DNA of 64,000 nucleotides from Candidatus Latescibacterota bacterium (GTDB lineage Bacteria; Latescibacterota; UBA2968; GCA-2709665), in NCBI GenBank assembly GCA_965208835.1, contig OZ242358.1, positions 1,056,001-1,120,000 on the forward strand, given 5' to 3'. Position numbers and translations under genes: made by a program. The notes under the pieces were generated by a model. That model saw only the letters and a program-made list of their open reading frames with translations, ran no database searches and was not told where the DNA came from. Positions within the stretch are counted from its first letter, which is position 1, and each line of letters begins with the position of its first letter. Below are positions 1-64,000 of the stretch, piece by piece.

Positions 1-2
1 TT

Positions 3-464
3 CTCCTGTATCAACTGTGGATCTTCGTGGCGCCCGGACTGTTGACAACCGAGCGGCGGTACGTATCTTTCATTGTCTTTTCGTCGTCGATATGTTTCGT
101 CCTGGGAGGCGCCATCGCATACCTGAGCGTGGTGCCGCTGTCGTTTCGATTCCTGATTCTGATCGGCGAAGGAACCGGCGTCGACCCCCAGTTCGACATC
201 GGCTTCTACATCGGTTTCGTGTTGCGCCTGCTGGTTGCCTTCGGCGTCGTTTTCGAACTGCCGGTCGCGGCGTTCTTTTTGAGCCGGATCGGCCTGCTGA
301 CCGCGCAGCGGATGCGCCGGGGACGGCGGTACGCAGTGGTGATCGGCTTTGTTCTGGCGGCGCTGCTCACGCCTCCGGATCCGATCTCACAGTTGATGAT
401 GGCGCTGCCGCTGGTGCTGCTCTACGAATTCAGCATCTGGGTCGCGCGGGTCGCCGGCAGATGA
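3..464 (+). CDS. tatC: Twin-arginine translocase subunit TatC (5' partial)
   Basis: Motifs YQLWIFVAPGL..ER, FGVVFELP and AALLTPPDPISQ; frame is open to the window edge. Confidence 0.95.
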   Translation, partial: LLYQLWIFVAPGLLTTERRYVSFIVFSSSICFVLGGAIAYLSVVPLSFRFLILIGEGTGVDPQFDIGFYIGFVLRLLVAFGVVFELPVAAFFLSRIGLLTAQRMRRGRRYAVVIGFVLAALLTPPDPISQLMMALPLVLLYEFSIWVARVAGR

Positions 465-551
465 GCCGCACGTTCGGCCGCTGCCGTCGAAGTCCCGCTG
501 TACGGGCTTGGTAAGAAGCGTCAGTCTGGATTGATAAAGGGTTCTTTTTAT

Positions 552-1529
552 ATGAGCATAACGGTTGCGGTCGGGGTTCTGGCGCTGTGTTTCGCGGTGC
601 TATCCAAATGCGCGTCCTGGTTTGTGGACGGTGCGGTCGGGATTGCCGAGTACCTGAATGTGCCGAAGATGCTGATCGGCATCGTGCTGGTGAGCCTGGC
701 AACGACCTCACCCGAGCTGGCCGTTTCCGTGCTCGCCGCGCTCGAGGGCCATCCCGAGATGGCGCTGGGCAATGCCATCGGGTCGGTGATCGTTGACGAC
801 GGTGTTGCGCTGGCGCTGGGCGTTCTCGTGGCCGGGTCGCCGATCCTCATCAATCCCTATCTGCTGTGGACGACAGGGATCTTCCTGATTGTCGTGGATC
901 TGGCCGCGTACGCGATGGCGTTCGACGGAACGCTGGATCGGATCGAGGGCGGCGTTCTGCTGCTCCTCTTCGTGGCATACACGGTCTTTACCTATGTGAC
1001 GCGCCGCCGCTCCTCCCAGGCCGAAGGGAACCGGATGGAGGAGCTCAAGGAGATCGAGGCTTCCATTGAGGGGCGAGGTCTCGGGACATTGATGCTCTGG
1101 TTTTGCATCGGGCTGGTCGGGGTGCTGATATCCAGTCATTTTATCGTGGAATCCGCCGTGGTCATCGCCGAGGCATTGGACGTCAGCGAAGCGGTGATTG
1201 CGCTCACGGTGATCGCCATCGGCACGTCGCTGCCGGAGATCGCCACCGGGGTGACGGCCGCCAGGAGAGGACACGGCGAGATCGTGGTCGGTAATATCCT
1301 GGGTGCGGATATCCTGAACATCTGCTGGATCGCCGGCGCATCCGCGGTGGTGAATCCACTCGTGGTGACGCAGAAAGTAATCCACTTTTCGTTTCCGGCG
1401 ATGCTGGTGATCGTTTTTGCGATGCTCATCATGATGCGCACAGGCTACCGTATGACTCGAATCGAGGGATTCGTCTTGCTTGCGATATACGGGGCGTACC
1501 TGGCATTAACGGGGTTTTTGTTCTTATAG
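552..1529 (+). CDS. Calcium/sodium antiporter (YrbG-like)
   Basis: Two alpha repeats (ATTSPEL..GNAIGS and GTSLPE..GNILG); very hydrophobic. Confidence 0.9.
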   Translation: MSITVAVGVLALCFAVLSKCASWFVDGAVGIAEYLNVPKMLIGIVLVSLATTSPELAVSVLAALEGHPEMALGNAIGSVIVDDGVALALGVLVAGSPILINPYLLWTTGIFLIVVDLAAYAMAFDGTLDRIEGGVLLLLFVAYTVFTYVTRRRSSQAEGNRMEELKEIEASIEGRGLGTLMLWFCIGLVGVLISSHFIVESAVVIAEALDVSEAVIALTVIAIGTSLPEIATGVTAARRGHGEIVVGNILGADILNICWIAGASAVVNPLVVTQKVIHFSFPAMLVIVFAMLIMMRTGYRMTRIEGFVLLAIYGAYLALTGFLFL

Positions 1530-1538
1530 GGGACCACT

Positions 1539-2573
1539 ATGGGCGGGATATTCGTGACGGGCGGGGCGGGGTTCATCGGCGCCACCTTCATTCGGTACTG
1601 GCTGTCCAGATACCCGGACGACAGCGTTATCAACTACGATCTGCTCACCTATGCCGGAAATCCGGAAAACCTGGCCGACGTGGCCGAGATCTATCCCGGC
1701 AGGTATGAATTCGTCCAGGGCGATATCGGCGACTATGGGCTGACACGGGATCTTCTCGAGCAGCACAGGCCGGACACCATTGTGAACTTTGCCGCCGAGT
1801 CGCACAACAGCCGCGCGGTTGTCAATCCCGGCGTCTTCTTCGAAACCAATGTGCTGGGTACCCAACGCCTCCTGCAGGCGGCTCACGACGCCGGTGTGCC
1901 CAGGTTCCACCACATTTCCACCTGCGAGGTCTACGGGGACCTGCCACTGGATTCGGAAGCGAGCTTTTCAGAGACCGACCCGTATCAGCCGCGTACGCCG
2001 TACAACGCATCGAAGGCGGCGGCCGATCTGGCTGTCAGGGCGTACCACCTCACGTTCGGATTGCCGGTTACGATTTCCAATTGCGCGAACAACTACGGGC
2101 CTTATCAGTTCCCGGAAAAAGTAGTCCCGCTGTTCGTCACACAGCTGCTTGACGGAAAGAAGATGACGCTCTACAAGAGCAGCCGGAACAAGCGGGAGTG
2201 GCTGCACGTGGAGGACCACTGCCGTGCGATCGACCTGATCCTGAAACGGGGAAAGATCGGGGAAACGTACAACGTCGGGAGCGGCGTTGAGGTGGACGTC
2301 GAGACGATCGCGGACACCATACTGGATGTACTGGGGTTGGACGGATCTCACAAAGTCTACGTTCCGGACCGCCCCGGACACGACCGCAGATACCTTCTCG
2401 ACTCGAAAAAGCTGCGTACGCAGCTCGGATGGCGTCCGGAAATTTCATTCGAGCGGGGTTTCAAGGAGACGGTACTCTGGTACACCGATAACCGGGCCTG
2501 GTGGGAACCTCTGCTGAAACGTCTGGACGTGGACGAAGAAGGCTGGAGGCAGGCGACGTCCCGGAAGTCGTGA
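1539..2573 (+). CDS. rfbB: dTDP-glucose 4,6-dehydratase
   Basis: VTGGAGFIG, DLLTYAGN, FAAESH, YNASKAA, NNYGPYQFPEK, DRPGHDRRY. Confidence 0.95.
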   Translation: MGGIFVTGGAGFIGATFIRYWLSRYPDDSVINYDLLTYAGNPENLADVAEIYPGRYEFVQGDIGDYGLTRDLLEQHRPDTIVNFAAESHNSRAVVNPGVFFETNVLGTQRLLQAAHDAGVPRFHHISTCEVYGDLPLDSEASFSETDPYQPRTPYNASKAAADLAVRAYHLTFGLPVTISNCANNYGPYQFPEKVVPLFVTQLLDGKKMTLYKSSRNKREWLHVEDHCRAIDLILKRGKIGETYNVGSGVEVDVETIADTILDVLGLDGSHKVYVPDRPGHDRRYLLDSKKLRTQLGWRPEISFERGFKETVLWYTDNRAWWEPLLKRLDVDEEGWRQATSRKS

Positions 2574-2610
2574 TCTGCGTCTTGCGATCTTGCCCTCGAA
2601 AGGAAACTGA

Positions 2611-3183
2611 ATGCCGTTCCGGTTCCAGAGATTGGGAATTCCCGACCTTATTCTGGTTGAACCCCGGGTCTTTGAGGACAGTCGCGGTTTTCTGATGGAG
2701 TCATACAAGAAGTCGGATTTCGAGGCCAACGGGATTCACGCCGAGTTCGTACAGGATATCCATTCCCATTCGGTAAAGGGCGTTCTGAGGGGAATGCATT
2801 ATCAACTGCATCCGAAGGCGCAGGCCAAGCTGGTGCGGGTTGTCAAGGGCGAGGTGTTCGACGTTGCCGTGGATATCCGAAGGAATGCGCCCACTTTCGG
2901 AAAGTGGGAGGGGGTTGTGCTGTCGGAAGGGAATTTCAGGATGTTCTATGTTCCGGAGGGTTTCGCTCACGGGTTCTGCGCGCTGAGCGACGAGGCGGAA
3001 TTCGTCTACAAGGTCACGGCGGAGTTTGCGCCGGACCTCGACCGGGGCGTCCTGTGGAACGATCCGGCCATCGGCATCGACTGGCCGGTTTCCGATCCGA
3101 TACTGTCAGGGAAGGACCTCGAACTCCCCGCACTGGCCGACGCCGAGAATAACTTCGACTATGAACCCGGTGCGGGAGTATGA
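2611..3183 (+). CDS. rfbC: dTDP-4-dehydrorhamnose 3,5-epimerase
   Basis: FEDSRGF, GVLRGMHYQ, DVAVDIR, PEGFAHGF, WNDPAIGIDWP. Confidence 0.95.
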   Translation: MPFRFQRLGIPDLILVEPRVFEDSRGFLMESYKKSDFEANGIHAEFVQDIHSHSVKGVLRGMHYQLHPKAQAKLVRVVKGEVFDVAVDIRRNAPTFGKWEGVVLSEGNFRMFYVPEGFAHGFCALSDEAEFVYKVTAEFAPDLDRGVLWNDPAIGIDWPVSDPILSGKDLELPALADAENNFDYEPGAGV

Positions 3184-3265
3184 GACAGAAGCGAGATCGA
3201 ACTGATTCGGCGGGGGTGACGCAGGTACCAAACGCGCAAGTGGAAACGCAGGATCCGGTCTGATA

Positions 3266-3907
3266 TTACCCTAGCGGGCCGCTGCCGCCGAAGAGGTCTT
3301 CGCCTTCTTCGGCGGTTTCTTCTTTGTTCGAGATGCCCCAGATCAGGCCGTGGGGGTCCAGCTCGTTCAGCGGGGGACTGTCGTAATCCGGCTGCAGATC
3401 GCCGCCGCAGATGGGGCAGCAGTCGTAGGAGGGATGATACAGGACGCCGTTGTTGCAGGTCTTGCAGGACTTCACCATCGTATCCAGCTTCTCGCCGCAG
3501 CGCACGCAGTGCTGGAAGTATCCGTCGTAGGGCGTGTTCTTCCCGCAAGACGAGCAGTTCACGACGTCGTGCAGTCCCAGCTTTTCCGCGGGAGGCTGCT
3601 CGAGAGATATCGCCTGCCGGTCCGGAACGGAGACGTATTCGGCACGGAAAGTCTGGAATTTCTCGCGGATCTGGCTGGTTTGAACGCCCAGGTATTTTTC
3701 CGAAATCGTGATCGTGAAAACCAGGTTCGGCGAGATTCCCAGGAAGTGGATGAGGTCGCGCGTGTTCCAGTCCCGCTGCTCGACGATCGTGGCCTCGTGC
3801 GTTTCACACAGGCTCAGAAAGTCCTGGATTTTTTTCCGGTTTTCACGCCGCCGGCTGTTGTCTTCCCGTTCAAATTCGTACAGCGTGCCGAAGTCGATGC
3901 GGATCAT
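3266..3907 (-). CDS. Hypothetical protein with C-terminal double zinc ribbon
   Basis: Four CxxC pairs; start overlaps the uvrA stop (ATGA). Confidence 0.75.
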   Translation of the reverse strand: MIRIDFGTLYEFEREDNSRRRENRKKIQDFLSLCETHEATIVEQRDWNTRDLIHFLGISPNLVFTITISEKYLGVQTSQIREKFQTFRAEYVSVPDRQAISLEQPPAEKLGLHDVVNCSSCGKNTPYDGYFQHCVRCGEKLDTMVKSCKTCNNGVLYHPSYDCCPICGGDLQPDYDSPPLNELDPHGLIWGISNKEETAEEGEDLFGGSGPLG

Positions 3908-6675
3908 CTCCCGATCACCTCTTTGAGAAAGCGGCCCGTGTGGGACGCGGGCGCCGCGGCAATACGCTCCGGGGGACCCTCGGAAATGATCCGGCCGCCG
4001 GAATCGCCGCCGTCCGGACCGAGGTCGACAATCCAGTCCGCCCTTTTCACCACATCCAGGTTGTGTTCGATCACAATGACGGAGTTGCCCTTATCCACCA
4101 GCCGGTCAAGCACCGCAATGAGCGACCGGATGTCCTCAAAGTGCAGCCCGGTTGTCGGTTCGTCCAGAATATACATGGTTTTTCCGGTTGCCACACGGGA
4201 AAGTTCAGCGGCCAGCTTTATGCGCTGGGCCTCGCCTCCGGAGAGGGCGGTTGCCGATTGGCCCAGCCGGATGTATCCCAGGCCGACCTCCGCAAGCGTC
4301 TTCAGTTTCCGGCTTGCGCCCGGTATATCCCTGAAGAAAGTGAGCGCCCTTTCCGCGGTCATGTTCAGAACGTCGGCGATCGAACAGCCCTTGTAGCGGA
4401 TTTCCAGGGTCTCCCTGTTGTACCGGCTTCCGCCGCAGGCGTCGCAGGTCACATAGACGTCGGGAAGGAAGTGCATTTCGATCCGCCGAAGGCCGTCGCC
4501 CTGGCAGGGCTCGCAGCGCCCGCCCTTCAGATTAAAGCTGAAACGGCCCGGCGTATAGCCGCGAACCCTTGATTCCGGCAGCTGCGCGTAGAGATCGCGG
4601 ATGTCAGAGAAGAGGTCGGTATAGGTGGCGGGATTCGATCTGGGTGTGCGGCCGATCGGCGCCTGATCGATTCGAATGATCTTGTCGATCAGGGAAAGGC
4701 CCTCGATACCGTCGTGTGCGAGAGGTGTGGCCGAAGCGTTGTGCAGCCTGCTCGCCAGCGCCGCATAGAGTGTCCCGTTGATCAGGGTGCTCTTGCCTGA
4801 TCCGGACACGCCTGTGACGCAGACGAGTACGCCCAGCGGGAGGGAAACGTCAATGGACTTGAGATTGTGCCCTCGAGCGCCCTTCAATACGATCCTGCCG
4901 GTGGGTTTCCGTCTGTCGGGCGGCGGGGGAATGGTCTTCCGCCCGGAGAGATACGCACCCGTGACGCACTCGCCTGCGGCCATTATTTCCCGGGCTGTGC
5001 CCTCGGCCATGAGTTCGCCGCCCCGCTCGCCCGCTCCCGGACCGAGGTCGATCAGACGATCCGCGGCCAGCATGGTTTCCCGGTCGTGTTCCACCACCAG
5101 AACGGTATTGCCGTGGTCGCGGAGCATTTCGAGCGTATGGATCAGCTTGCGGTTGTCCCGGGGGTGCAGCCCGACACTGGGTTCGTCCAGAACGTACAGC
5201 ACGCCGGACAGGCGGGCGCCGATTTGCGTGGCCATGCGGATCCGCTGTGTTTCGCCGCCTGAGAGCGAGGCAACACTTCGTTCAAGGGCGAGATAGCCCA
5301 CGCCCACCTCGTTCAGGAAGACAAGCCGATTGCGGATCTCGCGAAGAATGGGGTCAACGACGTCCCTGGGTCCAAGCCTCCCCTCAAGGAGATCCATGAA
5401 ATCGATTGCTTCGTCGACGCTCATGGCCGACACCTGCGCGATGTTCCTGCCTTCGATTCTGACCGCCAGGGCCTCCGTTCGCAGGCGGGCGCCTCCGCAG
5501 TCGGAACAGTCGACGGTTCGGACGTACGGCTCCTGCCTGGATCCTGCGTCATCCGGCCCGGCATCCGCAAGCCGTTTTTTCAGGTAAGGGATTACACCGT
5601 CGAAGCCGAGAGAACGATCGCCCCACAGGATGGCCTCCCTCGCCTTGGGCGGCAGGGACGCGAAAGGCGCAGCGAGATCGAAGCGAAAGCGGCCCGCAAG
5701 GCGCTCGAGCAGATCGAGCCTCGCACGGCCCTTGGGGACGCCCCAGGGCGCAATCGCGCCTTCGGCAATAGAGCGGCGCGCGTCCGGGACCACGCGGTCA
5801 GGGTCGATATCGGCCCTCACCCCCATTCCATTACACGCCGGGCAGGCACCGTGCGGACTGTTGAACGAGAACAGGCGGGGAGCCAGTTCCACAAAACCGA
5901 TGTCGCAGGTTCTGCAGATCAACCGGGTGGAAAAGTGCAACTCGCGGCCTTCGAGGACATCCAGAGCGACCATTCCGCCGGAAAGGGAAAGGGCGGTCTC
6001 CAGCGAGTCGGCGAGGCGCCGTTCGATTTTCGGTCGGACGATCAGACGGTCCACAACGGCGTCGATGGTGTGCGATTGCGTCGGATCCAGACGTATCTCT
6101 TCGTCCAGGGCGCGTTCGTTTCCGTCAATTCGCACACGCACATAACCGTCGCGCCGCAGACGATCCAGCTCCTGATCGAAACGACCCTTACGGTTTCGAA
6201 TCCTGGGCGCCAGAATCCGCAGGCGCGCGCCGTCCGGCAGCGCCATCGCGGTGTCGACTATCTCGCCCACGGTCTGGGAGGCAACGGGATTGCCGCAATT
6301 CGGGCAATGCGGCAGCCCGGCGCGCGCGAAGAGGATTCTGAGATGGTCGTGGACTTCCGTCAGGGTGCCGACCGTCGACCTGGAATTACCGGATGCGCGG
6401 CGCTGTTGAATCGCCACGGCGGGAGAGAGTCCGTCGATGCTGTCCACGTCCGGTCTCTCCATCACCTCCAGGAACCGCCGCGCGTGGGCTGACATTGCCT
6501 CGACGTACCTGCGCTGTCCTTCGGCGTAGATCGTGTCGAACGCAAGCGAGGTTTTTCCTGAGCCGGACGGCCCGGTGATGACCACGAAACGGTTCTTGGG
6601 TATGTCGAGATCGAGATCCCGGAGGTTGTGCTGGCGGGCGCCCCGTATTCGGATCGCATCGTTGGCAATTGGCAT
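3904..6675 (-). CDS. uvrA: Excinuclease ABC subunit UvrA
   Basis: GARQHNL, GSGKTSLAFDTIYAEGQRRY, two ABC signatures LSGGE, zinc fingers; start placed at MPIAND (6675). Confidence 0.97.
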   Translation of the reverse strand: MPIANDAIRIRGARQHNLRDLDLDIPKNRFVVITGPSGSGKTSLAFDTIYAEGQRRYVEAMSAHARRFLEVMERPDVDSIDGLSPAVAIQQRRASGNSRSTVGTLTEVHDHLRILFARAGLPHCPNCGNPVASQTVGEIVDTAMALPDGARLRILAPRIRNRKGRFDQELDRLRRDGYVRVRIDGNERALDEEIRLDPTQSHTIDAVVDRLIVRPKIERRLADSLETALSLSGGMVALDVLEGRELHFSTRLICRTCDIGFVELAPRLFSFNSPHGACPACNGMGVRADIDPDRVVPDARRSIAEGAIAPWGVPKGRARLDLLERLAGRFRFDLAAPFASLPPKAREAILWGDRSLGFDGVIPYLKKRLADAGPDDAGSRQEPYVRTVDCSDCGGARLRTEALAVRIEGRNIAQVSAMSVDEAIDFMDLLEGRLGPRDVVDPILREIRNRLVFLNEVGVGYLALERSVASLSGGETQRIRMATQIGARLSGVLYVLDEPSVGLHPRDNRKLIHTLEMLRDHGNTVLVVEHDRETMLAADRLIDLGPGAGERGGELMAEGTAREIMAAGECVTGAYLSGRKTIPPPPDRRKPTGRIVLKGARGHNLKSIDVSLPLGVLVCVTGVSGSGKSTLINGTLYAALASRLHNASATPLAHDGIEGLSLIDKIIRIDQAPIGRTPRSNPATYTDLFSDIRDLYAQLPESRVRGYTPGRFSFNLKGGRCEPCQGDGLRRIEMHFLPDVYVTCDACGGSRYNRETLEIRYKGCSIADVLNMTAERALTFFRDIPGASRKLKTLAEVGLGYIRLGQSATALSGGEAQRIKLAAELSRVATGKTMYILDEPTTGLHFEDIRSLIAVLDRLVDKGNSVIVIEHNLDVVKRADWIVDLGPDGGDSGGRIISEGPPERIAAAPASHTGRFLKEVIGR

Positions 6676-6722
6676 GCAGGACCGGGGAGGCAAAACCCCG
6701 ATCGGATGACCGGGGCTCCGGA

Positions 6723-6790
6723 TGGCGCGGCAGAGCGGACTCGAACCCCCAACGGTCTGGTCCGAAGCCGAATGCCGGGCAGTTGCCGCG
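6723..6790 (-). pseudogene. Degenerate tRNA-like element (anticodon position reads TCG, Arg)
   Basis: CGCGGCA/TGCCGCG acceptor-like stem, 3' CCA, GTTCGAGTCC T-loop, CTTCGGA loop; D-arm collapsed and stems mismatched. Confidence 0.5.
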
Positions 6791-7128
6791 AGAATGTTGT
6801 CCAAATATACGTCGCGCGGGCCGCGTCGCAAGCCCAAAAATCGCCACTTGACATTGCCTGAGAAAATCCGAAAATTATGGGCTGGTGTGCAAGATCGGAA
6901 GATCCCATGGGCGCCATTAACCTTAATTCGACAAAAACAGCAACTCGGCGTCCTGAGAAGACCTTCCGAAACGGGCCGAAAAGGGCGTCCAAACGGACAT
7001 CTCTTCCGTTCACGTCCAGTGACGTGAAGTATCCCGGCATTCCGACGTCAAATCGCCTTAATTAACGTGCTTGTATTCGATTCAACTTCCCCGAAAAACG
7101 ACGAATCCTGGTTAATGGGGGGTGTTAA

Positions 7129-8418
7129 GTGGGAGACCTTTCGGCAGCGTTATTCGAAGCTGCGCAGCGGGTGATTCCAGGCGGGGTGAACAGCCCTGCG
7201 CGGGCGTTTGGCCCGGTGGGGGGCCAGCCGCTTTTTATCACGCGGGGACGCGGTTCGAAGGTCTACGATGCAAACGGGCGAGAATATATAGACTACGTCT
7301 GCTCGTGGGGTCCATTGATTCTCGGCCACGCGCCGGAGGTCGTGGTTGAGGCGCTCAAGGGGGTCTGCGAGCATGGTACGAGTTTCGGCGCACCCACGGA
7401 AATTGAAGTCGAAATGGCACGGCTGGTCACCGACCTCGTGCCAGGCGTGGAAATGGTGCGTATGGTGAACTCGGGCACGGAGGCCACGATGTCCGCGGTG
7501 CGCCTGGCCAGGGGGTATACCGGACGGGAGAAGGTCATCAAGTTCGAAGGCTGCTGGCACGGGCACGCGGACAGCTTTTTGATTCAGGCGGGGTCGTCTG
7601 CGCTGACCACGGGCGTGCCCAGCAGCCCGGGCGTGACCGCCGGAACGGCCTCCGGTACGGTCACCGCGACCTACAACGACCTTGACGCGGTCAGGCGGAT
7701 CGTGGCGGAGAATCCGGACGAGATCGCGGCGGTCATCGTAGAGCCGGTGGCTGGAAACATGGGTGTGATTCCCCCGGCGGAGGGGTTCCTGCAAGGGCTG
7801 CGCGAGCTCACCCATGATAACGGTATCGTGGTGATTTTCGACGAGGTCATTACGGGTTTCCGGGTTCATCCTGGCGGCGCCCAGGGGTTATACGGGATTA
7901 CGCCCGATCTGACCACGCTCGGAAAGATTATCGGCGGTGGCCTGCCCGTGGGTGCGTTCGGGGGCCGGCGGGAGATCATGTCGCACATTTCACCGCTGGG
8001 CAAGGGGGTATCGCAGGCAGGGACGCTATCGGGTAATCCTCTTGCGATGACGGCCGGCTTTGAGACGCTGATGCAACTCCGCGAACCGGGCGCCTACGAG
8101 TCGCTCGAGGCAAAATCCGCCGCACTGGAAGCCGGTTTCCGGGAAAACCTGAAGTCGCTCGGGCTGCCCTTCTGCCTGAACCGGGTTGGGTCGATGATGA
8201 CGCTGTTCTTTACGGACCGCGCCGTGACACGATACGAAGCCGCCGTGGCTTGCGACCAGGACGCCTTCGCGCGTTACTTCCGTCTGATGCTGGAACAGGG
8301 TGTGTACCTGGCGCCCTCTCAATTCGAAGCCACATTTGTCTCGCTGGCGCATTCTGATGAGGATATCGACCGAACGGTAAGCGCGCAACTCACGGCCCTG
8401 AAACAATGCGTGGATTGA
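7129..8418 (+). CDS. hemL: Glutamate-1-semialdehyde 2,1-aminomutase
   Basis: [47 protein letters not shown]. Confidence 0.97.
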
Positions 8419-8870
8419 AGTTGATTCTCATGTTGTCGCTCGGATTGACGGGATGCGGCGGCGACAATGATCATTTTACGCGGCTCCGGTCCGGAACGCC
8501 GCGGGAACGCGAGGATGCGGCGGCGTATCTGGGCGCGCACCGCGTGCCCGGGGCGGTACCCCATTTGCGCCAGGCGCTGAGAGACACGGTTCCTGAAGTG
8601 CGGGCCAAGGCCGTCTGGGCGCTGGGGATGTTGGGGGCCGGCGAAGCGCTTCCCGATCTGGTGCCGTTCCTCAGAGACAGCAGCCGACGGTTACGCCAGC
8701 AGGCCGCCGTCGCAATCATGCATATCGAACAGCCCGAGGCCATTGCCGTTCTGGAGTTCGCGATGCGGACGGAACGAGATCCGTGGGTCAGGAGCGATCT
8801 GGCAAGGGCTGTAGAGCACCTCAAGCAATTCGTGGGTGAATCGGATATCGCGGAGGGCGCGTTTCGGTAG
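8406..8870 (+). CDS. HEAT-repeat lipoprotein
   Basis: Lipobox LTGC; HEAT-like repeats ([15 protein letters not shown]). Confidence 0.8.
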
Positions 8871-8975
8871 GCGTCTACTGAGCGTGACGAAGGACATCGA
8901 ACCGCGCAGAACCGTATCGTTGGATGAATGGTGGGATTTTTCGGGGACAGAAGCTAATTCAGGGGTATTGCAATT

Positions 8976-11150
8976 ATGTACAAGTGGATTAAAACTCGCA
9001 TTCTCGTGGCATGCATGGCCGGCGCCTTGCCTATCGGCTGGTCTATGCCCACCGGGGCATCGGACTGGACCCACTGGCGCGGGCCGACGCAGACCGGCGC
9101 GTCTCCGGAAACCGGTCTGATTTCCAGCTGGTCTCCGGACGGAGAGGGCATGGCCTGGCGGTCGGAGTTCATCGGCCGTTCCACGCCGGTGATTGTAAAC
9201 GGGCGGGTCTACGTAATCGGAAGAACCGGGGAGGGAGTATCCCGGCAGGAACACGTCGCCTGTTTTGACGCGGAGACCGGACGGCTGGTGTGGGAGCGCA
9301 AGTTCAATGTGTGGCATTCCACCATAACGTTCAACCGCCTGGGCTGGGCGAATCTGGGCGCCGACGCGGAAACCGGCTATGTGTACGCGCACCTGGTGAA
9401 CGGTCTGCTCCTGTGTTTCGACGGTGACGGCAGGATCCTGTGGACCAGGTCGTTGACCGAGGAATTCAACAGGTTTTCGGGCTATGGAGGCAGGCTTCAT
9501 ACCCCCGTGGTCGACGGTGACCTGGTGGTCATCAGCATGGGAAACCGGGGCTGGGCGGACCGCCCGCCCTCCCACCGGTACATGGCCTTCGACAAGCGGA
9601 CTGGAGAGACTGTTTGGATGTCGCGACCGGGCGGGGGCGGGCAGGCCGATCTGACCGTATATTCCACGCCGATCGCGGCGACTGTCGACGGCCGTAGGCT
9701 GTTGATCGCGGGGAACGGAAACGGAGGGATTTTCGCCTTCAAGGCCTCGACGGGCGAGGTCGTATGGGGTTTCCCCTTAAGCAAACGGGGTATCAACACC
9801 TCTCCGGTTGCGGCTGACAATCGCGTTTACGCGACCCACAGCGAAGAGAACCTGGACAATACCACGATGGGCCGGGTCGTTTGCCTCGATGCGGGTACCG
9901 GAAAAGAAATCTGGCGCCAAGACGGGATCGCGGCAGGGTATGCTTCTCCCGCCCTGCACGCGGGGCGTTTGTACGTCATCGACAATTCGGCCAACGTTCA
10001 CTGCCTGGACGCGGAGTCCGGTAGGAAGTACTGGGAGCAGAATATCGGTACGGTAGGCAAGGGCTCTCCTACGTGGGCGGATGGCAAACTATACGTCACG
10101 GAAGTCAACGGCGGATTCCGGATCCTCAACGTGAATGACGCGGGTGCGAACGTTCTGGACGAGGAAAAGGTCCTGATGCCCGGCGGGAGGCCCGCTGAAA
10201 TCTACGGTTCGGTCGCCATCGCATACGGCCGGGTCTACTTCGCAACCGAAGCGGGATTGTTCTGCCTGGGAGACCGGGAATCTGCGTTCACGCCAAAGTC
10301 CACGCCTTATGCAGGGCCCCCGCGTACACCGTCCCGCGCCGAACCTGCCGCGCTACTGGTCTCGCCGGCCGAGAAGACAATGACATCGGACGAGACGCTG
10401 ACGCTGAGCGCCCGGGCGTACGACACGCAGGGACGGTTGATTGGAGAGGTCGACGCGGAGTGGGCCCTCGACCGACTGATGGGAAAGATAGAGAACGGCC
10501 GGTTCACGCCGGCGAATCCCGGACAGGCCGGGTGGGTGATTGCCACCTCCGGTGCATTGACCGCGCGGTCATGGGTGCGGGTGGTCCCCTCACTACCGTG
10601 GACGGAGGACTTCGAAGGGATCCCTGCGGGTGGAAATCCGCGCCACTGGGTGTGGGGCGGCAGAGGATTCAGGGTCGACGAACAGGATGGCAACAGGGTC
10701 CTGGTTAAGCCACCAGCGGCGCGCGGACTGGACAGGTCCAATCTGTATATCGGACCACCTCATTTGAAAGGATACACAGTCCAGGCCGATCTGATGGGGG
10801 GCAGGCGCAGACGGTGGCTGCCGGACATGGGCCTGATCGCTCACCGATACCTCCTGGATCTACAGGGCGCATACCAGCGGCTGGAAGTCCGGTCGTGGTC
10901 CTCGGATCTGCGGATGGTGCAGCGCGTCCCCTTCGAATGGGAACCAGATGTGTGGTATACCATGAAGATGAGGGTGGACGTCGAGGCCGGTCGGGCCGTT
11001 GTCCGGGGTAAAGTCTGGAAGCGCGGCGACGCGGAGCCCGACGCCTGGACGATCGAGGCGGAGGACCCGCTGCCTATACGGGAAGGGAGCCCCGGGATTT
11101 ACGGGTACTCGCCGGCGAATATCTACTATGACAACGTAAGCGTGTACTGA
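8976..11150 (+). CDS. Secreted PQQ-binding-like beta-propeller protein with extra C-terminal beta domain
   Basis: Signal peptide, DWTHWRGP, repeated CxDAxTGxxxW blades. Confidence 0.85.
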   Translation: MYKWIKTRILVACMAGALPIGWSMPTGASDWTHWRGPTQTGASPETGLISSWSPDGEGMAWRSEFIGRSTPVIVNGRVYVIGRTGEGVSRQEHVACFDAETGRLVWERKFNVWHSTITFNRLGWANLGADAETGYVYAHLVNGLLLCFDGDGRILWTRSLTEEFNRFSGYGGRLHTPVVDGDLVVISMGNRGWADRPPSHRYMAFDKRTGETVWMSRPGGGGQADLTVYSTPIAATVDGRRLLIAGNGNGGIFAFKASTGEVVWGFPLSKRGINTSPVAADNRVYATHSEENLDNTTMGRVVCLDAGTGKEIWRQDGIAAGYASPALHAGRLYVIDNSANVHCLDAESGRKYWEQNIGTVGKGSPTWADGKLYVTEVNGGFRILNVNDAGANVLDEEKVLMPGGRPAEIYGSVAIAYGRVYFATEAGLFCLGDRESAFTPKSTPYAGPPRTPSRAEPAALLVSPAEKTMTSDETLTLSARAYDTQGRLIGEVDAEWALDRLMGKIENGRFTPANPGQAGWVIATSGALTARSWVRVVPSLPWTEDFEGIPAGGNPRHWVWGGRGFRVDEQDGNRVLVKPPAARGLDRSNLYIGPPHLKGYTVQADLMGGRRRRWLPDMGLIAHRYLLDLQGAYQRLEVRSWSSDLRMVQRVPFEWEPDVWYTMKMRVDVEAGRAVVRGKVWKRGDAEPDAWTIEAEDPLPIREGSPGIYGYSPANIYYDNVSVY

Positions 11151-11224
11151 ACGGGCTTTGGTTCGGATGGGCTTGTTCAATGTGCAACCAATACGAACAA
11201 AGATACCTGGAGAAGAATACAACT

Positions 11225-12652
11225 ATGAAATCAGGATGGATATACAGCGTCGTCGTCATCATGTTCTGGGCGGTTTCCGGCGTGTGCGCCCAGGAAACCT
11301 CGATGTGGGGATTCACGCCCTCACGAAACCTGGTGTCCGACGAGACAGATCTGCCAGCGGACTGGGATCCGGCAACGGGCAGGAATATCAAGTGGAAGGC
11401 CGCCCTCGGCTCCCAGTCCTACGCCGGTCCGGTACTGCTGGGCGGGAAGGTGTTTATGGGGACGAACAACCGCGCCGAACGAAATCCCGATATCCGGGGA
11501 GACCGTGGCGTGATAATGGCGTTCCGGGAAACCGACGGGAAGTTCCTGTGGCAGTCGGCCCATCCGAAGCTGCCCGCCGGAAGGGTGAACGACTGGCCTT
11601 TGCAGGGAATCTGCTCCGCGCCGTTTGTCCAGGACGAACGGCTGTACTACGTTTCCAACCAGGGCCGCGTCGTCTGTGCGGATACCGAGGGTTTTCTGGA
11701 TTCGGAGAACGACGGGCCGTACCAGGGTGAGGACGTGACCGGTGAAATCGGCGTGGATATCGTCTGGGAATTCGACATGATGAATGAGCTGGACGTGTTC
11801 CCTCACAATCTGGCCACGTGTTCTCCCGTGGGAGCGGACGGCCTGCTGTTCGTGATTACCAGCAACGGCGTGGATGAGGGCCACGTTGCCATCCCTTCTC
11901 CCCTCGCGCCCAGTTTCATTGCACTCAGCCTGAAGACCGGGAAACTCGCCTGGGAAAAGGCTTATCCCGGCACGAATATCCTGCACGGGCAGTGGTCCAA
12001 CCCGGCCTACGGAACGATCAACGGCCAACCCCAGGTCATCCTTCCGGGCGGGGACGGCTGGGTCTATGCCGTGGCACCGAAAACGGGTGAATTGATCTGG
12101 AAGTTCGACTGCAATCCGAAGGACTCCGTGTGGGAGCTGGGCGGACGGGGTACCCGAAACGCGATTATCGCCACGCCCGTGATCTACGAAAACAAGGTCT
12201 TTATCGGGGTGGGGCAGGACCCCGAACACGGCGAAGGGGTGGGTCATCTGTGGGCGATTGACGCTACCGGAACGGGCGACGTTACGGACACCCATGCCGT
12301 CTGGCACCTGGGAGGCAGGGATTTCAACCGGACGATGTCAACGGTCGCCATCCACGACGGGCTTCTGTATGCGGCAGACCTGAGCGGATTCGTGTATTGC
12401 CTGGATCTGAAGACAGGGAAGCCGCACTGGACCTACGACGCCTATGCCGCCATCTGGGGCTCACCGTTCGTCGCCGACGGAAAGGTTTACATTGGCGACG
12501 AGGACGGTGACGTGATGATCTTCAAGGCATCGTCGAAGCTTGAGAAGATCAACGAAGTCAATATGGGCAGCGCGGTATACACAACACCCGTTGCGAGAGA
12601 CGGGGTGCTGTACATCGGGACCCGGAACACGCTGTACGCAATAGCCGAATAA
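11225..12652 (+). CDS. Secreted PQQ-binding-like beta-propeller protein
   Basis: Signal peptide; DxKTGKxxW blades and SPxVADGKVYIG. Confidence 0.85.
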   Translation: MKSGWIYSVVVIMFWAVSGVCAQETSMWGFTPSRNLVSDETDLPADWDPATGRNIKWKAALGSQSYAGPVLLGGKVFMGTNNRAERNPDIRGDRGVIMAFRETDGKFLWQSAHPKLPAGRVNDWPLQGICSAPFVQDERLYYVSNQGRVVCADTEGFLDSENDGPYQGEDVTGEIGVDIVWEFDMMNELDVFPHNLATCSPVGADGLLFVITSNGVDEGHVAIPSPLAPSFIALSLKTGKLAWEKAYPGTNILHGQWSNPAYGTINGQPQVILPGGDGWVYAVAPKTGELIWKFDCNPKDSVWELGGRGTRNAIIATPVIYENKVFIGVGQDPEHGEGVGHLWAIDATGTGDVTDTHAVWHLGGRDFNRTMSTVAIHDGLLYAADLSGFVYCLDLKTGKPHWTYDAYAAIWGSPFVADGKVYIGDEDGDVMIFKASSKLEKINEVNMGSAVYTTPVARDGVLYIGTRNTLYAIAE

Positions 12653-12763
12653 CGGCCTGCGGTGAGACGGGCGCGCCCGTCCGAAGTATTGATTTCCGGA
12701 CTTGCGCGTGGAGATGGAAGAATCGCCTCGCCCCGCAGTCGTCATTCGACCCTCGAGGCTGGA

Positions 12764-13498
12764 ATGCTGCTGGAAAAGAAGGTGATTCTGGTAACCGGAG
12801 GCGCCTCGGGCATCGGCCGCGCGGCGTCGTTCTGTTGTGCGCGGGCCGGCGCCCTCGTGGCCGTGGCGGACTGCGACCGGGACGGCGTTTCAGCGACCGT
12901 AGGTGAAATCGAGGGGTCCGGGGGTGAAGCCCGCGGTTTCGCGGTGGACGTACGGGAGGAGGCCGGCGTCCGGGCGATGGTGGAGGACGTGGTCCACGCG
13001 TTCGGACGTATCGATGGTCTGATTCACTCTGCGGGGATTCTCGAAGGAGCGCTGGTCCCTGTCGACCTGTTCGAAGCGGATACATGGGATCGCGTATTGG
13101 ACGTGAATCTGAAAGGCAGTTTCCTGCTGTGCAAACACGTGGCGCCGGTTCTGGAGCGGTCTGGCGGAGGGGCGCTGGTTCTGGTGTCATCCGGCGCCGG
13201 GGTCCGGGGAAGCAGTTCGTCCGCGGCCTACGGTTCGAGCAAGGGGGGCGTACACGGCCTCTCTCTGGTGCTCGCGCAGCAGCTGGCTTCCAGGGGCATC
13301 CGGGTGAATGCGCTGTGTCCGGGAAGCCTCGAAACACCGCTGAAAATGGAAGTTTTAAAGAAGCAGGCGGAACTGGAGGGGCGGTGCCTGCAGGAAATGA
13401 GAGCCGGGCTGGGTAAGCCCGAGGGTGTGGGAAGGGTGCTCGCGTTTCTGGTCTCTGACGATGCGGACTACGTAAGGGGTACCGTTTTTACGAGATGA
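12764..13498 (+). CDS. SDR family oxidoreductase
   Basis: TGGASGIG, YGSSKGG, IRVNALCPG. Confidence 0.9.
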   Translation: MLLEKKVILVTGGASGIGRAASFCCARAGALVAVADCDRDGVSATVGEIEGSGGEARGFAVDVREEAGVRAMVEDVVHAFGRIDGLIHSAGILEGALVPVDLFEADTWDRVLDVNLKGSFLLCKHVAPVLERSGGGALVLVSSGAGVRGSSSSAAYGSSKGGVHGLSLVLAQQLASRGIRVNALCPGSLETPLKMEVLKKQAELEGRCLQEMRAGLGKPEGVGRVLAFLVSDDADYVRGTVFTR

Positions 13499-13619
13499 CC
13501 TGCGCTAACAGCCCGTTCCCGGACGCGCGGTCGTCGGGACGGTCCGGACCTTTGTGCCGGCCGGCGGGTCCTTTTGCCTGCGGTGACGAAATCGACAAAC
13601 GGGGAAAGCGAGGTAACGA

Positions 13620-14903
13620 ATGCAGCGCACGATGAAAATCGCACTGATCGGCGCGGGGATGTTTGGCGGCGACGTACACGCGAGGGCATTCGCGGATCTG
13701 CAGCGGATGGGAATTAGCGGAAACCTCGGACGGGTGGGGCTGGACCGGTGGGCGCGGGACCTGGCGGATATACAGTTCGACCTGGTGGCCGTGGCCACGC
13801 GGTCTCAGGCGTCGGCGGAACGGGCGCGCGGGAACTTCAAGGCGTCCACCGGGCGCGAGCCGAGAGCCTATTGGGGAGAAAAACCCTGGGAGGACGTGTT
13901 GCGCGACGTTCCCGATCTGGACGTCATGGCCGTGGTCACGCCGGATCACCTGCATACGGAGGTGACGCTGGCCGCGTTGCGAAACGGTACGCACGTGGTC
14001 ATGGAAAAACCGATGTGTCTTTCGATCGAGGAGGCGGACGAAATCATTGAACTGGCCGACGCAAAGGGACTGGTGGTCTGCGTGGATATGCACAAGCGGT
14101 ACGATCCCGACCATCTGCGCGTCCAGAACGATCTCTCCACACGGATCGGAGAGCCGCTCTATGGACAGGCCGTGCTCGAAGAGCCGCTTGAAGTGTCCAC
14201 GAGTACGTTCAAGTGGGCGGAACAGAGCGACCCGTTCAGCTACGTCGGTCCACACTGGACGGACCTGATTTACAGCTATTTCAGGAGCAAACCGGTCGCG
14301 CTTTCCGCTGTCGGCCAGAAGAAGCGGCTGGTTCGCGAAGGCATTGATGCCTACGACGCGGTTCAGGTGCGCGTGGAGTTCGAGAACGGCATGAGCATCT
14401 ATTTCCATAATAACTGGATCACGCCCGACGACTTCGAGGGCCCCGTGAATCAGGGTCACGAAATTGTGGGTACCGACGGCAAGGTGGAGTCCGACCAGCA
14501 GTACCGGGGTCTGCGATTCTGGTACAACGGGGGCGGCAGCCGAACCGTGAACAATCACATGACGCGCGACGTCAGACGTCCGGACGGGTCGGAGGCGTAT
14601 ATCGGATACGGCGTGGATAGCATCACGGTGGGCCTTGTTGCCGCCTGCCGGATCAAGTTTCAGGGGGAGACGCGGGAGGACGTGGACGGGATCTATCCGA
14701 CCGCGGCGGACGGGCGGATCACGGTTGCGATCGTCGACGCGGCCAGGCGGGTGAGGGACCTGAACTTCAAGTATCTGCAGGAGGGCAAGGGGACGCCGGT
14801 GACGGCCCGATTCGGGGATGACGGCATCACCCTCATCGATCCCTGCCGGATTGACGAGGGACCGGAAGCGGTCTTTCAGCGTATTTACAAAAAGCCGATA
14901 TAG
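13620..14903 (+). CDS. Gfo/Idh/MocA family oxidoreductase
   Basis: IGAGMFG, TPDHLH, HVVMEKP. Confidence 0.9.
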   Translation: MQRTMKIALIGAGMFGGDVHARAFADLQRMGISGNLGRVGLDRWARDLADIQFDLVAVATRSQASAERARGNFKASTGREPRAYWGEKPWEDVLRDVPDLDVMAVVTPDHLHTEVTLAALRNGTHVVMEKPMCLSIEEADEIIELADAKGLVVCVDMHKRYDPDHLRVQNDLSTRIGEPLYGQAVLEEPLEVSTSTFKWAEQSDPFSYVGPHWTDLIYSYFRSKPVALSAVGQKKRLVREGIDAYDAVQVRVEFENGMSIYFHNNWITPDDFEGPVNQGHEIVGTDGKVESDQQYRGLRFWYNGGGSRTVNNHMTRDVRRPDGSEAYIGYGVDSITVGLVAACRIKFQGETREDVDGIYPTAADGRITVAIVDAARRVRDLNFKYLQEGKGTPVTARFGDDGITLIDPCRIDEGPEAVFQRIYKKPI

Positions 14904-15059
14904 TGTCCTGTCCCAAAAATCCCTCACCATTCGACCGCCGACTCATCCCGTCTCGCTACGTTCCCCTCGCTCGCCGACCTTGCGCAGGTCGGAGGCGCCT
15001 TGCGAGACGGGCGACTCGGCGGTCGAATTCAGGCAACTTATTTCCGGGACAGAACAATA
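14901..15059 (+). repeat. MITE-like element, copy 1
   Basis: Ends TAGTGTCCTGTCCC...GGGACAGAACAATA; internal palindromes; near-identical inverted copy at 20959-21125. Confidence 0.85.
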
Positions 15060-15146
15060 GCGGCGGAGCGAATCGGGTCGTGAGACGCCGCGCCGGCGGG
15101 TTCGGACGGCAAATTGCGGTCCGACGCTTTTATTCAGGAGAATGCG

Positions 15147-16517
15147 ATGGGCAGGGAGTTCGATATCACACCCCGTGAGGTTCCCCGCGTAGACACGAAA
15201 TACAGGCGAATCGTCTCCAGATTGCCCCATCCGGAGTCGGTTCCCGTACTCGAGGCGTTGCGGACTTACGAACCGACTTCGATGCGAGGGCAGCCGCCCG
15301 TCGTGTGGGATCGGGCGGAGGACGTCCGTGTCTACGACATGTACGGGAATATGTGGCTGGATTGGAGTTCCGGGGTGCTGGTGACCAACGCGGGCCACGG
15401 GATGCCGGAGGTCAGGAAGGCGATCCTGGATCAGGTCAACAACGGACTTCTGCACAGTTACGTGTTCCCCAACGCCGCGAGGGCACAGCTCGCCGAGTTT
15501 CTGATTCGGCTGGCGCCGGACGGGCTGGACAAGGTGTTTCTGCTGACAACGGGTTCGGAAGCGACCGAGAACGCAATCAAGTTGGCGCGCACCTGGGGAA
15601 TCGCGCAGGGCGGGAGCCGCAAGATCGGGATCGTGGGATTTGAACGGGGGTTCCATGGGCGAACGCTTGGGGCGCAGCAGGCCGGCGGCATGCCGGGGCA
15701 GAAGGATTGGGTTGTAAACGAGGATCCCGCCATCGTACAGGCTGCCTTTCCAGACGGGTACTGGACAGGGAATACCGATTTCGACCACTTCTGCACGACC
15801 CTGAATGAAAAGGGCATGAATGCCGACGACGTCGCAGGGGTGATTGTGGAGACCTATCAAGGCGTGGGCCCGGACTTTCTGCCTGTCGAATACGCGCAGG
15901 CCCTGGCCGAATGGTGTCGGGCGCACGGGGCTCTGCTGATCTTCGACGAAGTCCAGGCGGGGTTCGGAAGAACCGGAACCATGTGGGGTTTCGAGCACTA
16001 CGGCATCACTCCGGACCTGATCACGTTCGGTAAAGGCGTGAGCAGCTCCCTCCCGCTTTCGGGCGTGATCGGCCGGACGGAAGTGATGGATCAATATCCT
16101 CCCGGATCCATGACCAGCACACATACAGGCAATCCGGTCTGCGCGGCAGCGGCGCTGGCCAGCCTGAAGAAAATCGTGGGGGACGACCTGGCGGCCAATG
16201 CCGCCCGGATGGAGCCGGCGATGATGGAAGGATTGCGCGCGATTCAGGCACGTCATCCGCAGGTGATCGGCAATTGCACTGGCAGGGGACTGGTCGCGGG
16301 GCTGCAGATGGTCAGGCCGGGTCTGAAGGAGCCGGATCCGGACCTGGCGTTCGACGTGGTCGAACGCTGCTTTCACAAGGGACTGCTGTTTTTCGCGCCG
16401 GTGGGGTCCTGGGGGCAGACCGTAAAGATCTCGCCGCCCCTGACCATTACCGCGGAAGCCGTGGTCGACGGACTGGCGGTACTTGGCGAGGCCGTGGACC
16501 AGGCGGCCGGAATCTGA
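15147..16517 (+). CDS. Class III aminotransferase (GabT-like)
   Basis: TGSEATENAIK, FHGRT, LIFDEVQAGFGRTG, TFGKG. Confidence 0.9.
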   Translation: MGREFDITPREVPRVDTKYRRIVSRLPHPESVPVLEALRTYEPTSMRGQPPVVWDRAEDVRVYDMYGNMWLDWSSGVLVTNAGHGMPEVRKAILDQVNNGLLHSYVFPNAARAQLAEFLIRLAPDGLDKVFLLTTGSEATENAIKLARTWGIAQGGSRKIGIVGFERGFHGRTLGAQQAGGMPGQKDWVVNEDPAIVQAAFPDGYWTGNTDFDHFCTTLNEKGMNADDVAGVIVETYQGVGPDFLPVEYAQALAEWCRAHGALLIFDEVQAGFGRTGTMWGFEHYGITPDLITFGKGVSSSLPLSGVIGRTEVMDQYPPGSMTSTHTGNPVCAAAALASLKKIVGDDLAANAARMEPAMMEGLRAIQARHPQVIGNCTGRGLVAGLQMVRPGLKEPDPDLAFDVVERCFHKGLLFFAPVGSWGQTVKISPPLTITAEAVVDGLAVLGEAVDQAAGI

Positions 16518-16615
16518 ACGGAAGCCGGACCCGTCGGGGCAAAACGGTATGAATCAGGAGAAAAGGCGGGCGGTGGGGATCGTCGCTCGCTTTTCGTCTG
16601 TACGGAGGAACGACA

Positions 16616-17803
16616 ATGGACTTGTACGAGAAATACCGGATGACCCGCGTCATCAACGCCTGTGGGAAAATGACGCATCTGGCAGGGGCGGTCGTATTGC
16701 CGGAGGTGGTTGAAGAGGTGACGCACGCGATGGGTTGCTTCTACGACCTGGATGAACTCCAGGAACGCGCGGGAGAGGTAATCGTACGCGCCACGGGCGC
16801 ACAGTGGGGGTGCGTGACCTCCTGTACTGCGGCCGGCATCACGTTGGGTGTGGCTGCGTCCATGACCGGAAACGACCTCGGCAGGGTCGGGCAGCTTCCG
16901 GACACAACCGGGATGGCCAGCGAGGTCGTGATTCAGAAGGGCCACGCGGTGAACTTCGGCGCCCCCGTAACGCAGATGATCCGACTGGCCGGCGCCTCAG
17001 CCGTGGAGGTTGGAACGGTGCACGGTTCGACCGAAGAACAGATGAGGCACGCCATTGGAGACCGGACGGCGGCGGTTCTTTTCGTGGTGTCGCACCACAC
17101 TGTCCGGTACGGCGCCCTGCCTCTGACGAGGGTGGTCGGGATCGCGCACGAACACGGCGTCCCCGTGATCGTGGACGGGGCGGCGCAATCGTTCGTTATC
17201 AGAAAAATCCTGGACGCGGGCGCGGACCTTGTCGTCTGCAGCGGCCACAAGTATCTTTCAGGAACCACGGCCGGCGTGGTCTGCGGCCGGGAGGATCTGG
17301 TGCGGGCGGTGAACCTGCAGAACCGGGGCATCGGACGGCCGATGAAGGTGGGAAAGGAGGGGATCGTCGGCGCGATGGCGGCGCTGGGGTACCGGATGCG
17401 TCTGGACGTGGCGGGCTGGGAGGCGGAGCAGAACCGGAAGATGAACCGGGTGATGGCGCGCCTTGAAGGGGTTGACGGCGTCGAACTCGGCGTGGATCCC
17501 GATCCCAACGGGAATCCGTTCAGTCGCGCGCGGGTGACCGTGGATGCGGAGAAGACGGGATTGAGCGCCGCCGTGATCAACCTCGCGATGATGGAGGGAG
17601 ATCCATCCATCCGTCTACGCGCGCACCATACCGACGAGGGATACTTCACCGTGGATGCGATGGAGATGACGGACGAAGAGGTGGAACTGACGTGCGACCG
17701 GCTGGTGGGCCTGCTCTCGGCTTCGCCTGCCGAAAAAGCGATGCTGAGAGATCGCTACGGCGAGGAGGGCGAAGTGTCCTCTCGGTGGTCGTGGCTGCGT
17801 TGA
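16616..17803 (+). CDS. SelA-like PLP-dependent enzyme (DgaE-like)
   Basis: VINACGKMT, VIVDGAA, GADLVVCSGHK, GIGRPMKVGKE. Confidence 0.85.
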   Translation: MDLYEKYRMTRVINACGKMTHLAGAVVLPEVVEEVTHAMGCFYDLDELQERAGEVIVRATGAQWGCVTSCTAAGITLGVAASMTGNDLGRVGQLPDTTGMASEVVIQKGHAVNFGAPVTQMIRLAGASAVEVGTVHGSTEEQMRHAIGDRTAAVLFVVSHHTVRYGALPLTRVVGIAHEHGVPVIVDGAAQSFVIRKILDAGADLVVCSGHKYLSGTTAGVVCGREDLVRAVNLQNRGIGRPMKVGKEGIVGAMAALGYRMRLDVAGWEAEQNRKMNRVMARLEGVDGVELGVDPDPNGNPFSRARVTVDAEKTGLSAAVINLAMMEGDPSIRLRAHHTDEGYFTVDAMEMTDEEVELTCDRLVGLLSASPAEKAMLRDRYGEEGEVSSRWSWLR

Positions 17804-17876
17804 AACGGCAACCCGTTCACCTGGTACAGGCAGCCAAACCTTTGGCGCGTTCCGGCTGGCAGACCCGCGCGGATAA

Positions 17877-18515
17877 CTACAGTTTCTCGACCCGGATGTT
17901 GCGGTATTTCGCGCCGGTGCGCTGGACTTCCAGCCAGATGGAGACCGGAAACACAGGTATGTAGGGATGACTCAGCTGCACGTTTCCGGAGCTGACCGTA
18001 AAGTCCGCCCCGTCCACGGTGCAGACCACGTCGTACCACATTCCGGTCTGAACCTGAAACTCCGCTGCGGCCTCACGATTCCACGGTCCGTATATTCCGG
18101 ATGGATCGATGTACTTGCGGCCGCTGTCGATCTGAATCGTATGCGGCGCGTCGTCATCCATCGCCACCAGCATATTGTCGCCTTCAGCGTCCACGAAGCC
18201 CACGATCTTGCCGTCACTGCTTGATCGCTCGACGAGCAACACCTGGTAACGGAGTCGAAACGGACTGTCGACAACCCGCTCCGAAACGAGGAAGTGAATG
18301 CGCTTCGACGTGGGACAGACAATCGCGCTATCCTGGACGGTCCACTGATCGGAAAGCGGCCGCCACCCCTCCAGCGTTTCCCCGTCGAAGAGATTCCCGC
18401 TGTCGCCCTCAACTTTCTTCCGCTGTTCCTCCACCACACCCGTTCTCGTCAGCAGAAGCGCGATCAGGACGACGTTGGCCAGGAGGCTGGCAACCGTCAC
18501 CGCTTTTCTGTTCAT
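17877..18515 (-). CDS. Membrane-anchored DUF1080-like protein
   Basis: N-terminal TM, LFDGETLEGW and YRNIRV. Confidence 0.7.
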   Translation of the reverse strand: MNRKAVTVASLLANVVLIALLLTRTGVVEEQRKKVEGDSGNLFDGETLEGWRPLSDQWTVQDSAIVCPTSKRIHFLVSERVVDSPFRLRYQVLLVERSSSDGKIVGFVDAEGDNMLVAMDDDAPHTIQIDSGRKYIDPSGIYGPWNREAAAEFQVQTGMWYDVVCTVDGADFTVSSGNVQLSHPYIPVFPVSIWLEVQRTGAKYRNIRVEKL

Positions 18516-19783
18516 GGATGCGAGTCTCCCTTCGGTTTCCGTGCAAAAAGTGAGCCGCCACCGAACATCCGGGCGATGTCATTTCGGATGTCCTGTTCGG
18601 TCAGCGGCCAGCCTGCGACTCCCAACGCCTCGTACTTCCCGACGAATACCGGAGCGATGGCTCTGATGGAATGGGTCCATTTGTAGAGCAGCTGGTCCAG
18701 GACCCGGGCGTCTGAGTGTTGAGGCACGAAGCCGGATCCCAGCAGTTCAAGGCGTTCGGCCGTGATTTCCCGGATAATGCTGGGGTTGTTCAGGAACCAC
18801 CAGCAGCCGAACGGCGTGATGTTGGGGAATTTCCTGGCGGCAACGCAGAGTTCATGCTGGTTTTCGCGGGAAAGCAGCGTGACGAGGAAGTTCACGTCGG
18901 GCCATTCGCGGGCGATGTTCTCGAGAAAGGTCACATCCCATTCTCCAACGCCGTCGCCCCCGTCCCGCAGCAGGGGGTTGACCCCGCGTCTGACGCCCAC
19001 CATCATGGCTGTCGGAATTCCGTGTTCCCGGGCCGTGGGGTAGACCGCGGCGCCCAGCAGCTTCGCAACGGCGGATTCGGAAGGATAGGCGAAGTCGGGC
19101 GGGAGGGAGATGGCCAGATAGCGGGCATTCATTCGCGCGATCCAGTCGTCGAGGTAACGTCGAAGTTCTGCAATCGTCCTGGACGAAAGATCGCTGTCCA
19201 CGGTATAACCGAGCTCCCTTAAATTCGCCACCGGTGCGGGCCACCCGGCCAGCGCGCTGTCCAGCCGGAGGGCGGCTTCAAACCGGGGATCCCGCTCGAA
19301 GCCCTTCCTCCAGACGGGTCCCTCCTGGTCGTCCAGGGGATCATTGGTCATATAGACGCGGGAGACGCCGGACTTGCGGAAGATGAGATCAACGTAGTCT
19401 TCCGGGTTTGTCTCCGAGAACAGGGCACGGAATTCGGACAGGGTGTCCGCCCGGGGGTTCAGGCCCAGCGACGACATCACCGTGACCACGCCCAGTTGGG
19501 CTTCAGAGAGCGGGCTGCCGTTTCCCGCGAAGAGGGCGCGCCAGACGATATCGGCCTGCCGGGGTTTCGGCAGTGCGTTGAACTGTGCGACGGTAGTTCC
19601 GGGGGGAAGCTGGCGGCAGGTTTCGACCTTGAGGTAGTGGTAGGTAAGCAGTTCGTCAGGCCCCATCAGGCAGAGCGGACCCATCTGTGCCGGATAGAGG
19701 TGGGTATGGATATCGACGATCGGCTGGTTTTCGAATGCGCGCGATACCGCTTCGCTGACGGAGAAAGCGGCAGGGGGTGGCAT
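18512..19783 (-). CDS. Uronate isomerase-like amidohydrolase
   Basis: DIHTH, MTNDP, FGCWWFLN, QHSDARVLDQL. Confidence 0.8.
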   Translation of the reverse strand: MPPPAAFSVSEAVSRAFENQPIVDIHTHLYPAQMGPLCLMGPDELLTYHYLKVETCRQLPPGTTVAQFNALPKPRQADIVWRALFAGNGSPLSEAQLGVVTVMSSLGLNPRADTLSEFRALFSETNPEDYVDLIFRKSGVSRVYMTNDPLDDQEGPVWRKGFERDPRFEAALRLDSALAGWPAPVANLRELGYTVDSDLSSRTIAELRRYLDDWIARMNARYLAISLPPDFAYPSESAVAKLLGAAVYPTAREHGIPTAMMVGVRRGVNPLLRDGGDGVGEWDVTFLENIAREWPDVNFLVTLLSRENQHELCVAARKFPNITPFGCWWFLNNPSIIREITAERLELLGSGFVPQHSDARVLDQLLYKWTHSIRAIAPVFVGKYEALGVAGWPLTEQDIRNDIARMFGGGSLFARKPKGDSHP

Positions 19784-19878
19784 GAAGTCTCCTCGATCGA
19801 AAGAGCCGTAAACCGGGTCCTGTAAGAACCGGGGCATTCGCGCAAAACCGTTTTGCAAAGGCGTCAGGAAAACTACTT

Positions 19879-20847
19879 TCAGGCAGTTTGTATAAGATAT
19901 CCCTTTTTCTTGTTCACCACGTTCATGAGGGGTTCTTCAGCCAGGTAGCGCCGGAGGTTTTCCTTGAAGATTCGAAGGATATTTCCACGTCCCTCTGGAG
20001 AGTACCCGGCTGAGTGGGGAGCGAACACGACGTTGGGCATGTCCCACAACGGGCTGGAATCCGGCAGCGGTTCCTCTTCGAAGACGTCGAGGCCCGCCCC
20101 GGCGATACGTTTCTCCAGGAGAGCCCGGACCAGATCGGTTTCGTTGACGATGGGCCCGCGTGCGATATTCACCAGAAAGGCCGAATCTTTCATCCGGTCG
20201 AAGCAGGTCTCGTCGATAAGTGAGTTCGTGTCTTCGGTCTGAGGCAGCGCCACAATGACGTAGTCTGCATCGGCGATGGCATGCAACAGCTCATCCGCCA
20301 TGAACAGGCGTCTAACGCCGGTTGGCGGCGTTGTGACCTGGGCGTCTACAGCGGTCACCATGAGCCCGAGGGCGTTGAGCCGGGCGGCGATGCTGCGTCC
20401 GATGGAACCCAAACCGAGCACACAAGCCGTTTTTCCATGGATCTGAGTGACCGTGTCAGTATGCCGGTCCCAGATGCGGTCCTTTCTGTCGCGTTCGTAG
20501 CGCATGAGCCCACGGGCGTGGGCGAGCATGAATGCCAGGGCCTGTTCCGCCATCGCGGCGTCGAAGGCACCCGCGGTGTTCGTGATGACCACGTCGCTCT
20601 CGACCATCTCGGGATACAGCATGGTCTCGAATCCCACGCCGATACTCTGTACCCATCGAAGTTTTCCGGCTCTGAGAAAGGGCGCTCGGGGCAGTCGTCC
20701 GTAGACGACTTCCGCGTCGGGAATCTCCCGCAGCAATTCCTCGTCGGAACGCGCGGCGATCGCTTTCACTCGCGGAGAAAGCGATTCGAGTTGTTCCCGC
20801 CATTCGGTCCATGGACCGGCCATCATGACGACTTTAACGGTTGACAT
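19879..20847 (-). CDS. D-2-hydroxyacid dehydrogenase
   Basis: GLGSIG, NIARG, LDVFEEEPL, PH. Confidence 0.92.
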   Translation of the reverse strand: MSTVKVVMMAGPWTEWREQLESLSPRVKAIAARSDEELLREIPDAEVVYGRLPRAPFLRAGKLRWVQSIGVGFETMLYPEMVESDVVITNTAGAFDAAMAEQALAFMLAHARGLMRYERDRKDRIWDRHTDTVTQIHGKTACVLGLGSIGRSIAARLNALGLMVTAVDAQVTTPPTGVRRLFMADELLHAIADADYVIVALPQTEDTNSLIDETCFDRMKDSAFLVNIARGPIVNETDLVRALLEKRIAGAGLDVFEEEPLPDSSPLWDMPNVVFAPHSAGYSPEGRGNILRIFKENLRRYLAEEPLMNVVNKKKGYLIQTA

Positions 20848-20958
20848 TGCAATCCCTCATGAAGCGCGGATCAAATAAACGCCGGAATGGCGACAGCACG
20901 TTCAGGCGCGGGAACTGGACCGCCGGCCGGCCGCGCCGGCAGGTCGCTTCCGCGATCC

Positions 20959-21125
20959 TGGTGTTCTGTCCCGAAAATAAGTTGCCAAAATTCGACCGCC
21001 GAGTCGCCCGGCTCGCAAGGCGCCGGAGCGCAGGCGACCTGCGTAAGGTCGGCGAGCGAGGGGAACGTAGCGAGACGGGATGAATCGGCGGTCGAATGGT
21101 GAGGAATTTTTGGGACAGGACACTA
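20959..21125 (-). repeat. MITE-like element, copy 2
   Basis: Reverse complement of 14901-15059 with a small insertion. Confidence 0.85.
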
Positions 21126-21741
21126 CAGGGCAGTAGTATATTCCTTTAGCCGGCGCAAGTCAAGAAGCGACAAGTGTTGGTACGCCTCGCCCGGTGACAA
21201 CAGGAAACGAGCCGGATTTCCGGTCAGACCGCGGCCTGAGCAGCTTACTTGCGCCTTTGGGAAAGCGGGGCGGTCATCGCAAATCGGAATTCGGCCTTGA
21301 ATTGCGCAAAATATCGGAAATTTTTTCGCTCATTCATTGCCATTTGCGGCGATTTTACTATATTAGTAACAGAATTGCAGTATTTCAGCCTACCCGGCGC
21401 GCTTTTCCCCATGGGCTCTCGTTTCCGAAACGCGCCAGGTACAACCTCCCCTGGAATCTCTTAGCGGTCAAGAGACACCCGATGACATCCTGTCACACCG
21501 CAATAGGAGAAACTGCCTATGGTGATTAGGGAGGAGTCGTTTGTACGCCCTTCTGTCACGATAACGATCGGGATCCGGTAGTCACAGGGTCCGGGTATTG
21601 ACGGACAACACCAGGTTCAGTCCATATGGGTCGTCATGAGCCGATTCACCGCAAACGCCGCAGCTGCCGGCGGCCGCTTTCACGGCGAATCAAACCCATC
21701 ACCAGCCCGATCGCGAAACCCGAAACATAAGGAATTGCGCT

Positions 21742-24393
21742 ATGAAGTCCAGTTTCAGTTTCAAAATGACGAAGTTCGTATTGTGGCCCGTCGTGTTTGC
21801 AATGTCCATCCTTCATTTGACGACCGGTGTCTCGGTGTCGCAGGAAACCGAGGGGACGGCCGAATCCGATTCCTCGGAAATCATACTTGACGAGATCGTC
21901 GAACTGGAAGAGCTGGTCGTGATCGGCTCTCGCAGACCGCGCTCCGCGACGAAATCGGTCGTGCCCATCGACGTCGTCACCAGCGAGGATTTCGTCAAGC
22001 AGGGCGGCACGGATATGACCGACCTGTTGCGAAATGTGATTCCGTCCTACAACGTCAACTCACAGCCCATCAGCGACGCTGGCACGGTCGTCCGGCCGCC
22101 GAACCTGCGAGGCCTTGCGCCGGACCACGCACTGGTGCTCGTCAACGGCAAGCGCCGGCACCGGGCGGCGGTGATTCACTGGCTGGGCAACGGCGTCGCA
22201 GACGGCGCGCAGGGCCCCGACCTCACCGCCATCCCCGCCATCGCCCTGAAACGTGTGGAGGTCCTCCGCGACGGCGCCTCGGCGCAATATGGATCCGATG
22301 CGATCGCGGGCGTGCTGGACTTCCGCCTGAAAGACAGCCACGAAGGAATGGCCGCGGACGTGAAGGTGGGGAGCTTTCAGGATGGGGAAGGAAAGTTCCT
22401 GGGCGACGGCGAGATGTTCACGGCCGCGTTCAATATTGGTCTGGGCAACGAGAACACCTGGGCCAACCTCAGCCTGGAATATGGAAATACCGGCGAAACA
22501 ATCCGCTCGGTGCAGCGCAATGACGCCGCGGGGCTGATTTCGGCGGGCAATACCGAGGTGGCGAATCCCGCCCAGATCTGGGGTCAGCCATTCGTTCGCG
22601 ACGACCTGAAAATCTTCGCCAACTACGGCGCCACCCTTGGCGAAACCGTCGATTTCTACGGCCACGCGAATTATGCCGATAAGGAAACGGAGGGCGGGTT
22701 CTATTTCCGGAATCCACATACCCGCAGCGGCGTGTTCAAGGGGCCGCTGATTGACCTGGACGGGGACGGTGAGGCCGAGACGCCATCCCTGCTGGTCGGC
22801 GACCTGGACGGCGTGGGTCAGGGCGGTGAATGCGTGCCGGTTCCCATCATTAACAACAGACCGGAACAGAACGCATGGCTCCAGGTTCGGGACGATCCCA
22901 ATTGCTTTTCCTTCCTGAAGATGTTTCCGGGGGGATTCACGCCGCGATTTGGCGCGTTTACAACGGATGAATCCATCCTGATGGGCATCAAGGGCACCGG
23001 TATCGGGGGGCAAGCGCTCGGATCGTGGGACCTGAGCATGTCTTACGGGCGTCACGAGGCGGACTACTTCATCTTCAATACCGTGAACGCATCCATGGGT
23101 CCCGCAACGCCCACGTATTTCGATCCGGGTTCCTACGTCCAGTCGGACGTCGCCGTAGATTTGGGTGTGACCTATCCAGTGAACCCGCAGGTCTTCCTTG
23201 CGGCGGGCGTGGAGTACCGGAAAGAAACGTTTGAGATCGTCGAGGGCCAGATCGAGTCCTATATTATCGGCCAGCCGCTGGCCAGCCAGGGATTTCAACC
23301 GGCGACGAACGGCTTTTCCGGCTTCAGCAAAGTGGCCGCCGGCAGGTGGTCGAGACCGAACATAGCGGTTTACGCGGAAGGGGACATTCAGCCCTCGGAC
23401 CGAGCGTCATTTTCCCTTGCTCTGCGCCAGGAGCGTTTCGACGAATTGAAAACGTTGTCGAATACGCCGCCGCTGACATCCGAGAAGTACAATTCCAGCA
23501 ACTACAAGGCTGCTTTCAACATAGGCTTAACCGAGAACGCCAGGGTTCGCGGCAGTTACAGCACAGGCTTCAGGGCGCCCACGCCCGGCCAGCAGAGCGC
23601 CTTCAACATCACCACCGAGTTCAACTTCGAGAAGAACGACCTGGTGAACAACGGAACGGTCCCCTCCACAAGCCGGGCGGCCGCGTTGAAGGGTGCCAAG
23701 CCTCTGGTGCCCGAGAAGTCCAAAAACCTCTCGCTGGGTGTCGTCCTGGATATGGGCAATGCAAGCATGACCGTCGATTACTTTGACATCAGGGTGAACG
23801 ACCGCCTGACGGTTTCGCAGGACTTTGCACTTACTGATTCTGAGAGGGAGCAACTCATCAGGGAGGGCCTCACCAGCGCGGCAGGCCTGCAGGAATTCCG
23901 CTTCTTCACCAACGACTTTAACTCCAAGACCCAGGGGATCGACGTGGTGTTTTCGGCACCGGTGGGTCTGGGCGTGATGAACATCGCATACAACTACACC
24001 GGTACGAAGGTTACGGAACACAATCCGGAAATTCTGGACGACCTTCGGCTCAGGGAACTGGAGGAGAATCTTCCCAAACAGCGCGGGAACCTGACCATCA
24101 CCCAGACGCTCACGAGCCGATGGGACGTGCTGGGCCGCATCAGCTATTTCGGCGAGTGGTACGACTCCGAAGACGATCAGGTCTACAGCGGCAAGGTCCT
24201 GATCGACGCCGAGACCAGTGTATCGTTCGACGACTACAGGTCGAAGGTTGCGATCGGCGCGCAGAACATCTTCAATACCTATCCCGACGAACACGAGAAG
24301 GCCAGGGACAGGACGGGCAACAAGTACAGCCAGTTCAGCCCGTTCGGATTCGGCGGCGCGTTCTGGTACGCGAAATACAGCTTCCATTATTAG
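21742..24393 (+). CDS. TonB-dependent receptor
   Basis: TonB box ELVVIGSR, plug motifs LVLVNGKR and VEVLRDGASAQYGSDAIAGV, aromatic C-terminus. Confidence 0.95.
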   Translation: MKSSFSFKMTKFVLWPVVFAMSILHLTTGVSVSQETEGTAESDSSEIILDEIVELEELVVIGSRRPRSATKSVVPIDVVTSEDFVKQGGTDMTDLLRNVIPSYNVNSQPISDAGTVVRPPNLRGLAPDHALVLVNGKRRHRAAVIHWLGNGVADGAQGPDLTAIPAIALKRVEVLRDGASAQYGSDAIAGVLDFRLKDSHEGMAADVKVGSFQDGEGKFLGDGEMFTAAFNIGLGNENTWANLSLEYGNTGETIRSVQRNDAAGLISAGNTEVANPAQIWGQPFVRDDLKIFANYGATLGETVDFYGHANYADKETEGGFYFRNPHTRSGVFKGPLIDLDGDGEAETPSLLVGDLDGVGQGGECVPVPIINNRPEQNAWLQVRDDPNCFSFLKMFPGGFTPRFGAFTTDESILMGIKGTGIGGQALGSWDLSMSYGRHEADYFIFNTVNASMGPATPTYFDPGSYVQSDVAVDLGVTYPVNPQVFLAAGVEYRKETFEIVEGQIESYIIGQPLASQGFQPATNGFSGFSKVAAGRWSRPNIAVYAEGDIQPSDRASFSLALRQERFDELKTLSNTPPLTSEKYNSSNYKAAFNIGLTENARVRGSYSTGFRAPTPGQQSAFNITTEFNFEKNDLVNNGTVPSTSRAAALKGAKPLVPEKSKNLSLGVVLDMGNASMTVDYFDIRVNDRLTVSQDFALTDSEREQLIREGLTSAAGLQEFRFFTNDFNSKTQGIDVVFSAPVGLGVMNIAYNYTGTKVTEHNPEILDDLRLRELEENLPKQRGNLTITQTLTSRWDVLGRISYFGEWYDSEDDQVYSGKVLIDAETSVSFDDYRSKVAIGAQNIFNTYPDEHEKARDRTGNKYSQFSPFGFGGAFWYAKYSFHY

Positions 24394-24456
24394 AGCGGGG
24401 ATGAGTCTGACGCGGGCGGGACCGCCGCGTCGATTCACTCTGAAACGAAACACAAG

Positions 24457-24496
24457 AAAACGCAACGGCAGGATGTATTGCCGTTGCGTTTTTTTT
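24457..24496. terminator. Bidirectional intrinsic terminator
   Basis: AAAACGCAACGGCA/TGCCGTTGCGTTTT stem between convergent genes. Confidence 0.85.
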
Positions 24497-24514
24497 CTAA
24501 TGGGAGACGGCGTG

Positions 24515-25324
24515 TCAGCCCGTCGGAGGCGAATCCGGTGTATCGGCGTCGTACACGACCGGGCAACAGTCCGTGTTGTGAATGAACTGGGCGAGGGTGC
24601 CTTCCGACGGGGCAACGGGGCACGAGTTTTCCGTGCGCATGTGGATGGCGAAACTCCGCCGGGGCGCGCCGGAACGGTTGGGACGGCTTCCGTGGAAGGT
24701 GAGGCAGTGGTGGAACGAAATGCCCCCCGGCGGAAGGATCGCTTCCTCTTCACGCCACGTTTCGCCTCGAGGCAGGGTGATCTGCTCGCGCTGAATCTCG
24801 ATATCGTCGAAGTAAAAATCGCCCTGGTTGAGCAGTCCCCATCTGTGCGAACCCTTCACGAAGGCCATGGGGCCGGTGTCAGCGCTCACGTTGGAAACGG
24901 CGACCCACGCGGTGAACAGCTCGCTGCCCTCCTTCCAGGTCTTCCAATACTGCCGGTCCTGGTGCCATCCTACGCTGACGCCGGACCCGGATTCCGTTCT
25001 TACGGGCGGCTTGGAAAGGAGCTGGACCCACCAGACCTGTACCCTACTCGCGCCGGTGACTTCCGCTGCAAGCCGTCCGATAGCGGGATGGCTGACAAGC
25101 TCCATAATGGCGTGGTTGGCAAGCTGGGGCATTTCGACCTTGCCCAGCTTGTTCGGGTCGTCGCCGGGGTTCCAATAGGAGGGTTGCGGGGGAATACCTG
25201 TCTCGTATCGACCAGCCAGCACGTCATCCATGCCATCCATGCAGCGTTGCACGAGTTCTGCGGGAATCACGGGTTGCGGGTGGATGACGTAGCCGTCGCT
25301 CAGGTAATCTTCGTGGCGTGCCAT
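24515..25324 (-). CDS. PhyH-family Fe/2OG dioxygenase
   Basis: WHQD, TAWVA, FVKGSH, TFHGS..N..PRR. Confidence 0.9.
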   Translation of the reverse strand: MARHEDYLSDGYVIHPQPVIPAELVQRCMDGMDDVLAGRYETGIPPQPSYWNPGDDPNKLGKVEMPQLANHAIMELVSHPAIGRLAAEVTGASRVQVWWVQLLSKPPVRTESGSGVSVGWHQDRQYWKTWKEGSELFTAWVAVSNVSADTGPMAFVKGSHRWGLLNQGDFYFDDIEIQREQITLPRGETWREEEAILPPGGISFHHCLTFHGSRPNRSGAPRRSFAIHMRTENSCPVAPSEGTLAQFIHNTDCCPVVYDADTPDSPPTG

Positions 25325-25352
25325 GGCGTGTTCCTCTCGTCCATCCCGGATC

Positions 25353-26990
25353 TCACCAGGCCGCGGCATAGCCGTCCCGGCGCGGGTCCGACCCGCCGAT
25401 GAGCGTGTTGGTTTCCGGGTGGATGGTGATCGCCTGCGCACTGCCGGGACCGCCCCAGTCGCCCAGGATCCGGAGGTCGTGGCCGAGCCGGGCTAGGCCT
25501 TCACGGACGTCTTCGGAAAACCTTCCCTCGAGCTGAAGGACGTCTTCGCAGGTATGCGGGACCGTGGACTCCATCGGGTTCTGCAGGCTGCGCCATCGCG
25601 GCGCCTCAACGGCTTCCTGCGGGGTCATGCCGAAATCCAGAATATGGGTGATGAGCTGAAGATTGGTCTGTACCTGGGTGTCCGCGCCCGGCGTGCCGCA
25701 GACGAGTACGGCCTTGTTGCCCCGGGTGACGATGACCGGGTTCATGGTATGGCGTACCCGTTTCCCGGGCATGAGGCAGTTAGGATGGTCCTCTTCCAGG
25801 TGCCAGTACGTCATCCGGTTGTTGAGAAGGATACCCGTATTTCCGGCGATCAGGCCGGCGCCGAACCCGGACTGGATGGACTGCAGCACGCAGACGGCGT
25901 TTCCCCACCGGTCGGCCGTGCAGAAGCACGTGGTGTCCTCGTGGGACCCGGGCAGCCCGGCAGGGACGTCGGTTGCCGCGCGGTGAAGGTCGATTCGCCG
26001 CGCTTGCCGTGCGGCGTACGATTTGGAAAGCAGGCCCCTGAGCGGGATGTCCAGCCAGTCCGGGTCGGCAACAAAGGCTTCTCTGTCGGAGAACGCGAGC
26101 TTCTTGGCCTCCACCATCAGATGGATACACTCGGCCGTATTGCAGCCAAGGGACTGCAGATCGAAGCGCTCGACGATATTCAGCTCCTGGAGAAGGATGT
26201 GGCCGCTGGAGTTGGGCGGTGTTTCGTACACCGTGTGGCCCCTGTAGGTGGTGTGAATGGGATCTGTCCACCGGGCGTGGTGGTCCGCCAGGTCTTCTAT
26301 GGTAAGCAGGCCGTCTCTGGAACGGCTGAATGCGACGATGGCCTCCGCGATGTCGCCCTCGTACAGGGCCGACCGGCCTTCCGCGGCGATTCGGCGCAGC
26401 GTAGCGCCCAGGTCGCTCTGGCGAAGGACGTCGCCGGGACCGAGGGGCTGGCCGTCATTTGTAAACACGTTGCGGGTGAACGGGTCGGAGGCAAAGTTCG
26501 CGGTCCAGCCGGAAAGGCTTCCAGACAATTGGTGACTGACGGGAAACCCGTCTTCGCAGAGTGAGACAGCGGGTTCGAGGACCCGTTCGAGACTGAGCAG
26601 GCCGTGGCGTTCGTGGGCGATCAGCCAGCCGTCCACCAGGCCGGGGATGGAGACGCTCAGAATACCCCGCATGGGAATACCGCCGCGTTCCATATAGAAT
26701 TCCCGTGTGGCCGCCCGCGGTGCGGCGCCGGTGGCGTTGACGGCCGAGACTGCGCCCGTATCGGACCGGTAGATGAGCAGAAAGCCGTCGCCGCCTGCGC
26801 CCGATGCGGCTGGTTCGACAACGCCCAGCGCTGCGGCCGTCGCAACGGCGGCGTCGATGGCGTTTCCGCCTGCCATCAACGTGGTGATGCCGGCCTGGGA
26901 TGCCAGAGGGTGGCCGGAAGCGACGAGCCCGTTCCTTCCCATCACGGATGGGCGAAAGGCAGGATGGCCGATACCATGTGGAGATTGCAT
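25353..26990 (-). CDS. ggt: Gamma-glutamyltransferase
   Basis: GGNAIDAA, PPNSSG, DTT nucleophile, GTPGAD, GGSDPRRDG. Confidence 0.92.
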   Translation of the reverse strand: MQSPHGIGHPAFRPSVMGRNGLVASGHPLASQAGITTLMAGGNAIDAAVATAAALGVVEPAASGAGGDGFLLIYRSDTGAVSAVNATGAAPRAATREFYMERGGIPMRGILSVSIPGLVDGWLIAHERHGLLSLERVLEPAVSLCEDGFPVSHQLSGSLSGWTANFASDPFTRNVFTNDGQPLGPGDVLRQSDLGATLRRIAAEGRSALYEGDIAEAIVAFSRSRDGLLTIEDLADHHARWTDPIHTTYRGHTVYETPPNSSGHILLQELNIVERFDLQSLGCNTAECIHLMVEAKKLAFSDREAFVADPDWLDIPLRGLLSKSYAARQARRIDLHRAATDVPAGLPGSHEDTTCFCTADRWGNAVCVLQSIQSGFGAGLIAGNTGILLNNRMTYWHLEEDHPNCLMPGKRVRHTMNPVIVTRGNKAVLVCGTPGADTQVQTNLQLITHILDFGMTPQEAVEAPRWRSLQNPMESTVPHTCEDVLQLEGRFSEDVREGLARLGHDLRILGDWGGPGSAQAITIHPETNTLIGGSDPRRDGYAAAW

Positions 26991-27004
26991 TGTGTTCTCC
27001 GGAC

Positions 27005-27213
27005 GAAGCTGTTTTGATATTACCGGTGAGTTCCCGAGCGCGAGCGAAAAGCGGCGGTTATGAGGCGCGAGGGGCGCGCAGCGCCGACGGGAGAATTCGC
27101 CTATGAGAGGCGAGCAAGCGCAGCCTCGATCTCGTAAGACGGGTGGGTTTGACCAACGCCGACCGGCGCCTTTGCAGCCGTGCGAAGACCGCTGGGAATT
27201 TTAAGACAGCCTC
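27005..27213. repeat. Degenerate MITE-like element
   Basis: Imperfect terminal IRs GAAGCTGTTTTGATATTACC / GAGGCTGTCTTAAAATTCCC (15/20); single copy in the window. Confidence 0.4.
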
Positions 27214-27276
27214 CAAGTCGATGGTTGATATCCGACCGGTTCAACAGCCAGTTGGATCCGACGAAGGAAGCGTGAA

Positions 27277-28560
27277 TCAGGTTTTGGTACGGAACATCCC
27301 GGAGTAGGGTACGGGATCGAGGAATATACCGCCGCTTTCCCGGTAGTAGTCCTCGTCCAGGACAAATGCGCCCGATCCGGGCGTGAGCCATGGCGCGTCC
27401 GGGATGGGGTACGCGGCAATCAGGTCGGCCCAGTTTCCGTAGTTCTCCGGCCCGTTGGATTCGATCAGACCGCCCCGGATACCCGGGAATGCCGGCAGGC
27501 GGGCCGCGACGTTCTTGTTCCACTCCACCAGGAGGGGAATGCACCCGTTGTCGGCCACGAAACACGGTACGCCGGCTTCCGCCGCGGCGCGCACCATCCC
27601 GAAGGCGAGCGAAAGGGTCTTGCCGGCGGGCTTGATGGCGACGGCCCCATACCCCTGGCTTGCCCGTGTGCCCACGTCCTCCACCGTCTGTACGCTCTCG
27701 TCTGCCGCAAACCTGGCCGGCAGGTCGCCCACGTCGAATTCATCGGGATTCCGAAAGGGCTCTTCGATGAGGACGATGTGTTCGTGTATTCCGGTCTTGA
27801 GCGCGTGGTCCAGCAGGCGAGTCAGGGTTTCTTTTTTCGCGTAACGTGCGTTCGCGTCCAGATAGTAGAGGATTTTTCCCGAATCCGTCATCGGCGTACT
27901 GTATTGCGAGCCAACACGATGGATGCGGTCCAGCCACTCGATGTCCTTCCGGACCATGTCAGCTTCGGCGCCGGGTTGGCCGATCTTGATCTTCAGGATG
28001 TAGACACCCGTGTCCAAGATGGCCCGCAGTTCATCGACGGGCATCCCATAGCCTGCGGCAGGGGCAAGGCCGAGATGGGACTGGCGGTCCGCAAGAAACG
28101 GTCGGTACGCAACGGGAATGAGGTTGTCGAACGTGGCGATCCCGTTACGCTTCGCATGAAGCATCCACGCGGCGTTGTCCAGGGCGACCAGGGCGATCAG
28201 AGAAAACGTGAGTCGCAGACCGCGGTTCCGGGTGACGGTCCTGCCGTAGTCGTGTACGTGCGGCAGGAGTTCCGACAACATCGCGGGCGGGTCCGGGAAC
28301 TCCCGGTCCACCGCCTGCTGAATCGCGAATTCCAGGAGCGCGGCCATGAGCAAATTGCCGCCGACTTCGGTCTGGTTTGAAAACACGTCGGGATCGGACC
28401 AGAGTACGGCGGTGCCGCCCACGCCCACAGCTTCGGTACCGTCTTCGTCTGTAAGGCGCACGATCAGATTCCACTTTTCGTGGAAGGCGGCGCCCTTGAA
28501 CGCGAACGGCCTCGCGAAGGGTTGACGCTGCATTTCGAGATCGGCGCGGACGATTCGCAT
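27277..28560 (-). CDS. Enolase superfamily (mandelate racemase/muconate lactonizing-like) protein
   Basis: LKIKIG, LDAN, IEEP, ADES, IKP. Confidence 0.8.
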   Translation of the reverse strand: MRIVRADLEMQRQPFARPFAFKGAAFHEKWNLIVRLTDEDGTEAVGVGGTAVLWSDPDVFSNQTEVGGNLLMAALLEFAIQQAVDREFPDPPAMLSELLPHVHDYGRTVTRNRGLRLTFSLIALVALDNAAWMLHAKRNGIATFDNLIPVAYRPFLADRQSHLGLAPAAGYGMPVDELRAILDTGVYILKIKIGQPGAEADMVRKDIEWLDRIHRVGSQYSTPMTDSGKILYYLDANARYAKKETLTRLLDHALKTGIHEHIVLIEEPFRNPDEFDVGDLPARFAADESVQTVEDVGTRASQGYGAVAIKPAGKTLSLAFGMVRAAAEAGVPCFVADNGCIPLLVEWNKNVAARLPAFPGIRGGLIESNGPENYGNWADLIAAYPIPDAPWLTPGSGAFVLDEDYYRESGGIFLDPVPYSGMFRTKT

Positions 28561-28567
28561 GCTCGCG

Positions 28568-29578
28568 CTACTCCCAGCGGGTAAGGTCAAAGAGGACGCC
28601 GAGGAAGGCGCCTTTTTCGTTGAGGAGTCCGCGGTATGCCGCGTCGGCCTGCGAGGCCGGGAGGACATGGGTAAGCAGAGGGGCGACTTTCAGGCGTTCG
28701 CGGGCGATATAGTCCAGCATGAGTTCGTCGGGGTCCGGATCTCCGAATTGCGACGCGTCGGGCTGCCTGGAACCGTGCGCGCCAATAACGGACACGCCGG
28801 TGCGGTGAAGGTCGAAATACAGGTCGATCTCGGCGCTGCCGCGCGGGCTGCCCAGAAGGACAACCTGTCCCATCTGTGACGCGGTTCGGATCGCCGGCGG
28901 GGCCACTTCCGGGTTGCCCGTAGCCTCGACGACGATCTGGCAGCCCTCTCCGTTCGTGATGGCGTTGACGCGGTCCTCCAGATCCTCCGCTTCCGGATTG
29001 ACGCAGGCGTCGATGCCGCAGGTTCTTGAAATGGCGAGCCGTTCCGGAACCGCGTCTATGCCGATGACCAGGCGGGCGCCTGAGAGAATCATCAGCTGCG
29101 CGGCGAGATTGCCGACCAGGCCCTGACCGAAAACGGCGACGGTGTGGCCGAGCCGGACGTTTGAAAGGCGGACCGCGGTGAGCGCGATCCTTGCGATAAC
29201 CGCAAACGGCGCGTGTTGAAGCGACACATCCTCAGGCAGTCTCAACAGAGACCGGTCGGCGGGCACGAGGGCATGCGAGGCGTGCTTGCCCCTTACGTAC
29301 ACCGGATCGCCTTCACGCACGGCGTCCACGTCCCGCCCCGTGAGGAGTACGCGGCCCACCGATGCATAACCGGGGTCGAAAGGAAAACTGGCATAGCCGA
29401 AGTCCTCCCGCGTAAAGCCCACGTGTGTCTGCGTAAACATCGCCAGTTCGGTGCCGGGGCTGATCAGGCCGTACAGGTTTTCGACAAGGACCTCGCCGGG
29501 TCCAGGCGTGTCCTGGATTTCGACGTCGACGGTTTCGACCTTCATTCTTTCCGTAAACACAAGCTGTCTGGCCTTCAT
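28568..29578 (-). CDS. MDR-family (zinc-binding-type) dehydrogenase
   Basis: ISPGTE, PGY, GQGLVG, VEATG. Confidence 0.88.
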   Translation of the reverse strand: MKARQLVFTERMKVETVDVEIQDTPGPGEVLVENLYGLISPGTELAMFTQTHVGFTREDFGYASFPFDPGYASVGRVLLTGRDVDAVREGDPVYVRGKHASHALVPADRSLLRLPEDVSLQHAPFAVIARIALTAVRLSNVRLGHTVAVFGQGLVGNLAAQLMILSGARLVIGIDAVPERLAISRTCGIDACVNPEAEDLEDRVNAITNGEGCQIVVEATGNPEVAPPAIRTASQMGQVVLLGSPRGSAEIDLYFDLHRTGVSVIGAHGSRQPDASQFGDPDPDELMLDYIARERLKVAPLLTHVLPASQADAAYRGLLNEKGAFLGVLFDLTRWE

Positions 29579-29618
29579 GATACGATCCTTCGCGACGGAT
29601 GGCCGCGCAATGCGCGTG

Positions 29619-30971
29619 TCAATGTCCGAGCCCTATTCCCGTCAGGCCGGATGTATCCACCGTGCCGTCAGTAATATTGAAGACCGATGGATAGCGGTCC
29701 GCCCAGTCGCCGTTGGCGCCCGGGCAGTATTGCCGTGCGTTGCCCTCGATGGCCGTCACCGCGGGCACCCGCGCGGCAAGGCCGGCGGAGTGCAGAAACG
29801 CGGCCCCCGGGCAGGTGAGGTCCTGCACGCAGAGGAACATGCCGTATTTCTCAGCCGCGGCGCCCATGAGCAGGGCCTGTGACTGACCCTTGCAGGTCTT
29901 GAGCGCGACGCCGGAATAGCCCAGATCACGGGCGAGCAAAAGGCTCTCGAAATCCTCCAGGGACTCGTCGATCACCACGGGTCGGATTCCCGCGGCTTCG
30001 TGCATCCTGTTCTCCGGGTTCGCACGCAGGTTGCGGGCCGTAGGCTGTTCGATGTAGGCCACGCGCTCGAAGGCGCCGCCGCTCTTTTCCCGGATTTGCG
30101 CGAGAAAGTCCAGCAGGTAGCCCACGTCGCGGCATTGTTCGTTGAAGTCGAGCGAATAGGCCCAGTCCGAAACGCCGCGTTCGGCCTGTGTCTGAGCAGT
30201 GACGGCGTGAATGCCGCATACGCGGTCCACGTCCCATGCCAGATCATCTCCGTTGAGTTTGACTTTGAGGTGGGTCAGGCCGTCAGCGCGGATCCACTCC
30301 GGCAGCGTTTCGGGCAGGCTGTCGTCGAGCCGTTGATCGATGTCCGCGTCTGAGAGTGGATCGAGGGCGCCAACCAGATGGTAGAGCGGCATCCGGGGTT
30401 TGGGTTCGCGCAGGGTGTAACGGTCCAGGTGTTCGCCTTTGAAGTCATCGTTCAGATATCTGGCGAGATCGTGGTTCATCCATTCCGCAGAGAGACCGTC
30501 GTACGCGTTGATCCGGTTGACCTTGCCGTAGGCATCGTGCAGCGCGGCGTCGATCGGACTTGCGGTGACCAATGTACAGAGTTTCGGTATGGGTTCCGCC
30601 AGGTTCAGTTCCGCGCCGGTTTCCTCCGCGAGATCGAGAAACAGGGCTTCCAGTTCGGCCATGATGTCGATCGGATGCCCACGGTCTCGGTAGGTGCGAG
30701 TGCAGGCGACCATGCGTTCGCCGAGACTGACCATCGCCTGCATGGACTCATCGAAGCCGACGGTCCGGGAGGGAAAGGACCAGGCATTCCCGAGGGGCAT
30801 GGAGCCGAACCCGGATGCCCGCCCGCCGGCGCCGTTTTCGACGTCGACGGTTACGTTCATCAGTTTGCAGTGCGTCGTGACCACACCGCCGAACTTGAGC
30901 GGGGTGCGGTAGGGGTATGCCTCGAAGTCGAGTTCGACGTTACGGATGCGGATGTCAGAAGGTCCGGGCAT
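29619..30971 (-). CDS. Mandelate racemase/muconate lactonizing enzyme family protein
   Basis: LKVKL, LDFNE, IEQP, IDES, ALKTCKG. Confidence 0.85.
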   Translation of the reverse strand: MPGPSDIRIRNVELDFEAYPYRTPLKFGGVVTTHCKLMNVTVDVENGAGGRASGFGSMPLGNAWSFPSRTVGFDESMQAMVSLGERMVACTRTYRDRGHPIDIMAELEALFLDLAEETGAELNLAEPIPKLCTLVTASPIDAALHDAYGKVNRINAYDGLSAEWMNHDLARYLNDDFKGEHLDRYTLREPKPRMPLYHLVGALDPLSDADIDQRLDDSLPETLPEWIRADGLTHLKVKLNGDDLAWDVDRVCGIHAVTAQTQAERGVSDWAYSLDFNEQCRDVGYLLDFLAQIREKSGGAFERVAYIEQPTARNLRANPENRMHEAAGIRPVVIDESLEDFESLLLARDLGYSGVALKTCKGQSQALLMGAAAEKYGMFLCVQDLTCPGAAFLHSAGLAARVPAVTAIEGNARQYCPGANGDWADRYPSVFNITDGTVDTSGLTGIGLGH

Positions 30972-31030
30972 AAGCGCTCCGTTGATCGGCATGTGTTAAA
31001 GTCGTTGTGCCATTGCTGTCGTGTGGACTC

Positions 31031-33715
31031 CTATCCGCCCATGTGACGTTGCACGCCCGCCTTGAGAGCGGCATCGATGCGGGTGACGCTCTCCTCCAGG
31101 TGGGCGCGGGTCTGGCGGTCCAGGCCCTTGTCGACAAGGGCGTTCCGGATGGCGGTTGCCAGGGTCGCCAAATCGGCGCGGGCCAGAGAGGTGGCGTCGG
31201 CCGGGGCGTCGCGGACCGGCTTCACGACCAGGGCCACGACGTGGTCCAGGTGCAGGCGCTGAAGGTTTCTCCGGAAGCTGTTGATGTCGACAGGGGTTTC
31301 CAGCTCCGTCCAGATGGCTTCCCGCAAGCCGTCGAAGAGTTCCGGCATGTCGAATGTGTCTTCGCCCGCCCAGAGTTCCATGTCCTGCAGCCGGCCAAGC
31401 AGCAGCGGATGATACAGCGCGCTGAGGGGACCGCGTTGGATGTTCAGTATCCGGCTGTGGATCGGATAATCAAGCCGCTGCATGCGCCAGATCGCGCCGG
31501 TGAAGCCCCAGAGGCGTTCGGGGGCGAGTTTACGCATCAGTCCGGGGGGAAAGTCAAAGGCATCCGGACCGAATATGTGCGTCTTGAGGAATCCGAACGC
31601 CTCCCGTTGCCTGGCTGCCTTGACCGGTTCGAATGGAAGCCGGTTTCCGGGGTCGCCCACGTGGTCGCGCCGGTGATGGATGCCGCCGATGTATTTCGTT
31701 ACGTTGCGCGCAGCCAGAAAGTACTCCGTGAGTCCCTGGCCGAACACCCTCCGCAGCTTCTGGTAGCGCTTGCCCGGAACCTCGAACTCGCCCTCCATCT
31801 TTCGCCAGAGTTCTTTTGCAAGGCCAATGCGATTCCGGTGGTAGGCCAGCGGATCGGCGCCCAGGTCCCAGGTGTTGACCCACGGATCGATGCCGCGGGG
31901 CGCGCCAAAGGCGTCTTCATCCGTACCGTAGGCGACCCTGGGGTCGGCGACCTTTGCGGCGATCTTGTCCAGTTCCTTCCGTTCCGCCTCCGGGCTGTCC
32001 GCGTCGATGGTCTTGTACGCGTACTCGATCGCCCAGAGGTCGTAGGGGCCCAGTGTGGTGGGAAAGTAGTGGCCCTGTGCTTCTCCCTCGGGCGCGATAT
32101 TTGCAGGCAGGTAATCCATTACCGAACTGGACACGTCCTTGACCGCCTCCTTGTCCTGGAGGCGGTGGGTGGGATGCAGGGTGCTGGCGCGGAAGTTGTG
32201 GCGCAGTCCCAGGGTGTGCCCCATTTCGTGCGCGGCGATCATGGTCAGATAGTCGTTGATGAATTTCTGGCCGCCCTCGCCGGCCGGGTCGATTTGTCCC
32301 CGCGCAGCCAGCAGATTTCCGGTAAATGCGGCCTGGTGGGCAGCGCCCTCCGCGTAGTCGCAGAAGCCCCGCGAATAGTCCCTCGCCCGTTCCTGCTCTG
32401 GAAACGGGCCGCCGGCTTCGGACAAGGGACCCGCGAATTCCTCGTATTCCCGGAACAGCGACCGCGGAAAATCGGCGCTGAAACGAATGCTCGCGTGGAA
32501 CAGCTCGCCGGTGAGCGGATTGGCGCGTGAAGGCCCCTGGGCGTATACCCTTCGTGGATTCACAAACCAGCGGACCATGTTGTAGCTCGCATCGGCGGCA
32601 TCCCAATCCGCGTCGTCCGGTTGCTGCTTTACGACGATCGCGTCCTTGAAGCCGATACGCTCGAAGGCTTCATTCCACATCAGCAAGCCCTTCCGGAGGG
32701 CCTTCCTGTACTTCACGGGTACTGTCTTCTCCAGCCAGAAGACGATTGGCTCTTTGGGTTTCGAGAGCCGTGCCCGGGGGTTCTCCTTCTCCAGGTGCCA
32801 CCGCTCCACGTAACGTGTGTAAGGCGTCTCTTTCTCTACTGTATTGTAATCCTGGTACATGGTGAGGAAGTGGCCCACCCGGTCGTCCCCCAGCCGGGGT
32901 CGATAGCTCGTCCGGGGCAGGGTCGAAAGGCTGAAGTGATAGACGTGCTGAAAGCTGCGGGGGTCGGGGAAGGTGTACGCCTGGAATTCGGGGTTGGACG
33001 TGTTGAAGTGCAGGACGACTTCGATCTCGGTGTTCAGCGGAAAGGACTTCACCCTTCCGAAGTAGCTGTTCTTGCTGTCAAAGCGGTACTTTACCTTGCG
33101 GTCTCTGAACGCGGCCGCCACCATTGCCAGGTCCTGCAGGAAGAAGCCGTTTGCATCCACGAGGATGCTTTTCCTTTCGGGGTGAGGCTTGCTGTCCACG
33201 ATTTTCGCGACGCTGAGGATGGAATTGGTGACGCTGCGCTCCAACGCGCCCGCGATCGGGGCGTTTTTATCCGCCCGGAAGTAGACGTTCTTATGAAGGA
33301 ACTGCACGTTCTTTCCAACGCGTTTGAGAACGAAGGGAAAGCCGTAGTTCATAAAGCTGGGAATCAGGGCCGTCGCGTCGAAGAAATAACCGTCGGCCGC
33401 CTCGCGGGTGACGGCGCAAAGAAAGAGCCTGTCGAACTGCCTGGGCCTGATTTCCATGTAGACTTTGGCTTCGTCGTCTTTCCGGTAAAACGTAAATAGG
33501 CCCGGGACGACCTCGAAGTCCTTCGTGACTTCCTCGAAGGTCTTCTTTTTCTTCTTCTTGTCCTTCTTGGCGGTCGTGTCCGCTTTGGCCTCTTTGACCT
33601 TGACCTTCGCGGTGTCCGCCGCCGAGGTATCGGGTTTGGTTTCTTCCGCCTGCACAGTTACGGACAATATGGAGAGGATGAAGAAATGGGTGAACAAAAC
33701 GATCAGCGGTCGCAT
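31031..33715 (-). CDS. Secreted zinc-dependent metalloprotease (EcxA/DUF5117-like)
   Basis: Signal peptide, HEMGHTLGLRHNF, Met-turn SVMDY. Confidence 0.92.
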   Translation of the reverse strand: MRPLIVLFTHFFILSILSVTVQAEETKPDTSAADTAKVKVKEAKADTTAKKDKKKKKKTFEEVTKDFEVVPGLFTFYRKDDEAKVYMEIRPRQFDRLFLCAVTREAADGYFFDATALIPSFMNYGFPFVLKRVGKNVQFLHKNVYFRADKNAPIAGALERSVTNSILSVAKIVDSKPHPERKSILVDANGFFLQDLAMVAAAFRDRKVKYRFDSKNSYFGRVKSFPLNTEIEVVLHFNTSNPEFQAYTFPDPRSFQHVYHFSLSTLPRTSYRPRLGDDRVGHFLTMYQDYNTVEKETPYTRYVERWHLEKENPRARLSKPKEPIVFWLEKTVPVKYRKALRKGLLMWNEAFERIGFKDAIVVKQQPDDADWDAADASYNMVRWFVNPRRVYAQGPSRANPLTGELFHASIRFSADFPRSLFREYEEFAGPLSEAGGPFPEQERARDYSRGFCDYAEGAAHQAAFTGNLLAARGQIDPAGEGGQKFINDYLTMIAAHEMGHTLGLRHNFRASTLHPTHRLQDKEAVKDVSSSVMDYLPANIAPEGEAQGHYFPTTLGPYDLWAIEYAYKTIDADSPEAERKELDKIAAKVADPRVAYGTDEDAFGAPRGIDPWVNTWDLGADPLAYHRNRIGLAKELWRKMEGEFEVPGKRYQKLRRVFGQGLTEYFLAARNVTKYIGGIHHRRDHVGDPGNRLPFEPVKAARQREAFGFLKTHIFGPDAFDFPPGLMRKLAPERLWGFTGAIWRMQRLDYPIHSRILNIQRGPLSALYHPLLLGRLQDMELWAGEDTFDMPELFDGLREAIWTELETPVDINSFRRNLQRLHLDHVVALVVKPVRDAPADATSLARADLATLATAIRNALVDKGLDRQTRAHLEESVTRIDAALKAGVQRHMGG

Positions 33716-33861
33716 CCTGTCCTCCTGACAGGTTCAAGTGGTTCCGGGTTCCCGATATGGGGGCGACTGACCGATTGCCGGCGCTGAAGAACGCATGCGC
33801 GCACGGCGATATTTCCTCAACGTGGTTTTCGGGCCTGATAAAACCTGAGAATATCCTTCTC

Positions 33862-34353
33862 TTACTCGGGCCGGGTCGACCACAGCCTCAGCAGAACCCG
33901 CGCGCCAAGGCCCGTTATACATCCCGCGGCGGCTGCGGCAAAAACCACCCATCCGCCCTCCAGCAATACGAGCAATACGGCGCTGATGCCGAGCGCCAGC
34001 CCCCAGAAGAGCCCGGCTCCGAGACTCCAGTCCAGCAGCACCGACACCAGGCCCACCCCCATAGCCGCCGGGATGGCGGCGACAAACCCGATAATCACCC
34101 CGTCGAATGGGCCCCAGTAGACTCCGGCCCCGGCGCCGAGGCCCAGCACCATGCCAATACCCGTGCTGATGTCGCTGCTCATGCCCACGATCAACCCCAT
34201 CGCCAGCCCCCATCCGAGACCCAATCCCATCGCGTGGAGCCAGTCCGACTCTCCCACCATGGCGTGCGAAAACGGGCCCATCAGGAGAAACGCCATCGCG
34301 AACACAAACGCACCGTGGATGATTTGCCGCAACACCGCTGCTCCTGTTCCCAA
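33862..34353 (-). CDS. Glycine-rich membrane protein
   Basis: Repeated GxxxG hydrophobic helices; start uncertain. Confidence 0.6.
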   Translation of the reverse strand: MGTGAAVLRQIIHGAFVFAMAFLLMGPFSHAMVGESDWLHAMGLGLGWGLAMGLIVGMSSDISTGIGMVLGLGAGAGVYWGPFDGVIIGFVAAIPAAMGVGLVSVLLDWSLGAGLFWGLALGISAVLLVLLEGGWVVFAAAAAGCITGLGARVLLRLWSTRPE

Positions 34354-34436
34354 TCGTTCGTTTCTTTCGCGCTATTGCTCCGCTCAGCCGCTCTTGAAAC
34401 TGCAAGACGCTTCTTAGAGCTGCGGAAGCGCCTGCA

Positions 34437-34585
34437 TCACTCCCCCCCTCGAGGGGGAGTCGCAGAAGCCGAGCCTGGCCCCTAAGCCTTGTCCTGAGCT
34501 TGTCGAAGGCGCTGCCGTGAGCCTGCGGTCCGTGAACTTGTCGAAGGTTCGACGGGGCCGGCGAAGGCTGATGCGGTGGGGGGTT
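34437..34585. repeat. Composite REP-like palindromic element
   Basis: CTCCCCCCCTCGAGGGGGAG palindrome and two GA(G/A)CTTGTCGAAGG units. Confidence 0.6.
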
Positions 34586-34624
34586 GTCAATCCTTTCAGA
34601 GAACCTCGAAGGGAATGCCGTAAT

Positions 34625-35029
34625 TCATCGGTCGTCGCTGGAGGATGTCACCGGTTCGACCAACTGGTCCATCGACACGTCAAGCGCGCCTGAGAGTCTG
34701 CGAAAAACCTCGAGCGTTCCGGACTTGTGCCCGTTCTCGATCTGTGACAGGTACCCCCTTGAAACACCGACCGACCGGGCCAGCGAGGCCAGCGTCAACC
34801 CGCGGTATTTGCGCCACACGCGCAAGGGCGATCCACCATCCAGTATACCCCGTACAACTTCGCCGGGAACCGTTTCGCCCGCGGCGTCGTCCGTCCAGGC
34901 TCTGTCGATGGTCGCGGAATCTTCCGCATCTTCGAGCGCGGCGGCCATACGGCGGTACGCCTCGATCGGAATAACCGCGTATTCGGGCGCCCCGTCCCTG
35001 ACAATGATCTGCACGTCCTGTTCATTCAT
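34625..35029 (-). CDS. XRE-family HTH antitoxin
   Basis: YAVIPIEAY N-domain; RKYRGLT..LA..VGVSRGYLSQIENG; start overlaps the toxin stop (ATGA). Confidence 0.88.
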   Translation of the reverse strand: MNEQDVQIIVRDGAPEYAVIPIEAYRRMAAALEDAEDSATIDRAWTDDAAGETVPGEVVRGILDGGSPLRVWRKYRGLTLASLARSVGVSRGYLSQIENGHKSGTLEVFRRLSGALDVSMDQLVEPVTSSSDDR

Positions 35030-35286
35030 CGGTATATCTGTCCCCTCGTGTCGATTTTCGCGACCAGCAGCACCCTTTGCTCGTCGTTGATCGAGTAAAT
35101 CACGCGCCAGCCACCCAACCTCAGCCGAAAGTCCCTGTCTCGACCCTGAATCTGTGTGGCGTTTGGATGTCTGCCATACGGTTCTGCCGCAATCGCGTCG
35201 ATCCTGGTACAGATACGCCGGGCGGTGCTGCGCGGCATGCCAAAGAGCCGGCGTGCGGCCTGCCTCTGGTAGCGGACTTCGTACAT
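35026..35286 (-). CDS. RelE/ParE-family toxin
   Basis: FRLRLGGWRVIY..VAKIDTRGQIY. Confidence 0.9.
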   Translation of the reverse strand: MYEVRYQRQAARRLFGMPRSTARRICTRIDAIAAEPYGRHPNATQIQGRDRDFRLRLGGWRVIYSINDEQRVLLVAKIDTRGQIYR

Positions 35287-35292
35287 TAACTA

Positions 35293-35320
35293 AACTTACC
35301 CAAAGATCTCTATTTGTCAA
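35293..35320 (-). promoter_or_regulatory. Sigma70-like promoter, probably giving a leaderless toxin mRNA
   Basis: TTGACA-16-TAAGTT, ending 6 nt before the ATG. Confidence 0.55.
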
Positions 35321-35595
35321 CAATATTCATTCAGAATGTTTTCTATTGGCGAACAAAAAAGCACATATAATAAAGAGGATGAATCGTCGAAATCCGCTTT
35401 TGAAACCCCGTCTGAAGAATCTGTCTTCTGAACTGTTACGTCGATATGGGGCATTATCGGACAGACCAGCAACAAACCGGCCCTAAGTTACGTTTCCGCC
35501 AGAGACCTCGGATGTTTTAATCTGACTCGGCACGTCCTTGACAGGTCGCGCAACGGGGACCTGGATTTCAGAGGCAATTCATGTAGATGATTGGA

Positions 35596-36885
35596 TTATC
35601 CTGTCTCCCGAAGAACTCTGTCAATGGCGGCGCGTACAATTTTCTCAGACTTACCGGACACAAAGGCGTCTGTGGGCTCGTATCCCCCCTCGTCAAAGGA
35701 AGTTTCCATGGTGATGTACCCCGTCCCCAGGTCTCCATATCCAGCCACGGCGACAAAGGCGTCCGGGCGGCTCGCCTGCGCGTGCAACTGGTATTCGATA
35801 AAGATCTCGCCCGGCAGATTGACCACCGCCACCCGGTCGTTGAGATGCATGCAGGTAAAGGGAATGGGACGCTCGCGGCGGCGCACATACGTCAGCATGA
35901 GGGCGTTCTTGCTGTGAATCTTGGTCCCTTTTCCTGCCGACGCAATCTTCGCCAGCAGGTCCTCCTCGTCCAGGTCCTCCCGAGGCGGCAGCCGCACGGG
36001 CTCCACGGTCCAGCCAACGTGTTCCAGGGGCTGAAGCGTACTGGCCTGCTCGGCTTGCAGCATGGTCGTGTGGATGCGCCCGGTGAACAATTCGCGGTTG
36101 TCGGCCACGCCGTCGTTGTACTTACCCGCGGTGACGTTGCCCGCGCAACCTGTGAAGTAGATGTGCGGAATTCCACTTTCCTCCGTGCGGCGGTTGCGGG
36201 CTAGGCCGACGAATTCAGGCGTCACCAGCCCCGTGCCATCCATGCTGGTTGGATGTGTGGCATAGTAGTGAACGAGGGCAAGCGGCTTATCCTGATTGTA
36301 ATAGCCGATCGTCTTGAGTATGGGGTCGATGACGCCTTCGGGCGCGGCCCGCACCTCCGGGTCGGGCGTCTTGGTCCAGCGCACGTGGGCCACCTTGCCG
36401 TCCGGTCCCATCACTCGCCTGTTGGAGGCGATCCGGTCGACCCTGGCTTCGCCTGTTGAGATATGCGTGCAGGGCTGCAGTCTGTTCATGGCTTCGCCTG
36501 CTGCCTCTGCCGCCTGCGTGCGGACGCTTTCTGCCCAGCCTCCGGCCATGATGACATCCGGATGGCCGTGGGCGTCGAGAACGTCCTGGGCATCGCGGTC
36601 GGGCCAGGGGGTGTCGTGCGCATGGGTGCAATGCACGGCCACCCGATCGGCAACTGTTCCCACGGCCGCGGCGATTTCTTCGCGCCAGCGGTCGTAATCG
36701 CCGTTGCTCAGTTCGGCCCAGTCCAGCGCGCACAGGACCATGGGCGATTGGTCGTCCTGTACGATCACCAGCCCGAGGGCTGCCAGCGGGTCCAATATGC
36801 CTTTGGCTGGCGGATACCATCCCGCGCAGAGCGGATGCCCGAGCGGCGGCGTCACGTCGGATTGAAAGGTGGCAAGTCGGATCAT
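35596..36885 (-). CDS. Hypothetical protein (neutral ceramidase-like)
   Basis: DVTPP.G, THAH, YATHP, GCAGNV, PGE.F. Confidence 0.7.
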   Translation of the reverse strand: MIRLATFQSDVTPPLGHPLCAGWYPPAKGILDPLAALGLVIVQDDQSPMVLCALDWAELSNGDYDRWREEIAAAVGTVADRVAVHCTHAHDTPWPDRDAQDVLDAHGHPDVIMAGGWAESVRTQAAEAAGEAMNRLQPCTHISTGEARVDRIASNRRVMGPDGKVAHVRWTKTPDPEVRAAPEGVIDPILKTIGYYNQDKPLALVHYYATHPTSMDGTGLVTPEFVGLARNRRTEESGIPHIYFTGCAGNVTAGKYNDGVADNRELFTGRIHTTMLQAEQASTLQPLEHVGWTVEPVRLPPREDLDEEDLLAKIASAGKGTKIHSKNALMLTYVRRRERPIPFTCMHLNDRVAVVNLPGEIFIEYQLHAQASRPDAFVAVAGYGDLGTGYITMETSFDEGGYEPTDAFVSGKSEKIVRAAIDRVLRETG

Positions 36886-37176
36886 GGCGTCTCCAATTTG
36901 AACTGCCCCGAATGACGCACCTGCCGGATCGACGCAATTCGGGGACCCTGAATTTCAGATTTAACCTGCGATGGGATGGCAAATTACGGCGGGGATGATA
37001 CCCTGTCAACCCGAAACAGCGGATCGTGATCCAGGCAGGCACGGGAACACTAAACAAGACTTACATGGATGGACAGGATATAGGCGGACAAACCAACAAC
37101 AAAATCCAGAACACGGCAATCCTGCTCGCGCGGTAGGATCGGGCTTCGAATCAGTCTGGAAACGTCCCGCTACGCC

Positions 37177-37205
37177 TTGACAACGAGTGCGAAAGATACT
37201 ATACT
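37177..37205 (+). promoter_or_regulatory. Near-consensus sigma70 promoter of the DUF5131-tcmP operon
   Basis: TTGACA-17-TATACT. Confidence 0.75.
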
Positions 37206-37243
37206 GATGTGCAGTAACATTTCAACTCTTGAGGGGAGTCTTC

Positions 37244-38023
37244 ATGTCCCGCAATAGCGCCATCGAGTGGACCAACGGCACCTGGAATCCGGTTACCGGA
37301 TGCACAAAGGTCAGCGCCGGTTGCGACAATTGCTATGCAGAACGGCTTTCCGAGCGTTTTCGCGGGGTCAAAGGGCATCCGTTCGAGCCGGGTTTCGATC
37401 TGACCCTTCGACCCGCGCGCCTGGAACAACCGCTACATTGGCGTCGTTCCCAGCTCATCTTTGTCAACTCAATGAGCGATCTGTTCCACAAGGAGATTCC
37501 CGCGGAGTACATCCATCGCGTCTTCGACACCATGGAACGTGCCGACTGGCACGTCTACCAGGTGCTCACCAAGCGCAGTTCTCTGATGCGCCGTTTTGTC
37601 CGAGAGCGCTACCCGGTCGGGGATGCACCATCACATATCTGGCTCGGCGTCTCCATCGAGAACGAAGCTGCACTTGCGCGGCTGAGGCATCTCAAAGAGA
37701 CCAACGCATCGGTCCGGTTCGTCTCATTCGAACCACTTCTCGGTTCGGTGGGTACGGTAAATCTGGAAAACATCCACTGGGTAATTGCGGGTGGGGAGAG
37801 CGGCCCGGGAGCTCGTCCGGTTGAGCCGGATTGGGTACGTGAATTGCGGGATCAGTGCGAGATCCAACACGTGGCCTTCTTCTTCAAGCAGTGGGGCGGG
37901 CGTACTCCAAAATCAAACGGCAATACGCTGGATGGGCGGCAGTGGATGGAGTATCCGGAGATCAAGCGCGGGAGGCAGAGAACAAATAGCCACTTAACCG
38001 CAAGGGCAAAACGTGCCCACTAA
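37244..38023 (+). CDS. DUF5131 / phage Gp37-Gp68 family protein
   Basis: IEWT..TWNPVTGCTKVSAGCDNCYA, FVNSMSDLFH, SFEPLLG, GGESG, FFFKQWGG. Confidence 0.93.
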   Translation: MSRNSAIEWTNGTWNPVTGCTKVSAGCDNCYAERLSERFRGVKGHPFEPGFDLTLRPARLEQPLHWRRSQLIFVNSMSDLFHKEIPAEYIHRVFDTMERADWHVYQVLTKRSSLMRRFVRERYPVGDAPSHIWLGVSIENEAALARLRHLKETNASVRFVSFEPLLGSVGTVNLENIHWVIAGGESGPGARPVEPDWVRELRDQCEIQHVAFFFKQWGGRTPKSNGNTLDGRQWMEYPEIKRGRQRTNSHLTARAKRAH

Positions 38024-38035
38024 GAGCAGGCTACG

Positions 38036-38356
38036 ATGACAGACTCGAGCTTTTTCGATGTGAGTACAGGACAGTCGCAAGTGAAGGCCGATATTGTAGC
38101 GAAATATTTCGACGCTTGGACAAGGGTAATGATTGCTACCCAGAACAGGTTGCGTGGTTCCGAAAACAGGATTGCATACATTGACCTTTTCGCTGGGAGG
38201 GGAAGATACTCTGACGGGACAATTTCAACTCCGCTAATGGTCGTAAGAAAGGCGATTCAGGACGATGTATTGCGTCGTCGATTGGTTACGATATTCAACG
38301 ACAAAGACGAAGACAATTCGGATTCACTAAAGCAGGCAATTAACCATCTGCCTGGC
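38036..38356 (+). pseudogene. tcmP: Three-Cys-motif partner protein TcmP, 5' part (interrupted)
   Basis: YIDLFAGRG methyltransferase-like motif; follows DUF5131; frame continues at 44438 once the insert is removed. Confidence 0.85.
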
Positions 38357-38395
38357 GGAACCTGTCAATAAGAATGAGACAACTCTTGCGTGAGT

Positions 38396-38560
38396 TTAGT
38401 GTAGCAAATGGTGCCATTCGACGGTGTTCTTGGGTTGGTTAATCCAGACTTCGTTGGGAACGTGTGGTGGTTTCGGTTTGCCTCTGACAAATCGTTCAGG
38501 GTGGTTGTGATAAGCCTGGTCGAGCACGTGTTGTCTTGCGGCTTGCAGCTGTTGTGTCAT
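38396..38560 (-). pseudogene. IS3-B OrfB C-terminal fragment
   Basis: MTQQLQAARQHVLDQAYHNHPERFVRGKPKPP..VWIN; joins ..SVHHG at 43044 in frame. Confidence 0.85.
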
Positions 38561-38600
38561 CGGTATGTGTCAAGTAAAGTGAGACACGTTTCCCGGAAAA

Positions 38601-39465
38601 TCAGGGAAGTTTTTCCTGATCTGCGTCGTAAGATTTGGGCTTGTTAATCCAGACGGCTTTTGGCAAGGGCGGCGGTTTGGGCCGTCCTCTTACAAAGCGT
38701 TCCGGATGGGCCGCGAAAGCGTTGAGTAGGGTCTGCTGGCGGGCTTGCTGAACATAGGAGGCCTGCCCATAGTGTACCTGGGCGGGCGTCATCAAGCCCA
38801 AGCCTGTGTGATGATGCTGAAAATTGTACCACGAAAAGAAGGGGCGTGCCCAGGCTCTGGCATCTTCCAAAGCGCCAAAGCGATCCGGATAATCCGGCCG
38901 ATATTTCATCGTTTTGTATTGTGCCTCGGAATAGGGATTGTCATTGGACACGTGGGGCCTTGCGTGAGATTTGGTCACGCCCAGGTCCGACAGCAACAGC
39001 GCGAGGCTTTTGGCGATCATCGCAGCGCCGCGGTCTGAATGAATGGTCAATTGCTGGGGATCCACCTCCTGATTTCGGCAACTCTGCTGGATCAATTCCT
39101 TAGCCAAGGCAGCCGATTCTCGCCGGGCGACCATCCAGCCCACGACATATCGGCTGAAGATGTCGAGCAGGACATACAGATAGAAGTAGGTCCATTTGAC
39201 CGGTCCCCTCAGCTTGGTGATATCCCAACTCCACAGTTGGTTGGGGCCCACTGCCAGCAGTTCCGGCTTTTTGTAGGTGGGATGGGAAAGCTGGTTGCGC
39301 CGTTCACGCACTTGGTCGTGAGCCTCGAGGATACGATACATCGAACGCCAGGAGCACAGATACGTGCCTTCGTCCAGCAGTTGTGCCCATATTTGGCGGG
39401 GTGCGGCATCCTGGAAGCGCTCGCTGTTGAGCACGTTCAGAATGTGTGCGCGCTCCTGCTGCTTT
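38601..39465 (-). pseudogene. IS3-A OrfB transposase, 3' part
   Basis: DDE motifs WSWDIT, HSDRG, DNPYSE; N-terminus lies at 42342-42507. Confidence 0.9.
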
Positions 39466-39552
39466 GGCAATACCACCTTATAGGCTTTTGCCTTTGGGGT
39501 GGGGGGTCTGACCTACAAGGTTTTTTGGCTAATATTGTTCAACAGACTTCTC

Positions 39553-39789
39553 CTAATTTTTCATAACCTTTTTATTTTCAGCATATTGCATAACTGCGTA
39601 TATGACCATATTTCGCCACTTTGTTACGTTCCACCCTGCGATGAAGGAATCTAACCCTTTCGTGTTTGTCATTTGGTGAATTCTGGTGGAGATTTTACGT
39701 GGTTCTTCATGTTGTTTGAAGACTTCGTAATGACAGCGATGCCTAAAACCCCTGGAACCTGCTTGAAATTGCTGATCATCTAAAACCAC
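39553..39789 (-). CDS. Hypothetical cargo protein (78 aa)
   Basis: GTG start with AGGAGG RBS and an upstream hairpin. Confidence 0.55.
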   Translation of the reverse strand: MVLDDQQFQAGSRGFRHRCHYEVFKQHEEPRKISTRIHQMTNTKGLDSFIAGWNVTKWRNMVIYAVMQYAENKKVMKN

Positions 39790-40195
39790 GACGACCTCCT
39801 ATTGGTACGGGTGATTCAGCATGAGCCTGGAGTGGTGCCGTCAACACCACTCCGGGCATTTTTTGTTTCTTGAAATGTAACGAAACAGATCCTTAGTTTC
39901 AAGGGCCGTTTAAAATTCGGCTGTCTGTACTTGACGTTTCTTAATTCTACTCGTATATTATCACACACAGGGTAAACTGAAATAGAAGATACACCAAGTT
40001 GCTAAAGTTTCACAAAACCGCCCTTAGTCCCAGATGGGATTAAGGGCGGTTTTTCTATTTATGTCTCCCTGTAATCTATATAACTCTTTATTAATAAAGG
40101 AGTTGTCCGACCGGTAGCGATACGTTATATTAGTAACCTTAATTAATATGGCCGCCCGCTACCACGGCTTAGATTCACGCAGGGATGAGCGAGAA

Positions 40196-41083
40196 ATGGA
40201 TCTCTTGAAACTCATGAGCCGATTTTCTACACAACAGGAGTGTATCGCCTATTTGGAGAAGGTGCGTTTCAAAGGTGAGCCCTACTGTCCGCTCTGTGGC
40301 ACTGTGGGTGAGTGTGCCCGGAAGAAAGAGAATAAGTTAGTCGGTAGGTGGAATTGTTATGCTTGTGGAAGTTCCTTTAATGTCTTGTCGAAGACGATGT
40401 TTCAGAAGACACGTATTCCGTTGCCCAAGTGGTTTGCGGCCATTGTGTTGATGCTGAACGCGAAAAAGTCAATATCCTCGTACCAACTTGGCCGAGATAT
40501 CGGAGTCTTACCGATGACAGCGTTCCGGATGCAGCGGAAGATCCGGCAACAGATGCAGACCAGCGAGGGCTCACAACTATTAAAGGGTATCGTTGAAGTC
40601 GACGAAACGCATGTCGGCGGTGGGCCTCGCGGACACAGACGTTGGCGGGAGCGGTGGGAGAGTACGAAGGTGCCGGTATTAGGGTTTGTGGAACGAGCCG
40701 GTAGAGTTGTAATGGTGATAATAGACTACCCGAATGCCGATAATATCGTCCCTCTCGTGAATCAGCAAGTAAAGGCGAATTCCCGATTAATGACAGATCA
40801 GGCTTATCACTACAGGCAGGTTAAGGAGTCTTTGAAACATGAATCTGTAAATCACGGTATTACCTATGTTCGAGGTGAGGTCCACACCAATACGATCGAG
40901 GGTGTCTGGTCCTTATTGAAACGGGCGTTTAACGGAACTCATCACCACTACTCGAAGAAATGGATGCCATTGTATCTGGCCGAGGCGGCCTATAAGTACA
41001 ATGTACGGAAGATCAAGGACACCTGGGGTCAATTTATGAGAAAGGTGTTTCGGTATCTACTGCACTGGCCGGGATATACGTAA
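40196..41083 (+). CDS. IS1595-family transposase
   Basis: Zn ribbon CPLC..CYAC, HTH, VEVDET, LMTD, VNH, HTNTIEGVWSLLKR. Confidence 0.95.
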   Translation: MDLLKLMSRFSTQQECIAYLEKVRFKGEPYCPLCGTVGECARKKENKLVGRWNCYACGSSFNVLSKTMFQKTRIPLPKWFAAIVLMLNAKKSISSYQLGRDIGVLPMTAFRMQRKIRQQMQTSEGSQLLKGIVEVDETHVGGGPRGHRRWRERWESTKVPVLGFVERAGRVVMVIIDYPNADNIVPLVNQQVKANSRLMTDQAYHYRQVKESLKHESVNHGITYVRGEVHTNTIEGVWSLLKRAFNGTHHHYSKKWMPLYLAEAAYKYNVRKIKDTWGQFMRKVFRYLLHWPGYT

Positions 41084-41617
41084 TATCTCACTTAGGGGAT
41101 TAGCGGATTCTTTGACTGACACACCACGACGACTTGGGTGGGGAACTGGGATATGTTCAATTTCAAACCGATTACAGACTCTATGTACAACCCCACCCAG
41201 GGCAATAACGGGGCGTCCATCAAGTTCGTGTATTGTAATCTCTTGGAAAGATTCGCAAACGTGTTCAAATATGATGGTTTGGCTTTTGTCGGTTTCTGGC
41301 AATAGATGAAAGGCTTGTGTGATGTATACGTCGGCACGGTCCATTTCCGCACATTTCAATGCCTCATCTAGAACTTTATTAAAACGTGAGAAAATATCGT
41401 ATCCGCATTCTAATAGCAGGTCTTTTTTCTGAAGTACGTTTCTTGCGCTGTTCCAGTGATACCCGATTAATATGGGACCGGTTGTGCTATTCGAGATCTT
41501 CTGAATTGGTGAAACATAGTCTCCGTCTAAGCCGACTTCTGTCAATGTCTTGTATCCGAACCCTGGAATACTGAATGCTCTCCGACGCGCAATAATCTCC
41601 TTCCGCGACAATTGCAT
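41057..41617 (-). CDS. Uracil-DNA glycosylase-superfamily-like cargo protein, copy A
   Basis: VYITQA, VIALG and VPHPS motifs; close paralog at 52431. Confidence 0.65.
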   Translation of the reverse strand: MQLSRKEIIARRRAFSIPGFGYKTLTEVGLDGDYVSPIQKISNSTTGPILIGYHWNSARNVLQKKDLLLECGYDIFSRFNKVLDEALKCAEMDRADVYITQAFHLLPETDKSQTIIFEHVCESFQEITIHELDGRPVIALGGVVHRVCNRFEIEHIPVPHPSRRGVSVKESANPLSEILRISRPVQ

Positions 41618-41951
41618 AATGCAATCCTCCCCGCTTAGGTCCTGCGTTATTTGGTGACTGGTAGCGGGGTAAATTTAAATTACATCATGTATTTTGTCAA
41701 TAGGTTGAATCATGTGTTGTTGACTTGGGTCGGTGTATTTTTTATATTCGTAATTGCTACCAATCAGGCAGCCCCGAAGGTCGGGTAGCTTGCCGAATAC
41801 AATAGCCGACTCAAAGGGATGGGGTCGCTCCCTGTCCTCGGTGAATAAGCAAGACCTTCCCGCTTTCCTGCGTGATTGGTAGCACTGCCCGGCACCCATT
41901 TATGGGTGAAACAGTGCTACCATTTTTCTGTACACAGGGGAGAGGATTGTT

Positions 41952-42200
41952 ATGTTTTGGCTTAGACGAAATCGGACATTTAAATTAGAGGCGTCAGCGA
42001 CAGAATTAGCTTTATCTAATTTTTTAACTATTTACGATTTGCTCAGTATTCTTGATAAATCAACAGCTCGGGCAGTGGCGAAACGTATTAGACAACAAGC
42101 GGTAATGATAGATTCGATTGTTTTGAAAGCGAACCAAGAGTGTATAACCAAGACTGGGATTGAAACTATACGAAGGTTGTTATTGGAGGCATGTAAGTAG
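41952..42200 (+). CDS. Small helical cargo protein (82 aa)
   Basis: GAGG RBS; weak resemblance to 50355-50582 and 53413-53658. Confidence 0.6.
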   Translation: MFWLRRNRTFKLEASATELALSNFLTIYDLLSILDKSTARAVAKRIRQQAVMIDSIVLKANQECITKTGIETIRRLLLEACK

Positions 42201-42341
42201 TAACAAGGTAGATTATTTGATAGGAAAAGGGAGCGTAAAAAACAACCTTGTCTTTTAATTTCTTAATACTTACATTATAAAAGTTTTATAGGTCAGACCC
42301 CCCACCGCCCCAAAAGCAAAAGCCTATAAGGTAGTATTACC

Positions 42342-42507
42342 GCTGCTTTAGCGTGCGTGCCGGCAACCGTGTGTCGCTGGAGAGACGGGGTTGCGGGTTG
42401 TGTACCTTTGCCCGGTGTCGGTAAAGGCTGGCTCGCGGCACGCAAAGGACCTGACAGGCACGCACAACGCCGACCATTGTCGCCAACACATTGGCTGCCT
42501 GTCTCAT
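42342..42507 (-). pseudogene. IS3-A OrfB N-terminal fragment
   Basis: MRQAANVLATMVGVVRACQVLCVPRASLYR, matching the IS3-B OrfB N-terminus. Confidence 0.85.
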
Positions 42508-42962
42508 GTGTCTTCGGCCCTCTCGCTGTTGTCGTTGTTCAACCCAAGCAGGTCTGAAAGTTTTTTTTGCACCTCAATGATCGCTTCGGCCTGCTCCAGC
42601 TTTTTCGAAAGACGCGCATTCTCAACCCGCAACCGAGCCAACTGTTTCTGTGACGGATCTGCAGCGGGACGACCTCGCTTCTTCGTCTCCAGTTGCCCCT
42701 GGTCGCGCTGCATCCGCCACTTGCTCACATAGGACGAATACAATCCCTCGCGACGCAAGACCGCTCCGATCTCGCCGGGCCTTGTACACGCGTCGACCTG
42801 CTTGAGGATACGCAACTTGTATTGCTTCGTGAACCGACGACGCTTAGCCTTCACCACTACCTCCGCATCGGGAACCTGCTCGCACAGTCCCGAAACATCC
42901 GTCTCCACAACCGCATCCTGCTTCCCGTTTCGACCAGGCGTTGCTACCGATACATCCCTCAT
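42504..42962 (-). CDS. IS3-A OrfA
   Basis: RRRFTKQYKLRIL HTH; A8 slippery run at 42561-68. Confidence 0.9.
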   Translation of the reverse strand: MRDVSVATPGRNGKQDAVVETDVSGLCEQVPDAEVVVKAKRRRFTKQYKLRILKQVDACTRPGEIGAVLRREGLYSSYVSKWRMQRDQGQLETKKRGRPAADPSQKQLARLRVENARLSKKLEQAEAIIEVQKKLSDLLGLNNDNSERAEDT

Positions 42963-43040
42963 CGTCTGGCGCTCCTTTGCCCTCTCAATTGTTGCTTAAT
43001 TTAAAAAGGGAATATGTCTCATTAATATAGGCACAGAGGG

Positions 43041-43891
43041 ATCCCGTGATGCACGGAATCGGGTGTGAGCAAGCCCAAGCCGCTGTGACGGTGTTGGGTG
43101 TTGTACCAGGGAAAGAAGCCCTGGAAGTAGGTACGCGCTTCCTCCGGACCGGTGAAGCGCCCGGGGTATGACGGCGCGTATTTGAGTGTTTTGAATTGGC
43201 TTTCGGAATAGGGGTTGTCGTCCGATACACGAGGTCTGCTGTAGCTGGCCAGGATGTCGAGGTCGATCAGCATTTGCGAAAACGTCTTCGCCTTCATCGG
43301 TCCGCCGCGATCCTGGTGCAACGTCAGTTGTCCGGGTTGAATGCCCTGCTTCGTGGAGGCGTTGGTAATCAGGCGCTTGGCCAGCGTGGCGCTCTCCCTT
43401 TTGGCGACCATCCAGGCCACCACGTATCGCGAGAACAGATCCAGCACGACGTAGAGGGGATAGGACACCCATTTTCGGGGTCCCGGCAACCTTGTGATGT
43501 CCCACGTCCAGACCTGGTTGGGCGCACTGGCCACCAACCGGGGTGGTTCGAGACGTGGATGACGGCGCTGGTCGCGGCGCTCGCGCACTTCCTGGGCATC
43601 GTGAAGCAGCCGGTACATGGTGCGGGTCGAGCAGACATACCGTCCTTCCTCCAGCAGCACGGCATACACGGCTGCCGGTGCCCGGTCCACGAAGCGATCC
43701 TCGTGCAGGATGTCCAAGACCCGGAGACGCTCCTGTGGAGAAAGTGCACGGGGCGAAGACCGTCGCGACCGACCCGGACACGTTGGATGTGGCTTGCGAT
43801 GACGGTATACAGAGGCTCGCGCCACACCCAATGCCCGGCATGCTGAAGCCAACCCGACACTCGGGGCGAGATGTTCGGCCGCACGTATCAT
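43041..43891 (-). pseudogene. IS3-B OrfB transposase, 5' part
   Basis: WTWDIT, HQDRG, DNPYSE; cut by IS3-A. Confidence 0.9.
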
Positions 43892-44388
43892 ACGTCGTCG
43901 TCGGCCGGCGGGCGGTTCAGGGGGATGCCCAGGATCTCGGAGGCTTTTTTTTGGATCTCGAGGATGGTCTGCGCCTGTTCCAGTCGTCGCCGCAGCCGGG
44001 CGTTTTCCTTGCGCAGCTGCTCGTTCTCGACGGCGACCTCGTCACGACGCCGCCCCTTGGGTCCCCGCGGCTTGGATAGTGCCTTGAGCGTCCCCTCACG
44101 ACGCGCACGACGCCACTGGGTCAACTGCGAGGAATACAACCCCTCGCGACGCAGCAGCGCTCCGACTTCACCAGGGGCCCGGCACGCGTCCGCTTCTTCC
44201 AGGATGCGAAGCTTGTACCCGGCGGTGAACCGGCGACGCTTCGCACGCGCCGGCACCTCCGGATCCGGCCTCGTGGTTGTGGAGGTCCCGCGCGGGACCT
44301 CCACAACCAGAGTCCCCTTGCTGCCGTTGTCTCCAACATCGATTCTTGACCTCATCTCGTCCTCTCCTCTCCGCCCATTGTACGACAT
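43888..44388 (-). CDS. IS3-B OrfA
   Basis: RRRFTAGYKLRIL HTH; A8 run at 43945-52; start uncertain. Confidence 0.88.
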   Translation of the reverse strand: MSYNGRRGEDEMRSRIDVGDNGSKGTLVVEVPRGTSTTTRPDPEVPARAKRRRFTAGYKLRILEEADACRAPGEVGALLRREGLYSSQLTQWRRARREGTLKALSKPRGPKGRRRDEVAVENEQLRKENARLRRRLEQAQTILEIQKKASEILGIPLNRPPADDDV

Positions 44389-44433
44389 TAAACTCGGAGG
44401 GGGAGTTGTCTCACTCTATATTGGCACGTAGGG

Positions 44434-45226
44434 TGGCGTCGAGACACTCACTTACCCACCTCAGATCGAGACTCAAGAGGTCGGGGAAGAGATCGTTAGT
44501 ATGTTCGAGCAGATGAGTCTGATTCCCACGCTGTTTTTTGTTGACCCGTGGGGATACAAGGGGCTTTCGCTTCGGTTGGTGAATTCGGTGCTAAAGGACT
44601 GGGGCTGTGATTGTATTTTTTTCTTCAACTACAACCGAATCAATATGGGCCTGAATAACGAAGCGGTGCGGGAACATATGGATGCGTTATTTGGCGAAGA
44701 GAGAGCCGAAATCTTACGAGCGAGGCTTGACCAGCTAAGCCCGCGAGATCGTGAGTTGACCATTGTTGAGGAACTCTGCCAGGCAATTAGAGAATCAGGC
44801 CCGGGATTTGTGCTGCCGTTCAGGTTCAAGGACGATCACGGAACTCGAACAAGCCATCATCTGATCTTTGTCAGCAAGCACTCAAGGGGATACAAGATCA
44901 TGAAGGAAATCATGGCTAAAGAGTCGTCTGACAGGCAACAAGGCGTCGCGACGTTCGAATACAATCCCGCTGATCTCCGACAACCGTTTTTGTTTGGATA
45001 CGCACGTCCGCTTGACGACCTCGGTGACATGCTTCTAAAAGAATTCTCAGAAAAGACATTGAAAATGAAAGAGATATACGAACAGCATAACTTAAACACG
45101 CCCTACACTGCGAAGAACTATAAACAGGTATTGTTACAGTTGGAGCAAGAGAGGAAGATCGTCGCTGCCAAACATAGAAAAAATACGTTTGGCGATAACG
45201 TCGTCGTTACTTTTCCTCACCAATGA
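44434..45226 (+). pseudogene. tcmP: TcmP, 3' part
   Basis: GVETLTYPPQ...LFFVDPWGYKG; in frame with the 5' part after TSD removal. Confidence 0.85.
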
Positions 45227-45347
45227 CGGAAAACTCTGAACGGTGCGAGAGACAGTGAGGCACCCATCGCCGCCTTCACGACCCAAACCCATATCGGCGT
45301 TGTCCTAAGTTTCTACAGTTTTGGCAAGCGTAGACGATAGGAGGAAA

Positions 45348-45548
45348 ATGATGTTTGACATTGATGCGTTGCTCCAAAAAAACCCTTCTGCAAGAAGGGT
45401 TTTCGAGAAAAACCAGGCATTGCTATCGAAATGTCCACCAGCAAAAAAAGCGAAATTCCGACTTGGGGATCCGTACTCGGCTAGACGTCCGGTTGACGAT
45501 ATCCCTGTCAGCCAACCCAGGCCAAAGGCGACGTATTTCGGAAACTGA
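45348..45548 (+). CDS. Small hypothetical protein
   Basis: AGGAGG RBS before ATG at 45348. Confidence 0.5.
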   Translation: MMFDIDALLQKNPSARRVFEKNQALLSKCPPAKKAKFRLGDPYSARRPVDDIPVSQPRPKATYFGN

Positions 45549-45640
45549 AGTCCCTTGAGGGAACTACATAAAAGAAGCCGGGGCTGCCATAGCGCCGGCT
45601 GTCTTATTGGGGGTCTCACCGTCTATAGATCGAGGATGTG

Positions 45641-45841
45641 CTACGCTTCTAAAGCTTCTCGAATCGCTTTCTCCAAGCTTGGGCGAACTCTGTCCATGCT
45701 CCGACGGGCGGAGTCCTCTGCCATCTGCAGGATTTCCGCAAGCTCTTCGCCCGAAGGTTCAGGCGGAGTCACTTTATCACGCTTGGGACGCTTTGCCTCA
45801 CGTTTTCGCGCCGTCTTCGACAGATGTGATGTCAGCGCCAT
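45641..45841 (-). CDS. Small hypothetical protein
   Basis: AGGAGG RBS before ATG. Confidence 0.5.
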   Translation of the reverse strand: MALTSHLSKTARKREAKRPKRDKVTPPEPSGEELAEILQMAEDSARRSMDRVRPSLEKAIREALEA

Positions 45842-45917
45842 AGGGTGTCCTCCTATGTGAAGTTTCTATGGTCGGTTGAAAATGTGTGTCACTTTATATA
45901 GACAAGTAGAGTTATGG

Positions 45918-47243
45918 CTAAGGCCGCCATGAACGTGGTTGATGCCGGTAATTGATACCGGCGATCTTTTCTTCTTGGTCCTGCCAATAGTCGTGTACGA
46001 AAGCGACGATATGCACGGCATCCTCGACGACAATGTGGAGATGATTCTCGTAATACTTCGCGCGGGGGTATGTACGCCACCTGACGATTGGCCCCGGCAT
46101 TGACCACATGTTTTTATCACTGCGGAATACGTGGAGTTGGTCCGATGTCTCAAGCAGAATCCCAAAGTATGCCAGACCGGCCTTAATTACGTCGGCTTCT
46201 CTTATGAGCGGAACTGAACCAACAGAACCGAACGGAGATTCTCGGCGCGGTTGTTCGGCGTGATTCTTCGCCACTATGCCCGGGGGACTCGACGTACTGT
46301 CGGAAACCAGCAGCGCTTGAGGGGTCTCGGTTTCTGGCTCCGTGACGTTGTTCTGTACATACCGCATTATAGTCATTTCATTGCCGTGGATGCCGCAGAT
46401 CTTGTCTCCCGCGCCCCAACTCAATCCCGTCACGCTTCCAGTCTGAAGTATCTCGGATTCATCGATTTCGCGAACGAATTCCCGCCGGAGACGCCCCGAT
46501 CCGGTAGGATCGCGTTGCCAACGGAAGGCCAGCAGACACGATTCTCCAACCAGAGACGTGCTGTAGACACTGGCAAACACCCAGTCCGCATACGAAGAGT
46601 GTCGGCCCGTTAACTGGTTAACGCTGCCGTTTCTGTGGTTTGATTGTGGAAAGTACAGATTTCCACTGTTCGGAATATCATCGCGGGACCGGGGGTCGAA
46701 TTCGAAGAGCCCGTCGTCGCCAGCGGAAAGGGCGATTCCCCAGCGTGCCGCCGACGCCGAGAATGCTTGGGCGTCCCAATGCTTCTTCGGTCTGGAACTG
46801 ACTGGATAGCGCCGGTTATTTCTGTGTGCTGCGGCGGACCAGAATCCGTCATAGGTCACGAGATACAGGATATTGCTGAAGATCTCGGTATCTGTCGGAA
46901 GCTCCTTGACCGGATTGTCCTGTTCGCCATAAAGGGCTTCATTCAGTAATTCCGGAGTGATGACCGGAGTTTCCGCCCTGAGTCCCGCGAAATTCGCATT
47001 AAGAACCTTGCGATATCCGGGATCATCGAACACTGCGAGTACGTCAGGATGGTACAGCGAGTGTCCTCGCAACCAGGCCGCCTGGACTTCGAGAGACCGA
47101 CCGGCTTTTGGATATGCCAACTCGATCAGACTCTCCCAGTCGTACACGGAAAGGCGGCCATCATAATGCCAGAGATACAGGCGGCCACGATAGATCTGCA
47201 CATCCCAGAAATCCCCAGGAATCGAAAGCACTAAAGGTTGCAT
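45918..47243 (-). CDS. Hypothetical protein (441 aa, possibly beta-propeller-like)
   Basis: Long beta-rich ORF; start MQPL overlaps the upstream ORF end. Confidence 0.75.
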   Translation of the reverse strand: MQPLVLSIPGDFWDVQIYRGRLYLWHYDGRLSVYDWESLIELAYPKAGRSLEVQAAWLRGHSLYHPDVLAVFDDPGYRKVLNANFAGLRAETPVITPELLNEALYGEQDNPVKELPTDTEIFSNILYLVTYDGFWSAAAHRNNRRYPVSSRPKKHWDAQAFSASAARWGIALSAGDDGLFEFDPRSRDDIPNSGNLYFPQSNHRNGSVNQLTGRHSSYADWVFASVYSTSLVGESCLLAFRWQRDPTGSGRLRREFVREIDESEILQTGSVTGLSWGAGDKICGIHGNEMTIMRYVQNNVTEPETETPQALLVSDSTSSPPGIVAKNHAEQPRRESPFGSVGSVPLIREADVIKAGLAYFGILLETSDQLHVFRSDKNMWSMPGPIVRWRTYPRAKYYENHLHIVVEDAVHIVAFVHDYWQDQEEKIAGINYRHQPRSWRP

Positions 47244-47647
47244 CGCTTCCCTCCGGATATCTTCGTGATGTGGTGTTTCTCCAGGAGCCCTTGTGCGACC
47301 CAGACCTGAAGTACAGCGATAGGCGGACGATCCTTGGGTCGTCTCCGATAGTCCGCTGGATAGCCGTGCCAAATGGGCGTGGAACTGCCGTCAACAAACT
47401 TTCCGAAGAATAGTGATTCTCTGTAAACATTGATGCCGACAGTCCTGAGGCGACGACCACCAGACTCGGCCGCCCAGCAAGTCTGAGCTGGACTGCGCGC
47501 TGTTGGTAACGCAGCCTCAAATAAGGCTACTTCGTCATCGACCGGAATCGTCCACATGCAGCTCTCACGTGTCGGAAGTTTGCGGTGCTTTGGATGGATG
47601 AAATATCTGACATCTTTGCGGATACATATCGTATCACCAGGTTTCAT
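47231..47647 (-). CDS. Hypothetical protein with HPKH and WHGYP motifs
   Basis: 138 aa ORF coupled to the downstream gene. Confidence 0.7.
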   Translation of the reverse strand: MKPGDTICIRKDVRYFIHPKHRKLPTRESCMWTIPVDDEVALFEAALPTARSPAQTCWAAESGGRRLRTVGINVYRESLFFGKFVDGSSTPIWHGYPADYRRRPKDRPPIAVLQVWVAQGLLEKHHITKISGGKRCNL

Positions 47648-47842
47648 GGTAAGCGATTCTGCCTTTCGTCAATTTCTTCGTCGGTTCAACGACCGTTGAA
47701 TTTCACATTCATGACTGAAGGGTTGGGTAGTTATCTCGATCGAGAGGTTTTTTTGTTCCTACTTGAAATACGGTGAGTGTCTTTCGTAGTTGACCATGTC
47801 CGTCGTGCAGGGTGTTTCCCTCGATATTCCAGGCCGCAAGCG

Positions 47843-48077
47843 CTACATTGTATTACCGCAGCCCCTCCGCCAATCCTCGAAGTCGAGTTGGTTGCGAAGG
47901 AAGAGTTCGTATTGTTCGCCGTCGTCAGTGCTTGGATGGATGATTCCGTCCTCGCCATCGGTATCCAGGAATGCTTCCAATTCTCCTGGGTTAAGTACCG
48001 GAATTTTCATCACTGAGCGCCATCGTGCACGTGCTTCGTCGTAGACTTCGCCCCTGCGCAATTTCACGCTAAGATTG
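47843..48077 (-). pseudogene. AlbA/Schlafen-domain protein, 3' part
   Basis: Joins 56583 in frame (DDSVNL|SVKLRR) after TSD removal. Confidence 0.85.
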
Positions 48078-48227
48078 AGCACCTATATACTTGATTACCC
48101 GCGTGGTTTAAACGTAGGTGTTAGGGAACTAAGGGACAAGATTCATTTACTCAGTTTAAACTAAAAAACACAGCCCAGGGATATCCCTGGGCTTGTCTAA
48201 TGAAAAATAGAGAAATAAATTTATTGT

Positions 48228-48593
48228 TTATGCAGATTTAACCCTACGAGACAATTTATCTATATATGTACCCAAATGTGTGTTTAGAGATGAAAGTTCT
48301 TCAGAAATTTGTTTTAGGCACAAGAACATTTTTTCTTCAAGAGGGAGGGAACCTACACTCAACAATTCCTGAAAAAATATATCAATTTGGTGATCAGGAA
48401 TCACAATTGCCAATTCCCTTTGTTGAGCAGACTCAGATTTGTGTTCCAAGGTACCAGAACACAAAATTACCAAATCACGATTTGGTCCCAAAGCCAGCCG
48501 TACTTTTTGAAGGTTGGTCACCTGAAAGGATACGTGCGATACATCAAGCAATTGCAGAGTGTCGGCGTCATAGTCATCAGAAATAATAGACAT
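48228..48593 (-). CDS. Hypothetical cargo protein
   Basis: 121 aa ORF with RBS, directly downstream of 48611-49522. Confidence 0.65.
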   Translation of the reverse strand: MSIISDDYDADTLQLLDVSHVSFQVTNLQKVRLALGPNRDLVILCSGTLEHKSESAQQRELAIVIPDHQIDIFFQELLSVGSLPLEEKMFLCLKQISEELSSLNTHLGTYIDKLSRRVKSA

Positions 48594-48610
48594 TACTAGC
48601 TTCCTTATAT

Positions 48611-49522
48611 TCAGATAGGAAGTTCAGCTTGATCAGCGGCTGGTTCGTATTTAATTACTTTAACAATACCGTGTTGCGGATTTCCTCCTCTCCGAGTCTT
48701 ACCAATTATACGAACTATGGCCCTTAATTGATCTCCATTCCCACACTTAATCTCCCTATTTTTTATCTTTTCTCTAAACTCTTCATCAAGAATACGGAGT
48801 TGGTAACTCTGGCCTCGGTGTTGTATTCTCCAAGTATATTGATCTCTAAAAGCAGGACTAATCACCTCCATACCCCACATAAATTCATTCTTCGATTTAT
48901 TAATATCAGGAATATCCTTAATGTATTGATAATGTGTAATATCGCTTTTTTCAAATTTACAAGCAAATTGACCATTATCTGCTTTATTTATTTTAATTGA
49001 AGAGATATTTTCAGACTCAGTAATCTTAATAAAATCTTCAATATCAGTTCTTATTTTTTCATTTTCAAATATATCTTTTACCGCTGCTTCTGTTGTTATT
49101 ATCTCATCCTTAATATGAAATCTTGCATTACCTTCCGTATCTCGTGAAATTTTAGTTGGTTTTCGTGATCGCAATTCTGATAAAAGATTAAAAATTCCCT
49201 TGACTCTTTGTTGTGTTAAGTTATCGCGAACCAAATCTAATGCATTAACAGTCTTACTAGAAACTGCTTCTATTATTTCTGCACTATGGGACAATAATGA
49301 TCCTCCATATTCTACAAAGTTAATCAATAAATCAATTTCTAAACTACCTGGTCTAAATGCCTCAACTTCTAATTTGATCTTAATTTGTCTATTTGACACC
49401 ACACCCACAGTTTCTTGTATGATTGTATTCAATTTCATAAAAGCAGTTGCCACACAAAACACTTCTACAGAAGTGTTTTGTTTATTTTGTAATTCAAAAG
49501 CTATATTAAATCTCTTTTCCAT
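48611..49522 (-). CDS. Hypothetical cargo protein (possible C-terminal OB-fold)
   Basis: Long ORF in very AT-rich DNA; AFRPGSLEI and ILDEEF..GD.L motifs. Confidence 0.75.
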   Translation of the reverse strand: MEKRFNIAFELQNKQNTSVEVFCVATAFMKLNTIIQETVGVVSNRQIKIKLEVEAFRPGSLEIDLLINFVEYGGSLLSHSAEIIEAVSSKTVNALDLVRDNLTQQRVKGIFNLLSELRSRKPTKISRDTEGNARFHIKDEIITTEAAVKDIFENEKIRTDIEDFIKITESENISSIKINKADNGQFACKFEKSDITHYQYIKDIPDINKSKNEFMWGMEVISPAFRDQYTWRIQHRGQSYQLRILDEEFREKIKNREIKCGNGDQLRAIVRIIGKTRRGGNPQHGIVKVIKYEPAADQAELPI

Positions 49523-49607
49523 CAAACACTTTCCCAATAATTATCTTGCCAAAATCTATGTGTGGTCAATACCTACACCGACATTTTACAACACGCAAGA
49601 AGAAAAA

Positions 49608-49784
49608 TCAAGCCTTTTCATTACTATTCGACTGCAAAAACAACCACCCCACCTTTCCCCCGTGTTCCTTACAATTCGGAAACTGATCTCCCTTTACAAT
49701 CTTAGCTATATATCGACACGCACACCGAAAACCAAATACTCGATAATAACCGGTCACTTTACAAACTTCTCGTGAGAGTGGCAT
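49608..49784 (-). CDS. Small zinc-ribbon-like cargo protein (YjzC-like)
   Basis: TGYYR..C.C..KGDQFPNC..H..W pattern; GAGG RBS. Confidence 0.5.
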   Translation of the reverse strand: MPLSREVCKVTGYYRVFGFRCACRYIAKIVKGDQFPNCKEHGGKVGWLFLQSNSNEKA

Positions 49785-49792
49785 AAAAAACC

Positions 49793-49942
49793 TCACAATC
49801 GGCTAATCACCTCACGCAAATCTGGCAAGTTTTTATACACGTATATTCCAACACCAAGTATGAAAATGCAAACAAATAGTCGAAATATCCATATCAAAAT
49901 CTTGGAAATTTTAGAATCTGTCGTCCATTGATCCCGGCTCAT
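49793..49942 (-). CDS. Small single-pass membrane cargo protein
   Basis: One hydrophobic helix; AAGGGA RBS. Confidence 0.5.
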   Translation of the reverse strand: MSRDQWTTDSKISKILIWIFRLFVCIFILGVGIYVYKNLPDLREVISRL

Positions 49943-50354
49943 ATTTAATTCCCTTGTCGCTCTATTGGGACACCCGTATATTAAAAATACGGGAACCTTG
50001 AATGGAACAGTCATTCAAGATCCGTTCCCAATGATCACTGTTCGATCCGGGGAACCACTAACTTAAATCCTGCACGCTGTCACTCGTGAGGATAAAAGTT
50101 CGAGCCGTATCCGCCCAGGGTGCCAGCCCTGGGCTTTTTACTTGCCTTTTACTGGTTGAATAGCGAGTTTAAACTCGGGAGCGAGGCACCTAAGTTATTA
50201 CCTTCCTTCTTATATTCTGAAGAACCCATGTTCAACCGAATATTCCGCGGAAAAGAAGATTGGTAATAAGGACGTCCATGCCTCGCTCCAAACACAATAT
50301 ACTAAAACCAAGAGAGGAGTCAACCTATGTTAGCACTACACCATATCCACAGAA

Positions 50355-50582
50355 TTATTCGGGCTGGGCGAGCAAGACAAGCCCAGTCAGGAGCGTCAAG
50401 AATCGCTTTTCCTCTTCTTCTGATCCATCACTATGTAGTGGAAGCTGACCCATATGATTTCTTAACTGGTCGGCAATCTGAACTTTAGTTGCCGCATCTA
50501 AAACCTGAATAATGGAAATAACACCAAAATAGGACGCCGAAGCTATTTCCTCAACCGTGTAGATCTCTTCTGAATTTTCCAT
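50355..50582 (-). CDS. Small helical cargo protein (75 aa)
   Basis: GGAGG RBS preceded by three hairpins. Confidence 0.65.
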   Translation of the reverse strand: MENSEEIYTVEEIASASYFGVISIIQVLDAATKVQIADQLRNHMGQLPLHSDGSEEEEKRFLTLLTGLVLLAQPE

Positions 50583-50807
50583 AACCCCTCCAAAAAGATT
50601 TAACCCAAGTTCCCGTTAGGGTCTTGGGTTATTTTTATCGGCAGCCCCGAAACCGCCAGGTTCGAGGCTGCCTGTCCGAAACGCCCCCTGGTGAGTGGCA
50701 CCAGGTATTTAAAAGGTAGGTATTAAGAAATTAAAAGACAAGGTTGTTTTTATAATCATTAACTTGCGAAAGCGCCACCTATCAATTAAGTTAGGTGGCG
50801 CTTTTAT

Positions 50808-50881
50808 GGGGACGCTGGCAGGTGCCAGGGCAGCCGGACTTAGGATCTACTGCTGAGGGTTCGAGTCCCTACGTCTCCACA
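50808..50881 (+). ncRNA. tRNA-like RNA (anticodon position TAG)
   Basis: 7 bp acceptor GGGGACG/CGTCTCC, T-arm AGGG-TTCGAGT-CCCT, 7 nt loop CTTAGGA; non-canonical D-arm. Confidence 0.6.
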
Positions 50882-50939
50882 TTATTAATATACCATATCG
50901 ATTTAATCACTACAAGCTAATTTTTATACTATGAAATTC

Positions 50940-51146
50940 TCAATAGTCCCACTTACGCCAAAAATCACCAGACTTTTTGTATATAAAGAGAGTTAAGCCC
51001 AATCTGTAACAAATACGTTCCGCCTCCTCTTGGGCTTCCCGTTTAGTACGATATATGCTTATAGGAGCCACCTTTCCAGCGATTATATTTTCCCAGCGCC
51101 TATACTCTTGCGAATAACGCACTGACACACCTTGATTATCCAACAT
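50940..51146 (-). CDS. DUF2188-like small protein
   Basis: TKREAQEEA..LFIYKKSG pattern; AGGGAG RBS. Confidence 0.6.
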   Translation of the reverse strand: MLDNQGVSVRYSQEYRRWENIIAGKVAPISIYRTKREAQEEAERICYRLGLTLFIYKKSGDFWRKWDY

Positions 51147-51168
51147 ATTTGTCTCCCTTTTGTTTTTA

Positions 51169-52020
51169 CTATTCATAATGATGACAGTGTACGCACACAA
51201 TCAAAGGTTCACTCTTGTATTCACGGCCAGACCAATCTTTTGTTTTACCTACAATTTCGTACTTCCGATAGCGGTCTACCATAGGACCGACCAGTACTAC
51301 TTTTCCACTATTCATAGGAATAGTGTTCCAGGGGATATTTTCCTCACCGTCCACTAAAATAGTCCACTCTTTAATTCGTGGGCGTCGGCTCCACGTAATG
51401 ACTGCTTTAAGATGTGGACTTTCCCTTTCACTTTCCCAGCCCAAGCGGACCAGTATTGGGGGACCAGGAGTTTTGAATTCAGGGGTCACCACAGTATCGG
51501 CTTTTGCTGACGAATAGAACGGTAAGCCCGCCCCTTGATATACTGCATTAATCTCAATGATATATTCAATTCCAGCTAATAAAGGTTCAATTTTGAACGA
51601 GGTTGCGTTTCGCGACACATCGAAATACATAGTAAATTCATCTATTTTTGCTTTCAACGCTTTAGGGACAGGGTGGGGACTGTGAGTAATTTTATATTGT
51701 TTTAATATTCGTCCGGCAACAGCAGGTCTGTCGGGTGGTTCCCAGATCAATCTAACGTTACTAGGAGATACGGAATCTATCTGTGTGTTCCTTGGCGAAG
51801 GGTGGTTACGTTCTTTTTCACATTCGCCAGACCACGGTTGTCCAAATCGTTTAGCGAATTCTATGAAATCGTTAAAATCGTACTCAGTACCAAAATCCCG
51901 GGAGAATAAAATAAAGTCAGCAAAATCGACCTTTCGATCATCATTCAAATCCCAACAAATTGCAGAATTGTTGGCCTCACCTGAACTAATCAGTAAGAGG
52001 CAAGCCAAGACCCCCAACAT
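51169..52020 (-). CDS. Secreted protein with EF-hand/dockerin-like motif and fibronectin type III domain
   Basis: Signal peptide, DLNDDRKVDFADF, PSPRN..LIWEPP..Y..LLAGIEYII. Confidence 0.75.
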   Translation of the reverse strand: MLGVLACLLLISSGEANNSAICWDLNDDRKVDFADFILFSRDFGTEYDFNDFIEFAKRFGQPWSGECEKERNHPSPRNTQIDSVSPSNVRLIWEPPDRPAVAGRILKQYKITHSPHPVPKALKAKIDEFTMYFDVSRNATSFKIEPLLAGIEYIIEINAVYQGAGLPFYSSAKADTVVTPEFKTPGPPILVRLGWESERESPHLKAVITWSRRPRIKEWTILVDGEENIPWNTIPMNSGKVVLVGPMVDRYRKYEIVGKTKDWSGREYKSEPLIVCVHCHHYE

Positions 52021-52298
52021 ATCCGTCCCCCTGTGGCCCTTGCAGAGCCAAAATGAAAAACGGACCCTTCCCAGACGACAGGAAAGATCCGTTTTGTGTT
52101 AAGGCTTACCGACATCCCCTCCTGTCGCCCTTGCAGAGCGATGCATCTTCAGCTAACTAAAAGGTGTCGGGCCTTGCAAGCATCACAGGAGGGTGAGCCG
52201 TGCCTATTCCCTGGGAGTTCAGGTATTATATTCAGCACGAAACCCGACATAAATCGGTCCCTCCGGATACTTGCGCTGAACAAGTTACAGAAACAAAC

Positions 52299-52327
52299 TT
52301 GACAACGCAACCAAAATTAAGTATGGT
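52299..52327 (+). promoter_or_regulatory. Sigma70-like promoter of UDG-like copy B
   Basis: TTGACA-17-TATGGT. Confidence 0.6.
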
Positions 52328-52430
52328 TTTTGAAATACAAGGTTTGCAAGACCTTAGAGATTAATATAATTGAAAGCACACAAAAGGCGTGCGCTTTCAA
52401 TTATACCATTCCATTTCTCAGGAGGGAGAA

Positions 52431-52985
52431 ATGAAACGACAGGATATTATTAAACGTCGGAGGCAATTCAAGATTCGGGGATTCGGATACAAGACATTGA
52501 CAGAAGTCGGGTTAGACGGAGACTATGTTTCACCGATACAAAAAATCTCGAATAGCGCCACCGGTCCCATATTAATCGGGAAACATTGGAACAGTGCCAA
52601 AAACGCACTACAGAAAAAAGACCTGCTGTTAGAATTCGGGTACGATGTCTTCTCACGTTTTAATAAAGTTCTGGATGCGGCATTGAAATGTGCGGATATG
52701 AACCGTGCAGACGTATACATCACACAAGCCTTTCATCTACTACCTGGAACCGATAAAGGCCAATCCATCAAACCTAAACATATTTATCAATCTTTTCGAG
52801 AAATCACAATACATGAACTTGACGGACGTCCCGTTATTGCAATGGGTGGTACTGCACAAAAGGCTTGTAATCGCTTCAGTATTGAATATATTCCAGTTCC
52901 CCACCCGAGTCATCGTACAATGTCGATAGAAAACCGTGTTATCGCATTACGAAATGCATTATATAAATCTCGGCAAATATCATAG
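52431..52985 (+). CDS. Uracil-DNA glycosylase-superfamily-like cargo protein, copy B
   Basis: Roughly 70% identical by eye to 41057-41617. Confidence 0.65.
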   Translation: MKRQDIIKRRRQFKIRGFGYKTLTEVGLDGDYVSPIQKISNSATGPILIGKHWNSAKNALQKKDLLLEFGYDVFSRFNKVLDAALKCADMNRADVYITQAFHLLPGTDKGQSIKPKHIYQSFREITIHELDGRPVIAMGGTAQKACNRFSIEYIPVPHPSHRTMSIENRVIALRNALYKSRQIS

Positions 52986-53143
52986 ATACCGAAATACTTT
53001 TCTTGTAAAGTAACTCCAAACACCATTAATTTCTCCCGAAAAGATTCGTCTTCCCTCTCCCCCAGGAAGGCGAATCTTTTTTATTGACTTTTATAGCTTT
53101 CTTGTCTACAATCCCCAAACACCCTAAACCGTGGAGGTAACTT

Positions 53144-53359
53144 ATGTTTTCATTGTTCAAGTGGTATTGTTGCCGATACATGCTCAGGGTAGTTTGCGTT
53201 GATTGCAGTTACGGAGATTGCAAAGCCACAATTTTCCATGTCTGTCAGGACAAGAAATACAGACCCAACCGGCCAGGCATGGGATGCGAAAAGGAGGCGT
53301 GTCTCAACGCTCGCAGAAAACACGGTATTCCTAAGACCTTACATAAAATCTACTCATAA
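53144..53359 (+). CDS. Small Cys-rich cargo protein
   Basis: TTGACT-17-TACAAT promoter at 53084-53112, GGAGG RBS, downstream hairpin. Confidence 0.55.
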   Translation: MFSLFKWYCCRYMLRVVCVDCSYGDCKATIFHVCQDKKYRPNRPGMGCEKEACLNARRKHGIPKTLHKIYS

Positions 53360-53412
53360 CAAAAGCCCGGAACAGTTGTTCCGGGCATTATTTCTTAAAA
53401 GGAGGATTTTCA

Positions 53413-53658
53413 ATGTCTAAAGAAAATTGGTCTATAGAAGACTTAGTATTTGGAACTCATGACATGTTTATTGCGCTACTAGAGATTCTTGAGGAACCTG
53501 TAAAAACTGATTTTCGTCTGCGTGTGCTTGCTCGGGCTCAGCGCCTACGTCATAGTGCAGATTTTGAAGTACGGTTAGAACATAGGCAATCTTTGATTCA
53601 TACGGCTGAGCTACTTGAAGACTTTTCGGAATACTTACTGCGTCGTGAGAGCTCATAA
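53413..53658 (+). CDS. Small helical cargo protein (81 aa)
   Basis: AAAGGAGG RBS preceded by a hairpin. Confidence 0.7.
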   Translation: MSKENWSIEDLVFGTHDMFIALLEILEEPVKTDFRLRVLARAQRLRHSADFEVRLEHRQSLIHTAELLEDFSEYLLRRESS

Positions 53659-53686
53659 TAATTCTCCCTATAATAAGATATATCTT

Positions 53687-54142
53687 TCAACTCCCATTCC
53701 GTTCAAACACTACAACAATAAGAACTGTCTCCAAACTGTTATTCAGCATCTGTTGAATCTCGCTTATATCCTCACCAGCACTCCGCATATTTTCTATAAA
53801 ATAGACACCTGTCATCATAAGGTTTAATTTTGAATCCGAAACCTCAAAAGACCACACAAACTTATTCCCGCTGGGCTGCGTCATCGTCAACTTGTTATTC
53901 TCTGTTGTCCAGGTTCCCTTGTCTCCAACATTATCCTCCCAACTCCCATCTTCTCGAAACTCCACACTACGCAAATTGTCAAAAAATCCCAACGCAATAT
54001 CGGTCCCGCCAAAGATCGCCTCGAATCCCGGAAATCTAGTTTCAGATAGAACCCACTTCCCAACAAGAGGGTCTACAGGTTCAACGGCTTTATCTTTACA
54101 ACCGATCAGCAACAAGACAATAATCAATAGTGTGTGTCTCAT
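53687..54142 (-). CDS. Lipocalin-like lipoprotein
   Basis: Lipobox LIGC, LVGKWVL, GTW. Confidence 0.7.
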   Translation of the reverse strand: MRHTLLIIVLLLIGCKDKAVEPVDPLVGKWVLSETRFPGFEAIFGGTDIALGFFDNLRSVEFREDGSWEDNVGDKGTWTTENNKLTMTQPSGNKFVWSFEVSDSKLNLMMTGVYFIENMRSAGEDISEIQQMLNNSLETVLIVVVFERNGS

Positions 54143-54375
54143 CACTCAACCCCCTTTTTTGTGCCACAATACACGGAATTCTCCGCCCAATCTTCATATT
54201 TAGTGCTGATACGTGATCGTGGGCTGTGGGTTCTACAAATACGATTCCACGGCCCTTCCGATTTAAACATTTCACCACACTTGAGACAGCGACGTTTTTT
54301 CCGTGTCGAAGCATCCCCCCTGCACAGATCGTTATAGTGAGGAACACTTTTGGAACTTTGATTATTTCTTCTCAT
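54142..54375 (-). CDS. Small zinc-finger protein
   Basis: RRCLKCGEMFKSEGPWNRIC; stop overlaps the next start (TGATG). Confidence 0.6.
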   Translation of the reverse strand: MRRNNQSSKSVPHYNDLCRGDASTRKKRRCLKCGEMFKSEGPWNRICRTHSPRSRISTKYEDWAENSVYCGTKKGVE

Positions 54376-54508
54376 CTGTTGTCTTATCTCTTTTCTTTTT
54401 CGTCTTTGGAGCACTATTCGCCGCAAATGGTCGACGCTGTTTTAAGATCGCTCGACCAACCTCTTCCGGCGTGAGATCGGTTTTGAATACTTCGTCCTTT
54501 TTCTTCAT
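54362..54508 (-). CDS. Small basic protein coupled to the transposase
   Basis: Start overlaps the transposase stop (ATGA); TPEEVGRAILK. Confidence 0.55.
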   Translation of the reverse strand: MKKKDEVFKTDLTPEEVGRAILKQRRPFAANSAPKTKKKRDKTTDEKK

Positions 54509-55416
54509 GCTATCAGCTCCTGGTATTGGAGTCGTTGACCTCGCATCCCCTGGGCTATCGTCTTCATGAATCCGTAAACGCCCAGGGGTCGCGCATTGTG
54601 TCGGGCTGTGAACTCCCTCACGTATAGCCAAAGGTGTTTCGGACTCATTACGTGATACGTTCCCATATACCCGCGCTTGAACAGGCTCCAGAAGTTTTCT
54701 AACGAATTGGTATGGACATCCCCCTTAACATACTGCTTTGCGCTGTGTTTGACAAATTCGTGATAATAGACTCCTGTTAGCATCTTATATGCGTTATGCT
54801 CATCGCTGTAAACCTGCATATCCCTGTAGACCCATTCGTAAACTGGTTCGCACAAAGTATCATGACTCATATCGTCTAAGACCTGTGTCCTGATTTTCTT
54901 CGTACCTCTTTCATAGACACCGATCACAGGGACTTTCTCAGCCCATCCCCTCTTGAATTTCTGGCCACTGACCCGATGTTTATTCGATTTCTTACCACCC
55001 ACAAAGGTTTCGTCTACCTCAACTGTGCCCAAGAATTTCCGCTTTAGGTCCAAACACGCGTGTCGTATTCGATGCCCTAAGTACCAAGCCGTTTTCTGTG
55101 TTATGTCCAGGTCTTTTGCCAACTGTGTCGAGGAAATCCCCTTGGGTCGAGATATTAAATATATGGCAAAAACCCACTTACGAAAAGACAAATGAGACCG
55201 GTGTAGCAGATTACCTGTCCTTACCGAAAAGTCCATCCGGCAACTGCGACATCTATACGGTAACGGCTTCCGAGTTGGTCGCGCCTGAATATCCTTGCTC
55301 CCGCAACCTGGGCAACAAACACCTTCCGGCCAAAGTAACTTTTCAAACCAAGCCTCCGCTGAAGCCTCGTCCGGGAACATCTCGTGCAATTTGAATATCG
55401 AAATTTCTTTTGACAC
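54505..55416 (-). CDS. IS1595-family transposase
   Basis: CPGC..CRSC, VEVDETFVGGK, YSDE, VKH, HTNSLENFWSLFKR. Confidence 0.95.
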   Translation of the reverse strand: MSKEISIFKLHEMFPDEASAEAWFEKLLWPEGVCCPGCGSKDIQARPTRKPLPYRCRSCRMDFSVRTGNLLHRSHLSFRKWVFAIYLISRPKGISSTQLAKDLDITQKTAWYLGHRIRHACLDLKRKFLGTVEVDETFVGGKKSNKHRVSGQKFKRGWAEKVPVIGVYERGTKKIRTQVLDDMSHDTLCEPVYEWVYRDMQVYSDEHNAYKMLTGVYYHEFVKHSAKQYVKGDVHTNSLENFWSLFKRGYMGTYHVMSPKHLWLYVREFTARHNARPLGVYGFMKTIAQGMRGQRLQYQELIA

Positions 55417-55474
55417 GGGAACCTCCTTTCGATATTATGTAGTAGAAAGGGCTTCGTCTGCAAGGAGGCTCGTC

Positions 55475-55576
55475 ATGCCAAAACCACGACGAAGAAAAAT
55501 AAGAAAACGTATTATTAAAATAATCCGAATTGGACCAACAACTATAACAATACGAGTTCCATTTATACGCCGATAG
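55475..55576 (+). CDS. 33 aa cationic peptide
   Basis: AAGGAGG RBS; MPKPRRRKIRKRIIKIIRIGPTTITIRVPFIRR; flanked by a 20 bp inverted repeat. Confidence 0.55.
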   Translation: MPKPRRRKIRKRIIKIIRIGPTTITIRVPFIRR

Positions 55577-55694
55577 TACCTATTTTGACGAAGCCCTTTC
55601 CACTACTTTATAGGGCGTGGCACGACTTATTACTGGCCCTAATAATATATATTAAGGAGTTCCAAAAGACAAGTTATTTTTTCGAGGAGGCAAA

Positions 55695-55973
55695 ATGTCT
55701 AATCTTAATAACAGCGATACCTTAAATATTCCTAATTGTTTTTCATTTATTGAAACACATGGTCATCCACTTACACAACGGGCTGCTCATAAATTTAAAA
55801 ACCATTTAAATACAAATATCGTTTCTATTCAATTTTGGTGGTATGATGCAAAAACAGTATCAGATAGAGCTATTTGTATTCGTGGCGCACTCCGTAGAAT
55901 TGTTAAAAATAATAGAGAAAAGGGGAGATGCAGTAACCAATTTAAGGCATTGTATCAAATCAAATATCAGTAA
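55695..55973 (+). CDS. Hypothetical cargo protein
   Basis: GAGGAGG RBS. Confidence 0.6.
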   Translation: MSNLNNSDTLNIPNCFSFIETHGHPLTQRAAHKFKNHLNTNIVSIQFWWYDAKTVSDRAICIRGALRRIVKNNREKGRCSNQFKALYQIKYQ

Positions 55974-55997
55974 ACGAAAAATCTCATAAGGAATAAA

Positions 55998-56204
55998 ATG
56001 CCCAACTATTACGTAAACCCAAACCCTCAACCAAATGGGGATCAAGAAGTACATAAATACGGATGTTCTTGGTTACAATTAGTTCGAAATCCTATATTTC
56101 TTGGTAATTGGGACAGTTGTTTTCCAGCCGTTAAGGAAGCAATATATCAAGGATATAATGCAAATGGTTGCGCTCATTGTTCGCGCCCCTGCCATACTCG
56201 ATAA
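55998..56204 (+). CDS. Small Cys/His-rich hypothetical protein
   Basis: YYVN...NGDxEVH..GC...LG...C...NGCxxC...CH pattern resembling small mobile-element proteins. Confidence 0.7.
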   Translation: MPNYYVNPNPQPNGDQEVHKYGCSWLQLVRNPIFLGNWDSCFPAVKEAIYQGYNANGCAHCSRPCHTR

Positions 56205-56455
56205 GCTCTTTCCCACTCACTTTCATTATCATATATTGTTATAATCCTACCATCCTCTAAGTCGATTCGGCTTAATATCTTTTTGTGACCACAACAACTA
56301 GCAATAGTAAAGACCCCACCTGCGTTGAGTGCCGCCACTATCTGATGTATGCAACGGTCAATGCATTGAACACGACCTTTAAGTGGCATACATACCTGAT
56401 TCCTATAAGTCTTCTTCCCACCAGGTAAATCGCAAAATTCACAACCTCCTGACAT
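56174..56455 (-). CDS. Small phage-type protein with TxASCCGH motif
   Basis: IDxCI..IVAALN..G..TIASCCGH; GGGGAG RBS. Confidence 0.65.
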   Translation of the reverse strand: MSGGCEFCDLPGGKKTYRNQVCMPLKGRVQCIDRCIHQIVAALNAGGVFTIASCCGHKKILSRIDLEDGRIITIYDNESEWERAYRVWQGREQ

Positions 56456-56582
56456 AAATAGACTCCCCTACCTTCCCATAACCCCTTTATTTACAACAGT
56501 TAAGCCAATTTTTATGGGATAAAAATACCTAAACCGTTGTAAATAAAGGGTTTATGGGCGGGTAATTAAGTATATGGGTGCC

Positions 56583-57492
56583 TAAGATTGACAGAATCAT
56601 CGCCGCTGCTCGAGGCATGGAATCTTTGGACAGCGTAGATTATGCTGTTACCCTCGTAGAAATAGAACCGTCCCGGGCCACGCGGCTCCCAATCTGGCGC
56701 CACCATTGACTTCTTGCGGTCGTCAAAGCCGACGTAACGAATACGGCGCAACAGGGTCTGGTGAAAACGGAGTTCATAGTATCCCGCATAATTATTCTTG
56801 GATACTAATTCTCCGCGGGTCCATTCCTCGTCACGAGCTATATGATCTTCCGCGTCAGTGATTCTTATCGTAAACTCAGGAAATGTTGTGTGGTAGTAGC
56901 TCGCATTTACGCCGAAACCGGGAATTGGTGACCAGTAATCCGGTTCACTCAAATACCGTTGTATTCTTTCGAGCGGTGGTATATCCAAGCCGAAGCGCTC
57001 CCGCCACATTCGTTCAATCTCGTGGGCTTGCGTAGCTTCATCTACAGGAGTGTTTGTGTCGCAAACGCGCGAATATATGTGGTGAGCGCGGATTTTTCCA
57101 AAACGTTGTGTAAGATAGTAGGGCTTATGGGGAGCATCCTCAATTACCAAAACATCCAGTAGTTCATCCCCAAATTCGATTTCTTTCAGGTAAAATTCAG
57201 GGACCCTCGATTGAAAGAACTTTCTCGCGTTGTCGCGGAATAGACCCGCTATGTCTGCCTGTGTTCTTCGGCTTGGATCTTCGTTTATCGGATGGACAGA
57301 ATAGTCGCTGTCGTCAATCCCATAAATCAAGAATCTATCACCATCGTGGTTGGCGTTCGCAAGGCACAGGACATCGTGAACAAGATCAGCTTTGTTTTCA
57401 TGATGTTCACGTTTGAAGTCCCAATATGTACCCTCGGCTCTTCGACTTATGAGGGTTGAGATGGTCGTGTGAAACCCGCCCTCGATAGTCAT
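56583..57492 (-). pseudogene. AlbA_2/Schlafen-domain protein, 5' part (interrupted)
   Basis: EGTYWDFK..DVLCLAN..FLIYGIDD. Confidence 0.85.
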
Positions 57493-57865
57493 TTGACCTC
57501 TAAGCGCTGGGAGTTGGCCCGCCGTTTACCGCTGTTATGTGGCGGTTCAGACGGGGACAACCGGTTTTTCGCGCCGTAGCGGCGCCGTCTACGTACGACG
57601 ATTAGTATGGTATTCTCAGTTGGCGATTGACTGGCTAAGGCGTCGAAGAAACAGACAGGTATCGGTTCTAAGCGGACGATCCATCCACAGCTCCGAATGT
57701 CTCATAAAAGCATCCGCCTTAATTCATCATCACAGTCGATTTCGGTAGCATTCAACGTCAGGATGAAACCCACCTGCTCTTTCCAGCCCATCTCTCCGCT
57801 AAATTCATTTCACTTGAGTTGGACTCGGAATTGCCTATCTAATTCGCATACAAAGGAGCCTATCG

Positions 57866-58831
57866 ATGCCCTGCGAAATTCCAATTCTTGTTGAAGAAAC
57901 TGACATAGATCAAATCTCAAGATCACCGATATATGAAATCATCCAGCACATATTTGGCTCAATTATTGCGATTGCACCGGAGAAGACTAACGAGATACTC
58001 GGCCTGATATTTGGGCACGATGTGAAGTTTAGCTTGGAGAACAGGGAAAGATTCGATTTCGCCGTAAAACTATCTGAAAGCAAGATCAGTGTGTCCCTGC
58101 AGGGACTCGAATTTTTGTGGGCTACAAGCTATGCCTACTATGTCATTTATCAAACCGCTGCACTACCGGAAAACCAAAGTAAGGGAGTTCTTTCCCTCTT
58201 AGACCATCCAGAGACGTGTACTGCCGCGAAGCTTCTGCAGTGGGCTGTGGATCGAGAAACTTCCAAAGTAGCAAACATACCGTGGCCATCGGACTGTCCC
58301 AAACCTCAGCGTTCTGCTGAGTCATCGGGTCTCAGCAATTCGAACGCGACTTGGGTCGCGCAGGAGATGTTTTTGTGTGCTGTTGGATGGATCCTTCACC
58401 ACGAGCTTGCCCACATAAGGCTTGGGCATCGAGATATCCCGTTGGATTCACTGAAGGAGGAAACCGAGGCTGACAAACTAGCTACCGAGACGCTCGTTCA
58501 AGGTATCACAGACAAAGATCATCTTTTTAAACGCGGTCTCGGGATCACGAATGCACTATTGGCACTCTGTTGCCTTGATATGGAAACAAGGGACGTGCAG
58601 TGGTCCAATATTCCTCGCAGCCATCCAAATGTGGCAGAAAGGTTGTTTAGAGCGTTGGGTCATCAAGCTCTTGCCAATCAGTCCGATGTCTATACCTTTG
58701 CTGTATATATCCTTAAGCTACACTTCGATCATCTCGGCATTGAGATTCATCCACGAGATTACGCTGACGTGAAGTGCTGTCTAAGTGACTACTGCTATGA
58801 ATTGCAGGAGTGGCAAAGACGGTCGAAATAG
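57866..58831 (+). CDS. Lit-like (peptidase U49) phage-exclusion metalloprotease
   Basis: WILHHELAH (HExxH), EETEAD, SHP...RL. Confidence 0.72.
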   Translation: MPCEIPILVEETDIDQISRSPIYEIIQHIFGSIIAIAPEKTNEILGLIFGHDVKFSLENRERFDFAVKLSESKISVSLQGLEFLWATSYAYYVIYQTAALPENQSKGVLSLLDHPETCTAAKLLQWAVDRETSKVANIPWPSDCPKPQRSAESSGLSNSNATWVAQEMFLCAVGWILHHELAHIRLGHRDIPLDSLKEETEADKLATETLVQGITDKDHLFKRGLGITNALLALCCLDMETRDVQWSNIPRSHPNVAERLFRALGHQALANQSDVYTFAVYILKLHFDHLGIEIHPRDYADVKCCLSDYCYELQEWQRRSK

Positions 58832-59133
58832 GTCATGACCGAAGAGCCCTATCATTCGATCAAGCCACGAATCACACGGACGACATTCTTTTGCAACGGC
58901 CCTTGTCGTCGACTTCCGCAAGACGGTTGGCCGCTGCCCCTCTTCAAACCGCCGTTTCAGAAAGTCGCGATTCAAGCAGTCGTCCCGCAGCGCTGGCAAC
59001 TGGAGTCGGACCCGGAGCCGACTTCTGCTAGCCTGAATAATTCATGAACTGTGTAAGATTGGGTGAAAAAGGTCGTAACGTGTGTTTTCGGCGAGGGTCA
59101 TTTTGCAGGTTGCGCTTTAGCCGTCAATGGGTA

Positions 59134-62100
59134 CTAGGCAGCCAAGTGCTCCATAAGGACGTGACCAACTGAGCGGATCGTACCAGTAGACAGGTCTAAG
59201 GCAATCTCTGCTAGACCATTACATTCGCACTGGAGCTCTATCTCCGAGCGTATCCAGTTTCTGAGTCGTTCAGGTTGGTCGAGATTTTCCAATAGCAATG
59301 AAGGGAAGTTTATTTTCTCGACGCTTGTTGGCTGGGCTTCAAGTCTGGCCACGGCTAACTCACGAACTTGCTCGTCATTTGCAAAACGTACAGCCAATGC
59401 GCGCGAGCACGAGCGTGGAAACTCCCAAATATCTCCTCGGAGCGTCTCCATCAATGAACCCGCCTTAGTCAGGAATTCATCTGACGGGGCATTAGCGGCC
59501 AAGACAAAAAAACGTGCGGGAAGCAGTAGACTAGACATCTCAACCCGTTGCCGCAAATGTTCCCATCCAAGCGAATTCGGCCAACCTGAGCCAAGCGCGA
59601 CTACGAGTGCACTCTTATTGCTCGGCTGGAATAGGAATGACTCAAGTGTAGTGTACGTTTCACTATCGTTGGCGAATTGTTCGGCGAGTATTTCTGCCGC
59701 AAGAATACCTGGAGCCGTTTGCATCCAACTTCCAATATGAAAACCACGTACAAGATTGAGGCACAAATCACGTAGTCGTCGCGTGCCTCGCCACTTGCTA
59801 GCACATAGCTGTAGCAATTGTGTGGGCGGCCCTTCCTGATCACTACTTATTAGCCGATCGATAATATAGTCCGACAATCCTCGATCCTCTGTAAATGCGG
59901 CCATCTCAGTTGGGAACCCGTCAGGCACCCAATCTACTTGCTCCCAGAACGCCTCGCCAAACGTATTAGATACCCGATCCCAATGGCGGGTCAAGTGTTT
60001 GGCTAGCTGATGGTTCGCCGTGGTCCCCCTACGATAGGTCAAGTCCCTTAAGTCGCGTTCCGCCCACACAGCCAGAACAATGTCAAGTCGGTCAAGTTCA
60101 AGCAAGGCGGAAAATGCCGCTTGGCGGCGGGATTGGAAATCCCGGCCAGTTACGCGCAGACCTTCTCGCAACTCCTTAAGTTTCGTGGATGGCACAGTGC
60201 CGCGCTGTTTCAAAGATCTCGCATATCCAATTGCAGCCGCCGTCTTCACATTCACATCCATATCTTCATCGAATTGAGAAAGCAAAACATGCGCTACTTC
60301 ATCTTCTGAACCTAGTCGTGAAAGTCTGTCAACTATTTTCAATCTAAGGCGTGCAGGGAACGAGCTGCAAAGTTCAAGTATCTTACGTCTTGTCTTTATA
60401 TCCGAACCATAGACCCTTGCAACGGCGTTTAAAGCGCCACCAAGGCGGTGCAGTTGATCAGCCGCAATTTCGCGTACTGTTGCATTGCTAGGAAAGTGTT
60501 GGATTAGAGTGCTTATTCCCCAACGTGACGCGTCGGAGTGTATCACGCCAGACAGTTTTTCCATTGCCGATTGTATCACGTCCTCGTCTAACTCATTCAC
60601 TCCAAGCTTGATCAATCCATTCAGGACGTGTGGGACTTTGATTGCGGGAGCCGTCTCCAAAATCTCCAACAAGCGCACTTTGCACCGTTCGTTATCGTAC
60701 AGAATCTCTGGCAAGAGGTCTGGTGCATCTTTGGCTTTATCGCTATTGGCGAATTTCGTCAAGGCATCAGCAGCTTCTTCGTCCTCCATTCCCCATCCTT
60801 TCAATAACCAATGCGCCTGGTGTTCTGTTATGATATCAGTTCCGGCCTTGGCTTTGAGCAAAAGCCGTTTTGCACGCGTTGAGCGCGAGACAAGACAAAG
60901 TTGATATTCCCAAATTAACCCGTCGAAATTCCTTTCGATCCAGTCATCCACGGCTGGTGACAGATACCTATGACCAGCGAATGCCTCTATCAGAGGTTCG
61001 CAATTTGTATACAACTCAGATATATTGGCCGAGACGTTTTCCTCTTTGAATTGAAGTGCGAGCAACTCCGCGACTTCGTCGTCTTGTGGAAATCCTTCCA
61101 CGAGTAGCATTACAGCATCTCTCGTATCGAATACTGTCTCGCGCGTATAGAGCCTGCTCAAGACACTCCTTATCGCTTCCTTCTTGAGTTCTTGATCGTG
61201 GGGCCACCCCGCGGCGAGTGCGCGGGTCCGATCTCTTTTCCAGTACCAAGAACTCGTACTCCGTGGTTTAGAAAGATTCATCAATATTGCACGATCCCTA
61301 ATATCATGCTCATTACGTTTTACTCGGTGGATGCATGCGACACTCTGTAAGGCGCTGTCGGTCGACAATCGGGCATCTGATAATATCGCTTTAAGCCGAG
61401 AGTCTGACCCCCAACCTAGGCAAAGCGCGTGCAGGGCGCGCGCCTGCAGGTATGATTCTGCAGGCGTCAAAAGGAGCACAAACAGATGTTTTCGGACAAT
61501 TTGATCTCCACCGAAAACTTCAGCAAGGGATTCAGCAGCTGCTCGTCCGTTCCAGACTTCCTCGTCAAATAATCCTCTCCAGAGTATTGACTGTGTTTTG
61601 TTACACTTGGGCCAACTTGCGATGCCCTTATAGAATCCCTCGCGATTGTAGTAGCGAAGGGGATACCAGCGTCGAATCCTGGATTCTACAATTGACCGTA
61701 ACAAATCAGATTGAAGCCCATCAAGTGCGAAATCAAGAAGCCGTTCACGGGTGCGTTCGTGGACACCAGTCTCGATAGTCTGCATCGTCTTTTCTGCTAA
61801 TCTGCCAGCAATACCCGCTGAACAATTCAGATCGCTAAAGGCAACTTCGGCCAAGAAGCTTTGCCGGAGCAGCGCCATTTCATCCGGGAGTTCCATGTCT
61901 TCAACGATTCTGACAATGGCATCAACCTCCCCCGCACGAGTATTCAAATAACACAGACACAAAAACACATCGTGCCACTGAGGATTCGTAAAGCGTTTCC
62001 TTACGATTTTTTTTTGCTGTACAAGTGGCAGATTCGACAGGTGTTTCGCGGCGAGGAATTCCTGAAGTGAACGGTGAAGGAAACCGAACTCCGTTGGGGA

Positions 62101-62623
62101 TTTTTCAACTAGAATACCTATTGTTTCCGCACCAATACCGAGGAGTTCGTCTGCGATTTCCAGTGCTTCTCCATCATCCTTATGTAGGTGTTTGGCGAAG
62201 AATTCTCGAAGCGTATTCTGGGCTACCGTTTTTTCGAGGTTATTGACGTCGCTACTAGGCGAATCCTGGGATTCCCAAGCTAGCCTAGCGAGTGCTCGTT
62301 CACGATTTGCATCGCTCAATCGGCCAATGGTCGAGGCACGAGCGTAAGCGGCTTTTTCGCGTCGCCGAGGCTGTTCTTCTAACAGCAGACCGGTCAATTT
62401 GTCGTATGCTTTAAATCGACTACGTGGAAGCTGTATACCTTGAATAACGAGAGCAATAAGGCCATTTAGCATTAATGGGACCTGCGCTAGGCGGGCAAGT
62501 CGGGTATCGCGGTGAAAGTCCCTGATGTGTTCAGTGGCTTCTGCTTTCGCGCTCGCTTGCCTCATCGCGATGGCTTCGCCGTCTTCATTCTGAGGAGCAA
62601 AGGAATTCGACCGATGAATGTAC
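59134..62623 (-). pseudogene. NACHT/STAND-like NTPase with HEAT-like repeats, 3' part (cut by IS21)
   Basis: LAQVPLML and FGFLHRSLQEFLAA motifs; no Walker A; frame open up to the IS21 end. Confidence 0.8.
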
Positions 62624-64000
62624 TGTCAGAATCGGTTTTAAATTAGACAGAAACGACGGTATAAAAATGGACACTTCCGTGAAGAATGCGATGTAAGCAG
62701 CAAAGAAGCCCTGCCTGTGCTTATAGTAGGGAGATCGGCATAGAGATATCCCAAAAAGCACAGGAGGGCTCGTACCTATGATATTAAGGGAGATGTCCAT
62801 GCAAATCAAGCATTTGAGTGAAGACGGTGTTCCGAAGGCGCGTATCGCCCGGCAGTTGGGCGTCTCGCGTCAGACGGTGTATAACCACCTGAACCGTGAG
62901 GAGGTGTTCCCCAAGGTCAGGGCGCAGCGTGCCTCGAAGCTGGATGCGTATAAAGACGCGATCCGGATGCGTCTGGAGCAGTTCGATTTGCCGGGCACGG
63001 TGGTGTTACAGGAACTGCGTTTGCAAGGCTATACCGGCGGGATCACGATCCTGCGTGAGTTCATGCGCCCGCTGAAGGCGTCGTTGGTCCGTCGAGTGAC
63101 CGAGCGCTTTGAGACGACGCCCGGGCGCCAGGCACAGATGGACTGGGGCGAGTGCGGCACGGTGCAAGTCGGTGATGACCGCAAGAAGCTGTATGTGTTT
63201 GTGCTGGTGTTGGGCTATTCCCGGATGCTTTATGCCCAGTTTACGACCTCGTGCCGGCTGCTGGTGTTGCTGGGGTGCATGAAGGAAGCCTTCTCGATCC
63301 TGGGGATCCCTCGCGAAGTGTTGGTCGACAATATGAAGCAGGCCGTGGATACGCACGACGTGGTCACGGGCAAGGTGACGTGGAACCGGTCTTTTTTGGA
63401 CTTTGCGGCGCATCACGGGTTCCTGCCGGTGGCGTGTCCACCCTACTGGCCCAGAGTCAAAGGCAAGGTGGAGCGTGGCGTAGGCTACCTCAAGGCGTCC
63501 TTTTTGGAAGGACGCGCCTTCACCGACCTCCAGGACCTGAATGGCCAGCTGCAAGCCTGGCTGGATGGGGTCGCCAACACCCGAGTACACGGTACCACGA
63601 AGGCGCGTCCCGTGGACCGCTTTTCCCAGGAGCAAGCCCATTTGCGTCCGCTGAGGGGCGTGCCTGCCTTCGACACCCGTCCTGTGGTGTTGCGTCGCGT
63701 GCCTACGGATTGCCATATCCACTTCAAGGGCGTGCGCTACAGCGTCGATCCCGTCGCAGTGGGCAAGACCGTAAGCGTACGGCCCGATGGCGAAGACGCC
63801 GGGGATGCCTTTGCGGTGTATCTGGATGCATCACAGGTGGCTCGGCACCGCATCAGAGTTGCCGGTAGCGATCCCGTGATGTTGCCTGAACACCAGGAAA
63901 AAATCCAACGCCTCACCCGTGGCCAGGCCCGGCCCACCGCGCGTGGTGCAAGGCGTAACCCACACTATGTGCAGGCGCCGGTATCTGCTCCAAAAAGCCC
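62624..64000 (+). mobile_element. IS21-family element (right part outside the window)
   Basis: Starts TGT; internal repeats CGGTTTTAAAATTAGACA / CGGTATAAAAATGGACA. Confidence 0.88.
62778..64000 (+). CDS. istA: IS21 transposase IstA (3' partial; missing from the ORF track)
   Basis: IARQLGVSRQTV HTH, RFETTPGRQAQMDWG, LGYSR, DNMK, KGKVER. Confidence 0.95.
   Translation, partial: MILREMSMQIKHLSEDGVPKARIARQLGVSRQTVYNHLNREEVFPKVRAQRASKLDAYKDAIRMRLEQFDLPGTVVLQELRLQGYTGGITILREFMRPLKASLVRRVTERFETTPGRQAQMDWGECGTVQVGDDRKKLYVFVLVLGYSRMLYAQFTTSCRLLVLLGCMKEAFSILGIPREVLVDNMKQAVDTHDVVTGKVTWNRSFLDFAAHHGFLPVACPPYWPRVKGKVERGVGYLKASFLEGRAFTDLQDLNGQLQAWLDGVANTRVHGTTKARPVDRFSQEQAHLRPLRGVPAFDTRPVVLRRVPTDCHIHFKGVRYSVDPVAVGKTVSVRPDGEDAGDAFAVYLDASQVARHRIRVAGSDPVMLPEHQEKIQRLTRGQARPTARGARRNPHYVQAPVSAPKS

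Follow-up and report, generated by a model that had tools for sequence, protein, structure and literature searches.

Within a gene of a sponge-associated Candidatus Latescibacterota bacterium lies a segment of 8,505 bp that holds a single transposase gene and many other short reading frames. The question arises as to whether it arrived as one unit, and what kind of mobile DNA it represents. The segment occupies positions 48078-56582 of the window, that is, of the whole 64,000-nt stretch of DNA analysed (Table 1), and is present in one copy in the source genome. Very probably it is one intact IS1595-family 'transporter IS' (tIS), a term used for elements of this family with passenger genes (Siguier, Gagnevin and Chandler 2009, as cited in PMC11891212, PMC3129680 and PMC9330008).

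Table 1. The IS1595 element and the gene that it interrupts: features and positions in the window
Feature	Position	Strand	Remarks
AlbA_2/PDC-S50 gene, C-terminal part	47843..48077	-	
Left TSD copy TAAGATTG	48070..48077	.	G006 empty site holds a single copy
Left TIR AGCACCTATATACTTGATTACCCGC	48078..48102	+	24-nt core 48079-48102 identical at one G014 element end; 1 mismatch to G006
Terminator-like hairpin ending leftward cargo operon	48172..48193	-	
Cargo p121	48228..48593	-	No family match; missing from G006 element
Cargo 308 aa, candidate single-gene defence protein PDC-S42	48611..49537	-	Also NCBIfam LAPAL_fam, phrog_3243
Overlapping small cargo p73 (49793-50014) and p62 (49608-49796)	49608..50014	-	G006 aa identity 94-96%; pN/pS 0.51 and 0.20, few changes
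Cargo p75	50355..50582	-	G006 98.7% aa; 3 synonymous, 1 non-synonymous changes
10-bp GC-rich hairpin, then TTTT	50772..50801	.	Directly before tRNA-like element
Non-canonical tRNA-shaped element	50808..50879	+	7-bp acceptor stem, G3·U70, A73, T-loop TTCGAGT
Cargo p86, weak DUF2188 match	50940..51200	-	PF09954 9e-4, below cut-off; 76% aa homologue on G006 contig C14
Cargo 283 aa, secreted fibronectin-type-III (fn3) protein	51169..52020	-	Signal-peptide-like N-terminus; PF00041 2.1e-7; G006 89% aa, pN/pS 0.43
41-codon upstream ORF and terminator-like hairpin	51990-52115; 52057-52095		Between RBS boxes
Two copies of 22-nt box covering RBS (52118-52139, 52027-52048)	52027..52139	-	
Structured 5' leader RNA, sRNA-Xcc1/C4 type	52150..52252	-	RF02221 35.5 bits; own model R1 112.9 bits
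Cargo 198 aa, divergent uracil-DNA-glycosylase-superfamily (UDG-like)	52389..52985	+	PF03167 4e-7; top Atlas match 0.96, to UDG-like clusters
Small cargo Cys-rich p71 (53144-53359) and p81 (53413-53658)	53144..53658	+	p71 homologues 63-68% aa in G009 and G004; p81 without support, replaced in G006
Bidirectional hairpin between p71 and p81	53365-53386		
Cargo 152 aa, lipocalin-like lipoprotein	53687..54145	-	PF13648 2.6e-6, 28.7 bits vs 22.4; 4-nt overlap of its start with p94; replaced in G006
p94, small basic Cys-rich protein	54142..54426	-	Directly downstream of transposase; phrog_13335 1.3e-5; 12 synonymous, 1 non-synonymous changes to G006
IS1595-family transposase, 303 aa, Zn ribbon and DDE domain	54505..55416	-	PF12762, PF12760, NF033547; sole transposase inside element
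Window-specific palindromic insert, 174 bp	55439..55612	.	Between transposase RBS and promoter region; missing from G006 and G014; fold z -5.6
Right-arm cargo p92 (55695-55973 +), p68 (55998-56204 +), p93 (56174-56455 -)	55695..56455	.	p68: phrog_4298 1.4e-17; convergent p68/p93 pair again in G052, p93 again in G058; p92 without support; block replaced in G006 from start codon onward
Subterminal palindrome, diverged inverted copy of right end	56458..56575	.	55-nt arms 76% complementary; G006 has one too
Right TIR	56558..56582	-	22/25 match to left TIR, inverted
Right TSD copy TAAGATTG	56583..56590	.	
AlbA_2/PDC-S50 gene, N-terminal part	56583..57492	-	

The 25-nt terminal inverted repeats (TIRs) and the exact 8-bp target site duplication (TSD) that the original prediction had placed around the segment were confirmed. 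With up to three mismatches allowed, the 64-kb window contains exactly two occurrences of the 24-nt core of the TIR, compared with 0 expected from 100 shuffles. The TSDs of related elements are also 8 bp long, CAAACTAT in the congeneric genome G006 and TAATATAA in G014, whose element of 3,155 bp has the same ends as that of the window. In silico excision of the element and one TAAGATTG copy yields, as foreseen, a single open frame of 378 aa; the N-terminal 308 aa of the restored protein match Pfam SLFN_AlbA_2 (1.1e-9) and PADLOC PDC-S50 (1.3e-78). The gene adjoins that of a Lit-like exclusion protease.

A search for an empty site had been proposed, and G006 supplied one. At its locus L103 the AlbA_2 gene is uninterrupted and contains one TAAGATTG, all 8,505 bp being absent together: alignment of the left flank ends at position 2385 and that of the right flank begins at 2392, with an 8-bp overlap that reads ...cacgcTAAGATTGacagaatc... 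The TSD, the in-frame restoration and this empty site together indicate that the element inserted as a single unit with its one transposase, as predicted. Conversely, G006 has a sister element at a different site, about 8.3 kb long if its two parts, which begin two contigs, are continuous, as a 9-nt homology overlap and the matching TSD suggest. The source genome is empty at that site, the flanks meeting with an 8-bp overlap (C1:5155175-5155182).

The transposase matches the ISXO2/IS1595-type DDE domain (PF12762) at 3.3e-37 over profile positions 3-153 of 153, the N-terminal zinc ribbon (PF12760) at 2.1e-7 over residues 15-60 (31.2 bits, cut-off 25.4), and NF033547 with 174.6 bits (cut-off 75). 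According to PMC8101967, all IS1595 groups except IS1016 have a zinc-ribbon N-terminus. Between the window and G006 the protein is 100% identical and the gene 97.65%, with 21 synonymous and 0 non-synonymous changes, and the G014 transposase has 81% aa identity to the window copy. The nearest relatives are copies in MAGs.

Could the 8.5 kb instead be a pile-up of independent insertions, made up of nested ISs, MITEs or an island? Mobile elements abound in the surrounding region (IS3-family and Mu-like transposases among others), the related locus L116 has a 3.3-kb element nested inside one of 10.1 kb, and the 174-bp palindromic insert is unique to the window copy. This insert, however, is single-copy in the genome. 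Moreover, no internal TIR pair with an 8-bp TSD, and hence no nested transposon, was found within 48078-56582, which holds only one transposase; the outer TSD is exact and everything between its copies is missing together in G006, while the sister element, at another site, has a largely common interior. A pile-up is thus very unlikely, this reading being already largely refuted. As for a prophage remnant or integrative island with incidental IS1595 ends, five cargo ORFs match PHROG families, every one of unknown function, and the NCBIfam label of the 308-aa protein is 'putative phage structural protein'. The same protein, however, also fits a candidate defence family (2.6e-40), profile searches of the ORFs revealed no integrase, terminase, capsid or tail family, the phage (50,697 records) and plasmid collections gave no DNA match, and the boundaries are TIRs and an 8-bp duplication rather than att sites. 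We consider such an origin extremely unlikely; the 'phage-like' label once given to the cargo is weak in view of these PHROG and phage searches, while the claim that the element does without an integrase holds.

A chimeric join of foreign low-GC DNA into a gene during assembly would fit the GC content (about 40% in the element and about 50% in its flanks), and the source genome, a single contig of metagenome type, has an estimated contamination of 5.5%. Against this stand the exact TSD, the restored frame and the reciprocal empty sites in two genomes. Furthermore, Logan contigs from two runs read through both junctions with 0 mismatches, although the two runs represent one sample, possibly the assembly's own source, and are not independent confirmation. 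The probability that misassembly, a risk named at the outset, explains the locus is negligible.

Taking the segment as a single transporter IS, we counted 15 non-overlapping cargo ORFs of 62-308 aa within its ends, in agreement with the predicted number. Nine are backed by a family match, by a homologue beyond the sister element or by clear purifying selection; for three, conservation is limited to the sister element, and three are without support. The 308-aa protein aligns with positions 4-299 of the 302 of PADLOC PDC-S42 (PDLC05015), scores 131.8 bits with NF053583 (cut-off 60) and 4.8e-29 with phrog_3243, and has a homologue of 67% aa identity in G002; by its profile match it is a candidate defence protein. 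Paralogues of the UDG-like gene adjoin IS1595 transposases at 41057-41617 of the window, in G011 and in G006. The idea that individual ORFs have their own expression signals was borne out in part: terminator-like hairpins are enriched in the element (15 vs 6.9 +/- 2.9 in shuffles), but promoter-like sites are not (25 vs 20.7 +/- 4.3).

These 15 ORFs lie inside the ends and are unrelated to transposition, and a sister copy elsewhere has common cargo; the element belongs to the known class of transporter IS and is not the new kind of transposon that had been proposed. Cargo is in fact usual among its relatives. The recommended search for these, delimited by TIRs and TSDs, succeeded at 25 of 56 genome loci and 11 of 45 metagenome loci with related transposases, giving 36 elements of 1.2-10.1 kb. 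The majority have cargo, including DNA methylases, nucleases, M10 peptidases, aminoacyl-tRNA synthetases and RadC. Three measure 9.0-10.1 kb, and the presence of 5-10 kb elements in this sample speaks against the view that passengers are usually only a few.

How does the cargo change? Backbone blocks are 93-99% identical to those of the G006 element, from which eight block replacements or indels set the window copy apart. The changed blocks are bounded by a terminator hairpin, by stop codons and by a start codon that follows a conserved RBS, so that whole genes are swapped; no common motif was seen at the eight junctions, nor any attC-like repeats. Genes are thus replaced at conserved scaffold points. 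The prediction of a gene-shuttling element stands in that cargo differs between copies; that cargo also accumulates is an inference of that prediction. At 39466-42341 the window holds another IS1595 element, with a transposase only 32% identical; the leader RNA, a UDG-like gene (79% nt) and a 44-nt segment (93%) are common to both.

This leader is a relative of sRNA-Xcc1 by fold and motifs, but not a member by the Rfam rule, its score against RF02221 (E 1.6e-4 on 551 nt) staying below the gathering threshold of 53 bits. Among 11 sequences, 13 of 24 pairs show compensatory (two-sided) change, and the covariation score of 0.398 (0.166 in shuffles) is reached by 0 of 500 shuffles. In the alignment, 92.4% of cells are paired, compared with 30-43.5% in slid controls. 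Because the sequences were aligned by means of the model, these values are biased towards the structure. Ten of the eleven copies found lie within about 5 kb of an IS1595 transposase, and eight within about 2.3 kb, an association inflated by the preselection of most searched loci for such a transposase; in an unbiased scan of the source genome, one of three strong copies was away from any detected transposase. A gene for a secreted or membrane protein starts 20-45 nt downstream of the leader. Duplexes of the leader with boxes 52118-52139 and 52027-52048 have z values of -3.8 and -1.9. Of 13 leader-RBS pairs, 6, every one of them from this genus, pair better than shuffles do (at most 4/200). 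The pairing is weak (8/200 each) for the G014 copy and the window fn3 box, and fails in the three proteobacterial copies, the window's small element and the third copy of the source genome. In the subtype of this element, the leader can pair with the RBS and so probably controls cargo translation in cis.

The tRNA-like fold of the original prediction is present, with an extended anticodon-type arm (loop CUUAGGA) and without CCA, but it is not a tRNA call: ARAGORN found 0 tRNA genes in 47000-57500, and the Rfam scores for tRNA-Sec (21 bits, cut-off 47) and tmRNA (23 bits) are both sub-threshold. Compared with G006, the element shows two double compensatory changes; with our model R2, real tRNAs score about 25 bits.

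By analogy with its family, the single zinc-ribbon DDE transposase would recognise the 25-nt ends and insert the whole unit by an 8-bp staggered cut; in this genome the insertion inactivated the candidate anti-phage gene AlbA_2/PDC-S50. The conserved scaffold comprises the transposase and its promoter region, the tightly conserved 94-aa protein that comes after them, the UDG-like gene, the leader RNA with its RBS box, and intergenic hairpins; some 15 passenger genes are attached to it, in both arms. Judging from the positions of the junctions, the likeliest route of whole-gene replacement would be homologous recombination with IS1595 elements having the same segments, and a site-specific recombinase plays no part. 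It is possible, although we rather doubt it, that the lineage is an integrase-free cassette platform with fixed expression slots, in which recombination swaps genes even across lineages with transposases about 32% identical, which spreads secreted host-interaction and anti-phage genes among sponge symbionts, and of which the leader RNA and possibly the tRNA-shaped element, of alanine type, are functional parts. Such slots may lie beside the left end, at the promoter and RBS upstream of the transposase, and behind the leader.

The locus provides a clean natural example of how a simple insertion sequence with a single transposase can carry along 7.6 kb of passenger DNA in one piece, with filled and empty sites both kept across two sister species. 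It also illustrates gene-by-gene turnover of cargo on a conserved scaffold, and one candidate anti-phage gene is lost to the element as another arrives with it.

Two named tIS, tISCpe8 and MTnSag1, have 25-bp repeats and 8-bp direct repeats (PMC5704250). The window element resembles such tIS in its single IS1595-type DDE transposase with an N-terminal zinc ribbon, its inverted ends of about 25 bp, its 8-bp duplication and the passengers inside. It is, however, much larger, with about 15 passengers in both arms as compared to one resistance gene, and its passengers are of unknown, defence or host-interaction type rather than antibiotic resistance genes. The cargo-bearing IS1595 groups in ISfinder reach up to about 7.9 kb.

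The C4 antisense RNA of phages P1 and P7 (RF01695) has a region complementary to the downstream ribosome-binding site, and the window leader has a predicted region of this kind. With sRNA-Xcc1, located upstream of symE in integron cassettes of Xanthomonas (bioRxiv 10.1101/2025.06.18.660453), the leader shares the position upstream of a gene, carriage by a mobile element, and a fold with conserved unpaired AAUAnAAUA...GAAUA motifs that align to RF02221 positions 1-87. It differs from both RNAs in that it occurs in IS1595 elements of uncultured sponge-associated bacteria, upstream of secreted or membrane protein genes, and scores below the Rfam threshold of RF02221. As for the cargo, it recalls phage morons, being made of small autonomous genes, several of them hairpin-terminated, between conserved backbone segments; here, however, the carrier is a transposon, without phage backbone or phage DNA match. 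Finally, integron cassettes are likewise interchangeable single-gene units at fixed points of a mobile platform, and some have the same RNA family, whereas in this IS1595 element, with neither integrase nor attC-like repeats at its eight junctions, exchange seems to be based on homology of the scaffold.

The transporter IS (tIS) of the IS1595 family at 48078-56582 moved as one unit. At its left boundary, ...cacgc TAAGATTG runs into AGCACCTATATACTTGATTACCCGC, and at its right boundary GCGGGTAATTAAGTATATGGGTGCC is followed by a second TAAGATTG and acagaatc. The two terminal inverted repeats (TIRs) agree at 22 of 25 positions in inverted orientation, and their 24-nt core, allowing up to 3 mismatches, occurs exactly twice in the 64-kb window and in none of 100 shuffles. 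In silico removal of positions 48078-56590 leaves a single frame of 378 aa, the first 308 residues of which match Pfam SLFN_AlbA_2 and the PADLOC candidate defence family PDC-S50 (1.3e-78). The ends, the target-site duplication (TSD) and the restored AlbA gene of the original prediction are confirmed in every respect. When the window was scanned for any 24-nt inverted end pair (18 or more matches) with the same 8-mer on both sides, just two elements were found, this one and an unrelated IS1595 element at 39466-42341. The interior, with a GC content of about 40% against about 50% in the flanks, contains a sole transposase gene.

The original prediction had also proposed looking for an empty-site allele, and one is present in G006, a congeneric genome. 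Its AlbA_2 orthologue (locus L103, 86% identical) is free of any insertion and has an open frame of 389 aa; the alignment of the window's left flank ends there at base 2385 and that of the right flank begins at base 2392, the shared overlap being exactly 8 bp, and the site reads ...cacgcTAAGATTGacagaatc..., with one TAAGATTG only. The AlbA_2 gene of G014, a third relative, is intact as well, its target sequence having diverged. G006 carries a sister element at another site, the left and right parts of which form the starts of contigs C4 and C68; the two parts together give about 8.3 kb, and CAAACTAT flanks both sides. In the window's genome the flanks of this insertion are joined, overlapping by 8 bp at C1:5155175-5155182; this is the reciprocal empty site. 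Insertion as a single unit, as predicted, is supported by these two sites. The G014 element (3,155 bp, TSD TAATATAA) has the same ends as the window element, and the transposases of the two are 81% identical.

Both junctions of the window element are crossed without mismatch by Logan contigs from two runs of one sample; this sample may be the source of the assembly, so that the result is a consistency check, not independent proof. In another run, Logan contigs contain an element of the G006 type, each loose end of which carries CAAACTAT. The runs listed as holding these elements include no RNA data set. The empty-site joint was not found in the contigs of the runs holding the window element, which is uninformative on population heterogeneity, as contigs drop rare variants.

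The insertion site lies in a defence-type neighbourhood, in which the gene next to the interrupted PDC-S50/AlbA_2 gene encodes a Lit-like exclusion protease; two large ORFs and transposases of IS3 and Mu type are found nearby (see table). The second IS1595 element of the window, a smaller tIS, also holds an 82-aa ORF. Its removal in silico restores a 362-aa IS3-type orfB frame, and it therefore sits inside an IS3-family element.

Coordinates of features in the window and in other extracted loci (L numbers)
Feature	Sequence	Position	Strand	Remarks
IS1595 tIS	window	48078-56582		8,505 bp
Its transposase	window	54505-55416	-	IS1595 Zn ribbon and DDE domain
tRNA-shaped element	window	50808-50879	+	7-bp acceptor stem with G3·U70; A73; canonical T-loop
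Leader RNA	window	52150-52252	-	Rfam sRNA-Xcc1 match over full model, 35.5 bits (threshold 53)
Subterminal palindrome	window	56458-56575		inverted, diverged copy of right end; also in G006
Defence-type neighbourhood	window	56566-58831 and 45918-47647		
Lit-like exclusion protease	window	57866-58831		PADLOC Lit 1.1e-72
Large ORFs	window	45918-47372; 59134-62565		no Pfam family match
IS3- and Mu-type transposases	window	43022-43891; 62778-63998		
Second IS1595 tIS	window	39466-42341		2,876 bp; TIR GGCAATACCACCTTATAGGCTTTT (22/24); TSD GCTGCTTT
Its transposase	window	40148-41083	+	
Its UDG-like gene	window	41057-41617	-	convergent
Its Xcc1-type leader	window	41776-41909	+	
orfA of surrounding IS3-family element	window	42504-42962		
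Third leader copy	L113	1501-1642	-	G000 (window's genome) C1:4364480-4364621
tmRNA gene of G006	L074	6227-6586	-	tag ADDTYAMAA
tRNA-shaped element, Dehalococcoidia MAG	L022	9053-9119	-	67 nt; 7-bp acceptor stem; T-loop TTCGAGT; A73
IS1595-type element, metagenome contig	L116	9868-19990		10,123 bp; TSD CCTTAAGT; TIR 23/24
Element nested in it	L116	15062-18329		3,268 bp; different ends; TSD CTTGAAAG
CGCGCCTATATACTTGACAGACCC sub-lineage	L047	2538-12157		
CGCGCCTATATACTTGACAGACCC sub-lineage	L049	2574-7902		
CGCGCCTATATACTTGACAGACCC sub-lineage	L051	9956-18992		
CGCGCCTATATACTTGACAGACCC sub-lineage	L056	9962-14433		
CGCGCCTATATACTTGACAGACCC sub-lineage	L058	9953-15257		

The idea that such an element shuttles genes is borne out by the comparison with G006, since cargo differs between the two copies by whole-gene replacement. 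Eight differences interrupt sequence that is otherwise 93-99% identical. The 1,473 bp adjoining the left end, with p121 (cargo ORFs are named by their length in aa) and the PDC-S42 gene, are replaced by 798 bp in G006, and p81 with the lipoprotein gene by 344 bp. The UDG-like gene is swapped from codon ~28 on, the G006 allele being only 50% identical in protein, and replacement of the right-arm genes sets in precisely at a start codon, behind a conserved ribosome-binding site. G006 has two insertions, one of 1,185 bp whose 337-aa product weakly matches an EF-hand-like motif (E 3e-4, short of the Pfam cut-off) and one of 188 bp after the transposase stop codon; the remaining differences are a 121-bp indel and a 174-bp palindromic insertion in the window element, upstream of the transposase. 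The latter is single copy in the window's genome, which lends no support to a MITE. Blocks are bounded by a terminator hairpin, start codons and stop codons, and no shared repeat was seen at the eight junctions. The two IS1595 elements of the window share the UDG-like gene (79% at the nucleotide level), a 44-nt segment (93%) and the leader RNA, while their transposases are only 32% identical; in a related genome, G011, a small-type transposase (84%) is found with the same convergent UDG-like gene. Judging from these sequence comparisons, the simplest reading is that cargo may be exchanged by recombination between elements, at shared scaffold segments.

The cargo of the window element consists of 15 ORFs of 62-308 aa, an ORF being considered supported if it matches a family, has a homologue beyond the sister element or is clearly under purifying selection. 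The 308-aa protein matches PDC-S42 (2.6e-40), NCBIfam LAPAL_fam and phrog_3243; others are a secreted 283-aa fn3 protein, a 152-aa lipocalin-like lipoprotein and a divergent 198-aa member of the UDG superfamily, for which a PDB sequence search returned nothing meaningful. Among the smaller ORFs, p86 weakly matches DUF2188 and has a homologue (76%) on a different G006 contig, p71 has 63-68% homologues in two related genomes (G009 and G004), and p68 (phrog_4298, 1.4e-17) forms with p93 a convergent pair that is also present in G052. Directly downstream of the transposase, p94 differs from its G006 counterpart by 12 synonymous changes and 1 non-synonymous change. Conservation of p62, p73 and p75 is restricted to the sister element, and p121, p81 and p92 are without support. 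The transposase itself shows 21 synonymous and 0 non-synonymous changes between window and G006, which suggests that the gene is functional in both lineages.

Short ORFs, several with their own promoter and hairpin, had been described as phage-like cassettes gathered without an integrase. The ORFs are there, and terminator-like hairpins are enriched about two-fold (15 against 6.9 +/- 2.9 in shuffles), but promoter-like sites are not (25 against 20.7 +/- 4.3). Family profile searches found no integrase, in agreement with the prediction, and no phage structural family either. At the DNA level, nothing similar turned up among 50,697 phage and 72,556 plasmid records, and the phage-like character is weak.

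For the leader RNA, a model (R1) built from seven copies in five genomes finds eleven copies, including three in proteobacterial IS1595 elements (L037, L041 and L038). In the eleven-copy alignment, which was fitted to the model, 13 of 24 pairs show compensatory changes, and 92.4% of cells pair against 30-43.5% with slid partners. In every copy the leader ends 20-45 nt before an ORF start, and among the proteins encoded behind it are lipoproteins, M10 peptidases and others with a signal peptide or of membrane type. The third copy in the window's genome (61.3 bits with R1) lies away from any detected IS1595 transposase; downstream of it are small ORFs and a gene for a CPBP-like membrane protein. 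In the window element, a 22-nt box that overlaps a ribosome-binding site comes after the leader; then follow a 41-codon ORF, a terminator-like hairpin and the box once more, this time on the ribosome-binding site of the fn3 gene. Pairing between leader and box is predicted: for 6 of 13 leader/start pairs, all six from this genus, no more than 4 of 200 shuffles do as well, and pairing beyond shuffles is absent in the proteobacterial copies and the long-insert subtype. In a C4-type mechanism, the antisense RNA is made from the same transcript as its target. Excerpts of two reports place sRNA-Xcc1 upstream of symE in Xanthomonas integron cassettes (bioRxiv 10.1101/2025.06.18.660453) and, adjoining C4 and isrK RNAs, in Xylella islands (PMC12189769). 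An RF02221 search of 31 related genomes gave weak hits (~27 bits, ~130 nt, one per genome) and missed known copies because only 99 of ~450 candidates were scored; its hits were not used. Rfam matches to MicC, PsrR1, F6, GmglnB1, MIR5998 and CRISPR-DR25, all far below threshold, were judged spurious, as was mir-3140 (56472-56560), which is the subterminal palindrome.

The tRNA-like fold is present as predicted, but ARAGORN does not call it as a tRNA. It is of alanine type, with a 5-bp hairpin at the D position and an extended arm of anticodon type whose 7-nt loop is CUUAGGA; CCA is not encoded. The G006 copy has 9 differences in 79 positions: in two stem pairs both partners have changed, two single changes leave pairing intact and another disrupts a pair of the T-stem. 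R2, the model built for this element, finds only these two copies. A 'tmRNA' match (50808-50882, 23 bits) is the same element; the true tmRNA gene of G006 lies 2.4 kb from the sister insertion. Another tRNA-shaped element, also without an ARAGORN call, lies inside a 3,358-bp IS1595 tIS of a Dehalococcoidia MAG (L022). With R2 it scores like ordinary tRNAs (24.7 bits), and it has no specific relationship to the element of the window; there is no evidence of a specific family.

Relatives were surveyed at loci around transposases 26-81% identical to the window's. Delimitation by TSDs, as originally proposed, succeeded for 25 of the 56 genome loci and for 11 of the 45 metagenome loci (two metagenome elements duplicate other records). 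The lengths of these 36 elements range from 1,195 to 10,123 bp; 31 exceed 2 kb, nine are of 5-10 kb, and three (9,037, 9,620 and 10,123 bp, as delimited by TIRs and TSDs) are longer than the window element. Among the genes carried are those for DNA methylases with nucleases, M10 peptidases, aminoacyl-tRNA synthetases, RadC and HTH regulators. In the metagenomes, the transposase nearest to the window's shows 51% identity, and a degenerate TIR pattern had 0 matches in metagenome contigs. The longest element contains a nested one (L116). A distinct sub-lineage with ends CGCGCCTATATACTTGACAGACCC (4.5-9.6 kb) is mostly found on contigs labelled Saccharibacteria; a Replic_Relax protein always adjoins its transposase, often along with RadC and an HTH regulator, and two of its elements carry aminoacyl-tRNA synthetase genes.

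Noteworthy side features are the gene-wise cargo turnover across distant IS1595 lineages, the sRNA-Xcc1/C4-type leader and the alanine-type tRNA-shaped element; a literature search covering few relevant journals returned no paper that reports a leader RNA for IS1595 elements or slot-by-slot exchange of their cargo. The new transposon class of the original prediction is not upheld: excerpts of PMC11891212, PMC3129680 and PMC9330008 trace the tIS concept to Siguier et al. 2009, and the window element is a large, well-preserved member of this known kind. Its 25-nt ends and 8-bp TSD are like those of MTnSag1 and tISCpe8, for which an excerpt of PMC5704250 gives 25-bp ends and 8-bp repeats.

Follow-up and report, generated by a model that had tools for sequence, protein, structure and literature searches.

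A UDG-like passenger gene of one IS1595-family transposon was probably overwritten from an unrelated transposon of the same family

Results

Two unrelated IS1595-family transposons carry a UDG-like gene

The window analysed here is a 64,000-nucleotide stretch of a Candidatus Latescibacterota genome (assembly GCA_965208835.1, contig OZ242358.1, positions 1,056,001 to 1,120,000 of the forward strand; genome G000 below), and it contains two cargo-carrying transposons of the IS1595 family (transporter insertion sequences, tIS). Element 1 (2876 bp, 39466..42341) lies inside an IS3-type orfB: its terminal inverted repeats are imperfect (39466-39518 and 42286-42341, 87.5% over 56 nt), it is flanked by the 8-bp target duplication GCTGCTTT (39458-39465 and 42342-42349), and excising it together with one copy of the duplication restores a 362-aa open frame of the interrupted IS3 gene. 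Its transposase gene, tnp1 (40148..41083, plus strand), recognized by Pfam and by its translation, ends in ...IKDTWGQFMRKVFRYLLHWPGYT and matches PF12762 (5.8e-37, 127.5 bits) and PF12760 (2.7e-7, 30.9 bits), both above the cut-offs. The passenger UDG1, a UDG-like gene (41057..41617, minus strand), converges on tnp1, as an earlier note on this DNA had pointed out, and the two genes overlap by 27 nt. Element 1 is the innermost part of an insertion nest (38036-45226) in which a gene now split into 38036-38371 and 44501-45226 received an IS3-type element, which received a second IS3-type element, which in turn received element 1; a 264-aa gene at 37229-38023 adjoins the split gene.

Element 2 (48078..56582) measures 8505 bp, which we take to be large for the IS1595 family. 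A search for repeats or duplications close to its sole transposase gene, tnp2 (51900-52450 against 55400-56100, and the matching regions of the related genomes G014 and G002), found none; the true ends, 48078 and 56582, were revealed by comparison with further contigs of another related genome, G006. Compared over their first 27 positions, these ends (AGCACCTATATACTTGATTACCCGC... and, as the reverse complement, GGCACCCATATACTTAATTACCCGC...) agree at 22, from which we read the terminal repeat as about 25 bp; they are flanked by the 8-bp duplication TAAGATTG (48070-48077 and 56583-56590). G006 holds the corresponding empty site: in its contig C49, the sequence before window position 48078 is joined directly to that after 56582, with a single copy of TAAGATTG. 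At another site G006 has its own copy, which carries the same framework and the same ends and has a different 8-bp duplication (CAAACTAT), and a 3.2-kb version with the same ends as the window copy lies in G014 between copies of TAATATAA; this version lacks a UDG gene. Element 2 is a real, mobile transposon, and it contains the second UDG-like gene, UDG2 (52431..52985, plus strand), along with fn3, DUF2188 and lipocalin-like genes. tnp2 (54505..55416, minus strand; PF12762 3.3e-37, 128.3 bits; PF12760 2.1e-7, 31.2 bits; above cut-offs) lies 1.5 kb from UDG2, and its product is 100% identical to that of the G006 copy and 80.5% identical to that of G014. The starting observation of the earlier note, that two elements with different transposases and terminal repeats share a UDG-like gene, is borne out: the UDG1 and UDG2 proteins are 72% identical, tnp1 and tnp2 only 31%, and the terminal repeats of the two elements differ.

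Between G000 and G006, the shared parts of element 2 are 93-98.7% identical and the chromosomal flanks (45346-48078 and 56582-57467, compared with contig C49) 84-90%, meaning that element 2 is younger than the split of the two genomes; judged from these identities, it has moved between the two lineages. The two copies are further distinguished by four replaced segments (the UDG patch described below, 48110-49582, 53394-54138 and 55697-56469) and by six insertions or deletions besides, showing that cargo turnover is general in element 2.

An orphan transposase tail adjoins the UDG2 stop codon

Translation of the minus strand of 52940-53300 gives an open frame that ends in ...GEINGVWSYFTRKVFRYL, and the last part of this frame, INGVWSYFTRKVFRYL (52980..53030, minus strand), is an orphan transposase tail of 16 sense codons (53030-52983) and a stop codon (52982-52980) adjoining the stop codon of UDG2. 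The last sense codon of the tail, CTA (Leu), is the complement of the UDG2 stop TAG (52983-52985), and the geometry of element 1 is the same: the UDG1 stop (41057-41059) complements the Leu codon in the terminal ...RKVFRYL of tnp1. Because the comparison is anchored at the UDG stop codon, the alignment was set beforehand and sliding was excluded; at this fixed register, 32 of 48 nt are identical to the 3' end of the element-1 transposase gene (binomial P ~3e-8), and no other 48-mer on either strand of the 64-kb window matches the element-1 tail better than 29/48. The earlier note had claimed exactly such a tail in this geometry, and the claim holds at the protein level as well, since the 36-aa open frame matches tnp1 by BLASTP with 10/17 identities (E 2e-5). 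An independent repeat search recovered the same relation at the nucleotide level (41024-41084 against 52958-53018, 72%), so that similarity does not stop at the UDG stop codon; aligned to each other, the UDG1 and UDG2 regions are alike through this codon and into the transposase tail.

Over 52986-53031, the tail is 67.4% identical in nucleotides to each of two element-1-type tails, that of element 1 and that of a second unit found in the related genome G011, and its position relative to the UDG stop is identical in the three elements. Relatives of tnp1 at about 50% identity that are not accompanied by a UDG gene end in ...F..F..GCFA at the homologous position; the tail is thus native transposase sequence and not sequence of the UDG gene. 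Its dN/dS, computed on very few sites, is 0.26-0.39, which suggests that most of its divergence arose in the donor lineage, when it still belonged to a functional transposase.

A sister copy delimits the imported patch

Despite its identical transposase, the G006 copy of element 2 carries a UDG-like gene that is only 46% identical to UDG2. Along element 2, G000 and G006 pass from alike to unlike at 52472/52473 and back to alike at 53031/53034, delimiting an imported patch of 559 bp (52473..53031, plus strand) that comprises most of UDG2 and the donor transposase tail. We scored informative sites on a four-way alignment of the window, G006, G011 and element 1: 75 resident-type sites in a row occupy 52294-52440, a mixed zone with 7 resident-type and 3 donor-type sites follows at 52442-52472, sites at 52473-53030 are mostly donor-type, and 31 sites from 53034 on are again resident-type. 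Identities to the window follow the same partition, with G006, G011 and element 1 at 93.9%, 29% and 40% over 52294-52472, at 50.3%, 86.2% and 79.3% over 52473-52985, at 26%, 67% and 67% over the tail (52986-53031), and at 96.6%, 36% and 25% over 53032-53120. The patch is of element-1-type origin.

UDG2 is therefore chimeric by its informative sites: codons 1-14 are resident (G006-like) and the gene is donor-derived from about codon 15 to its end. This division is visible in the N-termini, which read MKRQDIIKRRRQFK in UDG2 and MKRQDIIKQRRQFK in G006, as against MQLSRKEIIARRRAF and MNLSRKELIARRRAF in the element-1 type. The resident part (52294..52472, plus strand) includes, besides these codons, a ribosome-binding site and two promoter-like sites, TTGACA-17-TATGGT and TTTGCA-16-TATAAT. 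Just past the patch, a resident terminator-like hairpin with 16-nt arms (94% complementary) and a 10-nt loop is followed by a T run (53039..53080, plus strand), within a stretch that is 98.1% identical to G006 (53034-53393).

The junction sequences are not an assembly artefact, given that contigs from three sequencing runs of one sample (possibly the source sample) each span 51900-53500 with 0 differences. In contigs from a run of a different study (X5), the allele is of the G006 type and is joined to the surrounding sequence at precisely 52472 and 53034. Marking each junction with a slash, the left one lies in ...ATTCAAG/ATTC..., a short and imperfect match, and the right one in TAAT/(C)TTC(T)CCG, where about 7 of 10 nt match; both matches were judged on stand-in parents, the recipient being represented by G006 and the donor by G011 and element 1.

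Phylogenies are incongruent and the donor appears to be an unsampled relative

In the UDG tree, UDG2, UDG1 and the UDG of G011 form one clade (100/100) apart from the G006 allele, which sits on a long isolated branch (0.95). The transposase tree splits into two deep clades (100/100), one with tnp1 and its G011 relative, the other with tnp2 and its relatives from G006, G014, G003 and G002. The incongruence that the earlier note had predicted for an exchange is thus seen, as UDG2 groups with the tnp1-linked UDGs and tnp2 falls in the other deep transposase clade, both at 100/100.

The G011 locus is a second element-1-type unit, with a transposase 84% identical in amino acids to tnp1 and truncated at its 5' end; its C-terminus (...IKDTWSQFVGKVFRYLLYLPGYT / ...KVFRYLLYLPGYT) converges on a UDG 81% identical in amino acids to UDG2. 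At 79% nucleotide identity, element 1 of this window is by sequence comparison too diverged to be the donor. We searched for a UDG2-type gene next to a full transposase ending in INGVWSYFTRKVFRYL: a scan of a genome collection returned 5 loci (best 81%), two metagenome scans 0 and then 7 loci (42-46%), and a protein database 39 matches (best 81%), with three further proteins at 73, 71 and 66% (P0003, P0005 and P0006); among 61 related genomes, 14 have the UDG and G011 alone has the close tnp1 type. No donor with a matching tail was present in the collections searched, the best relatives being G011 (86% nt) and element 1 (79% nt), and we infer that the donor was an unsampled element-1-type relative. 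The element-2 copies differ by 1-7% in their shared parts, so that a recent event requires a donor lineage missing from every searched collection.

The passenger is predicted to have the fold of uracil-DNA glycosylases

UDG2 matches PF03167 at 30.9 bits, above the cut-off of 24.3, and UDG1 falls just under it (23.2 bits). Against TIGR00758, UDG1 scores 20.1 bits (cut-off 125.3) and UDG2 has no match; a profile search of PDB sequences with the UDG-like protein gave weak matches (E 0.05 and above), and NCBIfam and PADLOC (2023 version), searched with the UDG-like proteins and the small ORFs, gave nothing useful, with no match in PADLOC. The AlphaFold2 model of UDG2 (pLDDT 95.6, pTM 0.91) has the UDG alpha/beta fold and finds 42 PDB matches at E <= 0.001, of which all those listed belong to the UDG family (UdgX, family 4, SMUG, MUG). 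The best are UdgX and family-4 UDG (PDB 6ail and 1ui0; Foldseek probability 1.00, TM 0.5-0.6), a likeness to which the weak profile matches and an HPS motif read from the sequence near the C-terminus of UDG2 also contribute; identity to these proteins is only 11-19%. Family-4 UDG and UdgX need four cysteines for their [4Fe-4S] cluster. UDG2, in contrast, has only two, the four-cysteine site cannot form, and UDG2 is therefore not an iron-sulfur family-4 enzyme. A dN/dS of about 0.27 among three element-1-type UDGs, together with the confident structural model, indicates that the gene is intact. UDG2 is a putative DNA glycosylase gene, possibly one used in defence. In other genomes of the genus and family, relatives that are 44-47% identical do not adjoin IS1595 transposases; they adjoin Cas6b/Cas7/Cas5, type I and type III restriction subunits, Nmad3 and a WYL regulator, neighbourhoods which suggest, by analogy, that the UDG-like protein may be an anti-phage glycosylase.

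Other features of element 2 and further IS1595 elements

A 44-nt stretch of element 2 (50708..50751, plus strand) has a 93% complementary counterpart in element 1 at 42238-42281, inward of the right terminal repeat by 4 nt, and the order and orientation of this stretch relative to the UDG gene are the same in both elements. Of 15 genomes of the genus, only G000 (elements 1 and 2) and G006 (element 2) have its 33-nt core (at most 3 mismatches); the presence of the stretch in both element-2 copies suggests that the history of exchanges was more complicated. A 1185-nt cassette directly adjoins this stretch in G006 and holds a 337-aa ORF with weak EF-hand matches and, by eye, dockerin-like repeats. 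Outside the window, G000 has a 2568-bp IS1595 transposon in two copies that are 99.9% identical (5118790-5121357 and near 221000-223800), with a transposase about 50% identical to tnp1 and a 519-aa ORF that by eye is a putative DNA methyltransferase.

On the minus strand of 52118-52300, a motif of about 180 nt has a long conserved hairpin and weakly resembles Rfam sRNA-Xcc1, scoring 35.5 bits here and 34.1 in G002, both below the gathering score of 53. The motif lies 3' of tnp2-type transposase genes in G014, G002 and G003, homology starts at exactly 52118 in all four genomes, and it is 76-84% identical in nucleotides while the linked transposases are 46-80% identical in protein. With compensatory change in 7 of 32 predicted pairs (5 sequences), it may have a function in this transposon lineage, as an RNA or as a DNA site. 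A small insertion (55433-55612) just upstream of tnp2, with 26-nt terminal inverted repeats (88% complementary), is missing from the G006 and G014 copies and is probably a miniature element of the non-autonomous type. Directly after the tnp2 stop codon, G006 has another insertion, of 189 nt. The segment 53134-53369, also inside element 2, matches seven other places in six genomes of the genus, G000 included (66-69% nt over most of its length, 82-84% over two short pieces), and holds a 71-aa ORF with no family match.

A 75-nt tRNA-like sequence inside element 2 (50808-50882, plus strand) matches the Rfam tmRNA model (23 bits, E 7.5e-6) and is kept in the G006 copy; by eye, it has an acceptor stem GGGGACG/CGTCTCC with a G3:U70 pair (the alanine identity mark) and a T-loop TTCGAGT. 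Its fold z-score is only -1.49, and ARAGORN detected no tRNA in the window, 50808-50882 included. Two alternative descriptions of the region were abandoned: an island at a tmRNA gene (the real tmRNA of G000 lies at 5156295-5156654, far from the window), and an integron-like cassette array with the palindrome at 56458-56575 as an attC-like site (this palindrome contains the right terminal repeat of element 2).

Discussion

The locus is in our opinion best explained by a patch replacement of the resident UDG gene from an element-1-type donor, which we consider likely. It starts from two unrelated IS1595-family tIS that each carry a UDG-superfamily gene. Element 2 would first have borne its own divergent allele, of which the G006 copy preserves a version. 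On the way to the present genome, the matching part of the resident gene would then have given way to 559 bp from an element-1-type transposon, reaching from about codon 15 of the donor UDG, through its stop codon, and on over the final 16 codons of the donor transposase gene that converges on it. The left junction falls in frame inside both paralogous genes; at the right one, only a few bases short of the resident terminator, the donor transposase tail meets the resident 3' untranslated region. The product is an intact chimeric gene with resident promoter, ribosome-binding site, first 14 codons and terminator, plus a dead transposase tip. The exchange itself was presumably a recombination over a short patch, by either gene conversion or template switching, that used short imperfect matches, with an element-1-type copy present in the cell at that time as the presumable donor. 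The earlier note had reasoned that element 2 took its UDG module, with the tip of the transposase, from an element-1-type transposon; the patch, the trees and the tail support this, with refinements. In particular, the 5' region ahead of the import is not related to element 1, and the import joins it in frame at about codon 15, implying that a UDG-like gene was already resident in element 2, and the comparison supports a replacement of most of this paralogue rather than a first acquisition.

Several other histories could be envisaged. A complete element-1-type transposon might have inserted beside the resident UDG and decayed by two deletions, one between the 5' parts of the UDG paralogues and one removing transposase and terminal repeat, leaving the chimera and the tail. 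Origin and end product would be the same as in a patch replacement, insertion sequences nest readily here (element 1 in an IS3 in another IS3 inside a gene), and the element-1-like 44-nt stretch lies 1.7 kb upstream in element-1 order and orientation; however, three events would be needed instead of one, element 2 has no element-1-type terminal repeat or other element-1 sequence save the patch and these 44 nt, and the 44 nt are also in the G006 copy, which is without the patch. We regard such a nested insertion as improbable, and a reversed order of events, in which the ancestral element 2 already had the element-1-type UDG and tail and the G006 allele is a later replacement, as slightly more so. 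The latter would suit the long isolated branch of the G006 allele (0.95), and the element 2 of G014, being without a UDG, leaves the states unpolarised: as an outgroup, it is silent on which UDG state is older. Yet the in-frame start at about codon 15, behind a UDG N-terminus that is not of element 1, indicates that a UDG-like gene was there earlier, and the tail proves the element-1-type origin of the window allele in either order, so that reversing the polarity would alter the sequence of events and not the conclusion that cargo moved between element types.

With a tail of only 16 codons and a genome derived from a metagenome, one might suspect a fortuitous frame in the 3' untranslated region or a mis-join from another strain. 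Either is very improbable: chance is opposed by the match at fixed alignment (32/48 nt, P 3e-8, no other 48-mer exceeding 29/48), by the BLASTP result (E 2e-5) and by the constant position of the tail relative to the UDG stop in three elements, and an assembly chimera by the contigs of three runs that bridge both junctions with 0 differences, even if these runs are of one sample that may be the source. Patch replacement therefore stays our preferred explanation, and the short imperfect matches at both junctions argue for a microhomology-guided short-patch replacement over a classical homologous exchange.

Homology-facilitated illegitimate recombination and gene conversion over short patches between paralogues likewise exchange resident DNA for a foreign segment, with one junction placed in related sequence, the other at a handful of identical bases, and part of the gene next door in the donor brought along. 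The present case differs in that both junctions lie in weakly matching sequence (about 7/10 nt at the right one, on stand-in parents), and in that both partners are transposon passenger genes. The transposons themselves are of an established kind, the transporter IS of the IS1595 family with passenger genes (Siguier, Gagnevin and Chandler 2009, as cited in PMC3129680). Elements 1 and 2 share the features of this kind: each encodes one DDE transposase, whose N-terminal part is a zinc ribbon, and each has terminal inverted repeats that enclose passengers unrelated to transposition and are flanked by an 8-bp target duplication. For ISApl4, another IS1595 member, 8-nt direct repeats are likewise listed (PMC12561309). 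What sets the present tIS apart is a passenger of the UDG superfamily, and a passenger allele overwritten from a second, unrelated tIS, leaving a transposase scar. In the limited literature searched, we found no report of a UDG-like IS1595 passenger, nor of one tIS overwriting the passenger of another with such a scar.

As for the function of the passenger, the antiviral DNA glycosylase Brig1 (Hossain et al. 2024, PMC11078745) offers a lead: compared by description, both are small UDG-superfamily proteins, and the 44-47% relatives of the UDG-like protein have a defence-gene context. PADLOC (2023 version), on the other hand, gave no match for the UDG-like protein. A bolder and rather doubtful reading is that the IS1595 tIS of this lineage could serve as shuttles and mutual reservoirs for defence-type glycosylase alleles, with unrelated transposons that share a cell overwriting one another's alleles by short-patch recombination at microhomologies. 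If so, the specificity of the carried glycosylase could be swapped without loss of the transposon's promoter, terminator or mobility, and the four replaced segments of element 2, between copies that are 93-98.7% identical, would be traces of the same process.

Transporter IS and recombination between paralogues are both known already, so the value of this locus is that of a well-resolved case and not of a new principle. It offers a clear, datable example of how cargo-carrying insertion sequences renew their load: a paralogue that the element already carried received the allele of a different transposon, and no new gene was captured beside the element. The hitch-hiking transposase tip gives the direction of transfer, which is rarely available from comparative data, and a sister copy with the old allele fixes both breakpoints to a few bases. 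Should the UDG-like protein prove to be an anti-phage glycosylase, transposons would here be seen to shuffle defence alleles among themselves.
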